This document shows, piece by piece, positions 1 through 43,201 of a DNA stretch of 43,201 nt. The translations under genes and the position numbers were made by a program. Within the stretch, counting starts at the first letter, position 1. The number at the start of each line of letters is the position of its first letter. Source of the DNA: Planctomycetaceae bacterium (GTDB lineage Bacteria > Planctomycetota > Planctomycetia > Planctomycetales > Planctomycetaceae); the NCBI GenBank assembly GCA_035623955.1, contig DASPSM010000016.1, positions 1 through 43,201 on the forward strand, given 5' to 3'. The notes under the pieces were generated by a model. It was not told the origin of the DNA, searched no databases, and saw nothing but the letters and a program-made list of their open reading frames with translations.

Positions 1-770
1 AGCGCGACCCACCACAGGTTCCGTGATTCGTCGCGCGTCTCGTAGTTGCGGTAGCCCCACAGGTGCGTGGCCGAATTGACGAACCAGGTGCAGTGGTAGG
101 CCCACGCCATTCGCACGCACAGGCCCCACAACACTCCCGGCACGCCGGCGATCAGATAAAGGGCCACGCCGATACCGACCAGGCACAAGCCGTAGTACCG
201 CTCGTAGAACTGCATCAACGGCCGATCAACCAGGTCGGGAGCGTATCGCTTGTAGAGCACGGCGCGCTGCTCGCTCGTGTGCCGGACGAACAGCCAGAGG
301 ATGTGCGACCACCACGTTCCTTCCAGCGGCGAATGCGGATCGCCTTCCTGATCGGAGCGCTGATGATGCAGACGATGCGTGGCCGCCCACATCAAGGGGG
401 ATCCCTGTCCGGAAGCGACCGAACAGAAGAGCACAAGGAACTCGGCGGGTCGCGTCAGCTTCAGAGACTTGTGCGACAAGTATCGATGATAGCCTAGACA
501 GATGCCGACGCTGGCAGTCAGCCAGTGGGCGACGAGCGCGACGACGAGGGCCTTCCACGTGAAGAAGAAGGGAGCTGCCAGGCAGCCCGCGTGAATCCCG
601 ACCATCCACAGCAGAACGGGCCAGTCGATGTTCTTCCAGCGGAGTTGATTGGGATTGAACCAGTCGTAAACTTCCTGCGGAGCGACGGTCCGCTCGACGT
701 GGTGCTGATTCTTCGGCCGTCGCTTCTTCGAGCGACGACGCTTGTGAGGAGCGATTACTGCGCTGGCCAT
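1..770 (-). CDS. Membrane delta-9-type fatty acid desaturase (acyl-CoA/acyl-lipid); C-terminus cut by left window edge
   Basis: Not in the ORF track because there is no stop inside the window. Reverse-strand ATG at 770-768 opens a frame that stays open to the edge: MASAVIAPHKRRRSKKRRPKNQHHVERTVAPQEVYDWFNPNQLRWKNIDWPVLLWMVGIHAGCLAAPFFF...CLGYHRYLSHKSLKL...LMWAATHRLHHQRSDQEGDPHSPLEGTWWSHILW. His boxes HRYLSH and HRLHH have the spacing typical of delta-9 FA_desaturase enzymes. The third His box would lie beyond the edge. Confidence 0.85.
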   Translation of the reverse strand, partial: MASAVIAPHKRRRSKKRRPKNQHHVERTVAPQEVYDWFNPNQLRWKNIDWPVLLWMVGIHAGCLAAPFFFTWKALVVALVAHWLTASVGICLGYHRYLSHKSLKLTRPAEFLVLFCSVASGQGSPLMWAATHRLHHQRSDQEGDPHSPLEGTWWSHILWLFVRHTSEQRAVLYKRYAPDLVDRPLMQFYERYYGLCLVGIGVALYLIAGVPGVLWGLCVRMAWAYHCTWFVNSATHLWGYRNYETRDESRNLWWVA

Positions 771-914
771 CGTGGTCTCCGGGTGCTTCGGCGAGTATCG
801 GCCGGATGGGCGTGGTTTCTGCGTGAAACTTTAACGGGAGGATAGAAAAGGGGCGTCAGCGCACGGTCACTGGATTGTCATATTTGTGTCACGGGCGCAA
901 ATCGGAAAACTGAT

Positions 915-943
915 TTGACTTACTGCGAGGCGAGGCGGATATT
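915..943 (+). promoter_or_regulatory. Candidate sigma70-like promoter for the small HTH gene
   Basis: TTGACT (915-920), 17-nt spacer, GATATT (938-943), about 90 nt upstream of the ATG at 1034. Motif match only. Confidence 0.25.
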
Positions 944-1033
944 GTGACTTCTTGAGAGCCGTGCCAGGAGTCCTCTGAGACGCCTCACGACGAGGTTCGC
1001 TCGGAGTCGGGAAAGGGATTAAGGAGCCACGAG

Positions 1034-1291
1034 ATGCCCGTTCTCAAAATGACGGCGGAAGAGATCAAAATCCTCCGCAAAACGCTCAAGATGAGCGAGG
1101 CCGAGCTGGCAAAGCGAATCGAGCTTGCGGACCGGCAGGCCGTCAAGCTGTTGGAGTCGGGGGGGATGAATCCCACTTTGAAGATGTATCGGCACCTGAT
1201 CCGACTGCTGCGCAACGGAGCCACGCGCTCTCCCAAACTGAAGAAAATGCTCGAAGCAATCAGAGCGCGCTCCGAGGTCCGTTTGCCGTGA
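1034..1291 (+). CDS. Small helix-turn-helix (XRE-like) DNA-binding protein, 85 aa
   Basis: Strong SD AAGGAG at 1021-1026, 7 nt before the ATG. LKMSEAELAKRIELADRQAVKLLESG reads like an HTH. Its stop codon overlaps the GTG at 1288 of the next ORF. Confidence 0.55.
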   Translation: MPVLKMTAEEIKILRKTLKMSEAELAKRIELADRQAVKLLESGGMNPTLKMYRHLIRLLRNGATRSPKLKKMLEAIRARSEVRLP

Positions 1292-1332
1292 TCTCGCCCG
1301 GTCCTACGCCGGCGCGCCGCTGGAGTCACCGC

Positions 1333-2289
1333 ATGATGTCTCGACCGATTTCCGTCTCTCTGGTCGGATTGCTCGCGCTCGGATTGAGAGCGCCCGCTCC
1401 CGCCGGCGACTCTGCTCCGGCCAGGTCCTCGCGCTCGCTGATCGTGCACGCGGACGATGCCGGCATGTCGCATTCGGTGAATCTGGCGACGATTGAAGGG
1501 CTGGAACACGGGATCGTCACCTCGACCAGCATCCTCGTCCCCTGTGCCTGGTTCCCCGAGTTCGCCGAATACGCGCGCAAGCACCCCGAGCGCGATTACG
1601 GCGTGCATCTGACGCTGACGTGCGAATGGAAGAATTATCGCTGGGGACCGGTGGCTCCGCGCGATAAAGTCCCGAGCCTGCTCGACAAGCAGGGTTACCT
1701 GTATCGCGACAATCCGCCCGTGGTCGCCAACGCCAAACTCAGCGAGGCCGAGACCGAATTACGCGCCCAGATCGATCGCGCGAAGGCGTTTGGCGTGCGT
1801 CTCTCGCATCTCGACACGCACATGGGGACGCTCTTGGATCGGCCCGATCTGCTGGAGCTCTACGTCAACTTGGGGATCGCGTACAACCTGCCAGTGATGT
1901 TCACCCGCCAGGCAACGTTGCCGGCAATGCAGGCCCGCTACCCGGCTCTCCGTGGCCGCGATCGCCAACTGCTCGACGCGCTCGACAGCCGCCATCTCCC
2001 CGTGCTGTCGTCACTCCTCATGCTCTACAACAAGGGAGAGCACGCCGCTCGCGCCAGAAACTACCTCAAGGCCTTTGAGTCGCTGCCCCCCGGCGTGAAC
2101 GAGGTGATCGTGCATTGCGGCATCGACAATGCCGAGCTCGAGGCGATCACCGACTCGGCCAGACTCCGCGACAGCGACCGCCGGTTCGTCACCGACCCAG
2201 CCACCAAGGCCGAGCTCACGCGAATGGGGTTCAGCTTGACCAATTGGGGCGAGTTTCGGCAGGCGGTCGAGCACAAATCGCGGGATTGA
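1333..2289 (+). CDS. ChbG/HpnK (YdjC) family carbohydrate deacetylase with N-terminal signal peptide
   Basis: Motifs HADDAGMSHSVN, GVHLTLT and LDTHMG match the YdjC family metal-binding pattern. The start is placed at ATG 1333 (MMSRPISVSLVGLLALGL, signal-like). The ORF-track start 1288 (GTG) is also possible. Confidence 0.8.
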   Translation: MMSRPISVSLVGLLALGLRAPAPAGDSAPARSSRSLIVHADDAGMSHSVNLATIEGLEHGIVTSTSILVPCAWFPEFAEYARKHPERDYGVHLTLTCEWKNYRWGPVAPRDKVPSLLDKQGYLYRDNPPVVANAKLSEAETELRAQIDRAKAFGVRLSHLDTHMGTLLDRPDLLELYVNLGIAYNLPVMFTRQATLPAMQARYPALRGRDRQLLDALDSRHLPVLSSLLMLYNKGEHAARARNYLKAFESLPPGVNEVIVHCGIDNAELEAITDSARLRDSDRRFVTDPATKAELTRMGFSLTNWGEFRQAVEHKSRD

Positions 2290-2421
2290 CTCGTTGCGGC
2301 CGGACTCGAAGACCGATGATTCAAGCCGGCGGCTTCCAATCCTCTTTCGCTTGTTCCGCCCGAGACTTAGACTGGAACAAGAGGGCCGCGGGATCGGCCT
2401 GTCGTCGTTTTGGAGCCTGCG

Positions 2422-3702
2422 ATGCGCTTCCCAAGAATGGTCCGGATTCGCCAGAAGTTCGACGCCCAGCGCGTAGCGAACGTCGCGGCTGAGACACAGA
2501 ACCAGCTTCGCCGCCTCAACCTGGGGCAGAAGGTCCGGGCCGGGCAATCGGTCGCGATTACCGTCGGCAGCCGCGGAATCGCCAACATCGCCGAGATCAC
2601 TAAGGCGATCTGTGACCACGTGCGCTCGCTCGGCGCCAGGCCGGTGATCATTCCCGCGATGGGCAGCCACGGGGGCGGCACCGCCGAGGGGCAGCGCGAG
2701 ATCATCGAATCGTATGGCGTGACAGAGGAATTCACCGGGGCCGAAATTCGCTCGTCGATGCAAACGGTCATCGTCGACCGTACGCCCCAAAACATCCCCG
2801 TTCATTTCGATCGCAATGCTTACGAATGCGACCACGTCATCGTGGCCGGGCGCGTGAAACCGCACACCGGTTTCGTGGGCGAGATCGAATCGGGCTTGCA
2901 CAAGATGATGCTCATCGGCCTGGGCAAGCACGAGGGGGCCAAGATCTATCACCGCGCGATCATCGATTACAGCTTCCATGAAATCATTCAGGCGGTCGCC
3001 GCCGTCGTGCTCGAGAAGTGCAAGGTCCTGTGCGGCGTGGCGATCGTCGAGAACGCCTACGACCAGACGGCTCTGATCGAAGCGGTCCCGCCCGAGAGAT
3101 TTTACGATCGCGAGCGCGAGCTGCTTGTGCTTGCCAAAAAATGGATGCCCCGGCTCCCCTTTCAGGAAATCGGCTTGTTGATCGTCGACGAGATCGGCAA
3201 GAACATCAGCGGGTCGGGAATGGACACGAACGTGATCGGCCGCAAATTCGTCGGCAATCCGGACGAGGGACGCGACGACGTCCGCTGCAAGCGGATCTTT
3301 ATCCGCGGTCTGACCGAAGAAACGCACGGGAACGCCTGCGGGATTGGGCTGGCCGAGTTCACGAATCGCCGCACGGTCGAGCAAATGGACATTCGCGTCA
3401 CGACGATCAACGCACTCACGGGGGGGCACCCAACGGCCGCCGCCGTTCCCGTGACCTTCGAGACCGATCGGGAGGTGCTCGAGGCGGCCCTGCCGACCGT
3501 CGGGTTTGACGAGCCCGAAAATGCCCGCGTGGTACAAATCTCCAACACTCTGCACCTTTCCGAAGTACTGGTTAGCGAGGCGTATCTGCCGGAAGTCTCG
3601 CGCCGCAGCGACTTGGAAGTCCTTGAAGGTCCATTCGAGATGGAGTTCGACGCGGACGGGTTCCTGTTGCCCGTCGCGGCTTCCGGCCTGACCGTTCACT
3701 GA
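2422..3702 (+). CDS. Lactate racemase N-terminal domain-like (DUF2088/LarA-N family) protein
   Basis: MRFPRMVRIRQKF...VAITVGSRGIANI...IIPAMGSHGGGTAEGQREIIESYGVTEE matches the architecture I recall for LarA-N-like proteins. SD GGAG at 2412-2415, 6 nt before ATG 2422. The ORF-track start at 2410 is TTG. Confidence 0.6.
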   Translation: MRFPRMVRIRQKFDAQRVANVAAETQNQLRRLNLGQKVRAGQSVAITVGSRGIANIAEITKAICDHVRSLGARPVIIPAMGSHGGGTAEGQREIIESYGVTEEFTGAEIRSSMQTVIVDRTPQNIPVHFDRNAYECDHVIVAGRVKPHTGFVGEIESGLHKMMLIGLGKHEGAKIYHRAIIDYSFHEIIQAVAAVVLEKCKVLCGVAIVENAYDQTALIEAVPPERFYDRERELLVLAKKWMPRLPFQEIGLLIVDEIGKNISGSGMDTNVIGRKFVGNPDEGRDDVRCKRIFIRGLTEETHGNACGIGLAEFTNRRTVEQMDIRVTTINALTGGHPTAAAVPVTFETDREVLEAALPTVGFDEPENARVVQISNTLHLSEVLVSEAYLPEVSRRSDLEVLEGPFEMEFDADGFLLPVAASGLTVH

Positions 3703-3775
3703 GTGTCGGTTACTTGGGCGCGGCAGAACGTGCAGCGCGCGAGCCGGCACCACACTCGCTCGTACTCAATTGCAA

Positions 3776-5164
3776 ATGCGTCGCCCCGCACCGAACAAAT
3801 CGGGCATCGAACTGGCCGCCGCAGCCAACCGCGGAATGACCCGTCGCAGTTTTCTGATCGCCGGGACTCTGACGGCCGGGGGAATCGGGGCGGCGGCCTA
3901 CGCCTGGAACCGTTACGGGCAATCGCTCCTGGAAACGGGCGAGTACTCGGGAAAAGGCGTTATCCACGGCGAGCCGCTGGCGCTCACGTCGTCGGGTATG
4001 CTGCTCGACACTGATTTTCGCGAGCCATGTGCCGGCGGGGAGTTTCTCGGTTACCTCCCCTTCCACTCTCAAGAGGAGTCGGAGTTCCGCGGCAAGTTCG
4101 GCCAGAATTCACATGGGGGCCACGATGCGCGGCTCTGCCTCGATCTGGCGACTCTGCTCACGCCCCAGGGGCGGCTGACGCCCAACGATCAGTTCTTCAT
4201 CCGCACAGAAAATCCCGATCTGCTCAAGCCGCCCAAGGAGTGGAAGATAAAAATCCACGGCGAGGTGAAAGAGCCGAAGGACGTGCCGCTCAAATCGCTC
4301 GAGGATTTTGTCGAGCCGAAGGGCCCCGTTCTGTTGGAATGCTCGGGCAATGGTGCCCAGCTCAAGTTTGGGCTATTGAGCGTCGCAGAGTGGGCCGGCA
4401 TTCCGATCCAAAAGATCATCCAGCTTGCCCATCCGACGGACAAGGCGAAGGCGATTTATATCAACGGCTTCGATGACGATTCCAACTTGCCCGATCACGG
4501 TCCGCCTTACAGAACTCATTCTTATCCGACATGCAGCTGGATTTTTCCGATCGAACAACTGGTCAACACCGGAGCTTTCCTGGCGACGCAAATGAACGGG
4601 GCGCCGCTGCCGAAGGACCATGGCGCGCCAGTGCGTTTGATCATTCCAAACTGGTACGGCTGCAGCGAGGTGAAATGGGTCAACGAAATTAAGTTCGTCG
4701 ACAACAATCAGAAGGCGACCTGGCAGATGTTGGAGTTCAGCAATCGCACGAACCAAAAGCCGCTGCGCGAAGACCGAAGGTTTTACCATCCGCTTGGACC
4801 TGACCTCGCGCGCGACTATCGCCCCGCAACGATCGACCAGGCGGCGGTCCCCGTGCGAGTCGAGCAGTGGCGAGTCGGCGGAAAAATCCTCTATCGCGTG
4901 GTCGGAATCACCTGGGGCGGGCCAAATCGTTCGGAAAACCTGGAAGTCCTGTTGACGAAAGCCGGGGGGATGTCGCAGCCCGCCCCGATTAATTTCTGTA
5001 AAGCGGCCACTTCCAACTCGCAATACGGCATCTGGACCCAGACCTTCCCCGCTCATAAACGGGGCTTCTGCGCCATCAGAGTCCGCGTCGCCGACTCCAA
5101 GGTCCGCTCGCGCCGCCAAAAGCGCGGCGACTACGATCGCACCGTTTTCATTCCGGATGTTTGA
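3776..5164 (+). CDS. TAT-exported molybdopterin-dependent oxidoreductase (sulfite-oxidase fold)
   Basis: Twin-arginine signal GMTRRSFLIAGTLTAGG. LLECSGNG carries the candidate Mo-ligand Cys. HGAPVRLIIPNWYGCSEVKWVNEIKF is typical of the Oxidored_molyb domain. The ORF-track start 3770 is TTG; the first ATG is at 3776. Confidence 0.8.
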   Translation: MRRPAPNKSGIELAAAANRGMTRRSFLIAGTLTAGGIGAAAYAWNRYGQSLLETGEYSGKGVIHGEPLALTSSGMLLDTDFREPCAGGEFLGYLPFHSQEESEFRGKFGQNSHGGHDARLCLDLATLLTPQGRLTPNDQFFIRTENPDLLKPPKEWKIKIHGEVKEPKDVPLKSLEDFVEPKGPVLLECSGNGAQLKFGLLSVAEWAGIPIQKIIQLAHPTDKAKAIYINGFDDDSNLPDHGPPYRTHSYPTCSWIFPIEQLVNTGAFLATQMNGAPLPKDHGAPVRLIIPNWYGCSEVKWVNEIKFVDNNQKATWQMLEFSNRTNQKPLREDRRFYHPLGPDLARDYRPATIDQAAVPVRVEQWRVGGKILYRVVGITWGGPNRSENLEVLLTKAGGMSQPAPINFCKAATSNSQYGIWTQTFPAHKRGFCAIRVRVADSKVRSRRQKRGDYDRTVFIPDV

Positions 5165-5178
5165 TCTGCGTCGATGGA

Positions 5179-6612
5179 TCAGACGCGATAGTAGACGTCC
5201 ATCACCTGCTGCAGCATGCCGTGCACCAAGGAGCGATCGGGGACCGTCGCGGCCAGGCCGTAAATCGGCGCCATGCCTCCCATGAAGTCGGGATTTGCGC
5301 GGACGAATGCCACCGCTTCTTTCAAATCCGAGACGAAGCGCTCCGCGACGCCCGGCTGAGCGTGCCGCAGCGTGGGGCTCAGATGGATGCCTGCCGGGCG
5401 TTGCAGTCCGGTGAGACTCCAGCCTTTTGCCGACATGCAGTCGAGCACCTGGTAGACGTTGAGGCTGTCGCTCGTCGACATGAAGGCGAACACGCCGATC
5501 GTCCGGCCCATCAGTCGCAGCTCGGGGATTTCCATCACACCCTGCTTCATGATGGCAACCGCTTCCAGGATGCGGCGGGTCGCTTCGAGGTAGCCTTGCT
5601 CTCCGAACGAAACCAGTGCCGCCCAGCAGGCAGCGCTCAATCCTCCTGGACGGCTGCCGGAAAAGGTCGGCGAGTAATAGAGCCCGCCGGGCCAGTCTGA
5701 CGTCGTGAAGTATTGAAAGCGTCGCAGCGCCGCCCCGCGGTAGAGCACGACCGAAGTCCCCTTGGGCGCGTAGCCGTATTTGTGCGTGTCGCACGACATC
5801 GATGTCACACCTGAGAGCCGGAAATCGAAGGGCGGCACGGGCTCACCGAGCCGCTCGGCCCAGGGCAGGAAGAAGCCCCCCAGGCAACCGTCGACGTGCA
5901 AGCCGATCCCACGCTCCTTGGCGATGGCAGCTAGGCTTTCGATCGGGTCGATCGTGCCGTAGGGGAAATTGCAGGCCGAGCCGACGATCGCGATCGTGTT
6001 TTTGGTGATTGCCGCTTCGAGCGCGGCGAGATCGACGCAGAAATCGTCATCAAGCGGAACCACCCGCAGCTTCAATCCGAAGTATTGAGATGCCTTGTGG
6101 AAGGCCGCGTGCCCGGAGACTGGCACGACCAACTCGGGTTCGGTGGTTCCTTTTGTCGCGCGGGCCCAGTCGCGATAAGTCTTCATCGCCAGCAAGATAC
6201 TTTCGGATCCGCCCGACGTGACCGAGCCGCAGACGCCCTCTTCGCTGCCGACAGGCGCGCCGGCCTTGTCGCCGTTGAGCATATGGGCCGTCATCGACAC
6301 GATTTCGGCCTCGAACTTGGCCGCGCTGGGAAACAGATCGGGGTGCAGCGGATTGACCTGTGAATGCAGGGCATAAACGCGGCTGACGAAATCGATGTGC
6401 GCCGGATCGCCGTTGTACACCGCGCCCGACGCGTGGCCGTCCGCCCAGCGTGCCGCCTCGCGCTGTTGCAGGTTTTCCATCGTGCCGAGCACGTCCTGCC
6501 GCTTGAGCCCCGTGGCGGGCAAGCGCGGAAACGCGGGAAGCGCGCCCCGGTACGGATGCATCATCTGATCGAGCGAAGCGGCCAAATCGATCGACGGGGC
6601 GACAGTTGCCAT
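5179..6612 (-). CDS. Sphingosine-1-phosphate lyase-like PLP-dependent enzyme (group II decarboxylase fold)
   Basis: PLP-lysine motif SMSCDTHKYGYAPKGTSVVLYR closely resembles the S1P-lyase signature ADTHKYGFAPKG. Also GSVTSGGSESILLA and HVDGCLGGF. No N-terminal TM segment. Confidence 0.85.
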   Translation of the reverse strand: MATVAPSIDLAASLDQMMHPYRGALPAFPRLPATGLKRQDVLGTMENLQQREAARWADGHASGAVYNGDPAHIDFVSRVYALHSQVNPLHPDLFPSAAKFEAEIVSMTAHMLNGDKAGAPVGSEEGVCGSVTSGGSESILLAMKTYRDWARATKGTTEPELVVPVSGHAAFHKASQYFGLKLRVVPLDDDFCVDLAALEAAITKNTIAIVGSACNFPYGTIDPIESLAAIAKERGIGLHVDGCLGGFFLPWAERLGEPVPPFDFRLSGVTSMSCDTHKYGYAPKGTSVVLYRGAALRRFQYFTTSDWPGGLYYSPTFSGSRPGGLSAACWAALVSFGEQGYLEATRRILEAVAIMKQGVMEIPELRLMGRTIGVFAFMSTSDSLNVYQVLDCMSAKGWSLTGLQRPAGIHLSPTLRHAQPGVAERFVSDLKEAVAFVRANPDFMGGMAPIYGLAATVPDRSLVHGMLQQVMDVYYRV

Positions 6613-6666
6613 AAATGTTCCTTGCGTGTGTTTCCCGGCGAGCCGGAGGCGTAAGCCTCCGGGTGC

Positions 6667-8271
6667 TTAATTCTGTGCTTTCTCGGCGCCTTTGTTTAAC
6701 AGTGCGAACAAGCCTCGGGTGCGCTTGTAACATTTCACAAACGCCGACGAAAGCTCCCGGTACGTTTTTCGATTTCGCGGATCGGGCTCGAAAACGCCGG
6801 AAATCGGAACCAGGGACGAGATCTCGTCCCGGCGGCGAATTCCGAGCGACATGAGCGCGTGTAACGCAGCCCCGCGAACCGTGGCCAGGCGGGGCGAAGC
6901 GATGCGCTGAATCGGGCGATCCAGAATATCGGCGAAGATCTGACACCAGAGGTCGGACTCCGCCGCTCCGCCCACCAGGCGCAGCGAGTCAAATCGTCTG
7001 CCGACAAAGTTCTCAACGTGCGGCAATAACCAGCCCAGGTTGAAGGCAATGCCCTCCATCACAGCTCGCACGGCCTCCGCCCGCCCGGTGCGCAGCGTTT
7101 GATTAATAAAACCGCCGCGCACATGTCCGTCGGCAGCTGGCGGACCCGATCCATTGAGCCACGGCAAGAACAAGAGCCCATCGCACCCGGCGGGAACTGC
7201 GGCGGCTTCCTGGAAAAGCCTCGTATAGACGTTGCCGCGCTCGCTCTCGTCAGACCAGTTGCGATCCGCGCACAGCAGTCGCTCGACGACCGCCTCCAGG
7301 CACCGGCCGGCCGCTCCTTGTTCCGCCACTACAATATTGCGTCCCGGTATGGCCGAGGGCATCGTGGCGATGGCCCGCAGCAGGTTGGCCTTCTTGAACG
7401 GAATGTGACAGCTGAGCCACGAGGTCGTGCCGACCGAAATGTATCCGACGGCGTCGTCGATCGAGCCAGCCCCCAGGGCGGCCGTTTGATTGTCCGTCGT
7501 GCCGCAGACGACCCGCGTTGTGGGCGGCAACTGCCACGCGGCGGCGATCTCCGGCAGGAGCGTTCCCAGCACATCGTCGACGGGCACGAGGTCGGGCAAC
7601 TTTGCGCGGTCGACGCCGGCCAAGCGCAGCAGCCCGTCGTGGTAGTGCACGCGAGTGACGTCGCGGTTGTCGGTCAGCAGATAGGGAAAAATCGTGGCGT
7701 ACGAAGCCGAGAACCGGCCGGTGAGCCGCAGGTTGAGATAGTCCATCGGCTCGAGCAGCCGATGCGTCCGAGCATAAATGTCCGGGTGGGCCCGCTTCAA
7801 ATACAGGATGTGCGCCAGCGAATCGGCACCCGAGTGCGTTGGCACGGCACCGGTGATCTGAATCCATCGCAAGAGACGCCGCAGCCCATAACCGTCGATT
7901 TTGATCAGTCCGTCCGTCAGTGCGGCCGTGTCCGGGGCGCCTCGCGAGTCCATCCAGTGGATGGCGTTCATCAGCGGCTGACCGCTCGCGTCGATCGGCG
8001 CGATCACGGACCACTGCCCCGTGCAAGAGACGGCGACGATCCCGCTTCGATCGACTTGGGGATGCGACAGTGCCGTCGCGACCGCCTGGTCGACGGCCCG
8101 CCACCATTCGTGCGGATTCTGCTCGGCGCCGCCGTCGTCGACAAAAAGCGTCGAGACCGATCGCCGCGCGTGCGACAGAATCTCACCGCGCTCGGTGACC
8201 ACAGCGACCTTCGGGCCGCCGCTGCCCAGGTCGACCGCGAGGATGCTGCGTGGGTGGTCCGAGGGATCCAA
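6667..8271 (-). CDS. FGGY-family carbohydrate/polyol kinase
   Basis: N-terminal ILAVDLGSGGPKVAV, central GTTDNQTAALGAG, C-terminal VGGAAESDLWCQIFADILDRPI (FGGY_N/FGGY_C signatures). TTG start at 8271 is preceded by GGAG 8 nt upstream on the minus strand. Confidence 0.85.
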   Translation of the reverse strand: MDPSDHPRSILAVDLGSGGPKVAVVTERGEILSHARRSVSTLFVDDGGAEQNPHEWWRAVDQAVATALSHPQVDRSGIVAVSCTGQWSVIAPIDASGQPLMNAIHWMDSRGAPDTAALTDGLIKIDGYGLRRLLRWIQITGAVPTHSGADSLAHILYLKRAHPDIYARTHRLLEPMDYLNLRLTGRFSASYATIFPYLLTDNRDVTRVHYHDGLLRLAGVDRAKLPDLVPVDDVLGTLLPEIAAAWQLPPTTRVVCGTTDNQTAALGAGSIDDAVGYISVGTTSWLSCHIPFKKANLLRAIATMPSAIPGRNIVVAEQGAAGRCLEAVVERLLCADRNWSDESERGNVYTRLFQEAAAVPAGCDGLLFLPWLNGSGPPAADGHVRGGFINQTLRTGRAEAVRAVMEGIAFNLGWLLPHVENFVGRRFDSLRLVGGAAESDLWCQIFADILDRPIQRIASPRLATVRGAALHALMSLGIRRRDEISSLVPISGVFEPDPRNRKTYRELSSAFVKCYKRTRGLFALLNKGAEKAQN

Positions 8272-8340
8272 CCGAATAACTCCAAGGGCGAGTCAGTTTA
8301 ACGCGATGGACCTCAATTGAGCGAGCAGCGCCGTTTCGAC

Positions 8341-8473
8341 CCGGCGAGCGGCCGGTGTAAGCCGGCCGGTGCTTTTCTTTGAATCTTCTCGACCGGCCGC
8401 GAAGCGGCAACTTTCCTTCAAGGCCTGCTCGAGAATCGAAGCACCGGGCGGGCTTACACCCGCCGCTCGCCGG
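8341..8473. repeat. 133-bp palindromic element (32/33-nt inverted arms, each with its own local hairpin)
   Basis: Arm 1, 8341-8372: CCGGCGAGCGGCCGGTGTAAGCCGGCCGGTGC. The reverse complement of arm 2 (8441-8473) is CCGGCGAGCGGCGGGTGTAAGCCCGCCCGGTGC. Local hairpins GGCCGG-TGTAAG-CCGGCC and GGCGGG-CTTACA-CCCGCC. Confidence 0.6.
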
Positions 8474-8509
8474 GCTGTTTCGCGCTCGGAATTTGGATAA
8501 ACTCGCGGG

Positions 8510-9991
8510 GTGCCTCACCTCTTGCACGAGCTGCGTGCGGTCTTCGAGAGCCACGCGTCGCGGCCGGCCCTGGCGCACGCCAACCGTGTCTTTAAGTACG
8601 GCGAACTCGACGCGGAGGCCCGACGCTGGGCCGGGCGGATCCAGCGGCGCGGCGTCGAGCCCGGTGACCGCGTGGCACTTTTCAGCTCGCAGAAGGTGCC
8701 GTACCTCTTTGCGCAGCTGGGAGTGCTCTACGCTGGCGCCGTCCCGCTGCCGCTCAACCCCCGGTACACGCGGGAAGAGATGCGGTACTTCCTCACCGAC
8801 AGCGAAGCGCGAATGGTCATCGCCGGGGCCGCCGAATTGCCTCTCGTGGAGTCCCTCGCCCCCGAGCTGCCTCGCCCCCCCATCGTGCAGTCCGACGCCG
8901 ACGACTCGGCAGCCGACGTCTTCCGTGAGCCGAACGTCGCTGCGGACGACCTTCGGATGATCATGTATAGCTCAGGCACGACCGGTTGGCCGAAGGGAGT
9001 CGTCCACACGCACGCCGGTTCCGCGGGCAGCCTGCGCGCGCTCAAAGCCTGCTGGCAGATGACAGCCGACGACGTCGTGCTGAATGTCTTGCCGCTGTTT
9101 CACATCCACGGTCTGGAGTTCGCCACGCATCTCACATGGCTGTCGGGCGGCTGTCTCCGCATCGAAGACTCATTCGAGGTCGAGGCGGCCTTGGCGGCGA
9201 TCGCAGAATCAACCGTGTTCATGGCGGTGCCGGCGATCTATTACCGTCTGCTCGAGTCGGCGGACTTTCGCAAGGCGGCGGCAACCTGGAGCCGAGCGCG
9301 GCTCTTCACGTGCGGCTCGGCGCCGATTCGCGCTGAGGTGCTGCCTGAGCTCGAGGGGATTCTGCGGCATCCCGTCATCAACCGCTACGGAATGACGGAG
9401 TCTTACGTGATTACAAGTTTGCCGCTCGCTGGGCCGTGGCCGAGTGGATCCGTCGGCCTGCCGCTCGCGGAGATGGAACGCAAAGTCGTTCGAGGCGATG
9501 GCGCCGACGTTGCGCCCGGCGAAGTCGGCAGCGTTCTGATCCGCAGCCCCAATGTGTTACGCGAATACTGGCGAAAGCCCGATGCGACGCGGGCCGCCTT
9601 TTCCGACGGCTGGTTCGACACGGACGATCTCGGCACGTTGGATGAGCGAGGGTTTTTGACGCTCGTCGGCCGCAAGAAAGACCTGATTATCACAAACGGC
9701 TACAACGTCTATCCCCAAGTCGTCGAGCGCGTGCTCGGCGAGTGTCCGGGGGTGAGGGAGTGCGCGGCGTTCGGCGTGCCCGACCCGGAGCGCGGCGAGC
9801 GGGTGGCCGCGGCCGTCGTCCGGAGCGATTCGAAGCTCGACGAGGCGCGGTTACGCGCGTGGTGCAGCGAGCGGCTCGTGTTCTACCAACAGCCTCGAAC
9901 GTGGCTGTTTGTCGACGAAATCCCGCGCAACACTTTGGGCAAGGTTCTGCGGCGCGAGCTCATCTCGCGCGTCGAGCAGCCTACCAAATAG
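8510..9991 (+). CDS. AMP-dependent acyl-CoA synthetase/ligase (class I adenylate-forming)
   Basis: YSSGTTGWPKGVVHTH (AMP-binding P-loop), RYGMTESY, DTDDLGTLDERGFLTLVGRKKDLIITNGYNVYP, IPRNTLGKVLRREL. GTG start. Confidence 0.85.
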   Translation: MPHLLHELRAVFESHASRPALAHANRVFKYGELDAEARRWAGRIQRRGVEPGDRVALFSSQKVPYLFAQLGVLYAGAVPLPLNPRYTREEMRYFLTDSEARMVIAGAAELPLVESLAPELPRPPIVQSDADDSAADVFREPNVAADDLRMIMYSSGTTGWPKGVVHTHAGSAGSLRALKACWQMTADDVVLNVLPLFHIHGLEFATHLTWLSGGCLRIEDSFEVEAALAAIAESTVFMAVPAIYYRLLESADFRKAAATWSRARLFTCGSAPIRAEVLPELEGILRHPVINRYGMTESYVITSLPLAGPWPSGSVGLPLAEMERKVVRGDGADVAPGEVGSVLIRSPNVLREYWRKPDATRAAFSDGWFDTDDLGTLDERGFLTLVGRKKDLIITNGYNVYPQVVERVLGECPGVRECAAFGVPDPERGERVAAAVVRSDSKLDEARLRAWCSERLVFYQQPRTWLFVDEIPRNTLGKVLRRELISRVEQPTK

Positions 9992-10198
9992 AGTAACGAC
10001 TGATCCGCGCGGGAATCTGCCGGCGCGTGCGTCAGGCTTTCTTTCTGCGAGATTTGCCGGACGCGGCCTGAGCGGCCTTTTCCTGAGTGACCAGGTTTCG
10101 TCGGCTGCGCTTCATGCGACGCTTCCGTCGCTCGCCGGAATGGTTCGCTCCCATCGGGTCCTCGTTAGTTTCGAATGTCTTCGCTGTTTGGTGCGGGT

Positions 10199-10295
10199 AG
10201 CTTTGCCCAAAAACGGGGACTGACCCCCTACCGGAAGCAAACCAGCGCTCCAGCCGCAACGGGTCAGGGGTCTGTCCCCGTTTTTGGGCAAAGCT
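10199..10295. mobile_element. MITE-like element, copy 1 (97 bp)
   Basis: 29-bp terminal inverted repeats AGCTTTGCCCAAAAACGGGGACTGACCCC / GGGGTCTGTCCCCGTTTTTGGGCAAAGCT (28/29 complementary). Flanked by 9-bp direct repeats GGTGCGGGT (10190-10198) and GGTGAGGGT (10296-10304). A near-identical second copy sits at 25348-25446. Confidence 0.65.
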
Positions 10296-10428
10296 GGTGA
10301 GGGTCGACAATGCGGAGGAATAATAACAAATCCTGGAGCCAGGGCGGAAATCAGTGTCTGCCAACGAAAAAACGCGCCCGGAATCTCCGGGCGCGTCATT
10401 TTCAATTTCAATCAGAGCGTCGAACGGA

Positions 10429-11841
10429 TCAGGCCTTTGGACCAGCCGGCGACGGCTGAGTCTGGGGCGCTCCTTCCGGCTTCACGGCGGGCTCTTGCGG
10501 CACCGGCGGTTTGGCCGGCGGAATCACCTCCAGCGGAGGTTTGCCGGTTTCGTGCGGTTGCGGAACGGCTTCGGCCTGCGGCTTAGGCGGTCCAGCCGGG
10601 GCCGTGCCACCGCAAGTCGCACATCCGCCGCACGACGTGCACTCGGCCTGAGCACAGACGGTCACCGGGACCATGCGGCAGACTTCGTAGGCAACCTGTC
10701 GCGGCACACAGCGGGCCACCAGTCGCGTGCAGGTCACCGGGACAGTCTTGCACACGCAGCGCGGGATGCAGCGTTCGACCGTGTACGGGACCTGAATCGG
10801 CACGCAGTAGGCCACGCGGCAAGTGCGAGGCTCCTGGACCACGCGGTAAGTCGTCACCGGGACCTGACGCGTATGCTCTTCGCAAACGAGCCGGCAGGTC
10901 TGCACCGGCACGCGCTGCGTCATCTGCTCGCAAACATAGCTGCAACGCTGGACCGGGTACTTCTCGACGACTTCCTGGCAAACGGTGCGGCAAACCTGGT
11001 ACGGAATCTTCTCGCAAATCGTTCGCGGCACCATCCGGCAAACTTGAATCGGAACTTGCTGCCGCACGACTTCGCAGCGGTACGTGGTGCAGGGGACTTG
11101 TTCGCAGACGATCTTCGGGCACCAGACGCGACGGCACGTCGTGAAGCCGGGGCACTGCACCAGGCACGTCCGCCATCCACAGCACGGATCGCAGACGCAC
11201 TGCGGCACGACTGGACCCGGATGATAATCGGTCACCGTCTGCCAGCAGCCGCAATCGCGTTGAACCGTGTTGTAGACCGTCACCGGACGCATCACCGTGC
11301 AGCAGCGCTCGGTATTCACCGTCTCGACGACGCGATCCATAACGCAGCGCTGAACGGTTTGCTCATGCGTCTCGACCACAGGCCGATAAACCAGCCGGCG
11401 GCATTCGCGCTCTTCGGTCGTCCAGACTGGACGTTGGACGGTGTAGTGACACTCGCGGTACGAGGTCTCGATCACCGGCCGCTGGACGGTGTAGCGCTCT
11501 TCGCGGCAGCTCGTTTCGCAAATCGGCTTGCAGACGGTGTAGTGCTCGTCGCGATATCGAGTCTCCAGCGCCGTGCGATAACACGTCTCCTGATGGCGGT
11601 CGAACACGGTCTCGTACTCGGTTCGATTCACCGTGTACTGCTGCGGCTCGCAGACCGTGTCGTACACCGTTTGATAGCAGGTCTGCCGCTCGACCTTACA
11701 GGTGGTGTAACAACAGCTTGGTTGGCAACAAACTGCCGGGCAACAGCTGTAGCTGCATGCCCCGCAGTAGTAGCTGGCTTGGGCACTGCTCGTCGCAGTC
11801 AGTGCCAAAGTCAGCAGCGTTAAAACCCCGATGCTTCTCAT
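10429..11841 (-). CDS. Secreted cysteine-rich YTV-repeat protein with Pro-rich C-terminal tail
   Basis: Signal peptide MRSIGVLTLLTLALTATSSAQA. Five exact YTV tripeptides (QQYTVNR, EHYTVCK, ERYTVQR, CHYTVQR, VPYTVER) in degenerate repeats. Dozens of Cys, including CC and CxxC clusters. Tail PPKPQAEAVPQPHETGKPP. GGAG lies upstream of the ATG. Confidence 0.8.
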   Translation of the reverse strand: MRSIGVLTLLTLALTATSSAQASYYCGACSYSCCPAVCCQPSCCYTTCKVERQTCYQTVYDTVCEPQQYTVNRTEYETVFDRHQETCYRTALETRYRDEHYTVCKPICETSCREERYTVQRPVIETSYRECHYTVQRPVWTTEERECRRLVYRPVVETHEQTVQRCVMDRVVETVNTERCCTVMRPVTVYNTVQRDCGCWQTVTDYHPGPVVPQCVCDPCCGWRTCLVQCPGFTTCRRVWCPKIVCEQVPCTTYRCEVVRQQVPIQVCRMVPRTICEKIPYQVCRTVCQEVVEKYPVQRCSYVCEQMTQRVPVQTCRLVCEEHTRQVPVTTYRVVQEPRTCRVAYCVPIQVPYTVERCIPRCVCKTVPVTCTRLVARCVPRQVAYEVCRMVPVTVCAQAECTSCGGCATCGGTAPAGPPKPQAEAVPQPHETGKPPLEVIPPAKPPVPQEPAVKPEGAPQTQPSPAGPKA

Positions 11842-12251
11842 GCTTGAATTCTCCAGAATCTGCTGCGCAGCTATGACGGACTCACTGCCCCAATCCCGCC
11901 TGCCGTCATGAGCAGACCGTCTTCCATTCTCAGCACGTCAATGCCCAAATGCAAAGGAATTGCGTGCGTGAAAATCGGGGCCAATCGAAACGATTTCCGC
12001 GACTCCCCATCCTGCCAAGCATAGGACACGCGATCTAGGAATCTTGAGTGAAAACGGGTATCTCGCCGGAAGTCATTTGCGGCCCGCCCGGCGCTGACAG
12101 CAAATCCCGCAGGCTTTAACAGCAGGCGGCGGCGCAAGCGCAGAGGCCGTCGCAATTTTGGGAATCTTTGCGGATCGCAACGGCGAAACTCTTTCTCGCC
12201 GCCCGAGTCTCACGCTGGGCGTCAACTCGTTAGAATCCGCGAAAACGGAAC

Positions 12252-13340
12252 ATGATTCGCATGGTGCTGCCACCCTCTCCTTCGACGATCGTCAATTCGA
12301 CGGCTGCCTCGGTCCGACCGGCCGCGGACAGCTCCGAGTTTTCAAGCGTGGGAGTCGTCGTCATCGGTCGCAACGAGGGGGAGCGGCTGCGGCGCTGCCT
12401 GCTCTCGGTGACGGGAAAAGCGGCTGCCATCGTGTATGTCGATTCCGGGTCAACCGATGGCAGCCCGGCCGTTGCGTCTGCTCTCGGTGTCGACAACGTC
12501 GAACTCGACTCGTCGATTCCGTTTTCGGCAGCCCGCGCGCGAAATGCGGGACTCGATCGGCTGATGGAATTGCGCGGCGAACTCGAGTTCGTGCTCTTCG
12601 TCGACGGCGACTGCGAAGTCGCTGAGGCGTTCACCGCAATCGGTCGCCAGGCCTTGCTCGAGGACGCGCGAGTCGCCGCGGTTGCCGGCCGCCTTCGCGA
12701 GCGATTCCCCGAGCGCTCGGTCTACAACCGTCTGTGCGACATGGAGTGGAACATTCCCGCGGGTGAAACCAAAAATTGTGGGGGAATCGCTCTCTTTCGC
12801 GTCTGCGCTTTGCGGGAGGCGGGTGGCTTCAACTCACGCGTCGTCGCCGGGGAAGAGCCGGAGCTTTGCGTGCGTCTGCGGCAGCGAGGCTGGACTATCC
12901 GGCGTCTGCCCGATGACATGGCGACGCACGACGCCGACATGACGCATTTCTCCCAATGGTGGAAGCGTGCTGTGCGTGCCGGTCACGCGTATGCGGAGGG
13001 CGCGGCAATGCACGGGCGCTCTGCCGAGCGGCATTTTGTCCGCGAGTCGCTCAGCGGTTGGATCTACGGCTTCGCGATCCCCATTGCGATCGTGGCTGCG
13101 ACGATCGCAATCAGCCCATGGGCACTGCTTGCGACACTCGTCTATCCGCTGCTCGTGTTGCGAATCGCAGCCGGCCGCAGGCAGACCCATCGCGACCCTT
13201 GGAGCCACGCCTTTTTGTACGCGGGGGCCTGCCTCCTCGCGAAACCCGCCGAGTGTTTCGGCCAGGCGCGCTATTGGCTTCGTCATGCGCTCCGGCGACC
13301 GCCGCAAGTCACTCAACATCAGGCGGTCAGTCGCGGATGA
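12252..13340 (+). CDS. Family 2 glycosyltransferase with C-terminal membrane segments
   Basis: VGVVVIGRNEGERL, VDSGSTDGS, ARNAGL, LFVDGDCEV (GT-A DxD region). Hydrophobic C-terminal part IYGFAIPIAIVAATIAISPWALLATLVYPLLVL. Confidence 0.85.
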   Translation: MIRMVLPPSPSTIVNSTAASVRPAADSSEFSSVGVVVIGRNEGERLRRCLLSVTGKAAAIVYVDSGSTDGSPAVASALGVDNVELDSSIPFSAARARNAGLDRLMELRGELEFVLFVDGDCEVAEAFTAIGRQALLEDARVAAVAGRLRERFPERSVYNRLCDMEWNIPAGETKNCGGIALFRVCALREAGGFNSRVVAGEEPELCVRLRQRGWTIRRLPDDMATHDADMTHFSQWWKRAVRAGHAYAEGAAMHGRSAERHFVRESLSGWIYGFAIPIAIVAATIAISPWALLATLVYPLLVLRIAAGRRQTHRDPWSHAFLYAGACLLAKPAECFGQARYWLRHALRRPPQVTQHQAVSRG

Positions 13341-14319
13341 TGGGCAGTTCCCATTGAGGCGCCGCCGGGCTTTGAGCCGAAGGTGTCGGCGGCGTTGTGG
13401 GAACCGTTCCTTGAGCACCCTTCGGCGACCCGGGGATTGCAGAGTTCGCGGGCGCAATTGCGCCGGACGGGCCGTCAGCAGTTGCTGGATGGATGCTGAG
13501 CGTCGTGGAGTGTGCGGCAGGTGCGGGCTGCTGGGCGACTGGCGCCAATTCCTGGCTGACGATCGTGCGCAAGCTGCCGATTCCTGGATAGGCCGGTGAA
13601 CCCAAAGTGCGGGTCGGCGGAGGGCTCGCTTTGCCGGTCGCAAGCTCCATCGGTTCGAACTGCGGTGCGGCAGGCGGATAGGCGACGTCAGCAGGCGCGG
13701 CTGCCTGCGACCAGTTAGCCGACATCGGATCCGGAACCGGCCTGATGCCGGCGGCCGGGAACGTCGACGCGGGGAACGCTGGCATCTGGCCAACCGACGG
13801 GCCAAATTGGCCCCCCGCCAATGGAGTTGGCGAGAACTGACCTGGGACAAACTCCCCCGCGTAGGGCGCAGCGCCAATCGACCCGGCGGGGTTCGCGTTT
13901 GAATAGTAATAAACGTCCGGCACTCCTTCTGGGGGCTGCGCCGTTTGGGCGTCGAGCGCGCTGGCGCCGGCCTTTCCGTCTTGCTGAGCGGCCAGCGTCC
14001 CGTGCGTGAATCCGTCGCACCAGGCCTGCGCATCGCGCTGATCTTGTTCCGTCATCCCGCCGGCGGACCAGAAGTGGCTCGGCCCCGGAGGCTGACAGGA
14101 GTCGCCGCCGCAGTTCGCGAATTTGTAGCCGGCTTTGAAGCCCGCCTTGAAGCTCGATTCGCAGGGAATGTCCTCGTACATCCATTTGCGGGCGCGCCAC
14201 GCCTTGTCGGTCATCCATGATTGTTGCACCCAGGTGCTGCAGGAGTTGATCTGGGCAACACACCCGGCGCTGAGCCAGGCCAACGCGAGCGCGAGAGTCG
14301 CGCCGGTTGCGGTTTTCAT
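13327..14319 (-). CDS. Lipoprotein of unknown function, Cys-containing N-domain and Pro/Ala-rich C-terminal half
   Basis: Signal peptide plus lipobox MKTATGATLALALAWLSAGC. Its ATG overlaps the stop of the upstream HEAT-repeat gene (ATGA at 14316-14319). No recognisable catalytic motif. Confidence 0.65.
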   Translation of the reverse strand: MKTATGATLALALAWLSAGCVAQINSCSTWVQQSWMTDKAWRARKWMYEDIPCESSFKAGFKAGYKFANCGGDSCQPPGPSHFWSAGGMTEQDQRDAQAWCDGFTHGTLAAQQDGKAGASALDAQTAQPPEGVPDVYYYSNANPAGSIGAAPYAGEFVPGQFSPTPLAGGQFGPSVGQMPAFPASTFPAAGIRPVPDPMSANWSQAAAPADVAYPPAAPQFEPMELATGKASPPPTRTLGSPAYPGIGSLRTIVSQELAPVAQQPAPAAHSTTLSIHPATADGPSGAIAPANSAIPGSPKGAQGTVPTTPPTPSAQSPAAPQWELPIIRD

Positions 14320-17207
14320 TGGGACGCCCCCGCCTTGGCGCTTCCGGACACGCTCTCCAGATTCAGGGGAGAATCGTCTGTCAACGGAGGCGGAGCTGGA
14401 GGCGCCGCCGGCTTGGGGGGGGCTACGGGCTTGGGAGGCGCTGCGGCGGGACGTGGCGCTGGTTGCTCTTTCGTCGGTTCAACCGGCCGCGCAGTGACCT
14501 CGGGAAGAAGCAACGGCTCTCCCGGATACGGGAATCGCGGCTCGGCGCTCGGGCCATCCAATTCAATTTCATGCAGCGAGATGCGTGTTGCCGGAGTGGC
14601 GGGCCAAAGCAGCGGCGGCGCCGTCCCGCTGACTGTCGCCGCTTTCGACTCGAAATTCCCGGGTGCGGCAGGCGCCGCTTGCGACGCGGGAAAAACTGCG
14701 GGTCGGCCGTTCGCAGGCTTCTGTCCGAGTTCCTTCTCGGGCGCAAAGGGGCGAGGGGGCGCCGCGTTGATGTTTTTCGGAGTCGGATGCGTGTTTTGCG
14801 CTGGGACAGTGGCCCGAGGAGCGACTGTCGGATGCAATTCGATCGGCGAAGGCAGCGGCGCTGAATCCTGCAAAGCCTGACGTCCCCGGATCGCCCCCAA
14901 CGCGACCAGCGCGGCCCGTTGCATGCGCGGCACGTCGTTGGTTGCCGCCGTTTCGAGACGTGGAACGGCGTCGATTGCCGCCGGGCCGAATTGAGCCAGG
15001 GAGAGCGCCGCCATGATCCGCACACGGGGATTCGCATCGTCAAGCGCATCGGTTAGCCGGACGATCGCAGTAGCATTGGCCGATGCGGCCGCGCAGCCGA
15101 GGGCCCCGGCCGCCGCCTGCCTGAGATCCGCATCGCTCGGATCGACCAGCAAATGCAAGAGGGTCTCGAGCGCCGAGCGGTCGGTCGGTTGAAGTTTCAA
15201 AAGCGCTTCGGCGATCCGCAGTTTCACCGCCTTGTTTGGCTCTTCACCCAGGAGTTGACGCAAGGCGGGCATCGCGGTGCGGGCGTCGGGCCCCACCGTG
15301 CTGATCCGCAGCGCGCCCAACAGTCGATGGCGCGGCTCCGCTTGCGAGAGAAGCTCGAGAGCGTCAAGCACCGGCCGAGTGTGGATCTCCCGAAACTCGG
15401 GATCCGTGAGGAGCGCGGATAGATTGAAAGCTGGTTTGGGCTCGGCCGGCTTTTCGCCTTCAAATTGGGAGGACCGCGGGGCTCCGTCGTGGCGCGATTC
15501 GGCAGCATCGTCTGATTCCGCTTCCGCGACAGATTCTGCGCGAACGTGTCTCGGGCGAAGCGGCCTCTCATCGGCTGCTTCTCGGCGAGGGCGTTCATCT
15601 TCGGTGCGGGCATCTTCGGTCGCAACTGAATTCGAAGCCGTGGCCGAACTCTGTGGCCGCGGCTCGCTCGGCATGTACGACTTCCAGCCGGTGGTCGGTG
15701 GATCGAAGCCCGGATCAGATTTAGCCGATTCCTTCTCGGGGCCAGTGCTCAGCAGATCCTCGAGCCGCGAACGGCCCGCTCCTCGATAACCGGGGATAAT
15801 GCGAATGTCGTCCGTTTGCTTCGCGAGCCTGGCCACGGCGTCGAGAATCGAACTCTCCTGGTCAGCTTGCAGCGGGACCGGTCCCGGCACCGATTTTGGC
15901 GAAAGGGGCAGTGAGGCCGGAGCCGCTGAAGGCAAATTGACGACTCCCGGTGGCTCCGGATTTGCCGCAACCGGCAGAGGACGCTCGCTGACTGCCGCGG
16001 GCGCGACGAATGCCGCAGGTTCCTGCTCGAACCGCAACGGAGCTTGTGGCTGCGCGGGCTCTCGTGACGCTGGCGGCAAGTCCGGCGCAGCGAGCGCTGG
16101 AATGTCGGGCAACTCTTTCGTGGAATCGACGACAACCTGCCGGGACAAGTCGAGCGGATGGGCCGGAGTGATCTGCTCCGCGTCAGCGGCTGGCGGCGTC
16201 ACGGTTTTCGGCGCTGTTTGATTCAATGCACCGAGATTCGATGCTTCCGAATTGGAAATGGTGTTCGGCGGCGGGGCGGTTGGCAGCGTCGCATTGAGCT
16301 GTGCTGGAATTGCTGGTGTCGCGGTCGATTGTGTTGTCAGGGTAGCCATCGGCGCCGGCTGGGCCGCCTGCCCGAAATCCGCTGTCTGCTCCGTTGCTGG
16401 CTTTGCGGCAGGTGCCGTCGCTGGCTCAGCAGACCGGTTTCCGGTCGGTTCGCCTTGAACGAGCGCGGCGGGCAAGGGCGTCACCGCGGCGCGCCATCCG
16501 CCGGACGACTGCTCGAGTTGCGGCGGCGCCGGAGTCACTTGCCTGTCTAGGACGAACACCGGTGTTTGCTGACCGGAAGTGACGCTTGATGGCCCGGCTG
16601 GAACCGTATTCGCCGCTTGGACGGCGTTCCCTGCCGGCCCCGCGTTGGACCGCGTCGGATCGGCGGGCTCGTCTTGCACGGTTGGCAGCGAAAAGCTGTC
16701 GCGGTCCGCGGTCTGGCTGATCGTATTTGTCGGCGTCCACGCGGGAGCCGCTGGCGGCGGGGCTTGCCCGCTTTGAAGCGGCAAGGCCGCCTGATACGGG
16801 CGGCTCGATGGCGTGAACGGCGCAGGGGACCTGTTGAACGTCGGAACTTGCTGAGACTGGCCCCGTATCAAGCTGCGACGCTGCAACTCGAGGTAGATTC
16901 GTTGCGCCTGCGCGGCTCGTCCCTGCTGCTCAAACAGCCGCGCCTCGGCCAAGAGTTGCTGATCGCTCTGATTCGCGAATTGGACGGTATCCGCGGGTGG
17001 TGCAGCAGCGACTAGGTTTCGGGGCGGATAGCCGCCGCCGTAGATTGTCTGCGCGGGCTGCGTGTACTGGGAAAACGCCGGAAGCGGAATCAGCCCACAA
17101 ACCGCGAGGCCCGCGAGTGAAGCCCAACAACAGGGAGTCCAGCGCAGATACCGCTTTAGCAGGGCCCTGCACCCCCCCTCGCAGTCGTTAACGGATTGCT
17201 GGATCAT
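14316..17207 (-). CDS. Large membrane-anchored HEAT-repeat protein with long Pro/Ala/Gln-rich disordered regions (963 aa)
   Basis: N-terminal hydrophobic anchor WASLAGLAVCGLIPLPAF. The HEAT-like block (AMPALRQLLGEEPNKAVKLRIAEALLKL..., LLVDPSDADLRQAAAGALG..., LDDANPRVRIMAALSLAQFG..., NDVPRMQRAALVALGAI) lies toward the C-terminal third. C-terminal tail PKPVAPPKPAAPPAPPP. Confidence 0.7.
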   Translation of the reverse strand: MIQQSVNDCEGGCRALLKRYLRWTPCCWASLAGLAVCGLIPLPAFSQYTQPAQTIYGGGYPPRNLVAAAPPADTVQFANQSDQQLLAEARLFEQQGRAAQAQRIYLELQRRSLIRGQSQQVPTFNRSPAPFTPSSRPYQAALPLQSGQAPPPAAPAWTPTNTISQTADRDSFSLPTVQDEPADPTRSNAGPAGNAVQAANTVPAGPSSVTSGQQTPVFVLDRQVTPAPPQLEQSSGGWRAAVTPLPAALVQGEPTGNRSAEPATAPAAKPATEQTADFGQAAQPAPMATLTTQSTATPAIPAQLNATLPTAPPPNTISNSEASNLGALNQTAPKTVTPPAADAEQITPAHPLDLSRQVVVDSTKELPDIPALAAPDLPPASREPAQPQAPLRFEQEPAAFVAPAAVSERPLPVAANPEPPGVVNLPSAAPASLPLSPKSVPGPVPLQADQESSILDAVARLAKQTDDIRIIPGYRGAGRSRLEDLLSTGPEKESAKSDPGFDPPTTGWKSYMPSEPRPQSSATASNSVATEDARTEDERPRREAADERPLRPRHVRAESVAEAESDDAAESRHDGAPRSSQFEGEKPAEPKPAFNLSALLTDPEFREIHTRPVLDALELLSQAEPRHRLLGALRISTVGPDARTAMPALRQLLGEEPNKAVKLRIAEALLKLQPTDRSALETLLHLLVDPSDADLRQAAAGALGCAAASANATAIVRLTDALDDANPRVRIMAALSLAQFGPAAIDAVPRLETAATNDVPRMQRAALVALGAIRGRQALQDSAPLPSPIELHPTVAPRATVPAQNTHPTPKNINAAPPRPFAPEKELGQKPANGRPAVFPASQAAPAAPGNFESKAATVSGTAPPLLWPATPATRISLHEIELDGPSAEPRFPYPGEPLLLPEVTARPVEPTKEQPAPRPAAAPPKPVAPPKPAAPPAPPPLTDDSPLNLESVSGSAKAGASQ

Positions 17208-17565
17208 CTCTTCCGCGCTTCCGAAGTCCGTACGATCAGAGCGGAATGTGGACGAACAATCGCCATTTCGTCCTTATCGGTTGTAACGGTCGAGAAAATT
17301 CAGTCATTTGGGTGAGTTGGACAAACTTTTCCGAAAATGACGTCTCTGCGGGCCCGCCTCGGTTCGTCATACGTTGATCGTTTCGGCAGAATCCGCCGGA
17401 CCCCCGAGCCCGGTTGGTGAGCGCGAACCCAACGATGGCCAATGAAAGCCGCGCGGCAATTTGTTACAAACGGCCGGAAGTCGGCTATTGACGGTTTGCT
17501 CGCCTCGATCGTGACCCGATGCTCCCGATGAGGCCGAAATTCTGAAGTGTTGTTGGGGGCAATCG

Positions 17566-18288
17566 GTGAGCCTGTTGTACCTGGTCCGCCACGGTCAAGC
17601 GTCGTTTTTCGGCGATAACTACGACCGCCTTTCGCCACTCGGTGAGCGGCAGGCGCGGCGCCTCGGTGAGTTCTTCGCGGCGCGGCGAGTGCAGTTCGAC
17701 GCGGTTTTCTCGGGCCCGGCCGAACGGCAGCGGCGCACAACCGAAATCGTCATCGAGACGATGGCGGCCGCCGGGTTGCCTTCTCCCACGCCGACAATCG
17801 TCGCCGGGCTGAACGAGCACGGCGGCGACAAACTGCTGAGCAAGCCGCACATGCACGCCGTTCTGGAGAAGTTTCCGGAATTGGGCGGCCTCGAACAGGC
17901 GTTTCGTGAAGCCCGCGAGCCCGAAGACGTGCAGAAGAGCTTTCAGAAGCTGTTCGAGGCGGCCGTCTTGCTTTGGACGCGAGGAGAGATCAACCCGCCG
18001 GGCATGGAATTGTGGGACGAATTTCATGCCCGCGCTCGCAAGGCCTTTGAGTCGATCACGTCGCATGGAGAGCGCGGCAGGACCACGCTGGCCGTCTCGT
18101 CCGTCGGGCCGATCTCGGTCGCCGTGCAGATGGCTCTGCAAACGTCGATTCCGGTCAGCCTCGATCTAGGTTGGCGGCTGCGAAACGCTTCAGTCACGAC
18201 ATTCATCTACACTCCAGGCAGGTTTAACCTCGACAGCTTTAATTCGCTCGCCCATCTGGCGGATCCGGCCGAGATAACGTACCGTTGA
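17566..18288 (+). CDS. Histidine phosphatase superfamily (phosphoglycerate-mutase-like) protein
   Basis: LYLVRHGQASF (catalytic RHG motif) followed by LSPLGERQARRLG. GTG start. Confidence 0.8.
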   Translation: MSLLYLVRHGQASFFGDNYDRLSPLGERQARRLGEFFAARRVQFDAVFSGPAERQRRTTEIVIETMAAAGLPSPTPTIVAGLNEHGGDKLLSKPHMHAVLEKFPELGGLEQAFREAREPEDVQKSFQKLFEAAVLLWTRGEINPPGMELWDEFHARARKAFESITSHGERGRTTLAVSSVGPISVAVQMALQTSIPVSLDLGWRLRNASVTTFIYTPGRFNLDSFNSLAHLADPAEITYR

Positions 18289-18300
18289 CTGGTCCATCGT

Positions 18301-18372
18301 GTAGGGCAGGCTGTGCCTGCCGAGTGCGAGTCAAGCGTCAATTTTATGCGCGGCAGGCACAGCCTGCCCTAC
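18301..18372. repeat. Perfect 22-bp inverted repeat (stem-loop, 28-nt loop)
   Basis: GTAGGGCAGGCTGTGCCTGCCG (18301-18322) and CGGCAGGCACAGCCTGCCCTAC (18351-18372) are exact reverse complements. The element sits 13 nt after the phosphatase stop and 40 nt before ATG 18412. Confidence 0.7.
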
Positions 18373-18411
18373 GCAATCGATCCGATTCCGATTGCTTTGG
18401 CGGGGGCTCTC

Positions 18412-19608
18412 ATGGATTTTTCAATTCCGCAACCGCTCCAAGAAACTCTCAAATCCGTTCGTAAGTTTTTGATTGACGAGGTCTATCCGCTCGAACGGGA
18501 TCTGTTGGCGCGCCCGTTTCGTGAGTTGCTTCCCGCACTGGCGGCCAGGCGAGACAAAGTCCGCGAGTTGGCGCTCTTCACGCCGCAAGTCAGCAAAGAG
18601 TACGGCGGAGCCGGGTTGAAATTCATGGAGCACGCCCTGTTGAGCGAAGAGCTGGGGCGCACGCCCTTGGGGCATTTCGTCTTTAACTGCCAGGCTCCCG
18701 ACGCCGGGAATATGGAAATCCTGCAGGAGTTCGGCACTCCCGAGCAGAAGGAGACGTGGCTCAAGCCGCTCGTCGCCGGCAAGATTCGCAGCTGCTTCTC
18801 GATGACCGAGCCGGGATTCCCCGGTTCCAATCCGGTGTGGATGAACACGACCGCCGTTCTCGAGGGCGATTCGTGGGTGATCAACGGGCGCAAGTGGTTC
18901 ACGTCGTCAGCCGACGGCGCTCGATTTGCCATTGCGATGGTCGTCACCAACCCCCAGGCTGACCCGCACGCCCGCGCGAGCCAGATCATCGTCCCCTGCG
19001 ATACGCCGGGTTTCAAAATCGTGCGGAACATTTCGGTGATGGGACATGCCGGCGACGACTGGCCCAGTCACAGCGAGGTTTCGTACGAGAACGTCCGCGT
19101 GCCGAAGAAGAATCTGCTCGGCCGCCAGGGGGCGGGCTTCGAGATCGCGCAGGCGCGGCTGGGGCCGGGCCGAATCCATCACTGCATGCGCTGGATGGGG
19201 ATCTGCGAGCGATCGTTCGATCTTTTGTGTGAGCGAGCAGCCCGCCGCGACCTGGCGCCCGACGACAAGCTCGGCACGCGGCAAACGATTCAAAATTGGA
19301 TCGCCGAAAGCCGGGCCGAGATCAATGCCGCGCGTCTGATGGTGCTGAAGGCGGCTTGGACGATCGATCGCGAGGGAACCAAGGCGGCCCGCGACGAGAT
19401 CTCGCTGATCAAATTCTTCGCGGCCGGCGTGTTGATGAAGGTCATCGATCGGGCGCTGCAGGCCCATGGAGCGTTGGGCATGACCGACGACACGATCCTC
19501 GCCTATTACTACCGGCACGAACGGGCTGCGCGGATCTACGATGGTCCCGACGAAGTCCACAAGAGCACCGTCGCGCGCCGGATTTTGCGCGGATATGGGC
19601 TGGCGTAA
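18412..19608 (+). CDS. Acyl-CoA dehydrogenase, ACAD10/ACAD11 (FadE2-like) clade
   Basis: FSMTEPGFPGSNP, WVINGRKWFTS, RLGPGRIHHCMRWMG, RIYDGPDEVH. Start moved to ATG 18412 (MDFSIPQPLQETL...) because the ORF-track start 18313 lies inside the inverted repeat. Confidence 0.9.
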   Translation: MDFSIPQPLQETLKSVRKFLIDEVYPLERDLLARPFRELLPALAARRDKVRELALFTPQVSKEYGGAGLKFMEHALLSEELGRTPLGHFVFNCQAPDAGNMEILQEFGTPEQKETWLKPLVAGKIRSCFSMTEPGFPGSNPVWMNTTAVLEGDSWVINGRKWFTSSADGARFAIAMVVTNPQADPHARASQIIVPCDTPGFKIVRNISVMGHAGDDWPSHSEVSYENVRVPKKNLLGRQGAGFEIAQARLGPGRIHHCMRWMGICERSFDLLCERAARRDLAPDDKLGTRQTIQNWIAESRAEINAARLMVLKAAWTIDREGTKAARDEISLIKFFAAGVLMKVIDRALQAHGALGMTDDTILAYYYRHERAARIYDGPDEVHKSTVARRILRGYGLA

Positions 19609-19729
19609 CGCCCGGCGAGCGTCGGGCGTAAGCCCGATGGTGCTTAGTCCTCTGGTCTTTCAATCTTTTCGCGTCAAAACGAAATCCAGGAGAAGCACCC
19701 GCCAGCTCACGCTGGCGGCTCGCCAAGCG

Positions 19730-20812
19730 ATGACCGAGCGCACCACGACGTTCGCCGATGCTTCCAGCCCAGTGCGCAAGGGCGAAGAGCTCGACGCAGC
19801 TCGCCTGGGGGCTTATCTGTCCGAGCAGCTGGGCCAGTGCGACGTCCCACTCGAGATCGAGCAGTTCCCGCAAGGGTTTTCCAACCTCACTTACCTGCTG
19901 CGATTCGGAAAAGACGAATACGTTCTGCGGCGTCCGCCGTTCGGCAACACGGTCAAGTCCGCGCACGACATGGGACGGGAATTCCACGTCCTCTCGAAGT
20001 TGTCGCGGGTCTACGAACTGGCGCCGAAGCCCCTCCTGTACTGCACGGACGAAGCCGTGCTCGGCGCCCCGTTTTACGTGATGGAGCGCCGCCGCGGCGT
20101 GATCCTGCGCCGCAAGCTGCCGAAGAACTTTCACCCGGAACCCGAAACGTTTCGCCGCCTGGGAACGTCGTTCATCGACAACCTTGCGCGCCTGCACGCG
20201 CTCGATTACAGTGCCGCCGGCCTTGGCGATTTGGGAAAGCCCGAGGGGTACGTCGAGCGGCAAGTCACCGGTTGGATCGGCCGGTACGAGAAGGCCAAGA
20301 CCGATGACTGGCCGCAAATGGACGACGTCGCGAAGTGGCTGGTCGAAAACCGTCCACCCGAATCGGGCGCCGCGCTGATCCATAACGACTACAAGTTCGA
20401 TAACGTCGTGCTCGACCCCAACGATTTGACGAGAATTGTCGGTGTGCTCGATTGGGAAATGTGCACGCTGGGGGATCCGCTGATGGATCTGGGTTGCACG
20501 CTGGCCTATTGGATTCAGGCCGACGACACCGAGGCGCTCAAGTACTTTGTCCCCGGGCCGACGTTTTTGCCCGGCAACCTGACGCGAAAAGAGTTACTCG
20601 ATCGCTACGCCGAGACGTCCGGCCGCGACCTGGGACATGTCCTTTTCTATTACTGCTACGGCCTCTACAAATTGGCCGTCATTATCCAGCAAATCTATGC
20701 CCGCTTTGCCCGTGGGTTTACACAGGACCAGAGGTTTGCCGAGATGAATCAGCAAGTCGGCAGCTTAAGCCGCACGGCCGCCCGGGCGATTGCAATCGGC
20801 GGCGTTTCTTGA
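19730..20812 (+). CDS. APH-type phosphotransferase (aminoglycoside phosphotransferase/ACAD10-11 kinase-domain family)
   Basis: Kinase catalytic loop LIHNDYKFDNVVLD and VLDWEMCTLGDPLMDLG. N-terminus VRKGEELDAARLGAYL is typical of this family. Start placed at ATG 19730 rather than ORF-track 19541. Confidence 0.85.
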   Translation: MTERTTTFADASSPVRKGEELDAARLGAYLSEQLGQCDVPLEIEQFPQGFSNLTYLLRFGKDEYVLRRPPFGNTVKSAHDMGREFHVLSKLSRVYELAPKPLLYCTDEAVLGAPFYVMERRRGVILRRKLPKNFHPEPETFRRLGTSFIDNLARLHALDYSAAGLGDLGKPEGYVERQVTGWIGRYEKAKTDDWPQMDDVAKWLVENRPPESGAALIHNDYKFDNVVLDPNDLTRIVGVLDWEMCTLGDPLMDLGCTLAYWIQADDTEALKYFVPGPTFLPGNLTRKELLDRYAETSGRDLGHVLFYYCYGLYKLAVIIQQIYARFARGFTQDQRFAEMNQQVGSLSRTAARAIAIGGVS

Positions 20813-21051
20813 CACAATTCACGGCGGGACCTTGACGCCGCTGGGCTGAACAAACGGTTTTTCTGGGCTTTTTGTCAGCGTCTGCGCCGTTTACGTTGTT
20901 TTTGCGATCCGATTACAAATCGTGAGGGGTACGTTCCGGGCGTTTCGCGGCGCGCTGCCGCTGGGACGAGATCCGTTGAGCGCGGTGCTTGGGGCACCCC
21001 GTTTCCGGACGATCGGAACGTTCGCTTCGGGTGGAAAGGTGTGACTGGCCC

Positions 21052-22977
21052 ATGAATCCGCAAATCCGCGAGTTGGACGAGCACGCGACCGAAAACGAGG
21101 CGACCTTCGTCGAAACCGCCCTCAAGCTGGGAGGGGCGAGCGAGGAAGAAGCAAAGAAGACCGGAGCGCTCGACCGAGCGGACGAGCAGATCGAGGACCT
21201 GTTCGCGCCAAAATATCAGACGGCCGGCAGCCCGGCGCATCGGGCCGTCTGGGATAAAGAATTTCCGATCGACATTTTCGTCGGACAGGCGAAGCCCGCC
21301 AGCCCCGCTGCCCAGACCGTGATGGACAAGTCGATCGAGGTCGTCAAACGCCGGCGCGACGCGGGCACGCTCTTCGACGAGAAAAACAAGATCCGCCAGG
21401 AATCGATCGACGAACTGGCGAAAGTCGGCTACTGGGGCCTGTTGGTCGATCCGAAATACGGCGGGAGCGGCTGCAACTTCGGCGCGTTCGCGCGGTTCCT
21501 GGTGAAGATGGGAGCCACCGATCCGACGACTGCCGGCCTGGCTTCGGTCCACGGCTGCATCGGCGCCGTCGACCCGGTCCGCACCTTCGGCAGCCCCGAG
21601 CAGAAGCAAGAATACCTCCCCAAGCTGGCCAGCGGCGAACGGGTTTCGGCCTTTGCGCTGACCGAGCCGGCCGCCGGCTCCGACCTCACAGCGCTTCGCA
21701 CCAAAGCCGAGCTCGTCGGCGACTACTACGTCGTCAACGGCGAGAAGCTGTTCATCACGAACGTGGTGCCGGGGCGGACCGTCGGTCTCGTCTGCCTGAT
21801 CAATAACAAGCCGGCCGTGTTGATTGCTGACCTGCCGGACAAAGAGGACGAGACCTTCCAACTGAAGAAGTACGGTCTGCATGCCCTCAAGCACACCTAC
21901 AACCAGGGCATGATCTTCAAGAACTTCAAGGTTCCCAAGAAGAACCTGCTGCAGCCGACCCGCGGCGACGGGCTGACCGTCGGCTACCACGGCCTCAACC
22001 GCGGCCGCGTGGCCGTGTGCGCGACTGGTGCGGCGGGCATGCGGCTGATGCTGGCCAACATGCTTCCCTGGGCCAAGTTCCGCAAGACTTATGGCGAGCA
22101 GATCGTGAAGCGCGAACTGGTTCGTCGGCGGATCGGCCGACTGGCCGCCCTGATCGTCGGCTGCGACGCGCTGATCGACTGGTGCTCGTGGCTCTTGGAC
22201 GAGGGCTACCGCGGCGAAATGGAATGCACGGTCGCCAAGATCTTTGGCAGCGAGTCGCTCAAGGAAGCGTCGATCGACCTGTTCATGAAGACGCACGGCG
22301 GCCGTTCGTTCCTGCACGGCCACATCTTCGGCGACAACGTGCACGAGTACCTGGCTCCGTGCATTTACGAGGGCGAAGGCGAGATGCTCTGCATGGGCTT
22401 CTTCAAGTCGCTCATCAAGGAGCACGGCCACAAGTACTACGAGCCGATCGGCAAGGCGCTCTACGCCGCCGGCATCAAGCAGCCCAACATGGCCAACCCG
22501 GCCCACATGTTGAAGCTGGCCCCGGCCGCGATGCCGTGGTTGAAGTGGCGGGCGAACGAAATGGTGGCGGGCCCCGTGCGGGCGAAGCTGCCGTCGATGC
22601 CGCCGTCGCTCGCGGAGTTGGCGCAGTTCGCCGCCGACAATCTGCAGGGGAGTCGGCTGGAGGTCGACCGCCTGATGCAGAAGAACCAGCTCAAGCTGGC
22701 CGACCGTCAGTGCACGATGGTCGAACTGTCGCAGCGAATTCAGAGCATGATCGTGATGCTCACGACCGCTCTCTGGGCGGCCAGGCAGTCCGACGAGCTG
22801 GTGAAGACCGCGGCGATCGTGCTCGGTCGCGATATTCGTCGCCAGCTCACCGGCAAGCGTCCGACGGCCGAGGACTTCCGCCTGATGACGAAACTCGGTT
22901 CGGACATTGCCGAGGGAGGCTTCAAGGCGCTCGCGGGCGTCGAAGAGGTCGAACTCTTGATGCCCTACACGCCTTGA
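21052..22977 (+). CDS. Large acyl-CoA dehydrogenase (FadE-like, about 640 aa)
   Basis: GYWGLLVDPKYGGSG, AFALTEPAAGSDL, YVVNGEKLFITN, TVAKIFGSE, IYEGEGEM. Start placed at ATG 21052 (MNPQIRELDE). Confidence 0.85.
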   Translation: MNPQIRELDEHATENEATFVETALKLGGASEEEAKKTGALDRADEQIEDLFAPKYQTAGSPAHRAVWDKEFPIDIFVGQAKPASPAAQTVMDKSIEVVKRRRDAGTLFDEKNKIRQESIDELAKVGYWGLLVDPKYGGSGCNFGAFARFLVKMGATDPTTAGLASVHGCIGAVDPVRTFGSPEQKQEYLPKLASGERVSAFALTEPAAGSDLTALRTKAELVGDYYVVNGEKLFITNVVPGRTVGLVCLINNKPAVLIADLPDKEDETFQLKKYGLHALKHTYNQGMIFKNFKVPKKNLLQPTRGDGLTVGYHGLNRGRVAVCATGAAGMRLMLANMLPWAKFRKTYGEQIVKRELVRRRIGRLAALIVGCDALIDWCSWLLDEGYRGEMECTVAKIFGSESLKEASIDLFMKTHGGRSFLHGHIFGDNVHEYLAPCIYEGEGEMLCMGFFKSLIKEHGHKYYEPIGKALYAAGIKQPNMANPAHMLKLAPAAMPWLKWRANEMVAGPVRAKLPSMPPSLAELAQFAADNLQGSRLEVDRLMQKNQLKLADRQCTMVELSQRIQSMIVMLTTALWAARQSDELVKTAAIVLGRDIRRQLTGKRPTAEDFRLMTKLGSDIAEGGFKALAGVEEVELLMPYTP

Positions 22978-23007
22978 GCGTGCGGGCGGCCGCCCGGCTG
23001 ACAACTG

Positions 23008-23039
23008 ACGGAGTCCGAGCTATTCGGCTCGGGCTCCGT
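23008..23039 (+). terminator. 13-bp stem hairpin between FadE-like and fadB (terminator/attenuator-like, no U-tract)
   Basis: ACGGAGTCCGAGC-tattcg-GCTCGGGCTCCGT pairs over 13 bp with one G-U. A 14-bp perfect palindrome CGGGCGGCCGCCCG at 22983-22996 precedes it. Confidence 0.3.
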
Positions 23040-23092
23040 TCCCCATCATCGCATCCCACGAACTCCGCACGGCTCCCCTTTCTGGAGCAACA

Positions 23093-25264
23093 ATGGCCAC
23101 CGCGTTTCGGCTGGAAGAACTCGACGGGCCGATCGCCCTCTTGACGTTCGACGTCCCCGAGCAGAGCGTCAACACGTTCTCTGGGCCGGTGATGACTGAA
23201 CTCAGCCAGGTCGTCGATCAGCTCGCGAAACGCAAGGACCTGCGCGGATTGCTGCTCAAGAGCGGCAAAAAGGGACAGTTCATCGCGGGGGCCGATCTCA
23301 AGGAGATGGGATCGCTCGCCTACGCGACGAAGGAACAAGTTCTTCCTGCGCTGCGAGGCGGACACGAGGTCTTCGGCCGCGTCAGCCGGCTTCCATTCCC
23401 GACCGTCGCGCTCATCGATGGCAACTGCATGGGAGGTGGAACGGAGATCACGCTGGCGATGGATTACCGGCTTGCCGCCGACAACCCGACGACAAAGATC
23501 GGCCTGCCGGAGGTCAAAGTCGGCATCATTCCTGGCTGGGGCGGAACGCAGCGCCTGCCGCGCGTCGTCGGCATCCAGCAAGCCATTCAGATGATCACTT
23601 CAGGCGATCCGATCGACGCCGGGCAGGCTGCGAAGTGTGGCCTGGTGTTCGATGCCGTGCCACCGGAGCGACTGATCGAAGAGGGGCGCCGCCTGATCGA
23701 CTTCGCGCAGCAGTCCGGTGAGTGGAAGGAGTTGCGGCGAAAGAAGGAGCAGCCGCTGGGCCTTAGCGACGACCAGTTGAACTTTGCGTTTGGCGTTTCC
23801 GAAGGGGCCGTGCTGGGCGCCACGAAGGGGCAGTACCCGGCGCCGCTCGCCGCACTGCGGGCGATGAAAGAAGGAGTCAATCGGCCTCTTTCCGAGGGGA
23901 TCGAGATCGAGCTGCGAGAGTCGCAGGGTGTTGTGGGGACGCCGACGTCCGCCGCGCTGATCGGCGTCTTCTTCATGCAGAATCTGCTGGCTCGCGACCG
24001 GGGCGTGACCGATCCCAACGTCAAGGCCCGTCCCGTGAATCGGGTCGGTGTGCTCGGCGCGGGACAGATGGGCGCGGGCATCGCGACGGCCCACGCTCGG
24101 AGCGCGATCCCCACGGCGATGGTCGACGTGGACGACGCGCGGATCGCCGACGGCATGCGCCGCGCGGCCGAAGTGGTGACGAGTCGGATCAAAATCGGTC
24201 GCGCGACGACGGCCGATCTGCAAGGCCTGCTTTCATCGCTGAGCGCGTCGACCTCGCACCAGGTTTTTTCTGATTGCGACGTCGTGATCGAAGCGGTCAC
24301 GGAAAACGAAGAGCTGAAAACGGCCCTTTACCGCCAGCTGGCGACCGTCCTCAAGAAGGACGCGATCCTGGCGACGAACACGTCCACGATCTCGATCACG
24401 CGAATGGCCGAGGCCTGGCCCAACCCGACCCGGTTCATCGGCATGCATTTCTTCCTGCCCGTCGACCGGATGCAGCTCGTCGAAGTCATCCGCGGCAAGC
24501 GCACGAGCGACGAAACGGTCGCGACGATCGTCGAGCTGGCCAAACGCATCAAGAAGACGCCGATCGTCGTCAATGACTGCGCCGGCTTTCTCGTTAACCG
24601 GATTTTACTTCCCTACATGACCGAAGCTCTCGCGCTTCTGTTGGAGGGAGCATCAATGGACGCGATCGACCGCGTGGCGACGAAATTCGGCATGCCGGTC
24701 GGCCCGATTGCCCTGCAGGACATGGTGGGTCTCGATACGTCGTGCTTTGCCGGCAAAGTGCTGGCGGCGGCCTACAGTGACCGGGCCCTCAAGATCACGC
24801 TCCTTGACGATCTGATCGCGGCCAAGCGGCTCGGCAAGAAATCGGGAGCCGGATTCCGCAAATTCGCGGGCACGAAAGGCAAGCCGGCGGACGACCCGGC
24901 GTTCGCTCCGTTTTTGGAAAAGCATCGCACCGCGAAACGCGAAGTCTCGAACCAGGAAATCGAAGACCGGCTGTTCCTCTCGATGCTCTTGGAGGCCGTG
25001 CGGACGCTCGAAGAGGGAATCGTTCGGGAGCCCGCGCACGTCGATATGGGGTTGATTCTGGGTGTTGGCTTCCCGCCGTTTCGCGGCGGGATCCTCCGCT
25101 GGTGCGACGCGGTGGGGGCGGGCCCGCTCGTGGACCGCGCCTCGAAATACACGTCCTTGGGCAAACGGTTCGAGCCCAGCCCGATGCTCGTCGACATGGC
25201 GAAAACAGGCAAGAAGTTTTATCCGCGACCGGCGGCGAGCAGTTCCCCGACGAAGTCCGTTTAA
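23093..25264 (+). CDS. fadB: Multifunctional fatty-acid oxidation protein: enoyl-CoA hydratase / 3-hydroxyacyl-CoA dehydrogenase (FadB/FadJ type)
   Basis: N-terminal crotonase region ([26 protein letters not shown]). Rossmann motif [15 protein letters not shown]-terminal 3HCDH region. SD GGAG 6 nt before the ATG. Confidence 0.9.
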
Positions 25265-25318
25265 GCGAGATGCAAGCCCACACTATGCTGCGCGATTCCC
25301 GAACTCCAACGGCTGACT

Positions 25319-25347
25319 CCCTCACCCCCTGCCCCTCTCCCGCAAGG
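25319..25347. repeat. GC-rich hairpin repeat, copy A left part (interrupted by the MITE)
   Basis: CCCTCACCCCCTGCCCCTCTCCCGCAAGG is 28/29 identical to the reverse complement of 25575-25603. Its right half GGAGAGGGG resumes after the MITE at about 25456. Confidence 0.6.
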
Positions 25348-25446
25348 AGCTTTGCCCAAAAACGGGGACTGACCCCCTACCGGAAGGGCAAACCAGCACT
25401 CCAGCCGCAACGGGTCAGGGGTCTGTCCCCGTTTTGGGGCAAAGCC
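25348..25446. mobile_element. MITE-like element, copy 2 (99 bp), nested in a GC-rich hairpin repeat
   Basis: Same element as 10199-10295, differing by a few substitutions and a 2-nt indel. Flanked by perfect 9-bp direct repeats CCCGCAAGG (25339-25347 and 25447-25455). Confidence 0.7.
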
Positions 25447-25574
25447 CCCGCAAGGGGAGAGGGGAGAAGGATTGCGGGTGAAGCGGAGAGATTTTTCGCA
25501 CGAGTCCTTGACGATCTGCACCTAAACACAGTTTTGTGCAAAGGGGCAAATGCGAACGCTCTTCCCCCCTCTCC

Positions 25575-25603
25575 CCTTGCGGGAGAGGGGCTGGGGGTGA
25601 GGG
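25575..25603. repeat. GC-rich hairpin repeat, copy B (inverted relative to copy A)
   Basis: CCTTGCGGGAGAGGGGCTGGGGGTGAGGG, part of the intact hairpin CCCCTCTCCCCTTGCGGGAGAGGGG (25567-25591 region). Confidence 0.6.
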
Positions 25604-25654
25604 GTGTCTGCCCGCTGCACGATGCAGTCTTTTAGCATAGATCGGAGCAAGACG

Positions 25655-26815
25655 ATGAGACACGCGGTGGTGATCGACGCGGTTCGCACGCCGATCGGGA
25701 AGGCCTCGTCGGACAAGGGGATTTACCGCGACGTTCGCGCCGAAGAGCTGTCGGCCCACGTGATCGACACGCTCGTCAAGCGAACGGGAATCGACCCGCA
25801 TCTGATCGACGACGTGCGTTGGGGCTGCGTGCAACAGCAGGGGGAGCAGGGTTTCGACGTCGCGCGGACGGTGGCGCTCATGGCCGGCCTGCCAATCGAG
25901 GCGGGGGGCGTGACGATCAATCGCAACTGCGCGTCGAGCCTGCAGGCGATCAACGACGCGGCGATGAACGTGGCTGCGCATTGCGAAGACGTGCAGATTG
26001 CAGGCGGAGTGGAGCACATGGACCACGTCCCGATGAACAAGGACTACAATCCCCCTCCCGGCCTCTTTTTCAAGCACAGCGAGGCCATCATGAACATGGG
26101 CCTCACCGCCGAATACATGGCGATGAAGTACCAGATTCCGCGACAGAAGCAGGACGAGTTCTCGGTCCGCAGCCATCAACTCGCGGCCCAGGCGACGACG
26201 GAGGGCGGTTTCAAGTCCGAAGTGGTGCCAACCTGGGGACGCGACGAAGAGGGACGCAAAGTCCAGATCACGCAGGACCAGGGGATCCGCTTCGACTGCT
26301 CGCTCGACGGGCTGGCGAAGCTGCCGCCGGCGTTTAATCCGGCCAGCGGCTCGGTGACGGCCGGCAATAGCTCGCAGGTGAGCGTCGGCGCGACGGCGGT
26401 CCTCGTGATGTCCGAGCAAAAGGCGCAAGAGCTGGGACTCAAACCGATGGCCAGGATCCGCGCGATGGCTGTCGCCGGCGTCGATCCGTGCGAAATGGGC
26501 ATCGGCCCCGTCCCGGCGATTCACAAAGTTCTCCGACGATCCGGGCTTACGCTCGCCGACTTGGGGAGCATCGAAATCAACGAGGCGTTCGCCGTGCAGG
26601 TGCTTTCGTGCCTGCGGCTGTTGGGAACCGACGAAAAACGAGTCAACCGCCGTGGGGGCGCGATCGCGTTGGGCCACCCGCTCGGAGCCAGCGGCGCGCG
26701 GATTGTGACGACGCTTTTGCACCGGATGCGCGACGAAGGGTCGAAGTACGGCCTGGCAACCATGTGCGTCGGCCAGGGGCAGGGCGTGGCAACCGTTTTC
26801 GAAGCATGCCAGTGA
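25655..26815 (+). CDS. fadA: Acetyl-CoA C-acyltransferase (3-ketoacyl-CoA thiolase)
   Basis: NRNCASSLQAI (nucleophilic Cys), NEAFAVQ, GGAIALGHPLGASGAR, MCVGQGQG. SD GGAG 7 nt before ATG 25655. ORF-track start 25604 lies inside the repeat. Confidence 0.9.
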   Translation: MRHAVVIDAVRTPIGKASSDKGIYRDVRAEELSAHVIDTLVKRTGIDPHLIDDVRWGCVQQQGEQGFDVARTVALMAGLPIEAGGVTINRNCASSLQAINDAAMNVAAHCEDVQIAGGVEHMDHVPMNKDYNPPPGLFFKHSEAIMNMGLTAEYMAMKYQIPRQKQDEFSVRSHQLAAQATTEGGFKSEVVPTWGRDEEGRKVQITQDQGIRFDCSLDGLAKLPPAFNPASGSVTAGNSSQVSVGATAVLVMSEQKAQELGLKPMARIRAMAVAGVDPCEMGIGPVPAIHKVLRRSGLTLADLGSIEINEAFAVQVLSCLRLLGTDEKRVNRRGGAIALGHPLGASGARIVTTLLHRMRDEGSKYGLATMCVGQGQGVATVFEACQ

Positions 26816-26861
26816 GGTTTGCGCTTTAGCAGCTGCGATGCGAGAGGGGAGGTCCGGATTC

Positions 26862-28532
26862 ATGCCATTTTCTAGTCTCTCCGACATGCATCGCAGCCAG
26901 TGCCAGCTGCTGGGCCCGCGAACCGCGATTCGATTCAAACGCGACGGCCTGTACCACGACGTCAGCTGGGCCGAGTACCGCTGGATGGCCGACCGCGCCG
27001 CCGCCGGCCTGATCGAGCTGGGGGTGAATCCGGGCGATCGCGTCGCCATTCTGTCCGAGAACCGATACGAGTGGTTGATTGCCGACGAGGCGATCCTTTC
27101 GACCGGCGGAGCCGATGTCCCCCTTCACGCTCCGCTGGCTCCGCGACAGGTCGAATACCAGGTCGGTCACAGCCAGTCGCGGGGCATTATCGTCAGCGGC
27201 CAACAGCAGGCCGACAAAGTCTTTCACGTGCTCGAGGCGCTGCCCAATCTCGAATTTCTGATCTCCTTCGATCCAGTCGTTTCGCCGATCGACAAAATCC
27301 GCGTGCTGTCGTGGAACGGGCTGATGCAGCGGGGCAGCCGCGCGCACAAGCAGGAAGAGATTCTTCGCCGTGAATCGAAAATCACCGGCAAAGACCTGGC
27401 GACCATCATTTACACCAGCGGCACGACGGGGAACCCCAAAGGTGTGATGCTCACGCACGGCAATCTGCTGGAAAACGCGAAGACGACGCTCGAAATCGGG
27501 CCCCGCGATCCAGCCGACGTCCTGCTGAGCTGGCTGCCGTACAGCCATATCTACGCACGCACTTGCGATCTGTACGTGCCGGCGATCGCAGGCTCGAGCG
27601 TGGCGCTGGCCGAGTCGATGGACACTTTGATCGTCAACCTTGCCGAGACCTGGCCGACCTGGCTGACTTCGGTCCCGCGGTTTTACGAAAAAGTGTGGGC
27701 GCGCGTCGAACAGATGCCGCCCGAGCAGCGTTCGACCACGCTCAAGAAGATTTTCGGTCCGCGAATTCGTCAGCTTTCGTCGGGCGGCGCTCCGCTGCCG
27801 AGGCACGTCTGCCAGGGCTTCTTTGACGCGGGGCTCCCGCTGTTGGAAGGCTACGGGCTCACCGAGACCTCGCCCGTCGTCAGCTTCAACAAGCTCGACG
27901 ATTACCGCATCGGGACCGTGGGCAAGGCGATTCCCGGCGTCGAAATCAAGATTGCGCCCGACGGCGAGATTCTCGTCCGCGGTTCGAACGTCATGCAGGG
28001 TTACTGGCGCAATCCCGAGGCGACGGCCGAGGTCATCGAAAAAGACGGGTGGTTCCACACCGGAGACGTGGGTCACCTCGATGACGAGGGTTATCTCACG
28101 ATCACGGACCGAAAGAAGGATCTGATCATTACGTCGGCCGGCAAGAACATCGCTCCCAGCGAGCTCGAGCGGCTGCTGGTCAGCGACATCTATATCGACC
28201 AGGCGGTGGTTTATGGCGACGGGCGGAGGTTCGTCAGCGCCCTGATCGTCCCGAATTTCGAGCAGCTCCGCGCGAAGGCCGCCGAACTCAATTGCAAGCT
28301 CGAGTCGTCGCCCGAAGGATTTTTGAAGACGCCATGTCTCAACGAGTTTTTCGCGCAGCGGATCGATGCGGTGATGCAAGAGGTCAGCAATCCCGAGCGG
28401 GTCAAGAAGTTTCTCGTTCTCGATCGCCCGTTTCAGCTCGACGCCGACGAGCTGACGGCGACCTTGAAAGTCCGACGCAACCACATCATTCGTAAGTTTG
28501 AGCACCAATTGGCTGCTCTCTACGATGACTAG
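26862..28532 (+). CDS. Long-chain-fatty-acid--CoA ligase (FadD/FAA-like AMP-binding enzyme)
   Basis: IIYTSGTTGNPKGVMLTHGN, EGYGLTETSP, GWFHTGDVGHLDDEGYLTITDRKKDLIITSAGKNIAP. GGGGAGG lies 9 nt before ATG 26862. ATG 26838 is an alternative start. Confidence 0.85.
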   Translation: MPFSSLSDMHRSQCQLLGPRTAIRFKRDGLYHDVSWAEYRWMADRAAAGLIELGVNPGDRVAILSENRYEWLIADEAILSTGGADVPLHAPLAPRQVEYQVGHSQSRGIIVSGQQQADKVFHVLEALPNLEFLISFDPVVSPIDKIRVLSWNGLMQRGSRAHKQEEILRRESKITGKDLATIIYTSGTTGNPKGVMLTHGNLLENAKTTLEIGPRDPADVLLSWLPYSHIYARTCDLYVPAIAGSSVALAESMDTLIVNLAETWPTWLTSVPRFYEKVWARVEQMPPEQRSTTLKKIFGPRIRQLSSGGAPLPRHVCQGFFDAGLPLLEGYGLTETSPVVSFNKLDDYRIGTVGKAIPGVEIKIAPDGEILVRGSNVMQGYWRNPEATAEVIEKDGWFHTGDVGHLDDEGYLTITDRKKDLIITSAGKNIAPSELERLLVSDIYIDQAVVYGDGRRFVSALIVPNFEQLRAKAAELNCKLESSPEGFLKTPCLNEFFAQRIDAVMQEVSNPERVKKFLVLDRPFQLDADELTATLKVRRNHIIRKFEHQLAALYDD

Positions 28533-28580
28533 CCCAGAGATAAGTAACCCCACCGGGGTCGACGATCACGACGGTCGCTG

Positions 28581-29729
28581 ATGGACAACGGCTTGAAAAA
28601 GCGGGTGGGGAACGCGGCGTTCACCTTCCGCGGGTACAACATTTCCAACTTGGGCAGGACGCCTGAGCTTCTGGCGCATCCCGCTTACGGGCCCGTCGTG
28701 CGTCGCCATCTCGACGACGCCTCGCGGATTTGCACGCGCGTCACCGGCCGCAAGGTCAATCTGCTCGGGCGGATCCATCGCAAGGCCAAGACGACGCTCA
28801 AAAGCTACGCTCAGGACATCTGCCTGATCGTCGCCGTCGAAATGGCCCAGCTGCAGATCCTGCACGACATGTACGACGTGTCGATTGCCGACGCCAAACT
28901 CGCGCTCGGTTACAGCTTGGGCGAGCTTGCGGCCCTCGTGGCCTGCGGCGTCTACACGATCGAGGCGGCGATCGGTCCGCTGGTGCAGCTGGCCGACGAG
29001 GCCTCGTCGCTGGCCAACGACGTCACCTTGGGAATCTTGTTTTCGCGAGGCCCCGCGCTCGGGCAGGAGAAAATCGCTCAGCTTTGCCTGCAGATCAGCA
29101 ACGAAGGCAATGGGACGATCGCCATCTCGACGATTCTCTCGCCCGATACGGTGCTTTTGATGGGTCAGGGGGATACGCTCGATCGGTTCAAAGAGCGGAT
29201 GGTGGGCGTTCTGCCCGAGACGACTCGCCTGCGCAAGAATCGCAACAAGTGGCCGCCGATCCACACGCCCATCACCTGGCAGAAGAACATTCCCAACCGG
29301 GCTTCGGTGCTGTTGGAGAAAGTCCCGGGAGGCTTCCGGGCCCCGGTTCCGCCGATCCTCTCCTGCGTGACGGGCGGATTCGACTACAACGACTACAACA
29401 GCCGCGACATGCTCAATCGCTGGGTCGATCATCCGCAGCTGGTCTGGGATGTCGTCGATAAAACTCTGGCGTCGGGCATCGAGACAATCATCCACGTCGG
29501 CCCCGAGCCGAACGTCTTCCCCGACACCTTTCGCCGCATCGCCCTCAACGTGGAAACGCAGCTCAATTCGCGCCCCTTCGCGCGGTTCGGCGTCCGCGCC
29601 ATGACGACGATCATCCGCCGCCGCAGCTGGCTGCAGCGGCTGATTTCGACCGACCCGGTTCTGTTGCGGGCTCCCTACATCGAGCAGATCACGCTCGAAG
29701 ATTGGCTGCTCGACCACAAGCCGGGGTAG
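28581..29729 (+). CDS. Divergent FabD-like acyltransferase (malonyl-CoA:ACP transacylase fold)
   Basis: Nucleophile-elbow motif LGYSLGELAALVACG (canonical FabD has GHSLGE). Candidate dyad His in KWPPIHTPITW (canonical FHS/FHT). Overall length fits the Acyl_transf_1 fold. Confidence 0.6.
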   Translation: MDNGLKKRVGNAAFTFRGYNISNLGRTPELLAHPAYGPVVRRHLDDASRICTRVTGRKVNLLGRIHRKAKTTLKSYAQDICLIVAVEMAQLQILHDMYDVSIADAKLALGYSLGELAALVACGVYTIEAAIGPLVQLADEASSLANDVTLGILFSRGPALGQEKIAQLCLQISNEGNGTIAISTILSPDTVLLMGQGDTLDRFKERMVGVLPETTRLRKNRNKWPPIHTPITWQKNIPNRASVLLEKVPGGFRAPVPPILSCVTGGFDYNDYNSRDMLNRWVDHPQLVWDVVDKTLASGIETIIHVGPEPNVFPDTFRRIALNVETQLNSRPFARFGVRAMTTIIRRRSWLQRLISTDPVLLRAPYIEQITLEDWLLDHKPG

Positions 29730-29819
29730 TCGCTTCGCTGCCAACCGTGGCTTTCGTGACGGGCTTCAGAGCCGGTAAATCGGGGAGCCACAAGCCCGTT
29801 GGTGCTCCGCTTCGGCACG

Positions 29820-29848
29820 TTGACACCCAACTCGGGCAGTTCTAGCAT
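29820..29848 (+). promoter_or_regulatory. Candidate sigma70-like promoter for the 30.0-38.9 kb operon
   Basis: TTGACA (29820-29825), 17-nt spacer, TAGCAT (29843-29848). This would give a leader of about 165 nt before ATG 30021. Motif match only. Confidence 0.35.
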
Positions 29849-30020
29849 GGAAGAGAGGCGTTGCCACGTCGGCGCTGCCGGTCGCAACCCTCTTCGAGGC
29901 AGCAACTTACGACGGGCCATTTCCTCTCAGCCAATCCCTGGGAATCGCGCCGCCACTTTTGCGCCGCTGGTTTGTTTATTTATTGGTGAAAATCCGCGTT
30001 GAGAGCGGAATCGAGAATCC

Positions 30021-30971
30021 ATGTCTCTTGCCCAGGGCGGTAAAGCGAGGCTCGGCCGCGGCCACTTGGCCCCACCCGTCATTCGCGTCACCAACTACGA
30101 CCGCGTCTGGTCGATCCTAGTAGCCCTCTTGGCGGTGCTCGCCGTGTCGGTTTGGTTCTTGTTCCTGGTCTGGGACAGCTTTCGCCCGCACCACGCGGTG
30201 ATGCAGCAGGCGATCGAGGTCATCGAAGACACGAGCGGCGGCGTCGAGAACGGCTCTCCAACCGAATCTTTGAAGCTCGAGGGAACCGGCCCCGAGCGGG
30301 CCGACGCCACGCCGGGGGAAGCCTCTGACGAGAGCCGCCCGGAAGTCGAGCAGGTGCTGCAGAGCGTTTCGCTCGAGGCAGCCAGTGGCGACGCGACGGG
30401 AACCGTGATGGCCGGTTCCTCGGATCAGCTACAGCTCGATACGGCGCCCGTCGCCAGCCCGAAGGGGGGCTTCGCGCTCGGCACCGGAACCAGGCCGGCG
30501 CTCGGGGGAGGTCCCGGATCCAGAGGGGGTTGGCCGCGGCATCAGCGTTGGTACGTCTACTTCCCGGAAGAAGGCTCGCTGACGCAATACACCAGGCAGC
30601 TCGACTTTTTTGGGATCGAACTCGGCGCCCTGATGCCCGATCGAACGATGACCTATCTGTCGGACGTGTCGGCCGCCAAGCCGACCGTGCGGAATGCCGC
30701 ATCCGGCGAGGGAGAGAAACGCCTGTTCTTTACCTGGCAGGGGGGCAAGCGGCGACAGGCGGACATGCAGCTGTTTGCCAAGGCGGGAGTGCCCATCAAC
30801 CCCGACACGATCATCTTCCATTTCTATCCGCCGGCGACTGAAAATCTCCTGGCAGTCAGGGAGCGCGATTACGGCAATCGGCCCGTGCGCCAAATCCGCC
30901 GCACGTTCTTTACGGTGATCCCCGCCGCGGAAGGTTACGACTTTGAAGTCACCCGCCAGGTCTATTACTGA
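30021..30971 (+). CDS. Single-pass membrane protein of unknown function (316 aa)
   Basis: TM helix VWSILVALLAVLAVSVWFLFLVW, an acidic/Gly-rich linker, then a C-terminal globular region of about 140 aa (WYVYFPEEGSLTQYTRQLDFFGIELGALMP...). The stop lies 2 nt before the next ATG. Confidence 0.65.
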   Translation: MSLAQGGKARLGRGHLAPPVIRVTNYDRVWSILVALLAVLAVSVWFLFLVWDSFRPHHAVMQQAIEVIEDTSGGVENGSPTESLKLEGTGPERADATPGEASDESRPEVEQVLQSVSLEAASGDATGTVMAGSSDQLQLDTAPVASPKGGFALGTGTRPALGGGPGSRGGWPRHQRWYVYFPEEGSLTQYTRQLDFFGIELGALMPDRTMTYLSDVSAAKPTVRNAASGEGEKRLFFTWQGGKRRQADMQLFAKAGVPINPDTIIFHFYPPATENLLAVRERDYGNRPVRQIRRTFFTVIPAAEGYDFEVTRQVYY

Positions 30972-30973
30972 CG

Positions 30974-33900
30974 ATGAACGACCGCACGGCGATGCTCGAC
31001 TTGGAGGTTCGAAACGGCTCGCAGCCGGCCGAGACGCTGCGGATATCGCGCAAGCAGCCGATTTGCATCGGCCGGCACGCCTCCAACGATATTTGCATCG
31101 ACGATGCGGCTGTGGCCCCGATCCACTGCCGAGTCGCCTGGAACGGGGCGGAATTCGAGGTCGCCTCGGCCAACCGCGACGGAGTCGACGTCAACGGCAC
31201 GATGGTGCGGCACAGTGCGCTGAAGGCGGGCGATGTCATGCGGATTGGGCCGGCCGATCTCCTCGTCCATCAGGCACCACCCTCAACCGAGTCTGACGCC
31301 CCGGCGCCCGGATGGGAGCAAGACGACTCGCTCCCCTACCTTCCGGATCCAAAATCGTCTTCCGAGATGCCTCCCTTTGCGTCTGGGGAGGTGCCGCTGC
31401 GTCCCGTGACCGAAGAGGGCCTGCCCGCGCAGGAAGGGTGGAATCGAGGAGCCTTCCGCCCAAATGCCTGGTCAGGGATGGCTGAGCGGTTGCAGCAGGC
31501 GGAAGCGCTCAAACAAGGGCCGTCGCAAGCGCCGACCGCTCCGCCAACGCCCGCGACGACCAGCGACACCATCGGTGCCATTCTCAAGGAGCAAGAGGCT
31601 GCCGAGAGCGACGAGCCCGTGGCCCTGCTGCCTCGACCCAAGCCGCTCAGTGCCCGCTTGTCCGAGCGGCTGGCCGCTCAAAAAATGCGACCCGGCGAAC
31701 AAGAGGCCCTGCGGTCGCCTCTCATTCTGGGAATGCTCGGCGTCACGCTGGCGCTGGGACTGGCGGCAGCGGCAATTTATTTCGTCATCGGCCGCGAGTC
31801 GACCCAGCAAGAATACGACGCCGCAACCGCCGAATTTGCCGCCAAACAATACGGCCAGGCCGCGGAGATGTTCGAGAGGTTCATCGCCCGGCACAGCGGG
31901 CACCAACTGACGGCTGATGCCCAATATCAGATGTGGAACGCCCGCATTCTCAAAGAGATCAGCGGGGGGACGCCGGCCTGGAAGCTGGGGCTCGAAAAAG
32001 TCGAGCAATCGATCGACGCCAACCGCGATCGCAAGGACTTTCACGAGCACGACGCCGACCTGATCAATTTTCTGACGCAAATTGCGCTGGGCGCCTCCGC
32101 GTCGGCACAAAGCGCTGCCGATCGCAGCCTGCTCGACGTCTCGTCGGCGGCCGAAGCCATGCTCCCGCGCTATTTCCCCGACGGAAAACTTCCAGCCGAG
32201 CTGTCGGAGAAGCTGCGTTCGGCCTTCACCACCGCGGAGGAGGCGATCATCAAGCACGACGTGGTCACGGCCGGCGTGAAGGAGATCGAAAAGGAGAACT
32301 CTGCGCGGCGACCGATGGCCGCGCTCGCCGCGCGCCGAAATCTATTGGCTCGTTATCCCGACGTCGCCGCGGATGCCCGGCTGGGCAAATTGCTGACAGA
32401 GACCCTCGGCGTCGAAAAGGCCTTTGTCGTTCGCGAGGAGCTCAAGAAGCCGGCTCTGGCGCGGCAAGCGCATCCGGCCCCGCGGCCGCTGACCCTCACG
32501 ATGCATACCCGCACGCGCACGGAAGAACCTGCCGGCATAAGGCCTGTGTTTGTGCTGGCCAAGGACTGCTGTTACGCAGTCGATCATGTCACGGGCGAGC
32601 CGATTTGGCGGCGCGTGGTTGGTTTGGACACTCCGTTCTTCCCGGTCAAGGTCGAAACGTCGGTCGAGGGATTGTTGGTCTTTAACTCCAATCGGCTGTC
32701 GTTAATGCTCCTCGATCGAAAAACCGGGGCGGTCGTCTGGGAACAACCGCTCGACGAGGCCGTGTCCGGACCGCCGCTGGTCGATCAGGGACAGATTTAT
32801 CTGGCGACCTTGGGCCGGCATCTCTACAAGATCGACCTCGAAAGCGGCCGCATCACGACGCGGCTCACGTTCTCGCAAAAGATTCTTTCGCCGCCGGCTC
32901 TGACCCGGAACAAGGAGCGGCTGATCGTGGCGGGCGACGCGTCGCTGATCTACACGCTGACGACGTCGCCGCTGGAGTGTCTCCGCGTCGACGACATGGG
33001 GCACGCCGCCGGCTCGCTCGTCAACGGCGCGACGGCGGTCGGCGGGTTGGTGCTGTTGACCGAACCGGGACGAGGCTCGGGCACGCGGCTGCGCGTTTTC
33101 GACGCACAAAGCGACGAGACCTGGCTCAAGCAAGTCGACGTGCAGACGGTGGAAGGCCAGGTGCGCGACGCTCCGGTGATTCATGGAAAGATCCTGTTTG
33201 TCGCGTCGGACCCAGCACGGATTTCGGCGTTTGCCGTGTCGGACACACCGGGGCAGGAATCCCTGACGCCAACCACCAGCCTGGCGATTCCCAACCAGGA
33301 AGAGAGTCGGATTTATCTCTCGCCCGGTCCCGACGGGCAGCTGTGGATGGCCGGCAGCTCGGTCCGGCAGCTGCAGCTGAAGCTCAACTCACAGACATTC
33401 TCCCTCAACCCCGCGGAAATCGCCGTCGGGATCAGCTCGCAGCCGTTACAAGTCGTAGGGCAATATCTTTATGCCGCTCGGAAGCTGCCATTTGCTTCGA
33501 GCGTTTTCTTTTCCGAGATCGACCGCGAGCCGATGACGGGCCAATGGCGCACGGTGTTCGGTTCTTCACTAATCGCGGCCAGCGTTTTCCCAAGCGGCGA
33601 GATTGTCACCGTCGGCGAGGCGGGCGACGTCTTTGCGGTCGAACCGCGTGAGCTGGATGCGGGCGGCTTCAAGTCGTCGGCTACTTCCGTCATCGAGCCA
33701 GACCCGAAAACCGCAACTCCCCTGCGAGCCACTCGGCTGCATGACGGTAAGATCGCCGTCGATTGTTCCGGGCCGAATCCGAATCTGTGGCTCGTCGGTC
33801 TTGGTGGACAGCTTTCGGGCACTATCAAGCTCAATAAGCCGCTCGAGGCGCCACCGATCGAGATCAATGCCGGCCTCGTGCTCCCGTTGCCGGGTCGGCT

Positions 33901-34588
33901 GCGCCTGGTGAGTCCGACAAGCGGCGTGCCTGCGGCCGAGGAATATCTGGCGCCGGTCGAAAAGGGGCGGTCGGCCCGCTGGAAATCGGTGGAGCGCGTC
34001 TCGGAAAAAGATCTGGTGGCACTCGACAGCAGCGGACGGTTGTCGCTCTTCCAGTACCGGACCGACCCGGACCGCAATCTGGCCGCGGTCGTCTCGAAGC
34101 AACTGGAAGGACCCTGCGACTCCGGACTCGCCGTCGTCGCCGGCCGCGTCGCGTATGTCGATGGCGACGGCGTGCTGCACTTTCTCGACGTGGCAACACT
34201 CGAGCCGGTTGCCAGGCACAAACTGCCCGATCTCGCGGTGGGGCGTCTGTGGACCATCGACTCGCTGCTCCTGGTCGAAACGAGGGATCATGAGCTGGCT
34301 GCCTTCGACGGGAGTGGTCCCACCCGGTCGCTGTTCGTGACCTCGCTGAAAGACACTGGCCCTTCCGGGCGTCCCGCATTGATCCAAAATCGGCTCATCG
34401 TCGCCAATCGCGACGGCACCGTCGTCAGCATCGATCCGGCTCACGGGACGGTTGTTGCTCAAGTCGCGCTGGAGCACCCCCTTTCGGGCGGCGTGCTTGC
34501 CGTCGAGGGCCGCGTCGTCGTCTCCACGATTGACGGCAGCTTGTGCCGAGTCGATTCGTTGCTCGAGCGGCCAAGGAAGGCACCATGA
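30974..34588 (+). CDS. FHA domain - TM - TPR-like - PQQ/BamB-like beta-propeller protein (1204 aa)
   Basis: N-terminal FHA pattern ICIGRHASNDICIDDAAVAPIHCRVAW...VDVNGTMVRHSALKAGDVMRIGPADLLV. TM SPLILGMLGVTLALGLAAAAIYFVIG (about nt 31715-31792). Repeated propeller-like strands (YAVDHVTGEPIWRR, LLDRKTGAVVWEQPL, IYLATLGRHLYKIDLESGR, VVSIDPAHGTVVAQV). Confidence 0.8.
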   Translation: MNDRTAMLDLEVRNGSQPAETLRISRKQPICIGRHASNDICIDDAAVAPIHCRVAWNGAEFEVASANRDGVDVNGTMVRHSALKAGDVMRIGPADLLVHQAPPSTESDAPAPGWEQDDSLPYLPDPKSSSEMPPFASGEVPLRPVTEEGLPAQEGWNRGAFRPNAWSGMAERLQQAEALKQGPSQAPTAPPTPATTSDTIGAILKEQEAAESDEPVALLPRPKPLSARLSERLAAQKMRPGEQEALRSPLILGMLGVTLALGLAAAAIYFVIGRESTQQEYDAATAEFAAKQYGQAAEMFERFIARHSGHQLTADAQYQMWNARILKEISGGTPAWKLGLEKVEQSIDANRDRKDFHEHDADLINFLTQIALGASASAQSAADRSLLDVSSAAEAMLPRYFPDGKLPAELSEKLRSAFTTAEEAIIKHDVVTAGVKEIEKENSARRPMAALAARRNLLARYPDVAADARLGKLLTETLGVEKAFVVREELKKPALARQAHPAPRPLTLTMHTRTRTEEPAGIRPVFVLAKDCCYAVDHVTGEPIWRRVVGLDTPFFPVKVETSVEGLLVFNSNRLSLMLLDRKTGAVVWEQPLDEAVSGPPLVDQGQIYLATLGRHLYKIDLESGRITTRLTFSQKILSPPALTRNKERLIVAGDASLIYTLTTSPLECLRVDDMGHAAGSLVNGATAVGGLVLLTEPGRGSGTRLRVFDAQSDETWLKQVDVQTVEGQVRDAPVIHGKILFVASDPARISAFAVSDTPGQESLTPTTSLAIPNQEESRIYLSPGPDGQLWMAGSSVRQLQLKLNSQTFSLNPAEIAVGISSQPLQVVGQYLYAARKLPFASSVFFSEIDREPMTGQWRTVFGSSLIAASVFPSGEIVTVGEAGDVFAVEPRELDAGGFKSSATSVIEPDPKTATPLRATRLHDGKIAVDCSGPNPNLWLVGLGGQLSGTIKLNKPLEAPPIEINAGLVLPLPGRLRLVSPTSGVPAAEEYLAPVEKGRSARWKSVERVSEKDLVALDSSGRLSLFQYRTDPDRNLAAVVSKQLEGPCDSGLAVVAGRVAYVDGDGVLHFLDVATLEPVARHKLPDLAVGRLWTIDSLLLVETRDHELAAFDGSGPTRSLFVTSLKDTGPSGRPALIQNRLIVANRDGTVVSIDPAHGTVVAQVALEHPLSGGVLAVEGRVVVSTIDGSLCRVDSLLERPRKAP

Positions 34589-37263
34589 AGCGCGCGATGG
34601 GCTCGAACAGTGTTTGCTCTGTCTTGCGCCGGTTTGCGCGGGTCGCAGCGATCCCGAGTGTTGGCCTGTTCGTGTTGCTGGGGCTGCTGCTCGGGCCGGC
34701 GAGCGCGTTCCAGGGGCCAGGCATTCCCGGTCAACGCCAGAAGGCTCCGCGCGCCGCCAAAAAAAGCAAAGAGCCGCCGTCAAAACCCTCTCAGAAAGAC
34801 AAGAAGGAGAAGAGCGAGACGGAAGACGACGACACGAAGGGCACCGACTCAAAAGAGAAAAAGGACTCTGGCGAATCCAAACGACTGAAGGACATCAAGA
34901 GCCAGCAGAAACTCCCGAAGCTCGCGGATCTTCCGATCCCCTCCGTCGCCGAGCTGAATCAGCAACCGGTCGATTGGTTGGTGCTCGACAGCAATAACAA
35001 GGCCAACCCCGACGTCCTGATCGCCAAGCCGGTGTTTCCCCGTCCCGACACGTTGAAAAAGCTGGCCGACGCGCTCGATGAGCTGAAAAGGAGGCCGCGG
35101 CCGACCACTCCCGATGAGCGAGAGAAGCTGGAGATTCAAAAGGCTGACGTGCAAAAGATCCTCGTCACGCTTCCGGAGGATGCATCGGGTCAGATCTACG
35201 AAATCCCCACGGAGAAGGTCGACCGGATCATCTATCACGAGGATCTCACCATCCGCCGGGCAACCTTGCTTGCCGAAGAGAAGAAATTCCGCGACGCGCT
35301 CGAATTGCTCTATCCACTCCAGCGAACCGTGCCCAAGTGGAAAGGACTGGAGGACGAGTCGCGGCGGATGTTGATGAGCGAGGCCGAATCGACTCTTCAC
35401 GGTGGCGATTTTCAGACGGGTTTGATGTCGCTGATGGAGCTCCACGCGCGCGACCGCAACTATCCCGGGCTGCAAACTCAGCTTGGCCGGGTGACCGACA
35501 AGCTGATTGAAACCGCCCGGCAATCTCATGACGACCGGGAAGCCCGTCACTACGTCGCCCAGTTGGCGCGACTCGAGCCCGAGCACGAGACGGTTGAAAA
35601 ATGGAAGCGAGCACTGAACGCCGAGGCGCAGGACCTGATGGCCTCCGCCCTCGACGCAGCTCGCAACGGGCGCTACGCCGAAGCGGTCGACGCGATCGAT
35701 CGAGCGGCTCGCGTCTGGCCCAAGGCGGTCGGCCTGGCGGAGGCGCATCGCAAAATCTGCGAGCGGTACCAGCGGCTCTCGGTCGGGGCCATGACCCTGG
35801 CCGGCGGTGGCGCCGGGCTGCCAGTCCCGACGCTTGCCGATCAGCGCGCCACGCGACTGGAGCAGTTTGACTTGTTCGAGGTCGATCGGATCGACGACAC
35901 CACACATTACCGCAGCCGACTTTTGGAACAGTGGGAGCCGACCGACTTGGGGCGTCGCGCGTTCTTTACGCTGCGCCGGAGCTCCGCGCGCTGGGAGTCG
36001 CGGCCCAGCTTGAATGCCGTTTCGGTCATGTCCACAATGCGGGCGCTGATCGATCGTTCGAGTCCCGCTTTCGACGAACGCTTCGCCAGCTACGTCGATG
36101 GAATCGAGCTCCGCTCGCCGCTGGAGCTGGAGGTGCGTTTTTCCCGCGCGCCGCCGCGGATGGAGCCGCTGTTTTGTTTTCCGATTTCGGCTCCTGGCGG
36201 CGCGGGGACGAACTTCGATCGGCAGTCGGGACTTGGGCCCGTCTTATCGCGGCGCTTCGAGTGCGCCGAGCGGTCTCCCGACAGGTCCCGGTTTCGCCGG
36301 CTGTTTCCCCAACCGGATGGATTGGATCAGTACCAGCTCGCCGAGATCGACGAGCGCCGCTACGATTCGCCGCAGCGCGAGATTCAAGCGCTCTTGCGGG
36401 GTGATGTCTCGATGCTGCTCGACCTCCCGCCGTGGGCAATCAGCCCACTGCGCAAAGACACTCGCTTTTTCGTGCTCGACTACGCGATCCCCACGACCCA
36501 CGTTTTGCAGCTGAATCCCAACAGTCAGCCGCTCAAGAGCCGCGAGCTGCGGCTCGCACTTTCCTACGCCATCGACGCGCAGCGGATCCTCTCGCGACAG
36601 ATTCTGCACGCTGCCGATTCCACTGCCGGGCGACTCAGCACGGCTCCGTTCGCGACGACCAGCTACGCCTACAACGGCCTCTTGCCGCGGCGCGAGTTCA
36701 GCGCCAGCATGGCGTTCAGCCTGAACGCGGTCGCACTCAAGAGGCTGCAAGAGATTCCGCCGCTGCGCCTGGTTTGCGAAAACGATCCCCAGGCCCGATC
36801 CGCTGCCGCCGAAATCATCGCGCAATGGAAGCGTGTGGGGATCGTCGCTCAGCTCGTATCGCCCGAGCCGCAGTCGGGCTCCGGGCAAGCCGCTCAAAGT
36901 CCGCTCGAGTGGGACATTGCCTATCGCAAGCTGAGGATGGAGGAGCCGGTGACCCAGCTTTGGCCATTTATTACGGTCAATTCCGGGGCGCGCTTGGAGA
37001 GCGTGCGCGCTTTCCCCGACTGGCTGAGAATGGAGCTGCTCGATCTGGATAACGCTCCCGATTGGAAATCGGCCGTGAGCCGGTTACAGACCTTGCACGC
37101 GCATCTTTATTCCGAAGTCGCGTACATACCTCTGTGGGAGGTCGACGACGCGATCCTGCTGCGAAAAAACGTGCGCGATTTTCCCGCTTACAAGTTCGTC
37201 AACCCGTACCAGGACGTCGAACGGTGGATCGTGCAATCCTGGTTTCCGGAGGACGAACCGTGA
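34585..37263 (+). CDS. Secreted protein: Lys/Glu/Asp-rich region + TPR-like helices + family-5 solute-binding-protein (SBP_bac_5)-like domain
   Basis: The ATG at 34585 overlaps the upstream stop (ATGA). Signal peptide VAAIPSVGLFVLLGLLLGPASAFQ. The SBP5-like pattern is LLEQWEPTDLGRRAFFTLRRSSARWESRPSLNAVSV...VDGIELRSPLELEVRF...LQLNPNSQPLKSRELRLALSYAIDAQRIL. ORF-track start 34543 rejected. Confidence 0.7.
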   Translation: MKRAMGSNSVCSVLRRFARVAAIPSVGLFVLLGLLLGPASAFQGPGIPGQRQKAPRAAKKSKEPPSKPSQKDKKEKSETEDDDTKGTDSKEKKDSGESKRLKDIKSQQKLPKLADLPIPSVAELNQQPVDWLVLDSNNKANPDVLIAKPVFPRPDTLKKLADALDELKRRPRPTTPDEREKLEIQKADVQKILVTLPEDASGQIYEIPTEKVDRIIYHEDLTIRRATLLAEEKKFRDALELLYPLQRTVPKWKGLEDESRRMLMSEAESTLHGGDFQTGLMSLMELHARDRNYPGLQTQLGRVTDKLIETARQSHDDREARHYVAQLARLEPEHETVEKWKRALNAEAQDLMASALDAARNGRYAEAVDAIDRAARVWPKAVGLAEAHRKICERYQRLSVGAMTLAGGGAGLPVPTLADQRATRLEQFDLFEVDRIDDTTHYRSRLLEQWEPTDLGRRAFFTLRRSSARWESRPSLNAVSVMSTMRALIDRSSPAFDERFASYVDGIELRSPLELEVRFSRAPPRMEPLFCFPISAPGGAGTNFDRQSGLGPVLSRRFECAERSPDRSRFRRLFPQPDGLDQYQLAEIDERRYDSPQREIQALLRGDVSMLLDLPPWAISPLRKDTRFFVLDYAIPTTHVLQLNPNSQPLKSRELRLALSYAIDAQRILSRQILHAADSTAGRLSTAPFATTSYAYNGLLPRREFSASMAFSLNAVALKRLQEIPPLRLVCENDPQARSAAAEIIAQWKRVGIVAQLVSPEPQSGSGQAAQSPLEWDIAYRKLRMEEPVTQLWPFITVNSGARLESVRAFPDWLRMELLDLDNAPDWKSAVSRLQTLHAHLYSEVAYIPLWEVDDAILLRKNVRDFPAYKFVNPYQDVERWIVQSWFPEDEP

Positions 37264-38945
37264 GAGTGGGCCCCACTTTCGCGATCCTTGGGCTGATCAT
37301 CGCCGCTCCGGTGCCCTCTCGAGGAGCGAGCGACGCGGCGCCGCTGGGTCGCGTCGATTATTTGCCTTATCAGGTCTCGGTCTCGGTCGCTTTCTCGCGC
37401 GATACCGAGATCACCGAGACCTTTCGACGGACGGTCTGCTCGACGCTGCGAACGCGCCTCGAACAGACATTCGGGGCGACCTGGATTTTTCCTCCGGGAG
37501 CGGACGTCGTCCCAAACGACCGCCTGGTCCCGCCGAACGAATCGGGCCTGGAGCGGCTGACTCACTCCGTCGCGGCCGAGCAGTTCGCTGGCTTCGCTTG
37601 CGACAAGGCCTACTTCCTGACGGTCAGTCGCCGCGGACCGAAATGGTTCGTTAGCGGGCGCGAATGGGACGGAACTCTGCGATCGCTGGGCCCGCCGGCC
37701 TCGGAAACGACGACGGATCGCGGAAGCGTTGCGGACGCCGCTCTCGCCGTCATTACACGGATTTTCTCGCCGCTATTGATCGTAGACGATGCGGATCGCG
37801 ACTCGAAATCGGCCGTCCTGACCATTCGCGCGGGATCGATTCCCTATGGCGATCCGAAATTCCAGCCGCTCAAAGCCGGGGACATTCTGCAGCCCGTCTT
37901 TCGTTTCCTCGACTCGAAGCACGCCGTCCGCAGCATCCAGTCCGTTCCCTGGACCTATCTGGTGCTGGGCCCGGACCCAAAAAATGGTCGCAGCCAGGTG
38001 CGGGCATCGGTCGTCAGTTCGTATCGCGCTCCGCTGGCGGCCAACATGCGGCGTCGGGTCGAAGCGATCGCCGTGAGAGTGCGCCCAGAGTTTCCCGCGA
38101 CGCGTCTCACGCTCGTTGCCGGAAAAGATCCACCACAGCCGCAAGCCGGGCTGTTCGTAACCGTAAGCGAGCTTGCGCCCGGAACCGCCGGCGGCAAGTC
38201 GTCAGCCAGGCCGGCGGCCGACTCACCCAGGCCGGCCGAGGCCGCCGGGAGTCGGCTCCTGAGCGATCGCTACGGAGAAGTCACCATCCCCGTCGACCCA
38301 CAGCAGCCGATCGTAAGACTGGAGGTGCACAGCGGAGGCGCGATCCTGGCGCGGCGGCCTTTCATGCCGGGTCTCGAACCAGATGTGACGCTGCAGGTGG
38401 CCGACGACCGCGTGCGGCTGGGCGCCGAGCGAGAGGTCGACATTCTCGAAAGCCAGTTGATCGAGACCGTGGCGAGGCGCGGCGCGCTGATGGCGCGAAC
38501 CCGGGCCGCCATCAAGCGCACGGACGTCAGTAGCGCGCAGAAACTGCTGGCGGAGGTCGACCGCCTCCCCCCGGCCGACGAATACCTCGGGCAGCTCAAC
38601 AAGATCCGCGTCCTGGCACTCGAAGAGGCACACAACCGCAAGGACCGAGTGTCCGAACGCCGGATCGAGGACCTGTGCCAGAAGACGCTCGACCGCATCA
38701 CGCAATACCTGTCGGACGACCGCGTGGCGACGTTCAAAGAGGAAGTCGCACAGTTGTTGAACGCCAAAAAGGTCGAGACCCAGCAACTGCAAGCGCCGAT
38801 GCACCGTGACGAGAACGCTGCGCCGCGCGAAGCGAGCGCTCAGCCGGCGGCGAACGCACCGCTTCGTCGGCGCTCTCCAGACGAGCTGAAGCCGCCTGCC
38901 AAGAAGGAACCGGCGAATCGCCCCACGGGGGCAGCGGGAATTTAG
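37260..38945 (+). CDS. Secreted protein of unknown function with C-terminal coiled-coil and Pro/Lys-rich tail
   Basis: The GTG at 37260 overlaps the upstream stop (GTGA at 37260-37263). Signal peptide-like RVGPTFAILGLIIAAPVPSRGA. Heptad-like helical region REVDILESQLIETVARRGALMART...EEVAQLLNAKKVETQQLQ. ORF-track start 37062 would lie inside the upstream gene. Confidence 0.6.
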   Translation: MRVGPTFAILGLIIAAPVPSRGASDAAPLGRVDYLPYQVSVSVAFSRDTEITETFRRTVCSTLRTRLEQTFGATWIFPPGADVVPNDRLVPPNESGLERLTHSVAAEQFAGFACDKAYFLTVSRRGPKWFVSGREWDGTLRSLGPPASETTTDRGSVADAALAVITRIFSPLLIVDDADRDSKSAVLTIRAGSIPYGDPKFQPLKAGDILQPVFRFLDSKHAVRSIQSVPWTYLVLGPDPKNGRSQVRASVVSSYRAPLAANMRRRVEAIAVRVRPEFPATRLTLVAGKDPPQPQAGLFVTVSELAPGTAGGKSSARPAADSPRPAEAAGSRLLSDRYGEVTIPVDPQQPIVRLEVHSGGAILARRPFMPGLEPDVTLQVADDRVRLGAEREVDILESQLIETVARRGALMARTRAAIKRTDVSSAQKLLAEVDRLPPADEYLGQLNKIRVLALEEAHNRKDRVSERRIEDLCQKTLDRITQYLSDDRVATFKEEVAQLLNAKKVETQQLQAPMHRDENAAPREASAQPAANAPLRRRSPDELKPPAKKEPANRPTGAAGI

Positions 38946-38983
38946 ACTCGATTAGTCCGCCACGACCGCGAGCCCAACTTGAG

Positions 38984-39796
38984 TCAAAGCACTTCCCGCG
39001 GCGGACGTTCGAGCGGCCGGCGGCGAGTGACCGAGTGCCTCAATTCACGGAAGACGAGCCCGGGAAGGGCCAGGCCGTCGCGGAAGTAACGGCCGGAGAG
39101 CCTCCGAGGCTCAAGCGCGACGCGGTGCACCCATTCCAAGCCGGACCGACGCATCCAACGCGGCGCGCGGTGCTGCTCGCCGGCCAGAAAATCGATCGTT
39201 GCGCCGACGCACAGGGCAATCTTCGCACGAATGCGGTCCCGGTGTTGGTGGACCCACAGCTCCTGCTTGGGGGCCCCGAGCCCCACGATCAGTACGTCGG
39301 GCTCCGCGGCTGCGATCTGCGCGAGAATCCGCGAGTTCTCGGCTTCGTCCTCCTCAAAGCCGGGCGGTGGACTGTCTCCGCCCACCACGCGAATCCCTGG
39401 CCAGCGCTCTTGGACGACCTTGACGGCCCGCCGGTTCACCTCGGGTCGCGCTCCCAGCAAGTACACGCGAACAGGCGCGTCCGCCCGGGCCCGTTCGAAG
39501 AGCTGTGGGACCAGGTCGCTGCCGGCCACACGTTCCGGCACGCCCCGTCCGAGCATCCTCGCAATCAGCACGATCGGCATGCCGTCGGCAAGCACAAAAT
39601 CGGCCTCGGCGTAGACGCGCGCGAATTGAGCGTGCCGCTGCAGGAGCACGGCGTGATTCACGTTGGGCGTGACCACGTACCGGCAACGGCCAGGGCCGGG
39701 CGAAGCGATCCATTCGCACAGTTCGTCGACCGCCTCGGTCATCCGGCAGGGGTGCAGGTTGATTCCGAAGAGCTCAACCGGCTCGGGAATCGCCAT
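38984..39796 (-). CDS. WecG/TagA/CpsF family (GT26) glycosyltransferase
   Basis: VVTPNVNHAVLL, VLADGMPIV, VAGSDLVPQL, VYLLGARPEV, LIVGLGAPKQELW are characteristic of Glyco_tran_WecG. Confidence 0.85.
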   Translation of the reverse strand: MAIPEPVELFGINLHPCRMTEAVDELCEWIASPGPGRCRYVVTPNVNHAVLLQRHAQFARVYAEADFVLADGMPIVLIARMLGRGVPERVAGSDLVPQLFERARADAPVRVYLLGARPEVNRRAVKVVQERWPGIRVVGGDSPPPGFEEDEAENSRILAQIAAAEPDVLIVGLGAPKQELWVHQHRDRIRAKIALCVGATIDFLAGEQHRAPRWMRRSGLEWVHRVALEPRRLSGRYFRDGLALPGLVFRELRHSVTRRRPLERPPREVL

Positions 39797-40030
39797 GCAG
39801 AATTTCCCGTGCCTTTCGCCCGCGTCTTTTCACTCGGTCACCGGCCCGCTAAACTCGGCAAGATTATTTAAGCGACGCAGAGTTTGCAAGCTGTGATGAA
39901 AGACGACGCAAGGTTCCTGGCGTCGACGCGCGAGATTTCCGCCGTGGTTCTTGACGACCTGCCCAGCGGGCCAACCGCTGTCGGAGTTCCCGCTCGGATC
40001 GTCTATTCCAGCTGACGGATCACCCGGTCG

Positions 40031-41296
40031 ATGCGCGTCGCCTATTTGGTCAATCAGTACCCCAAAGTCAGCCACGCTTTCATTCGACGCGAGATTCGCG
40101 CGCTCGAAAAGCTGGGCGTTTCGGTCGAGCGGATTTCTCTGCGCAAAACCCTCGAACAGCTCGTCGATCCGGAAGATCGGCTCGAATGCGAGCGGACTTA
40201 TGTCGTTCTCTCACGCGGCGCCGCCGGCTTGCTGATCGCACTTGTCGGCGGACTCGTCACGCGCCCAGCTGCGTTTCTGCGGGCGGCGCGAGTGGCGGTC
40301 CGGCTTGCCCGGCGCGCTTCGCAGCCTTGGAAGCACCTGGCCTATTTGGCCGAGGCGTGCGCTTTGGCGATCAAGTATCGGGCGATGCCGCCCGAACACA
40401 TCCACGCCCATTTCGGGACCAATTCCGCCGCGGTTGCGCTGTTGTGGAGCACGCTTGCAGGAATCCCCTTCAGTTTTACCGTCCACGGGCCCGAGGAATT
40501 CGATCGACCCGAGAGTCTGGGGCTCGACATCAAGATTGCCCAGGCGCGATTCGTCGTCGCCGTCAGTTATTTCGGTCGCAGTCAGTTGATGCGCTGGTGC
40601 CCGGCCGACCAGTGGGAGAAGCTGCACGTCATCCACTGTGGAGTCGACGACAGCTTTCTCGACCCAATCCAGGCCTCGCCCGTGCCCGACGTTGCCCGTC
40701 TGGTCTGTGTTGGACGCCTGTGCGAGCAAAAAGGGCACGGAGTCCTGATCGAGGCCGCTGCAAGACTCGCCGAAGATGGAGAGCCGTTTGACCTGGTGCT
40801 CGTGGGAGACGGGCCACTGCGGGCCGAGATCGAAAAGCTGGTGCAGCAGCGCGGGCTACGCGGCGTGCGGATCACCGGTTGGAAAAGCGGTCTCGAAGTG
40901 ACTCGGGAGATTCTGGCCGCGCGCGCGTTCGTGCTGCCGAGTTTCGCGGAAGGCTTGCCCGTTGTGATCATGGAAGCGTTGGCGTTGCAGCGCCCTGTGA
41001 TTTCCACCTACGTTGCGGGCATTCCAGAGCTCGTCACGCCAGGCGTCTGCGGGTGGCTGGTGCCAGCGGGAAGCGTTGATGACCTGTGCGAGGCGATTCG
41101 CGCAGCACTCCATACGCCCACCGAGCGACTCGAAGCAATGGGGGAAATGGGGGCTTTACGGGTTCGGCAGCATCACGCTGCTTTGATCGAAGCTGAAAAA
41201 CTCAGCAAGCTGCTTTTCGGGGCCGCGAGCGTCGCGACGATTTCAAAGACGGAATCGCGCCGGGCGTTGCACATCAGTTCAAAAAGTTCACCGTAA
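40031..41296 (+). CDS. GT4-family (GT-B) glycosyltransferase, WcaL/exopolysaccharide type
   Basis: N-terminus MRVAYLVNQYPKVSHAFIRREIRALEKLG. C-terminal domain LVCVGRLCEQKGH...LVGDGPLR...FVLPSFAEGLPVVIMEALALQRPVIST (E-x7-E region). Confidence 0.85.
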   Translation: MRVAYLVNQYPKVSHAFIRREIRALEKLGVSVERISLRKTLEQLVDPEDRLECERTYVVLSRGAAGLLIALVGGLVTRPAAFLRAARVAVRLARRASQPWKHLAYLAEACALAIKYRAMPPEHIHAHFGTNSAAVALLWSTLAGIPFSFTVHGPEEFDRPESLGLDIKIAQARFVVAVSYFGRSQLMRWCPADQWEKLHVIHCGVDDSFLDPIQASPVPDVARLVCVGRLCEQKGHGVLIEAAARLAEDGEPFDLVLVGDGPLRAEIEKLVQQRGLRGVRITGWKSGLEVTREILAARAFVLPSFAEGLPVVIMEALALQRPVISTYVAGIPELVTPGVCGWLVPAGSVDDLCEAIRAALHTPTERLEAMGEMGALRVRQHHAALIEAEKLSKLLFGAASVATISKTESRRALHISSKSSP

Positions 41297-41330
41297 TCTG
41301 CGACCTTGCACTTCTGACGCCGTCGTTGCT

Positions 41331-41378
41331 CTCGTCGAGCGAGACCGCAAGCTTACCCTCGGTCGCTGACTCGACGAG
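41331..41378 (+). terminator. Imperfect long hairpin downstream of the GT4 gene (terminator-like, no U-tract)
   Basis: CTCGTCGAG (41331-41339) pairs with CTCGACGAG (41370-41378). Inner GACCG/CGGTC pairing. Located 35 nt after the stop at 41296. Confidence 0.3.
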
Positions 41379-41673
41379 TGCCGCGCCGCCCAATGGGATC
41401 CGCGAAGCATTGATCCCTGTGGACCCGCATGCGGTCTCTGGCAGGTCGCCCGCAATTGACCTGTAACAGTCAGAATCTTGGCTGACGAAACGGTTCGCGG
41501 GACGGATCGAAGTGGCTAGCGCCCGCAGCGCCGGAGTATTACGGAATCTCAACCAACTGCACAGTCTTCGTAACAAGAAGATTTTGCCCAGAGGGAATTG
41601 ACAGCCATCCTGAAACCTGTAGGATGGCGCACAGCTTACGGGCCAGGATGCCGTGCCATTCGAGGGAGTGGAC

Positions 41674-42390
41674 ATGCCAAAAGTTCTGCGATGGATCGTC
41701 CCCGGTCTTGCGATCAGCTGCCTGGTCGTGAGCCCCTCAGCCGTCGAAGCGGGCTTCATCGCCTCGACGACCGGCGCGATCGACGTCATCTCCCCGCCCG
41801 CGTCAGCACTCCCAGGGAAACTGGTTTCCAACGACTATCAAGCGTGGGACGAATCGACGGGAAAGCTTTCCTCACCTCTTCAGGTCGACATGCTGGGCCA
41901 GCCTGGCTCTTACGACGGGTTATCCAGGTTCACAGCACTTTCCGGGACGCTCGCCGCCGGGACGAAATACGACTCGGTCATGGTCCAGTTGGATCCGAAG
42001 ACGACGTTTCCCGCCCAGAGCCCGATCGCCTCGATCACTTTCACCGGCAAAATCATCGGTTTGGCGCTGTTTGGGCCGTCGCTCGACGCCAGCGACATTT
42101 ATGGAAGCCCAACAACGGTGTATCCGCACGGTCTGCCGGGGATCGGCACACAGGGGCGCGGGATTAATCGAACGCACGAAAATCGCTTTTCGATCACGAA
42201 CAATGGCCTGACGCTCAACTTGCAGCTGACGGCGGGCTTTGGCGGGTTTGAGGAGATGCGGATTTTCTGCGCGCCGGCCGTGGCCAGCGTTCCCGAACCG
42301 TTTTCGCTGGCGATCTGGTCCGGAGTTGGGCTCGTTCTGGTCCTTAAGAGGAGGTCGCTGACCAGGAGCAAGACGCCTGTCCTCCCGTGA
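41674..42390 (+). CDS. PEP-CTERM sorting-domain secreted protein
   Basis: Signal peptide MPKVLRWIVPGLAISCLVVSPSAVEA. C-terminal VPEPFSLAIWSGVGLVLVLKRR (PEP motif + TM + basic cluster). GGGAG lies 5 nt before ATG 41674. ORF-track start 41653 is GTG. Confidence 0.8.
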   Translation: MPKVLRWIVPGLAISCLVVSPSAVEAGFIASTTGAIDVISPPASALPGKLVSNDYQAWDESTGKLSSPLQVDMLGQPGSYDGLSRFTALSGTLAAGTKYDSVMVQLDPKTTFPAQSPIASITFTGKIIGLALFGPSLDASDIYGSPTTVYPHGLPGIGTQGRGINRTHENRFSITNNGLTLNLQLTAGFGGFEEMRIFCAPAVASVPEPFSLAIWSGVGLVLVLKRRSLTRSKTPVLP

Positions 42391-42490
42391 ACGTACGGTC
42401 GATGAGGCGCGGGCATCGGGAATCGAATTCCCTTTGCGGCACGGGATTTGAGACTCTCGTGAAATTTGGCAAAATTTGCGGGCGACAGGC

Positions 42491-42519
42491 TTGACGAAGG
42501 GATAGTCAGTCTTTATTGT
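42491..42519 (+). promoter_or_regulatory. Candidate sigma70-like promoter for the second PEP-CTERM-family gene
   Basis: TTGACG (42491-42496), 17-nt spacer, TATTGT (42514-42519). This implies a leader of about 185 nt before ATG 42707. Motif match only. Confidence 0.3.
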
Positions 42520-42706
42520 GATCGCGGGTCAATGGCCACGCGGGGGGACTCCTGGCGTGGCGTGGATGTGTTCATTCGGGTCAATGAGGCACACCGAAGT
42601 ATCATCCCACGCGGATGAGTCTGGTCTCGAGTAATCGGACACCTGACAGGAAGCGGGCAAAGCACTCAATCTGACGAAACAATCGACTCGTAATGGGGAA
42701 GGATCT

Positions 42707-43201
42707 ATGAGAAAGCTCTTAGTCGGTTTTTCCGCCCTGGGCGTGCTGTTCTGCGCCGCGCCTGCTTTCGCGGGGTTCGCCATCTCGGCAACCGGCAACG
42801 TTCCGCCGACGCTTACTGGTTTGGTGACGACACCCATCAATGCGGTTGCGGACACGAGCCTCACCTATCAGATTTGGAACGAGCGGCTGGGCACGCTGAC
42901 ATCCCCGCTGACGCTCACGTCGAACGGCGCCGTCGGCAGCTACAGCGGCACGTCGGCGTTTACTCCGGTGACGCTCCCCAGTGGCACGCCATTCGGCACG
43001 ACCTATATTCAGCTGAATCCCGGCGTTAACGCGATTGTCAAATCGGGCGTGGCCACGATTCTGTTCAGCTCGAAGATCATCGGCCTGGCGCTGAGCCCTT
43101 CCAACCTGATCGCGACGAACGTGTTCGGGGCTCCCGGCACCACCTATTACAGCGGCGGCGGAACCCCGAACAACAACGGCGGAAGCATTGTCGGGAAGAC
43201 C
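42707..43201 (+). CDS. Paralog of the 41674-42390 secreted protein (N-terminal 165 aa; cut by right window edge)
   Basis: Not in the ORF track (no stop in the window). GGGGAAGGA precedes ATG 42707. MRKLLVGFSALGVLFCAAPAFAGFAISATG...YQIWNERLGTLTSPL...ILFSSKIIGLALSPSNL aligns with AGFIASTTG...YQAWDESTGKLSSPL...ITFTGKIIGLALFGPSL of the upstream gene. Confidence 0.75.
   Translation, partial: MRKLLVGFSALGVLFCAAPAFAGFAISATGNVPPTLTGLVTTPINAVADTSLTYQIWNERLGTLTSPLTLTSNGAVGSYSGTSAFTPVTLPSGTPFGTTYIQLNPGVNAIVKSGVATILFSSKIIGLALSPSNLIATNVFGAPGTTYYSGGGTPNNNGGSIVGKT

Follow-up and report, generated by a model that had tools for sequence, protein, structure and literature searches.

Background

Three neighbouring genes of a Planctomycetaceae bacterium, encoding a phosphatase-like protein, an acyl-CoA dehydrogenase (ACAD) and a kinase of the APH fold, raise the question of whether they form one functional unit and of what the phosphatase-like protein might contribute to it. 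The families involved recall mammalian ACAD10 and ACAD11, and also the separately encoded LvaA and LvaC of Pseudomonas putida and their B. pseudomallei orthologues, for which the kinase and phosphate-elimination chemistry has already been shown (PMC12440821, PMC11342911), the B. pseudomallei kinase and ACAD having been assayed (PMC11342911).

In the present work, we utilise sequence comparison, structure prediction and gene-neighbourhood analysis to address this question. We consider it probable that the operon is a beta-oxidation cluster carrying a known 4-hydroxy acid entry module, and that the kinase has in the phosphatase-like protein a partner that is conserved but optional.

Results

Gene order and coordinates

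The window, by which we mean the whole stretch of DNA analysed (43,201 nt of contig DASPSM010000016.1, assembly GCA_035623955.1), carries three neighbouring + strand open reading frames at 17566-18288, 18313-19608 and 19541-20812. A first-pass annotation had described three adjacent plus-strand genes here; its ORF coordinates are exact and all of the motifs that it quoted are found in the translations. It had also placed beta-oxidation genes beside the trio, and a long ACAD, FadB, thiolase and ligase do indeed follow downstream in the same direction. The genes, in their order, are:

17566..18288, + strand: atypical histidine-phosphatase-superfamily (branch 1) protein, 240 aa; GTG start; Pfam His_Phos_1
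18412..19608, + strand: ACAD10/ACAD11/LvaC-type ACAD-fold enzyme, predicted to eliminate phosphate from 4-phosphoacyl-CoA; longest ORF from 18313
19730..20812, + strand: ACAD10/11-type APH-fold kinase, predicted 4-hydroxyacyl-CoA 4-kinase; longest ORF from 19541
20989..22977, + strand: long ordinary acyl-CoA dehydrogenase, 662 aa; Pfam ACAD N, M and C domains
23093..25264, + strand: FadB-like enoyl-CoA hydratase / 3-hydroxyacyl-CoA dehydrogenase; Pfam ECH_1, 3HCDH_N and 3HCDH
25604..26815, + strand: thiolase; Pfam Thiolase_N and Thiolase_C
26838..28532, + strand: acyl-CoA ligase (AMP-binding); Pfam AMP-binding (1e-77) and AMP-binding_C_3

The true starts of the ACAD and kinase genes are probably downstream of the longest-ORF starts. 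ATG 18412 is taken as the start of the ACAD because its homologues and PDB entry 4hr3 align from residue 33-34, and the kinase likely starts at ATG 19730 (MTERTTTF), 121 nt past the ACAD stop. The intergenic gaps are 24, 121 and 176 nt. The phosphatase, the ACAD10/11-type ACAD and the kinase are each present as one copy in the genome, and the long ACAD shares only 24% identity with the ACAD10/11-type gene. [quoted passage not shown]

The ACAD belongs to the ACAD10/11-type group

The ACAD translation matches three Pfam domains above the cut-off, Acyl-CoA_dh_N, Acyl-CoA_dh_M and Acyl-CoA_dh_1 (2e-36, 6.6e-17 and 2.8e-16, respectively), and contains RLGPGRIHHCMRW and DGPDEVH. In a search of the PDB it scores 299 bits to human ACAD11, compared with 160 bits to SCAD, the best of the ordinary ACADs. 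Alignment with 8v3u/8v3v, in which the position of D753 of mouse ACAD11 could be located via the D753N mutant chain, pairs IYDGPDEVH of the window protein with LADGPDEVH, such that the catalytic Asp stands where ACADs usually have Glu, and the RLGPGRIHHCMR helix matches ACAD11 at the Arg/His/Arg positions R626, H634 and R637 (mouse numbering). D753 is catalytic in mouse ACAD11, and R626, H634 and R637 have been proposed to act in phosphate recognition (PMC12440821). Neither the Arg/His/Arg helix nor the DGPDEVH motif occurs in any of 31 ordinary ACADs, whilst both are found in 48 of 62 kinase-linked ACADs.

A phylogeny, suggested in the first-pass annotation as a check on its assignment of the ACAD to the ACAD10/11-type clade, agrees with this picture. 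In a quick maximum-likelihood tree, read without one mistranslated outgroup row, the 31 ordinary ACADs form one clade (100 SH-aLRT) and all of the kinase-linked ACADs, that of the window included, lie outside it. The window ACAD falls in a bacterial 'type A' subclade, and the sole eukaryotic sequence in the tree (P0201) in 'type B'. The assignment is thus upheld: scores, diagnostic residues and tree together support a place for the window ACAD in the ACAD10/11/LvaC-type group.

The kinase belongs to an ACAD10-like clade

The kinase matches Pfam APH (2.9e-49) and its translation holds IHNDYKFDN (the HxDxKxDN catalytic loop), LDWEM (the DWE metal motif) and VLRRPP, the motif definitions being those of a recent preprint (10.1101/2025.09.10.675409). 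All three align with 9o56 and ACAD11, and Arg replaces the beta3 Lys. The PDB search gives 387 bits to 9o56 (1.1e-114; about 60% identity), around 160 bits to the kinase domain of ACAD11 and 155 bits to 3dxp, with other APH-like chains at 40.7, 27.6 and 22.6 bits, the last a macrolide phosphotransferase. [quoted passage not shown] Identity is only some 32-35% to a second clade, represented by 3dxp and the kinases of the gamma- and betaproteobacterial loci that were fetched. The scores and motifs support membership of the ACAD10-like clade within the ACAD10/11-type APH group, apart from antibiotic and homoserine kinases; the first-pass annotation had likened it to the APH-type kinase domain of ACAD10 and ACAD11. 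A sample of 150 other Planctomycetota genomes yielded no such kinase, so that the module is patchy in its distribution and was probably acquired horizontally.

The active site of the phosphatase-like protein is conserved yet non-canonical

The phosphatase-like protein matches Pfam His_Phos_1 (3.9e-21) and has the RHG motif, within LVRHGQ. The best Foldseek matches of its AF2 model (pLDDT 92.8) are PspA, HFP, PGAM5 and PhoE, with a probability of 1.00, E of approximately 1e-11 and TM of 0.66-0.77. The family is large, comprising 1247 clusters at 50% identity (E <= 1e-30), and we compared 85 locus-encoded members, among them the domain of a fusion protein (P0180, described below), with 148 representatives of clusters at 50% identity or less. 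The branch 1 features, namely the RHG nucleophile, the second Arg and the Glu proton donor, are all present, and R8, H9, R54 and E84 are invariant in both sets. Because the nucleophile His, the two Arg and the Glu do not vary, the protein most likely still uses a phospho-histidine intermediate.

The canonical second catalytic His (xHGG) is replaced by V180 in the window protein, and a His at this position is found in none of the 85 + 148 members. The position, directly after an invariant Ser, is mostly G/A/V and rarely S, L or T (G/V/A/S in the 85; G/A/V/L/T in the 148), and profile alignment to 9mmh sets S-V-G of the family opposite G-H-G. A helical insert peculiar to the family occupies approximately residues 87-150. 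Since the second pocket His is absent throughout the family, the protein may not be a conventional phosphatase.

Linkage of the kinase to the ACAD and to the phosphatase family

An ACAD10/11-type ACAD lies within about 2 kb of the kinase in 24 of 30 acidobacterial kinase loci, and ACAD-kinase fusions number in the dozens among bacteria; kinase and ACAD are thus co-conserved and often fused in bacteria. SDR, acyl-CoA ligase, thiolase, CoA-transferase and SGL-type lactonase domains are further fusion partners of the kinase, and no glycerolipid enzyme occurs among the 85 kinase fusion proteins listed. Beta-oxidation genes are present in 19 of 59 kinase loci.

The phosphatase family adjoins the kinase in 33 of 45 non-Comamonadaceae loci, from several phyla and in several different gene orders, and it adjoins the kinase more tightly than the ACAD. 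As the genome has each of the three genes only once and the same phosphatase family lies beside the same kinase type in several phyla, the adjacency in the window is not a matter of chance. In a single case, P0180, an SDR, a kinase and a phosphatase are fused, the phosphatase part aligning end to end with the window protein. Among Acidobacteriota genomes, the kinase is found in 8 of 9 that have the phosphatase and in 32 of 192 that lack it. The expectation that the trio is conserved therefore holds for kinase and ACAD and for the linkage of the phosphatase, but not for the three genes as a fixed set: in the Acidobacteriota the phosphatase accompanies the kinase at only 4 of 31 loci (27 are without it), and in the Comamonadaceae it is unlinked to the kinase. 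Its absence from most kinase loci, together with the latter observation, implies that the pathway can do without it. Its linkage to the kinase is genuine, but as an accessory partner it is optional.

Nor is a phosphatase in such a cluster new, since the lva-type cluster of P. citronellolis LA18T, described in 2019, has a histidine-phosphatase gene between its kinase and ACAD genes; it occupies the lvaB position of P. putida, there is no lvaB there, and the authors marked the gene as needing analysis (PMC6692424).

Discussion

A predicted route for 4-hydroxy acids

Judged from the families, diagnostic residues and gene linkage described above, the kinase and ACAD most likely convert 4-hydroxyacyl-CoA to 4-phosphoacyl-CoA and then to 2-enoyl-CoA, which the beta-oxidation enzymes encoded downstream would take up. 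The acyl-CoA ligase would make the 4-hydroxyacyl-CoA, the kinase would phosphorylate its 4-hydroxyl at the expense of ATP, and the ACAD-fold enzyme, with its catalytic Asp and Arg/His/Arg phosphate pocket, would eliminate the phosphate, leaving the 2-enoyl-CoA to be handled by FadB and then thiolase. The phosphatase-like protein could act on 4-phosphoacyl-CoA or the free 4-phospho acid, either as a safety valve or in repair. Further points count against this best explanation besides the non-canonical active site of the phosphatase, its absence from most kinase loci and the patchy distribution of the module: close prokaryotic homologues of the kinase are reported to phosphorylate 1-O-alkylglycerol in vitro (10.1101/2025.09.10.675409), which speaks against regarding 4-hydroxyacyl-CoA as the settled substrate, and a futile cycle of kinase and phosphatase would demand some control.

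More tentatively, bacterial 4-hydroxy acid catabolism might have a third enzyme of its own in the phosphatase-fold family. As an editing phosphatase or phosphotransferase it would remove 4-phosphoacyl-CoA or 4-phospho acids formed off-pathway and release trapped CoA, and its recruitment to the kinase in bacteria would have been convergent with, and independent of, that of the HAD domain of animal ACAD10. The first-pass annotation had suggested that a PGAM-type phosphatase replaces that domain. [quoted passage not shown] The protein encoded here lacks the second His.

Alternative explanations

Other readings of the locus turn chiefly on the phosphatase-like protein and on the substrate of the kinase. 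In P. putida, LvaB is a small protein that binds LvaA, and the phosphatase-like protein could stand in the same role, as a non-catalytic or regulatory subunit of the kinase and not as a hydrolase. The position of its P. citronellolis counterpart, in place of lvaB (PMC6692424), would suit such a role, as would the physical proximity implied by the P0180 fusion, the family-wide loss of the second catalytic His and the window gaps, which at 24, 121 and 176 nt are too small for an lvaB-sized gene. We nevertheless think it unlikely. Pseudoenzymes usually lose their nucleophile, whereas R8, H9, R54 and E84 are invariant in the 85 + 148 members; moreover, most kinases of the window kinase's clade have no phosphatase partner, and the ACAD10/11 kinases act alone (PMC12440821). 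It is less probable again that the kinase is an alkylglycerol kinase and its neighbour an alkyl(acetyl)glycerophosphate phosphatase, analogous to the ACAD10 HAD domain. In its favour, chimyl alcohol is reported to be phosphorylated by several prokaryotic homologues of the ACAD10 kinase, among them the C. thermarum enzyme, whose structure is probably 9o56 (scoring 387 bits against the window kinase), and ether-lipid salvage to need the phosphatase and kinase domains of ACAD10 and not its dehydrogenase (10.1101/2025.09.10.675409). The phosphatase family also adjoins the kinase more tightly than the ACAD. Yet the kinase is mainly co-located or fused with ACAD, SDR, ligase, thiolase, CoA-transferase and lactonase, with no glycerolipid enzyme among the 85 fusions listed, and in the window it sits inside a beta-oxidation operon; the acetyl-CoA dependence of some homologues in vitro also fits an acyl-CoA site (10.1101/2025.09.10.675409).

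The cluster might also be strictly orthologous to the levulinate (lva) operon and serve short 4-oxo and 4-hydroxy C5 acids; kinase and ACAD chemistry like that of LvaA/LvaC (PMC12440821) and the presence of an acyl-CoA ligase would speak for this. We rate this as slightly more improbable still, since there is no Pfam match to an SDR (LvaD) among the window's large ORFs, the partners (long ACAD, FadB and thiolase) are a general fatty-acid oxidation set, and the window kinase lies in the ACAD10-like clade, kinases of the other clade, among them 3dxp and those of the gamma- and betaproteobacterial loci fetched, being only about 32-35% identical. A last possibility, that nothing connects the three genes and that an ordinary ACAD happens to adjoin a housekeeping phosphatase and a kinase for antibiotics or other small molecules, is compatible with the generic Pfam and NCBIfam names and is contradicted by the diagnostic residues, the PDB scores, the tree, the adjacency in several phyla and the gene fusions; we give it almost no weight.

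Significance

Since the chemistry of this pathway is already established, a further, planctomycete example of the kinase/ACAD pair is by itself of ordinary annotation value. The part of interest is the phosphatase-like partner, a large family with a conserved, non-canonical active site that is linked or fused to the kinase in several phyla. [quoted passage not shown]

Comparison with known systems

Mammalian ACAD11 and ACAD10 (8v3u, 8v3v, 2wbi) have the same kinase and ACAD families, catalytic residues and predicted reaction sequence. The first-pass annotation called the trio a non-fused equivalent of these enzymes, which families and residues support for the kinase and the ACAD; the arrangement itself is not new, being that of LvaA/LvaC and the B. 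pseudomallei proteins (PMC12440821, PMC11342911). The window proteins are separate and ordered phosphatase-ACAD-kinase, where the animal order is (HAD-)kinase-ACAD on one polypeptide, and by Pfam the three window genes encode no HAD domain, a non-homologous protein of the histidine-phosphatase fold being encoded instead. With branch 1 phosphatases (PspA 4ij5, HFP 9mmh, PhoE 1h2e and PGAM5) this protein has the fold, RHG nucleophile, Arg pair and Glu in common, but its family lacks the second pocket His and carries the extra helical insert.

The lva operon of P. putida KT2440 (LvaA kinase, LvaB, LvaC ACAD, LvaD SDR, LvaE ligase) shares with the window an unfused kinase and ACAD, likened here to LvaA and LvaC by description, and a ligase. 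The window differs in having no adh_short (SDR) match among its large ORFs and, with gaps of only 24-176 nt, no room for an LvaB-sized gene. The P. citronellolis LA18T cluster likewise includes a histidine-phosphatase-family gene, its 218-aa protein being likened to ours by description alone; it differs in serving levulinate and in having an LvaA-type kinase, an LvaD SDR and an LvaR regulator. Among solved structures, the C. thermarum homologue (probably 9o56) is nearest to the window kinase; the two share Arg for the beta3 Lys and DWE, the catalytic loop reading HNDYK in the window kinase and HYDYK in 9o56. In vitro, the C. thermarum enzyme is reported to act as a kinase on 1-O-alkylglycerol; the gene neighbourhood in the window points instead to acyl-CoA substrates.

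Organisation of the locus

The three genes lie on the plus strand of a contig with a GC content of about 62-65%, which belongs to a Planctomycetota MAG; its YTV-domain protein (below) and the Planctomycetaceae labels of the closest homologues point to this phylum. The open reading frames, together with every motif quoted for them in the first-pass annotation, are present in the translations, and the genes are confirmed as first described:

17566-18288, plus strand, phosphatase-like ORF (Pfam His_Phos_1)
18313-19608, plus strand, acyl-CoA dehydrogenase (ACAD) ORF (three Pfam ACAD domains)
19541-20812, plus strand, kinase ORF (Pfam APH)

Alignment with homologues places the likely starts of the ACAD and the kinase at ATG 18412 and ATG 19730, and these later starts give intergenic gaps of 123 and 121 nt. 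The trio is without a curated equivalog name since all of its NCBIfam matches are sub-threshold. The phosphatase, the kinase and the ACAD10/11-type ACAD are each single-copy in the genome, which also has four paralogues that are ordinary ACADs, by which we mean those outside the ACAD10/ACAD11/LvaC-type group. A HEAT-repeat gene lies divergently upstream. Four genes follow the kinase on the same strand and encode an ordinary ACAD of 662 aa, a bifunctional enzyme of the FadB type, a thiolase and an acyl-CoA ligase of the AMP-forming kind.

A 382-aa ORF (28581-29729, plus strand, GC3 0.85), which begins 48 nt past the ligase and is without a Pfam match at E <= 0.001, may be an additional member of the operon; its GYSLGELAAL sequence is similar to the GxSxG motif at the active site of FabD-type acyltransferases. 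A scan of positions 17000-30200 for promoters and terminators returned signals no higher than the shuffled expectation. Two other genes of the window bear no relation to the trio, namely a YTV-repeat protein with a Planctomycete-typical Pfam domain (10429-11841, minus strand) and a 1204-aa protein with FHA and PQQ-like beta-propeller regions (30974-34588, plus strand).

Assignment of the dehydrogenase and the kinase

When all PDB sequences are searched with the ACAD, the top four matches are human and mouse ACAD11 and the Mycobacterium abscessus entry 4hr3 (292-299 bits), and the next is a short-chain ACAD at 160 bits. In mouse ACAD11, D753 is the catalytic base and R626, H634 and R637 are likely to recognise phosphate (PMC12440821). 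Counterparts of all four residues are kept in the window ACAD (RLGPGRIHHCMR; IYDGPDEVH), the alignment register at D753 being confirmed by the chain of a D753N mutant. A quick ML tree was built from 94 ACAD segments, comprising that of the window, those encoded next to a kinase or a phosphatase in the fetched loci, the ACAD parts of kinase fusions (one of them eukaryotic) and ordinary paralogues; our conclusions rest on 93 of these rows, own_longACAD_win being left out. The 31 ordinary ACADs form one clade (SH-aLRT 100), separate from every kinase-linked ACAD. Both ACAD motifs occur in 48 of the 62 kinase-linked sequences and neither occurs in any ordinary ACAD; the other 14 match one strict pattern or none, and those printed as examples are either incomplete segments or differ at one residue. 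The window ACAD belongs to a bacterial 'type A' subclade, while 'type B' includes the eukaryotic sequence, acidobacterial ACADs encoded on the opposite strand and the ACAD of a Pseudomaricurvus locus (L070), which adjoins a kinase of the other clade.

For the kinase, the best PDB match is 9o56, taken as the Caldalkalibacillus 'ACAD10 kinase' (1.1e-114, 387 bits, with nearly all of 9o56 aligned). The ACAD11 kinase domain comes second (about 160 bits) and 3dxp, which represents the other kinase clade, third (155 bits); the remaining APH-like chains score at most 41 bits, and a macrolide phosphotransferase 22.6. Its HNDYKFDN catalytic loop, its DWE motif and an Arg in the position of the beta3 Lys are traits described for ACAD10/11-type kinases. 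The proposed membership of both proteins in the ACAD10/11 group thus stands: bit scores, residues and tree set the ACAD apart from ordinary ACADs, and PDB scores set the kinase apart from antibiotic kinases.

Linkage and fusion of kinase and dehydrogenase

A kinase match was found in 40 of 201 Acidobacteriota genomes sampled, 31 of which fall in the ACAD10-like kinase clade when a match must share 46% identity or more with the window kinase. An ACAD10/11-type ACAD lies within about 2 kb of the kinase in 24 of 30 fetched acidobacterial loci. Ten acidobacterial kinase neighbours were scanned; four are SDRs, the others are unrelated, and none is a HAD phosphatase. Beta-oxidation genes occur within the fetched flanks of 19 of 59 kinase loci.

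Searching for longer proteins with the kinase yields dozens of bacterial ACAD-kinase fusions, mostly with the ACAD N-terminal and the kinase C-terminal (P0124-P0160 and others), the reverse of animal ACAD10/11, which argues for independent fusion events. Other partners of the kinase are SDR, zinc-ADH, acyl-CoA ligase, thiolase, family III CoA-transferase and SGL/strictosidine-synthase-like (lactonase-type) domains, and no glycerolipid enzyme is among the fusions listed. The last type is a beta-propeller found in entries P0173-P0179 (Geodermatophilus, Blastococcus), and such an architecture would fit the opening of a gamma-lactone ahead of activation of the 4-hydroxy acid. Long 'open frames' near acidobacterial and Variovorax kinases, considered as fusions, proved mostly to be high-GC read-through artefacts. 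Only those of two acidobacterial genomes are real (L104:5547-7370 and L105:5391-7214, both minus strand): each encodes a 608-aa protein in which an ACAD10-type kinase is fused to a C-terminal SDR, directly followed by an ACAD10/11-type ACAD. This fusion, which parallels LvaA plus LvaD, suggests that phosphorylation is coupled to reduction of a 4-oxoacyl-CoA.

The fusion partners correspond to the needs of a route from gamma-lactones, 4-oxo acids or 4-hydroxy acids to acyl-CoA. LvaA/LvaC and the Burkholderia pseudomallei orthologues are unfused bacterial proteins with published biochemistry, and the latter substitute for ACAD10 domains in vitro (PMC11342911, PMC12440821). Taken together, linkage, fusion partners, beta-oxidation neighbours and this biochemistry support the predicted conversion of 4-hydroxyacyl-CoA, by way of 4-phosphoacyl-CoA, to 2-enoyl-CoA by the kinase and the ACAD.

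Linkage of the phosphatase-like gene

The best 80 genomic phosphatase loci comprise 45 of non-Comamonadaceae type and 35 of Comamonadaceae type. Among the former, 25 have both kinase and special ACAD close by, eight the kinase only, four the ACAD only and eight neither, with contig ends cutting three of the four ACAD-only loci and one of the eight with neither; another of these eight has a divergent APH gene as its neighbour. In a Nitrospirales MAG (L014:8001-9788, plus strand) the gene after the phosphatase homologue encodes a divergent kinase of the APH family (Pfam 3e-16), missed by tblastn with the window kinase at E <= 1e-10, and the 8 kb around contain no gene of the ACAD10/11 type. In an uncultured proteobacterium (L037:8001-10298, plus strand) the homologue precedes a HAD-family hydrolase and an SDR, and the locus has neither kinase nor ACAD10/11-type gene. 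The Comamonadaceae-type loci hold the homologue alone; one genome of this type was checked, that of a Variovorax (G155), and there the 4.2-Mb contig with the homologue also carries a kinase-ACAD pair at another site.

Gene order varies from phosphatase-ACAD-kinase in the window, through ACAD...phosphatase-kinase in Pirellulales and phosphatase-kinase with an opposite-strand ACAD in Acidobacteriota, to kinase-phosphatase with a divergent phosphatase, so the linkage has been repeatedly kept or rebuilt. In P0180, a protein of 847 aa, an SDR, a kinase and a phosphatase are fused in that order; its final 219 residues match the window phosphatase over the whole length of both, and the family-specific motifs and the TYR at the C-terminus are shared. 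A word-index search for longer phosphatase-containing proteins found none, which is weak evidence; of the 150 best matches in an exhaustive search with a profile, 148 are stand-alone. P0279 (478 aa) and P0297 (331 aa) are matches with extra sequence, for which BLASTP against the window's seven cluster proteins gave no match. In the Acidobacteriota sample, 9 genomes have the phosphatase and 8 of these have the kinase, compared with 32 of the 192 that lack the phosphatase (Fisher p ~1e-5, the genomes being related and not independent). The phosphatase adjoins the kinase at only four of the 31 kinase loci in Acidobacteriota, and its partnership with the kinase is optional.

The role of the phosphatase-like protein

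The AF2 model of this atypical partner is of high confidence (pLDDT 92.8) and resembles the branch-1 histidine phosphatases PspA, HFP, PGAM5 and PhoE. R8, H9, R54 and E84 are shared without exception by the 85 members encoded at the loci (fusion domain included) and by 148 cluster representatives. In a profile alignment to 9mmh, however, the family has S-V-G opposite G-H-G, and the position of the canonical second pocket histidine is occupied by G, A or V, rarely by S, L or T, and never by His. From these residues we infer a catalytically live, non-canonical enzyme. That the protein is instead a non-catalytic partner of the kinase is a real alternative.

The HAD domain of ACAD10, with which the first-pass annotation compared the phosphatase, showed negligible phosphatase activity on 4-phosphoacyl-CoA and restrained the kinase (PMC11342911). 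A rival role for the kinase-phosphatase pair, in ether-lipid metabolism, draws on a 2026 preprint (10.1101/2025.09.10.675409), which assigns such a role to the HAD domain and kinase of ACAD10 and reports that prokaryotic homologues of the kinase have alkylglycerol kinase activity; the genomic context of the window trio points away from this explanation and makes it the less likely one.

Distribution

The phosphatase family comprises 1247 clusters (50% identity, E <= 1e-30), and members occur in MAGs and genomes labelled as Planctomycetota, Acidobacteriota, Verrucomicrobiota, Myxococcota, Thermodesulfobacteriota, Hydrogenedentota, Nitrospirota and Pseudomonadota. The kinase was found in none of 150 other Planctomycetota genomes sampled, so its own phylum offers no evidence of conservation and the module is patchy there and probably horizontally acquired.

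Comparison with known systems

The observations of the first-pass annotation hold, and its interpretation, an entry module for 4-hydroxy acids, is supported in part. The split arrangement was already known from the unfused LvaA/LvaC and B. pseudomallei proteins. The published description of the lva-type cluster of Pseudomonas citronellolis LA18T (2019; PMC6692424) likewise places a histidine-phosphatase-family gene beside kinase and ACAD: it is flanked by the homologues of lvaA and lvaC, at the site that lvaB occupies in P. putida, and its product was suggested to remove phosphate from 4-phosphovaleryl-CoA, with functional analysis urged. The trio adds to the kinase/ACAD systems already known rather than founding a new one.

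Follow-up and report, generated by a model that had tools for sequence, protein, structure and literature searches.

A conserved planctomycete gene cluster resembling the non-motor part of TolQR/ExbBD-type envelope systems

The described systems that come closest to the locus analysed here are the Tol-Pal system (TolQ-TolR-TolA-TolB-Pal-CpoB), the Ton system (ExbB-ExbD-TonB), the Agl-Glt system of Myxococcus (the AglRQS motor and GltG) and, for single proteins, FlgT of the Vibrio H-ring, the N-terminal domain of TolB and the family 5 substrate-binding proteins (SBPs) OppA, DppA, HbpA, NikA and MppA. FlgT is a periplasmic ring scaffold that helps to recruit a MotAB-family stator, and TolB joins its N-terminal alpha/beta domain to a six-bladed propeller. 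In PVC bacteria, non-TonB vWA 'force transducers', consisting of a transmembrane (TM) helix, a disordered linker and a globular domain, are encoded beside tolQ and two heterologous tolR genes (PMC12204202). The stretch of DNA analysed in the present study (hereafter the window) comprises 43,201 nucleotides of a Planctomycetaceae bacterium (contig DASPSM010000016.1, positions 1 to 43,201 of the forward strand) and carries four genes, designated g1 to g4, with the following features:

29820-29848, + strand: promoter-like -35/-10 pair, TTGACA-17 nt-TAGCAT (motif scan, 10/12 matches)
29855-30020, + strand: probable 5' leader of g1, about 166 nt, with conserved blocks and a small hairpin before the start codon (alignments)
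30021-30971, + strand: g1, ORF of 316 aa
30974-34588, + strand: g2, ORF of 1204 aa
31064-31249, + strand: g2 residues 31-92, FHA-fold domain (PF00498, E 1.6e-9, 38.5 bits against a cut-off of 20.7)
31706-31795, + strand: g2 residues 245-274, TM helix (hydropathy, sole hydrophobic segment)
g2 residues 263-325, + strand: periplasmic helical region (weak YbgF/BamD-type TPR similarity, NCBIfam)
g2 residues about 525-1200, + strand: two BamB/PQQ-type beta-propeller regions (Pfam, NCBIfam)
34585-37263, + strand: g3, ORF of 892 aa counted from ATG
g3 residues 50-113, + strand: Lys/Glu/Asp-rich stretch (18 K and 13 D/E in 64 residues)
35914-36897, + strand: g3 residues 444-771, SBP_bac_5 fold (PF00496, E 1e-17, 64.8 bits against a cut-off of 32.4)
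37260-38945, + strand: g4, ORF of 561 aa counted from GTG
g4 residues 37-380, + strand: TolB-N/FlgT-like alpha/beta domain and beta-sandwich domains (AlphaFold2, Foldseek)
g4 residues 384-511, + strand: helical bundle or coiled coil (AlphaFold2)

The tight packing of the four genes on one strand, described in the initial annotation of this DNA, was confirmed by the ORFs and the junction reads: g1 and g2 are separated by a 2-nt gap (TGA-CG-ATG), g2 and g3 overlap by ATGA (34585-34588), and g3 and g4 overlap by GTGA (37260-37263). All four ORFs show the high-GC codon-position pattern typical of real genes. A fixed stoichiometry of the four products, also suggested earlier, is something that we can only infer from the gene overlaps alone. 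The candidate promoter is present as annotated. The scan gave one such pair against 1.1 expected, so that taken alone it does not exceed chance. Six close relatives share both hexamers unchanged despite divergent flanking upstream sequence, and the motif recurs about 170 nt upstream of g1 in locus L022. Because the hexamers form invariant islands in divergent upstream regions and recur in this way, the alignments support a real promoter upstream of g1. Within the probable leader, UCCGC (29993-29997) pairs with GCGGA (30005-30009) just upstream of the start codon; the stem is kept in five of six sequences and the loop varies, and since the stem shows no compensatory change, the evidence for RNA structure in the leader is weak. 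An RNA element in the leader was rejected, as Rfam gave no match in the window and RNAalifold gave conserved blocks without convincing covariation.

Among the window ORFs scanned with Pfam, none was found to encode an ABC permease or ATPase, in agreement with the initial annotation. MotA_ExbB (PF01618) and ExbD (PF02472) genes were also absent from the 43-kb window according to these scans and tblastn, which gave no match with Gimesia ExbB, ExbD and HEAT2 as queries. PADLOC models of anti-phage defence matched none of the four proteins, and a defence system was rejected on this basis. No Pfam, NCBIfam or PADLOC profile places g1 to g4 in a characterised pathway, and no specific description of a planctomycete ExbBD/FHA/propeller system emerged from the literature.

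The gene order is conserved in about 35 loci of Planctomycetaceae, Pirellulales and Thermoguttaceae, as the initial reading of the four genes as one set requires. Where the contig permits, g2, g3 and g4 are always direct neighbours in that order, and most loci have g1 upstream of them. Overlaps of 4 nt recur in relatives between g2 and g3 or between g3 and g4. The genome-collection scan, made with two narrow peptide patterns, gave 28 loci and undercounts the distribution. A role of g1 to g4 as a conserved functional unit is supported by the shared gene order and the recurrent overlaps. In about 21 loci outside the window clade, one TolQ/ExbB gene, two or three ExbD/TolR genes and a gene for a secreted HEAT/prenyltransferase-like protein are embedded in the cluster, in the order HEAT/prenyltransferase-like – g1 – TolQ/ExbB – ExbD – ExbD (zinc ribbon) – g2 – g3 – g4. 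Clusters with embedded motor genes occur in Gimesia, Schlesneria, Planctomicrobium, Bremerella, Stieleria, Thermoguttaceae and further MAGs. One ExbD/TolR of the cluster carries a cytoplasmic zinc ribbon in Planctomycetaceae, the relatives' ExbD has the canonical TM motif LDITPMIDV..., and the best family matches of the relatives' motor proteins are tolQ and tolR, with scores far below the equivalog cut-offs. In relatives, g1 always adjoins the motor genes or lies one gene away from them.

The free-standing four-protein complex envisaged initially is not borne out by these loci. Because motor genes are embedded in the same cluster in about 21 of them, g1 to g4 appear to be part of a proton-motor-associated system. 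In the window clade, the motor and HEAT genes are no longer in the cluster, and this lineage has lost them or moved them elsewhere. We judge it somewhat probable that g1 to g4 make up the parts other than the motor in a conserved TolQR/ExbBD-type envelope system of Planctomycetia for which we know of no description, the link to a motor being drawn for the window locus through homology only. Against this reading stand the lack of an ExbB/ExbD gene in the window and the lack of an outer-membrane partner (TonB-dependent receptor or Pal-like lipoprotein) in the conserved set. The probable Planctopirus limnophila orthologs, Plim_1696-1701, which are all non-essential in published TraDIS data, also count against it, and the system would therefore not serve a core growth function under laboratory conditions.

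Compared with Tol-Pal, the relatives' clusters likewise contain a TolQ-like channel and TolR-like subunits, and the genes lie in one operon-like cluster. Furthermore, g1 has the single-pass TM helix, linker and globular domain of TolA, and g2 and g4 supply periplasmic beta-propeller and TolB-N-like modules, with TPR elements as in CpoB. However, no OmpA-like/Pal gene is present in the cluster gene tables examined, the propellers of g2 are of the PQQ/BamB type and fused to an inner-membrane anchor, and the C-domain of g1 is unrelated to TolA domain III. The relatives' clusters also differ in possessing two unlike TolR paralogs, of which one bears a zinc ribbon, and in encoding an SBP of family 5 together with a HEAT/prenyltransferase-like protein, and the window differs in lacking the motor genes. 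As in the Ton system, ExbB/ExbD-family motor genes of relatives adjoin the TonB-like three-part g1, but TonB_C (PF03544) was found in none of the four proteins, no TonB-dependent receptor occurs in the cluster gene tables, and large periplasmic scaffold proteins are found in the cluster instead. Agl-Glt also combines a TolQR-type motor with a single-pass inner-membrane protein bearing a cytoplasmic FHA domain and with TPR-rich periplasmic proteins; however, of g2 only the FHA region matches the GltG model NF033760 (22 bits, cut-off 650), neither Glt outer-membrane barrel genes nor a TonB-C domain are present, and to our knowledge gliding is not known in these bacteria. The vWA force transducers share with the present clusters their occurrence in PVC bacteria, the combination of one TolQ-like gene with two unlike TolR-like genes, the architecture of g1 and, in relatives though not in the window, the adjacency to the motor, whereas the globular domain of g1 is not a vWA domain and matches no known fold, the His of their reported SHLS motif is absent from g1, and the partner genes (g2, g3, g4 and HEAT) differ (PMC12204202).

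Hydropathy revealed one hydrophobic segment in g1 (residues 26-55), matching a TM helix at residues 25-53, consistent with the single-pass membrane protein annotated initially. The protein is laid out as a short cytoplasmic N-terminus, this helix, a disordered linker of about 115 residues containing two conserved motifs (alignment) and a globular C-domain (residues 172-316; AlphaFold2 pLDDT 85-95), which on the model is the three-part layout of TonB and TolA. Profile searches assigned neither this 316-aa protein nor the 561-aa g4, both initially left for such searches, to a Pfam or NCBIfam family. For the C-domain, Foldseek found no match among PDB folds (best E 0.15) and a best E of 0.03 in BFVD, and a PDB sequence profile search of g1 gave no match. 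TonB-C, TolA-C or another known fold was rejected as a detectable identity of this domain, Pfam, NCBIfam, Foldseek and the PDB sequence profile all being negative. Detectable similarity of g1 to TonB-C, TolA-C or ExbD was absent in these searches and in hhalign, and the TM helix has no His, so that the SHLS/His motif of TonB and TolA is not present; both points weigh against the motor-associated reading. An ExbD/TolR-like subunit was also rejected as the identity of g1 (hhalign of the g1 profile against the cluster ExbD proteins, probability 0.1). The segment 'VTxYDxV' preceding the TM helix resembles 'ITPxIDV' of ExbD. The g1 family contains 1385 clusters at 50% identity (E <= 1e-3), and its conserved TM and linker motifs are retained in the window-clade g1.

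The FHA-TM-propeller organisation ascribed to g2 stands with respect to the domains and the TM helix, with a low-complexity linker between the FHA-fold domain and the helix, Pfam PQQ_2/BamB at residues 534-754 and a second propeller (E 4.8e-23), but not with respect to phospho-Thr reading, for which the pocket is degenerate. The FHA region matched the FHA domains of Rv1747, GarA and TB39.8 in PDB profile searches, and the annotated Ser-to-Ala replacement at the SxxH position (APIH) is indeed present in the window (VAPIHCR). The pocket was compared in an alignment of 29 ortholog sequences, and we take its key residues, from Rad53 FHA1, to be the GR Arg, the SxxH Ser and His and the NG Asn. The Ser position holds A, G, N, D, E or P and in no aligned sequence S; the GR Arg, kept in the window clade, is replaced by S in Gimesia and by K or A in the other sequences; Gimesia also has Q in place of the SxxH His; and all sequences have Asp at the NG Asn position. 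With the Ser missing throughout, the Arg lost in Gimesia and Asp in place of the Asn, the domain probably does not read phosphothreonine in the classical manner, and this function was rejected.

These features bear on a second explanation, in which g1 to g4 act as a receptor-type module of Ser/Thr signalling: a ligand in the periplasm would be detected by the propellers of g2 and the binding domain of g3, and a Hanks-type kinase pathway would receive the signal via the cytoplasmic FHA/kinase end of g2 and via g1, with the TolQR motor as an accessory. The proposed connection to Ser/Thr phosphorylation is backed by domain swaps, as the g2 of L038 has a Pkinase domain where Planctomycetaceae carry FHA, and a Pkinase-g1 fusion fills the g1 slot in L039, between HEAT2 and ExbB. 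Furthermore, a kinase gene adjoins the cluster in Bremerella, the C-domain of g1 also occurs fused to BlaR1-type M56 sensor-transducers, and PQQ propellers are known ectodomains of bacterial kinases, the g2 propeller matching the AfsK model (NCBIfam) and, in PDB sequence profiles, kinase-linked PQQ propellers (7eq5, 7dxn) along with BamB. However, kinase-fusion forms are rare (2 of the 150 best g1 representatives: P0236 itself and P0241 via its cluster mate P0347), FHA is absent from the Pirellulales g2 orthologs, the g2 proteins of Bremerella, Stieleria and Thermoguttaceae carry neither FHA nor kinase, and the FHA domains that do occur lack the phosphothreonine-binding Ser in all aligned orthologs and, in Gimesia, the Arg as well. 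Motor genes are far more constant partners of the cluster than any kinase, and we consider the signalling module unlikely.

The initial description of g4 as a secreted coiled-coil protein holds for its N-terminal signal-like hydrophobic segment (hydropathy) and for the helical residues 384-511, but residues 37-380 are predicted to be globular and multi-domain. The AlphaFold2 model (pLDDT 83.5, pTM 0.73) gave as its best Foldseek matches the Vibrio LPHT-ring chain 8z5n_0 (E 3.6e-7, prob 1.0) and, partially, TolB (7mx5, E 8e-5, TMq 0.15), the TM-scores being low (0.15-0.26), as expected for multi-domain models. We take chain 8z5n_0 to be FlgT, judging from its length and the accompanying TolB match. 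Unlike FlgT and TolB-N, to which it has no sequence similarity, g4 carries the additional helical bundle and a disordered, Lys/Pro-rich tail ending in a conserved Gly-Ile/Leu (alignment), and no flagellar genes lie near it; its sequence relatives in the PDB are chance coiled-coil matches only.

The TolB match, together with the matches of g2 to BamB models and structures and, weakly, to BamD/YbgF models, would also suit an accessory of outer-membrane biogenesis or tethering, that is, a BAM-associated or Tol-Pal-like set of BamB-like propellers, BamD/CpoB-like TPR and a TolB-N-like protein. The best scores of the motor proteins with tolQ and tolR models and the divergent bamA beside the Thermoguttaceae cluster point in the same direction. 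However, this bamA adjacency is confined to one lineage, the BamB, BamD, TolQ and TolR scores are all far below the equivalog cut-offs (for g2, 83 bits with TIGR03300 against 285), and no Pal/OmpA-like gene belongs to the cluster. Moreover, g2 has 1204 aa, no lipobox and an internal TM helix anchoring it in the inner membrane, in contrast to the outer-membrane lipoprotein BamB of about 390 aa, and bamA is essential in the published P. limnophila TraDIS data, in contrast to the probable cluster orthologs. Such an accessory is thus, in our assessment, rather improbable.

In g3, an N-terminal signal-like hydrophobic segment (hydropathy) precedes the charged stretch, whose composition and local AT-richness agree with the annotation (GC 0.54 against 0.62 for the whole gene). 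The SBP_bac_5 domain was also found as annotated, whereas TPR matches were sub-threshold only (E 0.08-0.3, Pfam). With HbpA (3tpa, E 4e-5) and OppAIV as the nearest solved sequences, g3 could be the ordinary SBP of a peptide/nickel ABC importer encoded elsewhere, with functionally unrelated neighbours. We regard this as highly improbable: g3 lies between g2 and g4 in every locus examined, often with overlapping stop and start codons, it is never beside permease or ATPase genes in the relatives' loci examined, its helical N-terminal extension of about 400 residues is unlike transport SBPs, and its scores against the named SBP equivalogs (NCBIfam) are negligible. The earlier view of the domain as an orphan module, raised from the window, is therefore upheld by the relatives.

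Considering these results, we propose the following scenario for the TolQR/ExbBD-type envelope system. An inner-membrane TolQ/ExbB-ExbD motor would convert proton flow into mechanical work, and g1, built like TonB and TolA, may act as a force transducer or motor-coupled adaptor. The product of g2 may be an inner-membrane-anchored periplasmic scaffold with BamD/CpoB-like TPR and two BamB-like propellers, the cytoplasmic end of which would be a lineage-specific regulatory module, namely FHA in Planctomycetaceae and a Ser/Thr kinase or a small helical domain elsewhere. g3, related to the peptide-binding SBPs of family 5, may be a periplasmic ligand-binding or sensing part rather than an ABC transporter component, and g4 may be a periplasmic TolB-N/FlgT-like scaffold. 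In the window clade, the four products presumably use a motor encoded elsewhere or have become motor-independent. Candidate processes are the tethering or maintenance of the envelope, energised uptake, and signalling from the envelope to the cytoplasm.

A bolder version of this scenario, possible but doubtful, is that the HEAT-like protein, g1, TolQ, two unlike TolR proteins and g2 to g4 constitute an unrecognised, Planctomycetia-specific, proton-powered trans-envelope machine, in which g1, with a periplasmic fold of a new type, would found a new class of force transducers and Ser/Thr kinase or FHA modules would handle input or output. Such a machine could underlie planctomycete-specific envelope behaviour, for instance the energy-dependent uptake of macromolecules into the enlarged periplasm or budding without FtsZ. 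Planctomycetes have unusual envelopes, their uptake of macromolecules depends on energy, their division does without FtsZ, and the players are largely unidentified (PMC12673574). The cluster, conserved in both orders of Planctomycetia sampled and combining a TolQR-type motor with four or five proteins, two of them without a recognised family, is a concrete candidate for these functions, and a genetically tractable one because the probable P. limnophila orthologs are non-essential. The cluster would also add to the recently recognised diversity of 5:2-motor partners beyond TonB, TolA and MotB, with g1 as an unannotated family that comprises some 1,400 clusters at 50% identity.

The four genes g1 to g4 form a real, strongly conserved unit, which in most lineages is embedded with a TolQR-type motor. 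ORF calling exactly reproduced the coordinates of the four plus-strand ORFs proposed in the initial annotation, all four showed the codon-position GC pattern typical of real genes (window GC 63%), and the junctions g1/g2, g2/g3 and g3/g4 read TGA-CG-ATG, ATGA and GTGA, as had been described. According to the scan of window ORFs, the unit is flanked by a fatty-acid beta-oxidation set upstream and glycosyltransferases downstream.

Features of the window
10429-11841 (-), YTV-repeat protein (a repeat typical of planctomycetes)
14316-17207 (-), 963-aa HEAT_2 repeat protein
18313-29729 (+), series of beta-oxidation genes directly upstream of g1-g4: two acyl-CoA dehydrogenases, an APH-family kinase, a FadB-like enoyl-CoA hydratase/3-hydroxyacyl-CoA dehydrogenase, a thiolase and an acyl-CoA ligase
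28581-29729 (+), 382-aa ORF after the beta-oxidation genes, with no Pfam match; its GYSLGE motif recalls acyltransferases
29820-29848, probable promoter TTGACA-17-TAGCAT
29855-30020, g1 leader (counterpart in the related locus L006, 7643-7836), with conserved blocks CCGCCACTTTTG and TTGTTTATTTATTGG
30021-30971 (+), g1, ORF of 316 aa, single-pass TM protein
30974-34588 (+), g2, ORF of 1204 aa, FHA-TM-propeller protein
34585-37263 (+), g3, ORF of 892 aa counted from ATG, SBP_bac_5-type protein
37260-38945 (+), g4, ORF of 561 aa counted from GTG, secreted protein
38984-39796 (-) and 40031-41296 (+), WecG-family and GT4 glycosyltransferase genes
41653-42390 (+), 245-aa secreted protein adjoining these two genes, with no Pfam match and the C-terminal end ...VPEPFSLAIWSGVGLVLVLKRRS

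The end of the 245-aa protein looks like a PEP-CTERM sorting signal, and its WecG-family and GT4 neighbours suggest an exopolysaccharide/PEP-CTERM locus.

The candidate promoter was the sole sigma-70-like match in 11 kb, where about one is expected by chance. In six relatives, whose upstream regions otherwise align poorly, the islands GCACGTTGACA and CTAGCAT are invariant and the hexamers are spaced 17-18 nt apart; in L022, a more distant locus, the same TTGACA/TAGCAT-type motif lies about 170 nt ahead of g1. The promoter is thus accepted as probable, and the leader that follows it would span about 166 nt. About 10 nt upstream of the ATG lies a weakly supported hairpin, UCCGC-loop-GCGGA; there was no convincing covariation in the alignment of relatives and no Rfam match. 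In the L006 leader, the AAATCCGC unit is present as three repeats.

The homolog search for g1 returned Planctomycetaceae proteins that are all annotated as 'hypothetical', and their gene neighbourhoods fell into two arrangements, window-type and motor-bearing. Within the window clade (g2 identity of 54% or more across the best-aligned segment), 11 distinct loci keep the order g1-g2-g3-g4. Most other loci, among them those of Gimesia, Schlesneria, Planctomicrobium and MAGs, read (MazG)-HEAT/prenyltransferase-like-g1-TolQ/ExbB-ExbD-ExbD-g2-g3-g4, the exceptions being truncated contigs and the loci L028 and L035. Locus L028 (Planctomicrobium sp. SH661) has g2-g3-g4 with neither g1 nor motor genes within 10 kb upstream, though the SH661 genome does hold a g1 homolog (P0200), and in L035 (Anatilimnocola sp. 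NA78) only HEAT and g1 are still paired; such loci show other ways in which the cluster can be split. The remote g1 members occur in Pirellulales and Thermoguttaceae, and the cluster is repeated in their contexts.

Loci with remote g1 members
L034, Bremerella cremea, HEAT-g1-ExbB-ExbD-ExbD-PQQ-SBP5-496 aa
L036, Thermoguttaceae MAG, HEAT-ExbB-ExbD-ExbD-g1-PQQ-SBP5-507 aa
L037, Stieleria varia, cluster with three ExbD genes
L038, same order, with a kinase domain inside g2

Four-nucleotide overlaps recur in relatives, at g2/g3 or g3/g4. These neighbourhoods bear out the synteny of the four genes, which belong to a unit of eight genes that is conserved in Planctomycetales and in Pirellulales, the two orders sampled. 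Neither motor genes nor the HEAT gene of the cluster was detected in the window by tblastn or by Pfam analysis of its ORFs, and in the window lineage they are lost or relocated. By tblastn, which gave no match, and by Pfam, the 963-aa HEAT_2 protein is not homologous to the HEAT/prenyltransferase-like gene of the cluster. In L003/L030 (contig_25728, MFD04463.bin.2.44), a window-type locus, many frameshifts affect all four genes, and since every gene is hit, errors of long-read assembly are probably the cause, not pseudogenisation. In Bremerella, the minus strand of L034 encodes at 864-6698, a few kb away from the cluster, a MoxR-type AAA_3 ATPase, a DUF58 protein and a 1540-aa PQQ-repeat protein. 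In P. limnophila an essential AAA_3 ATPase gene, at Plim_1689-1690, lies six genes from the probable cluster; this proximity could be loose linkage or coincidence.

The models tolQ and tolR gave the motor proteins their highest scores, yet these lie far under the equivalog cut-offs. The ExbD proteins have the canonical TM motif with Asp. In Planctomycetaceae the second ExbD carries an N-terminal zinc ribbon, CxxC...CPxC followed by an acidic linker before the TM helix (L001, 12130-13413, and other loci), and ranges from 211 to 431 aa; this cytoplasmic ribbon and the g2 FHA domain may be partners.

g1, which has the single TM segment claimed for it (hydropathy), matched no Pfam or NCBIfam family. 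A profile search of 1.84 billion representatives revealed a large family, in which 1385 clusters reach E <= 1e-3 and 322 reach E <= 1e-30; almost all have a length of about 300 aa. The AlphaFold2 model, built with 40 homologs, predicts a TM helix (25-53), disorder (about 60-170), in which the alignment shows two strongly conserved motifs, and a confident alpha/beta C-domain (172-316, pLDDT 85-95). The two motifs read ELPGGxEDGSPDETLRVDSPE and GTGRRALGxGPGxGGxPREQRW. No match to the C-domain was found by sequence, or by structure in the PDB (best E 0.15) or BFVD. The SHLS/His motif is absent from the TM helix, and a suspected ExbD-like N-terminus was unsupported by profile comparison. g1 is laid out like TonB/TolA, and also like the vWA 'force transducers' that a recent paper proposes for PVC bacteria, where their genes neighbour one tolQ gene and two dissimilar tolR genes (PMC12204202).

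g4 also lacked a family match in Pfam or NCBIfam. Its signal-like N-terminus was borne out by hydropathy, but the initial annotation erred in calling it a coiled-coil protein: the confident model (pLDDT 83.5, pTM 0.73) gives a globular alpha/beta domain with beta-sandwiches (37-380), a helical bundle only at 384-511 and then a disordered Lys/Pro tail. Foldseek matched a chain of the Vibrio LPHT ring, 8z5n_0 (E 3.6e-7, prob 1.0), and TolB (E 8e-5), with weaker matches to LpoB, GNA1162 and CsgG. The entry 8Z5N comprises FlgH, FlgI, FlgT, FlgP, MotX and MotY; from the chain length of 352 and the accompanying TolB match, we infer that the chain is putative FlgT. The Lys/Pro/Ala-rich tail (38793-38945; alignment A3) varies greatly in length and nearly always ends in [ST/A/P]-G-[IL] (Gly-Ile/Leu), a conserved hydrophobic end that could serve as a motif for docking or for recognition by a protease.

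In g3, Pfam confirmed SBP_bac_5 (residues 444-771, E 1e-17), whereas the proposed TPR matches were present at sub-threshold level only. The signal-like N-terminus (hydropathy) and the charged stretch (residues 50-113, 18 Lys, 13 Asp/Glu, GC 0.54) are as described. Its nearest solved relatives by sequence, HbpA and OppA-type proteins, cover the domain only in part. They would fit g3 as an ordinary ABC binding protein; the Pfam scan of window ORFs found no ABC transporter genes, and g3 is an orphan, as first proposed.

Pfam likewise confirmed in g2 an FHA domain (residues 31-92, E 1.6e-9) and PQQ_2/BamB propellers (E 4.8e-23), and hydropathy gave one TM segment, as claimed. FHA domains such as Rad53 FHA1 define the roles of the pocket residues. 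Across an alignment of 29 g2 orthologs, Ser occurs in none at the Ser position of SxxH and the NG Asn is replaced by an invariant Asp, and in Gimesia the GR Arg is Ser and the SxxH His is Gln. By these roles, the domain retains the fold, and its phosphothreonine pocket is degenerate and no longer canonical. Pirellulales orthologs have no FHA at all; at the N-terminus they carry a helical motif some 65 residues long. A Hanks-type kinase domain occupies the Planctomycetaceae FHA position in the L038 ortholog, a kinase-g1 fusion (P0236, 652 aa) is the gene between HEAT2 and ExbB in L039, BlaR1-type M56 proteins also carry the g1 C-domain, and the Bremerella cluster is flanked by a kinase gene. 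g1 and g2 thus have variable regulatory sockets at their cytoplasmic ends. The suggested link to Ser/Thr signalling gains partial support from these kinase modules, swapped in at the same positions, and loses from an FHA domain without the canonical phosphothreonine pocket; the same observations bear on a reading of the unit as a kinase-centred sensor.

The supplementary tables of a P. limnophila TraDIS study contain a gene run with the same annotation order as the cluster (PMC10632474).

Plim_1696, MotA/TolQ/ExbB
Plim_1697, ExbD
Plim_1698, ExbD
Plim_1699, hypothetical, under COG1520 (bamB)
Plim_1700, SBP family 5
Plim_1701, hypothetical

The study classes all six as non-essential; their insertion indices range from 0.087 to 0.119 (PMC10632474). 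Their annotation and order suggest probable orthology with the cluster, of which the literature search found no description.

By sequence profile against the PDB, the g2 propellers gave hits to BamB and to PQQ propellers from membrane kinases, and with the TolB match of g4 they would suit a BAM/Tol-like envelope factor. For each of Tol-Pal, Ton, BAM, Agl-Glt and ABC importers, defining features were sought and found wanting, which places g1-g4 outside these systems. The earlier structural description was essentially right except for g4; its interpretation was partly right but missed the motor context. We propose that g1 may be a motor-coupled transducer and that g2, g3 and g4 would form the periplasmic scaffold and binding part, using in the window lineage a motor whose genes lie outside the cluster. 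Rival readings, in falling order of likelihood, are the kinase-centred sensor, the BAM/Tol-like envelope factor and the ordinary ABC binding protein. The unit fits best among the envelope systems associated with TolQR/ExbBD motors, as a new form that brings in two unannotated protein families.
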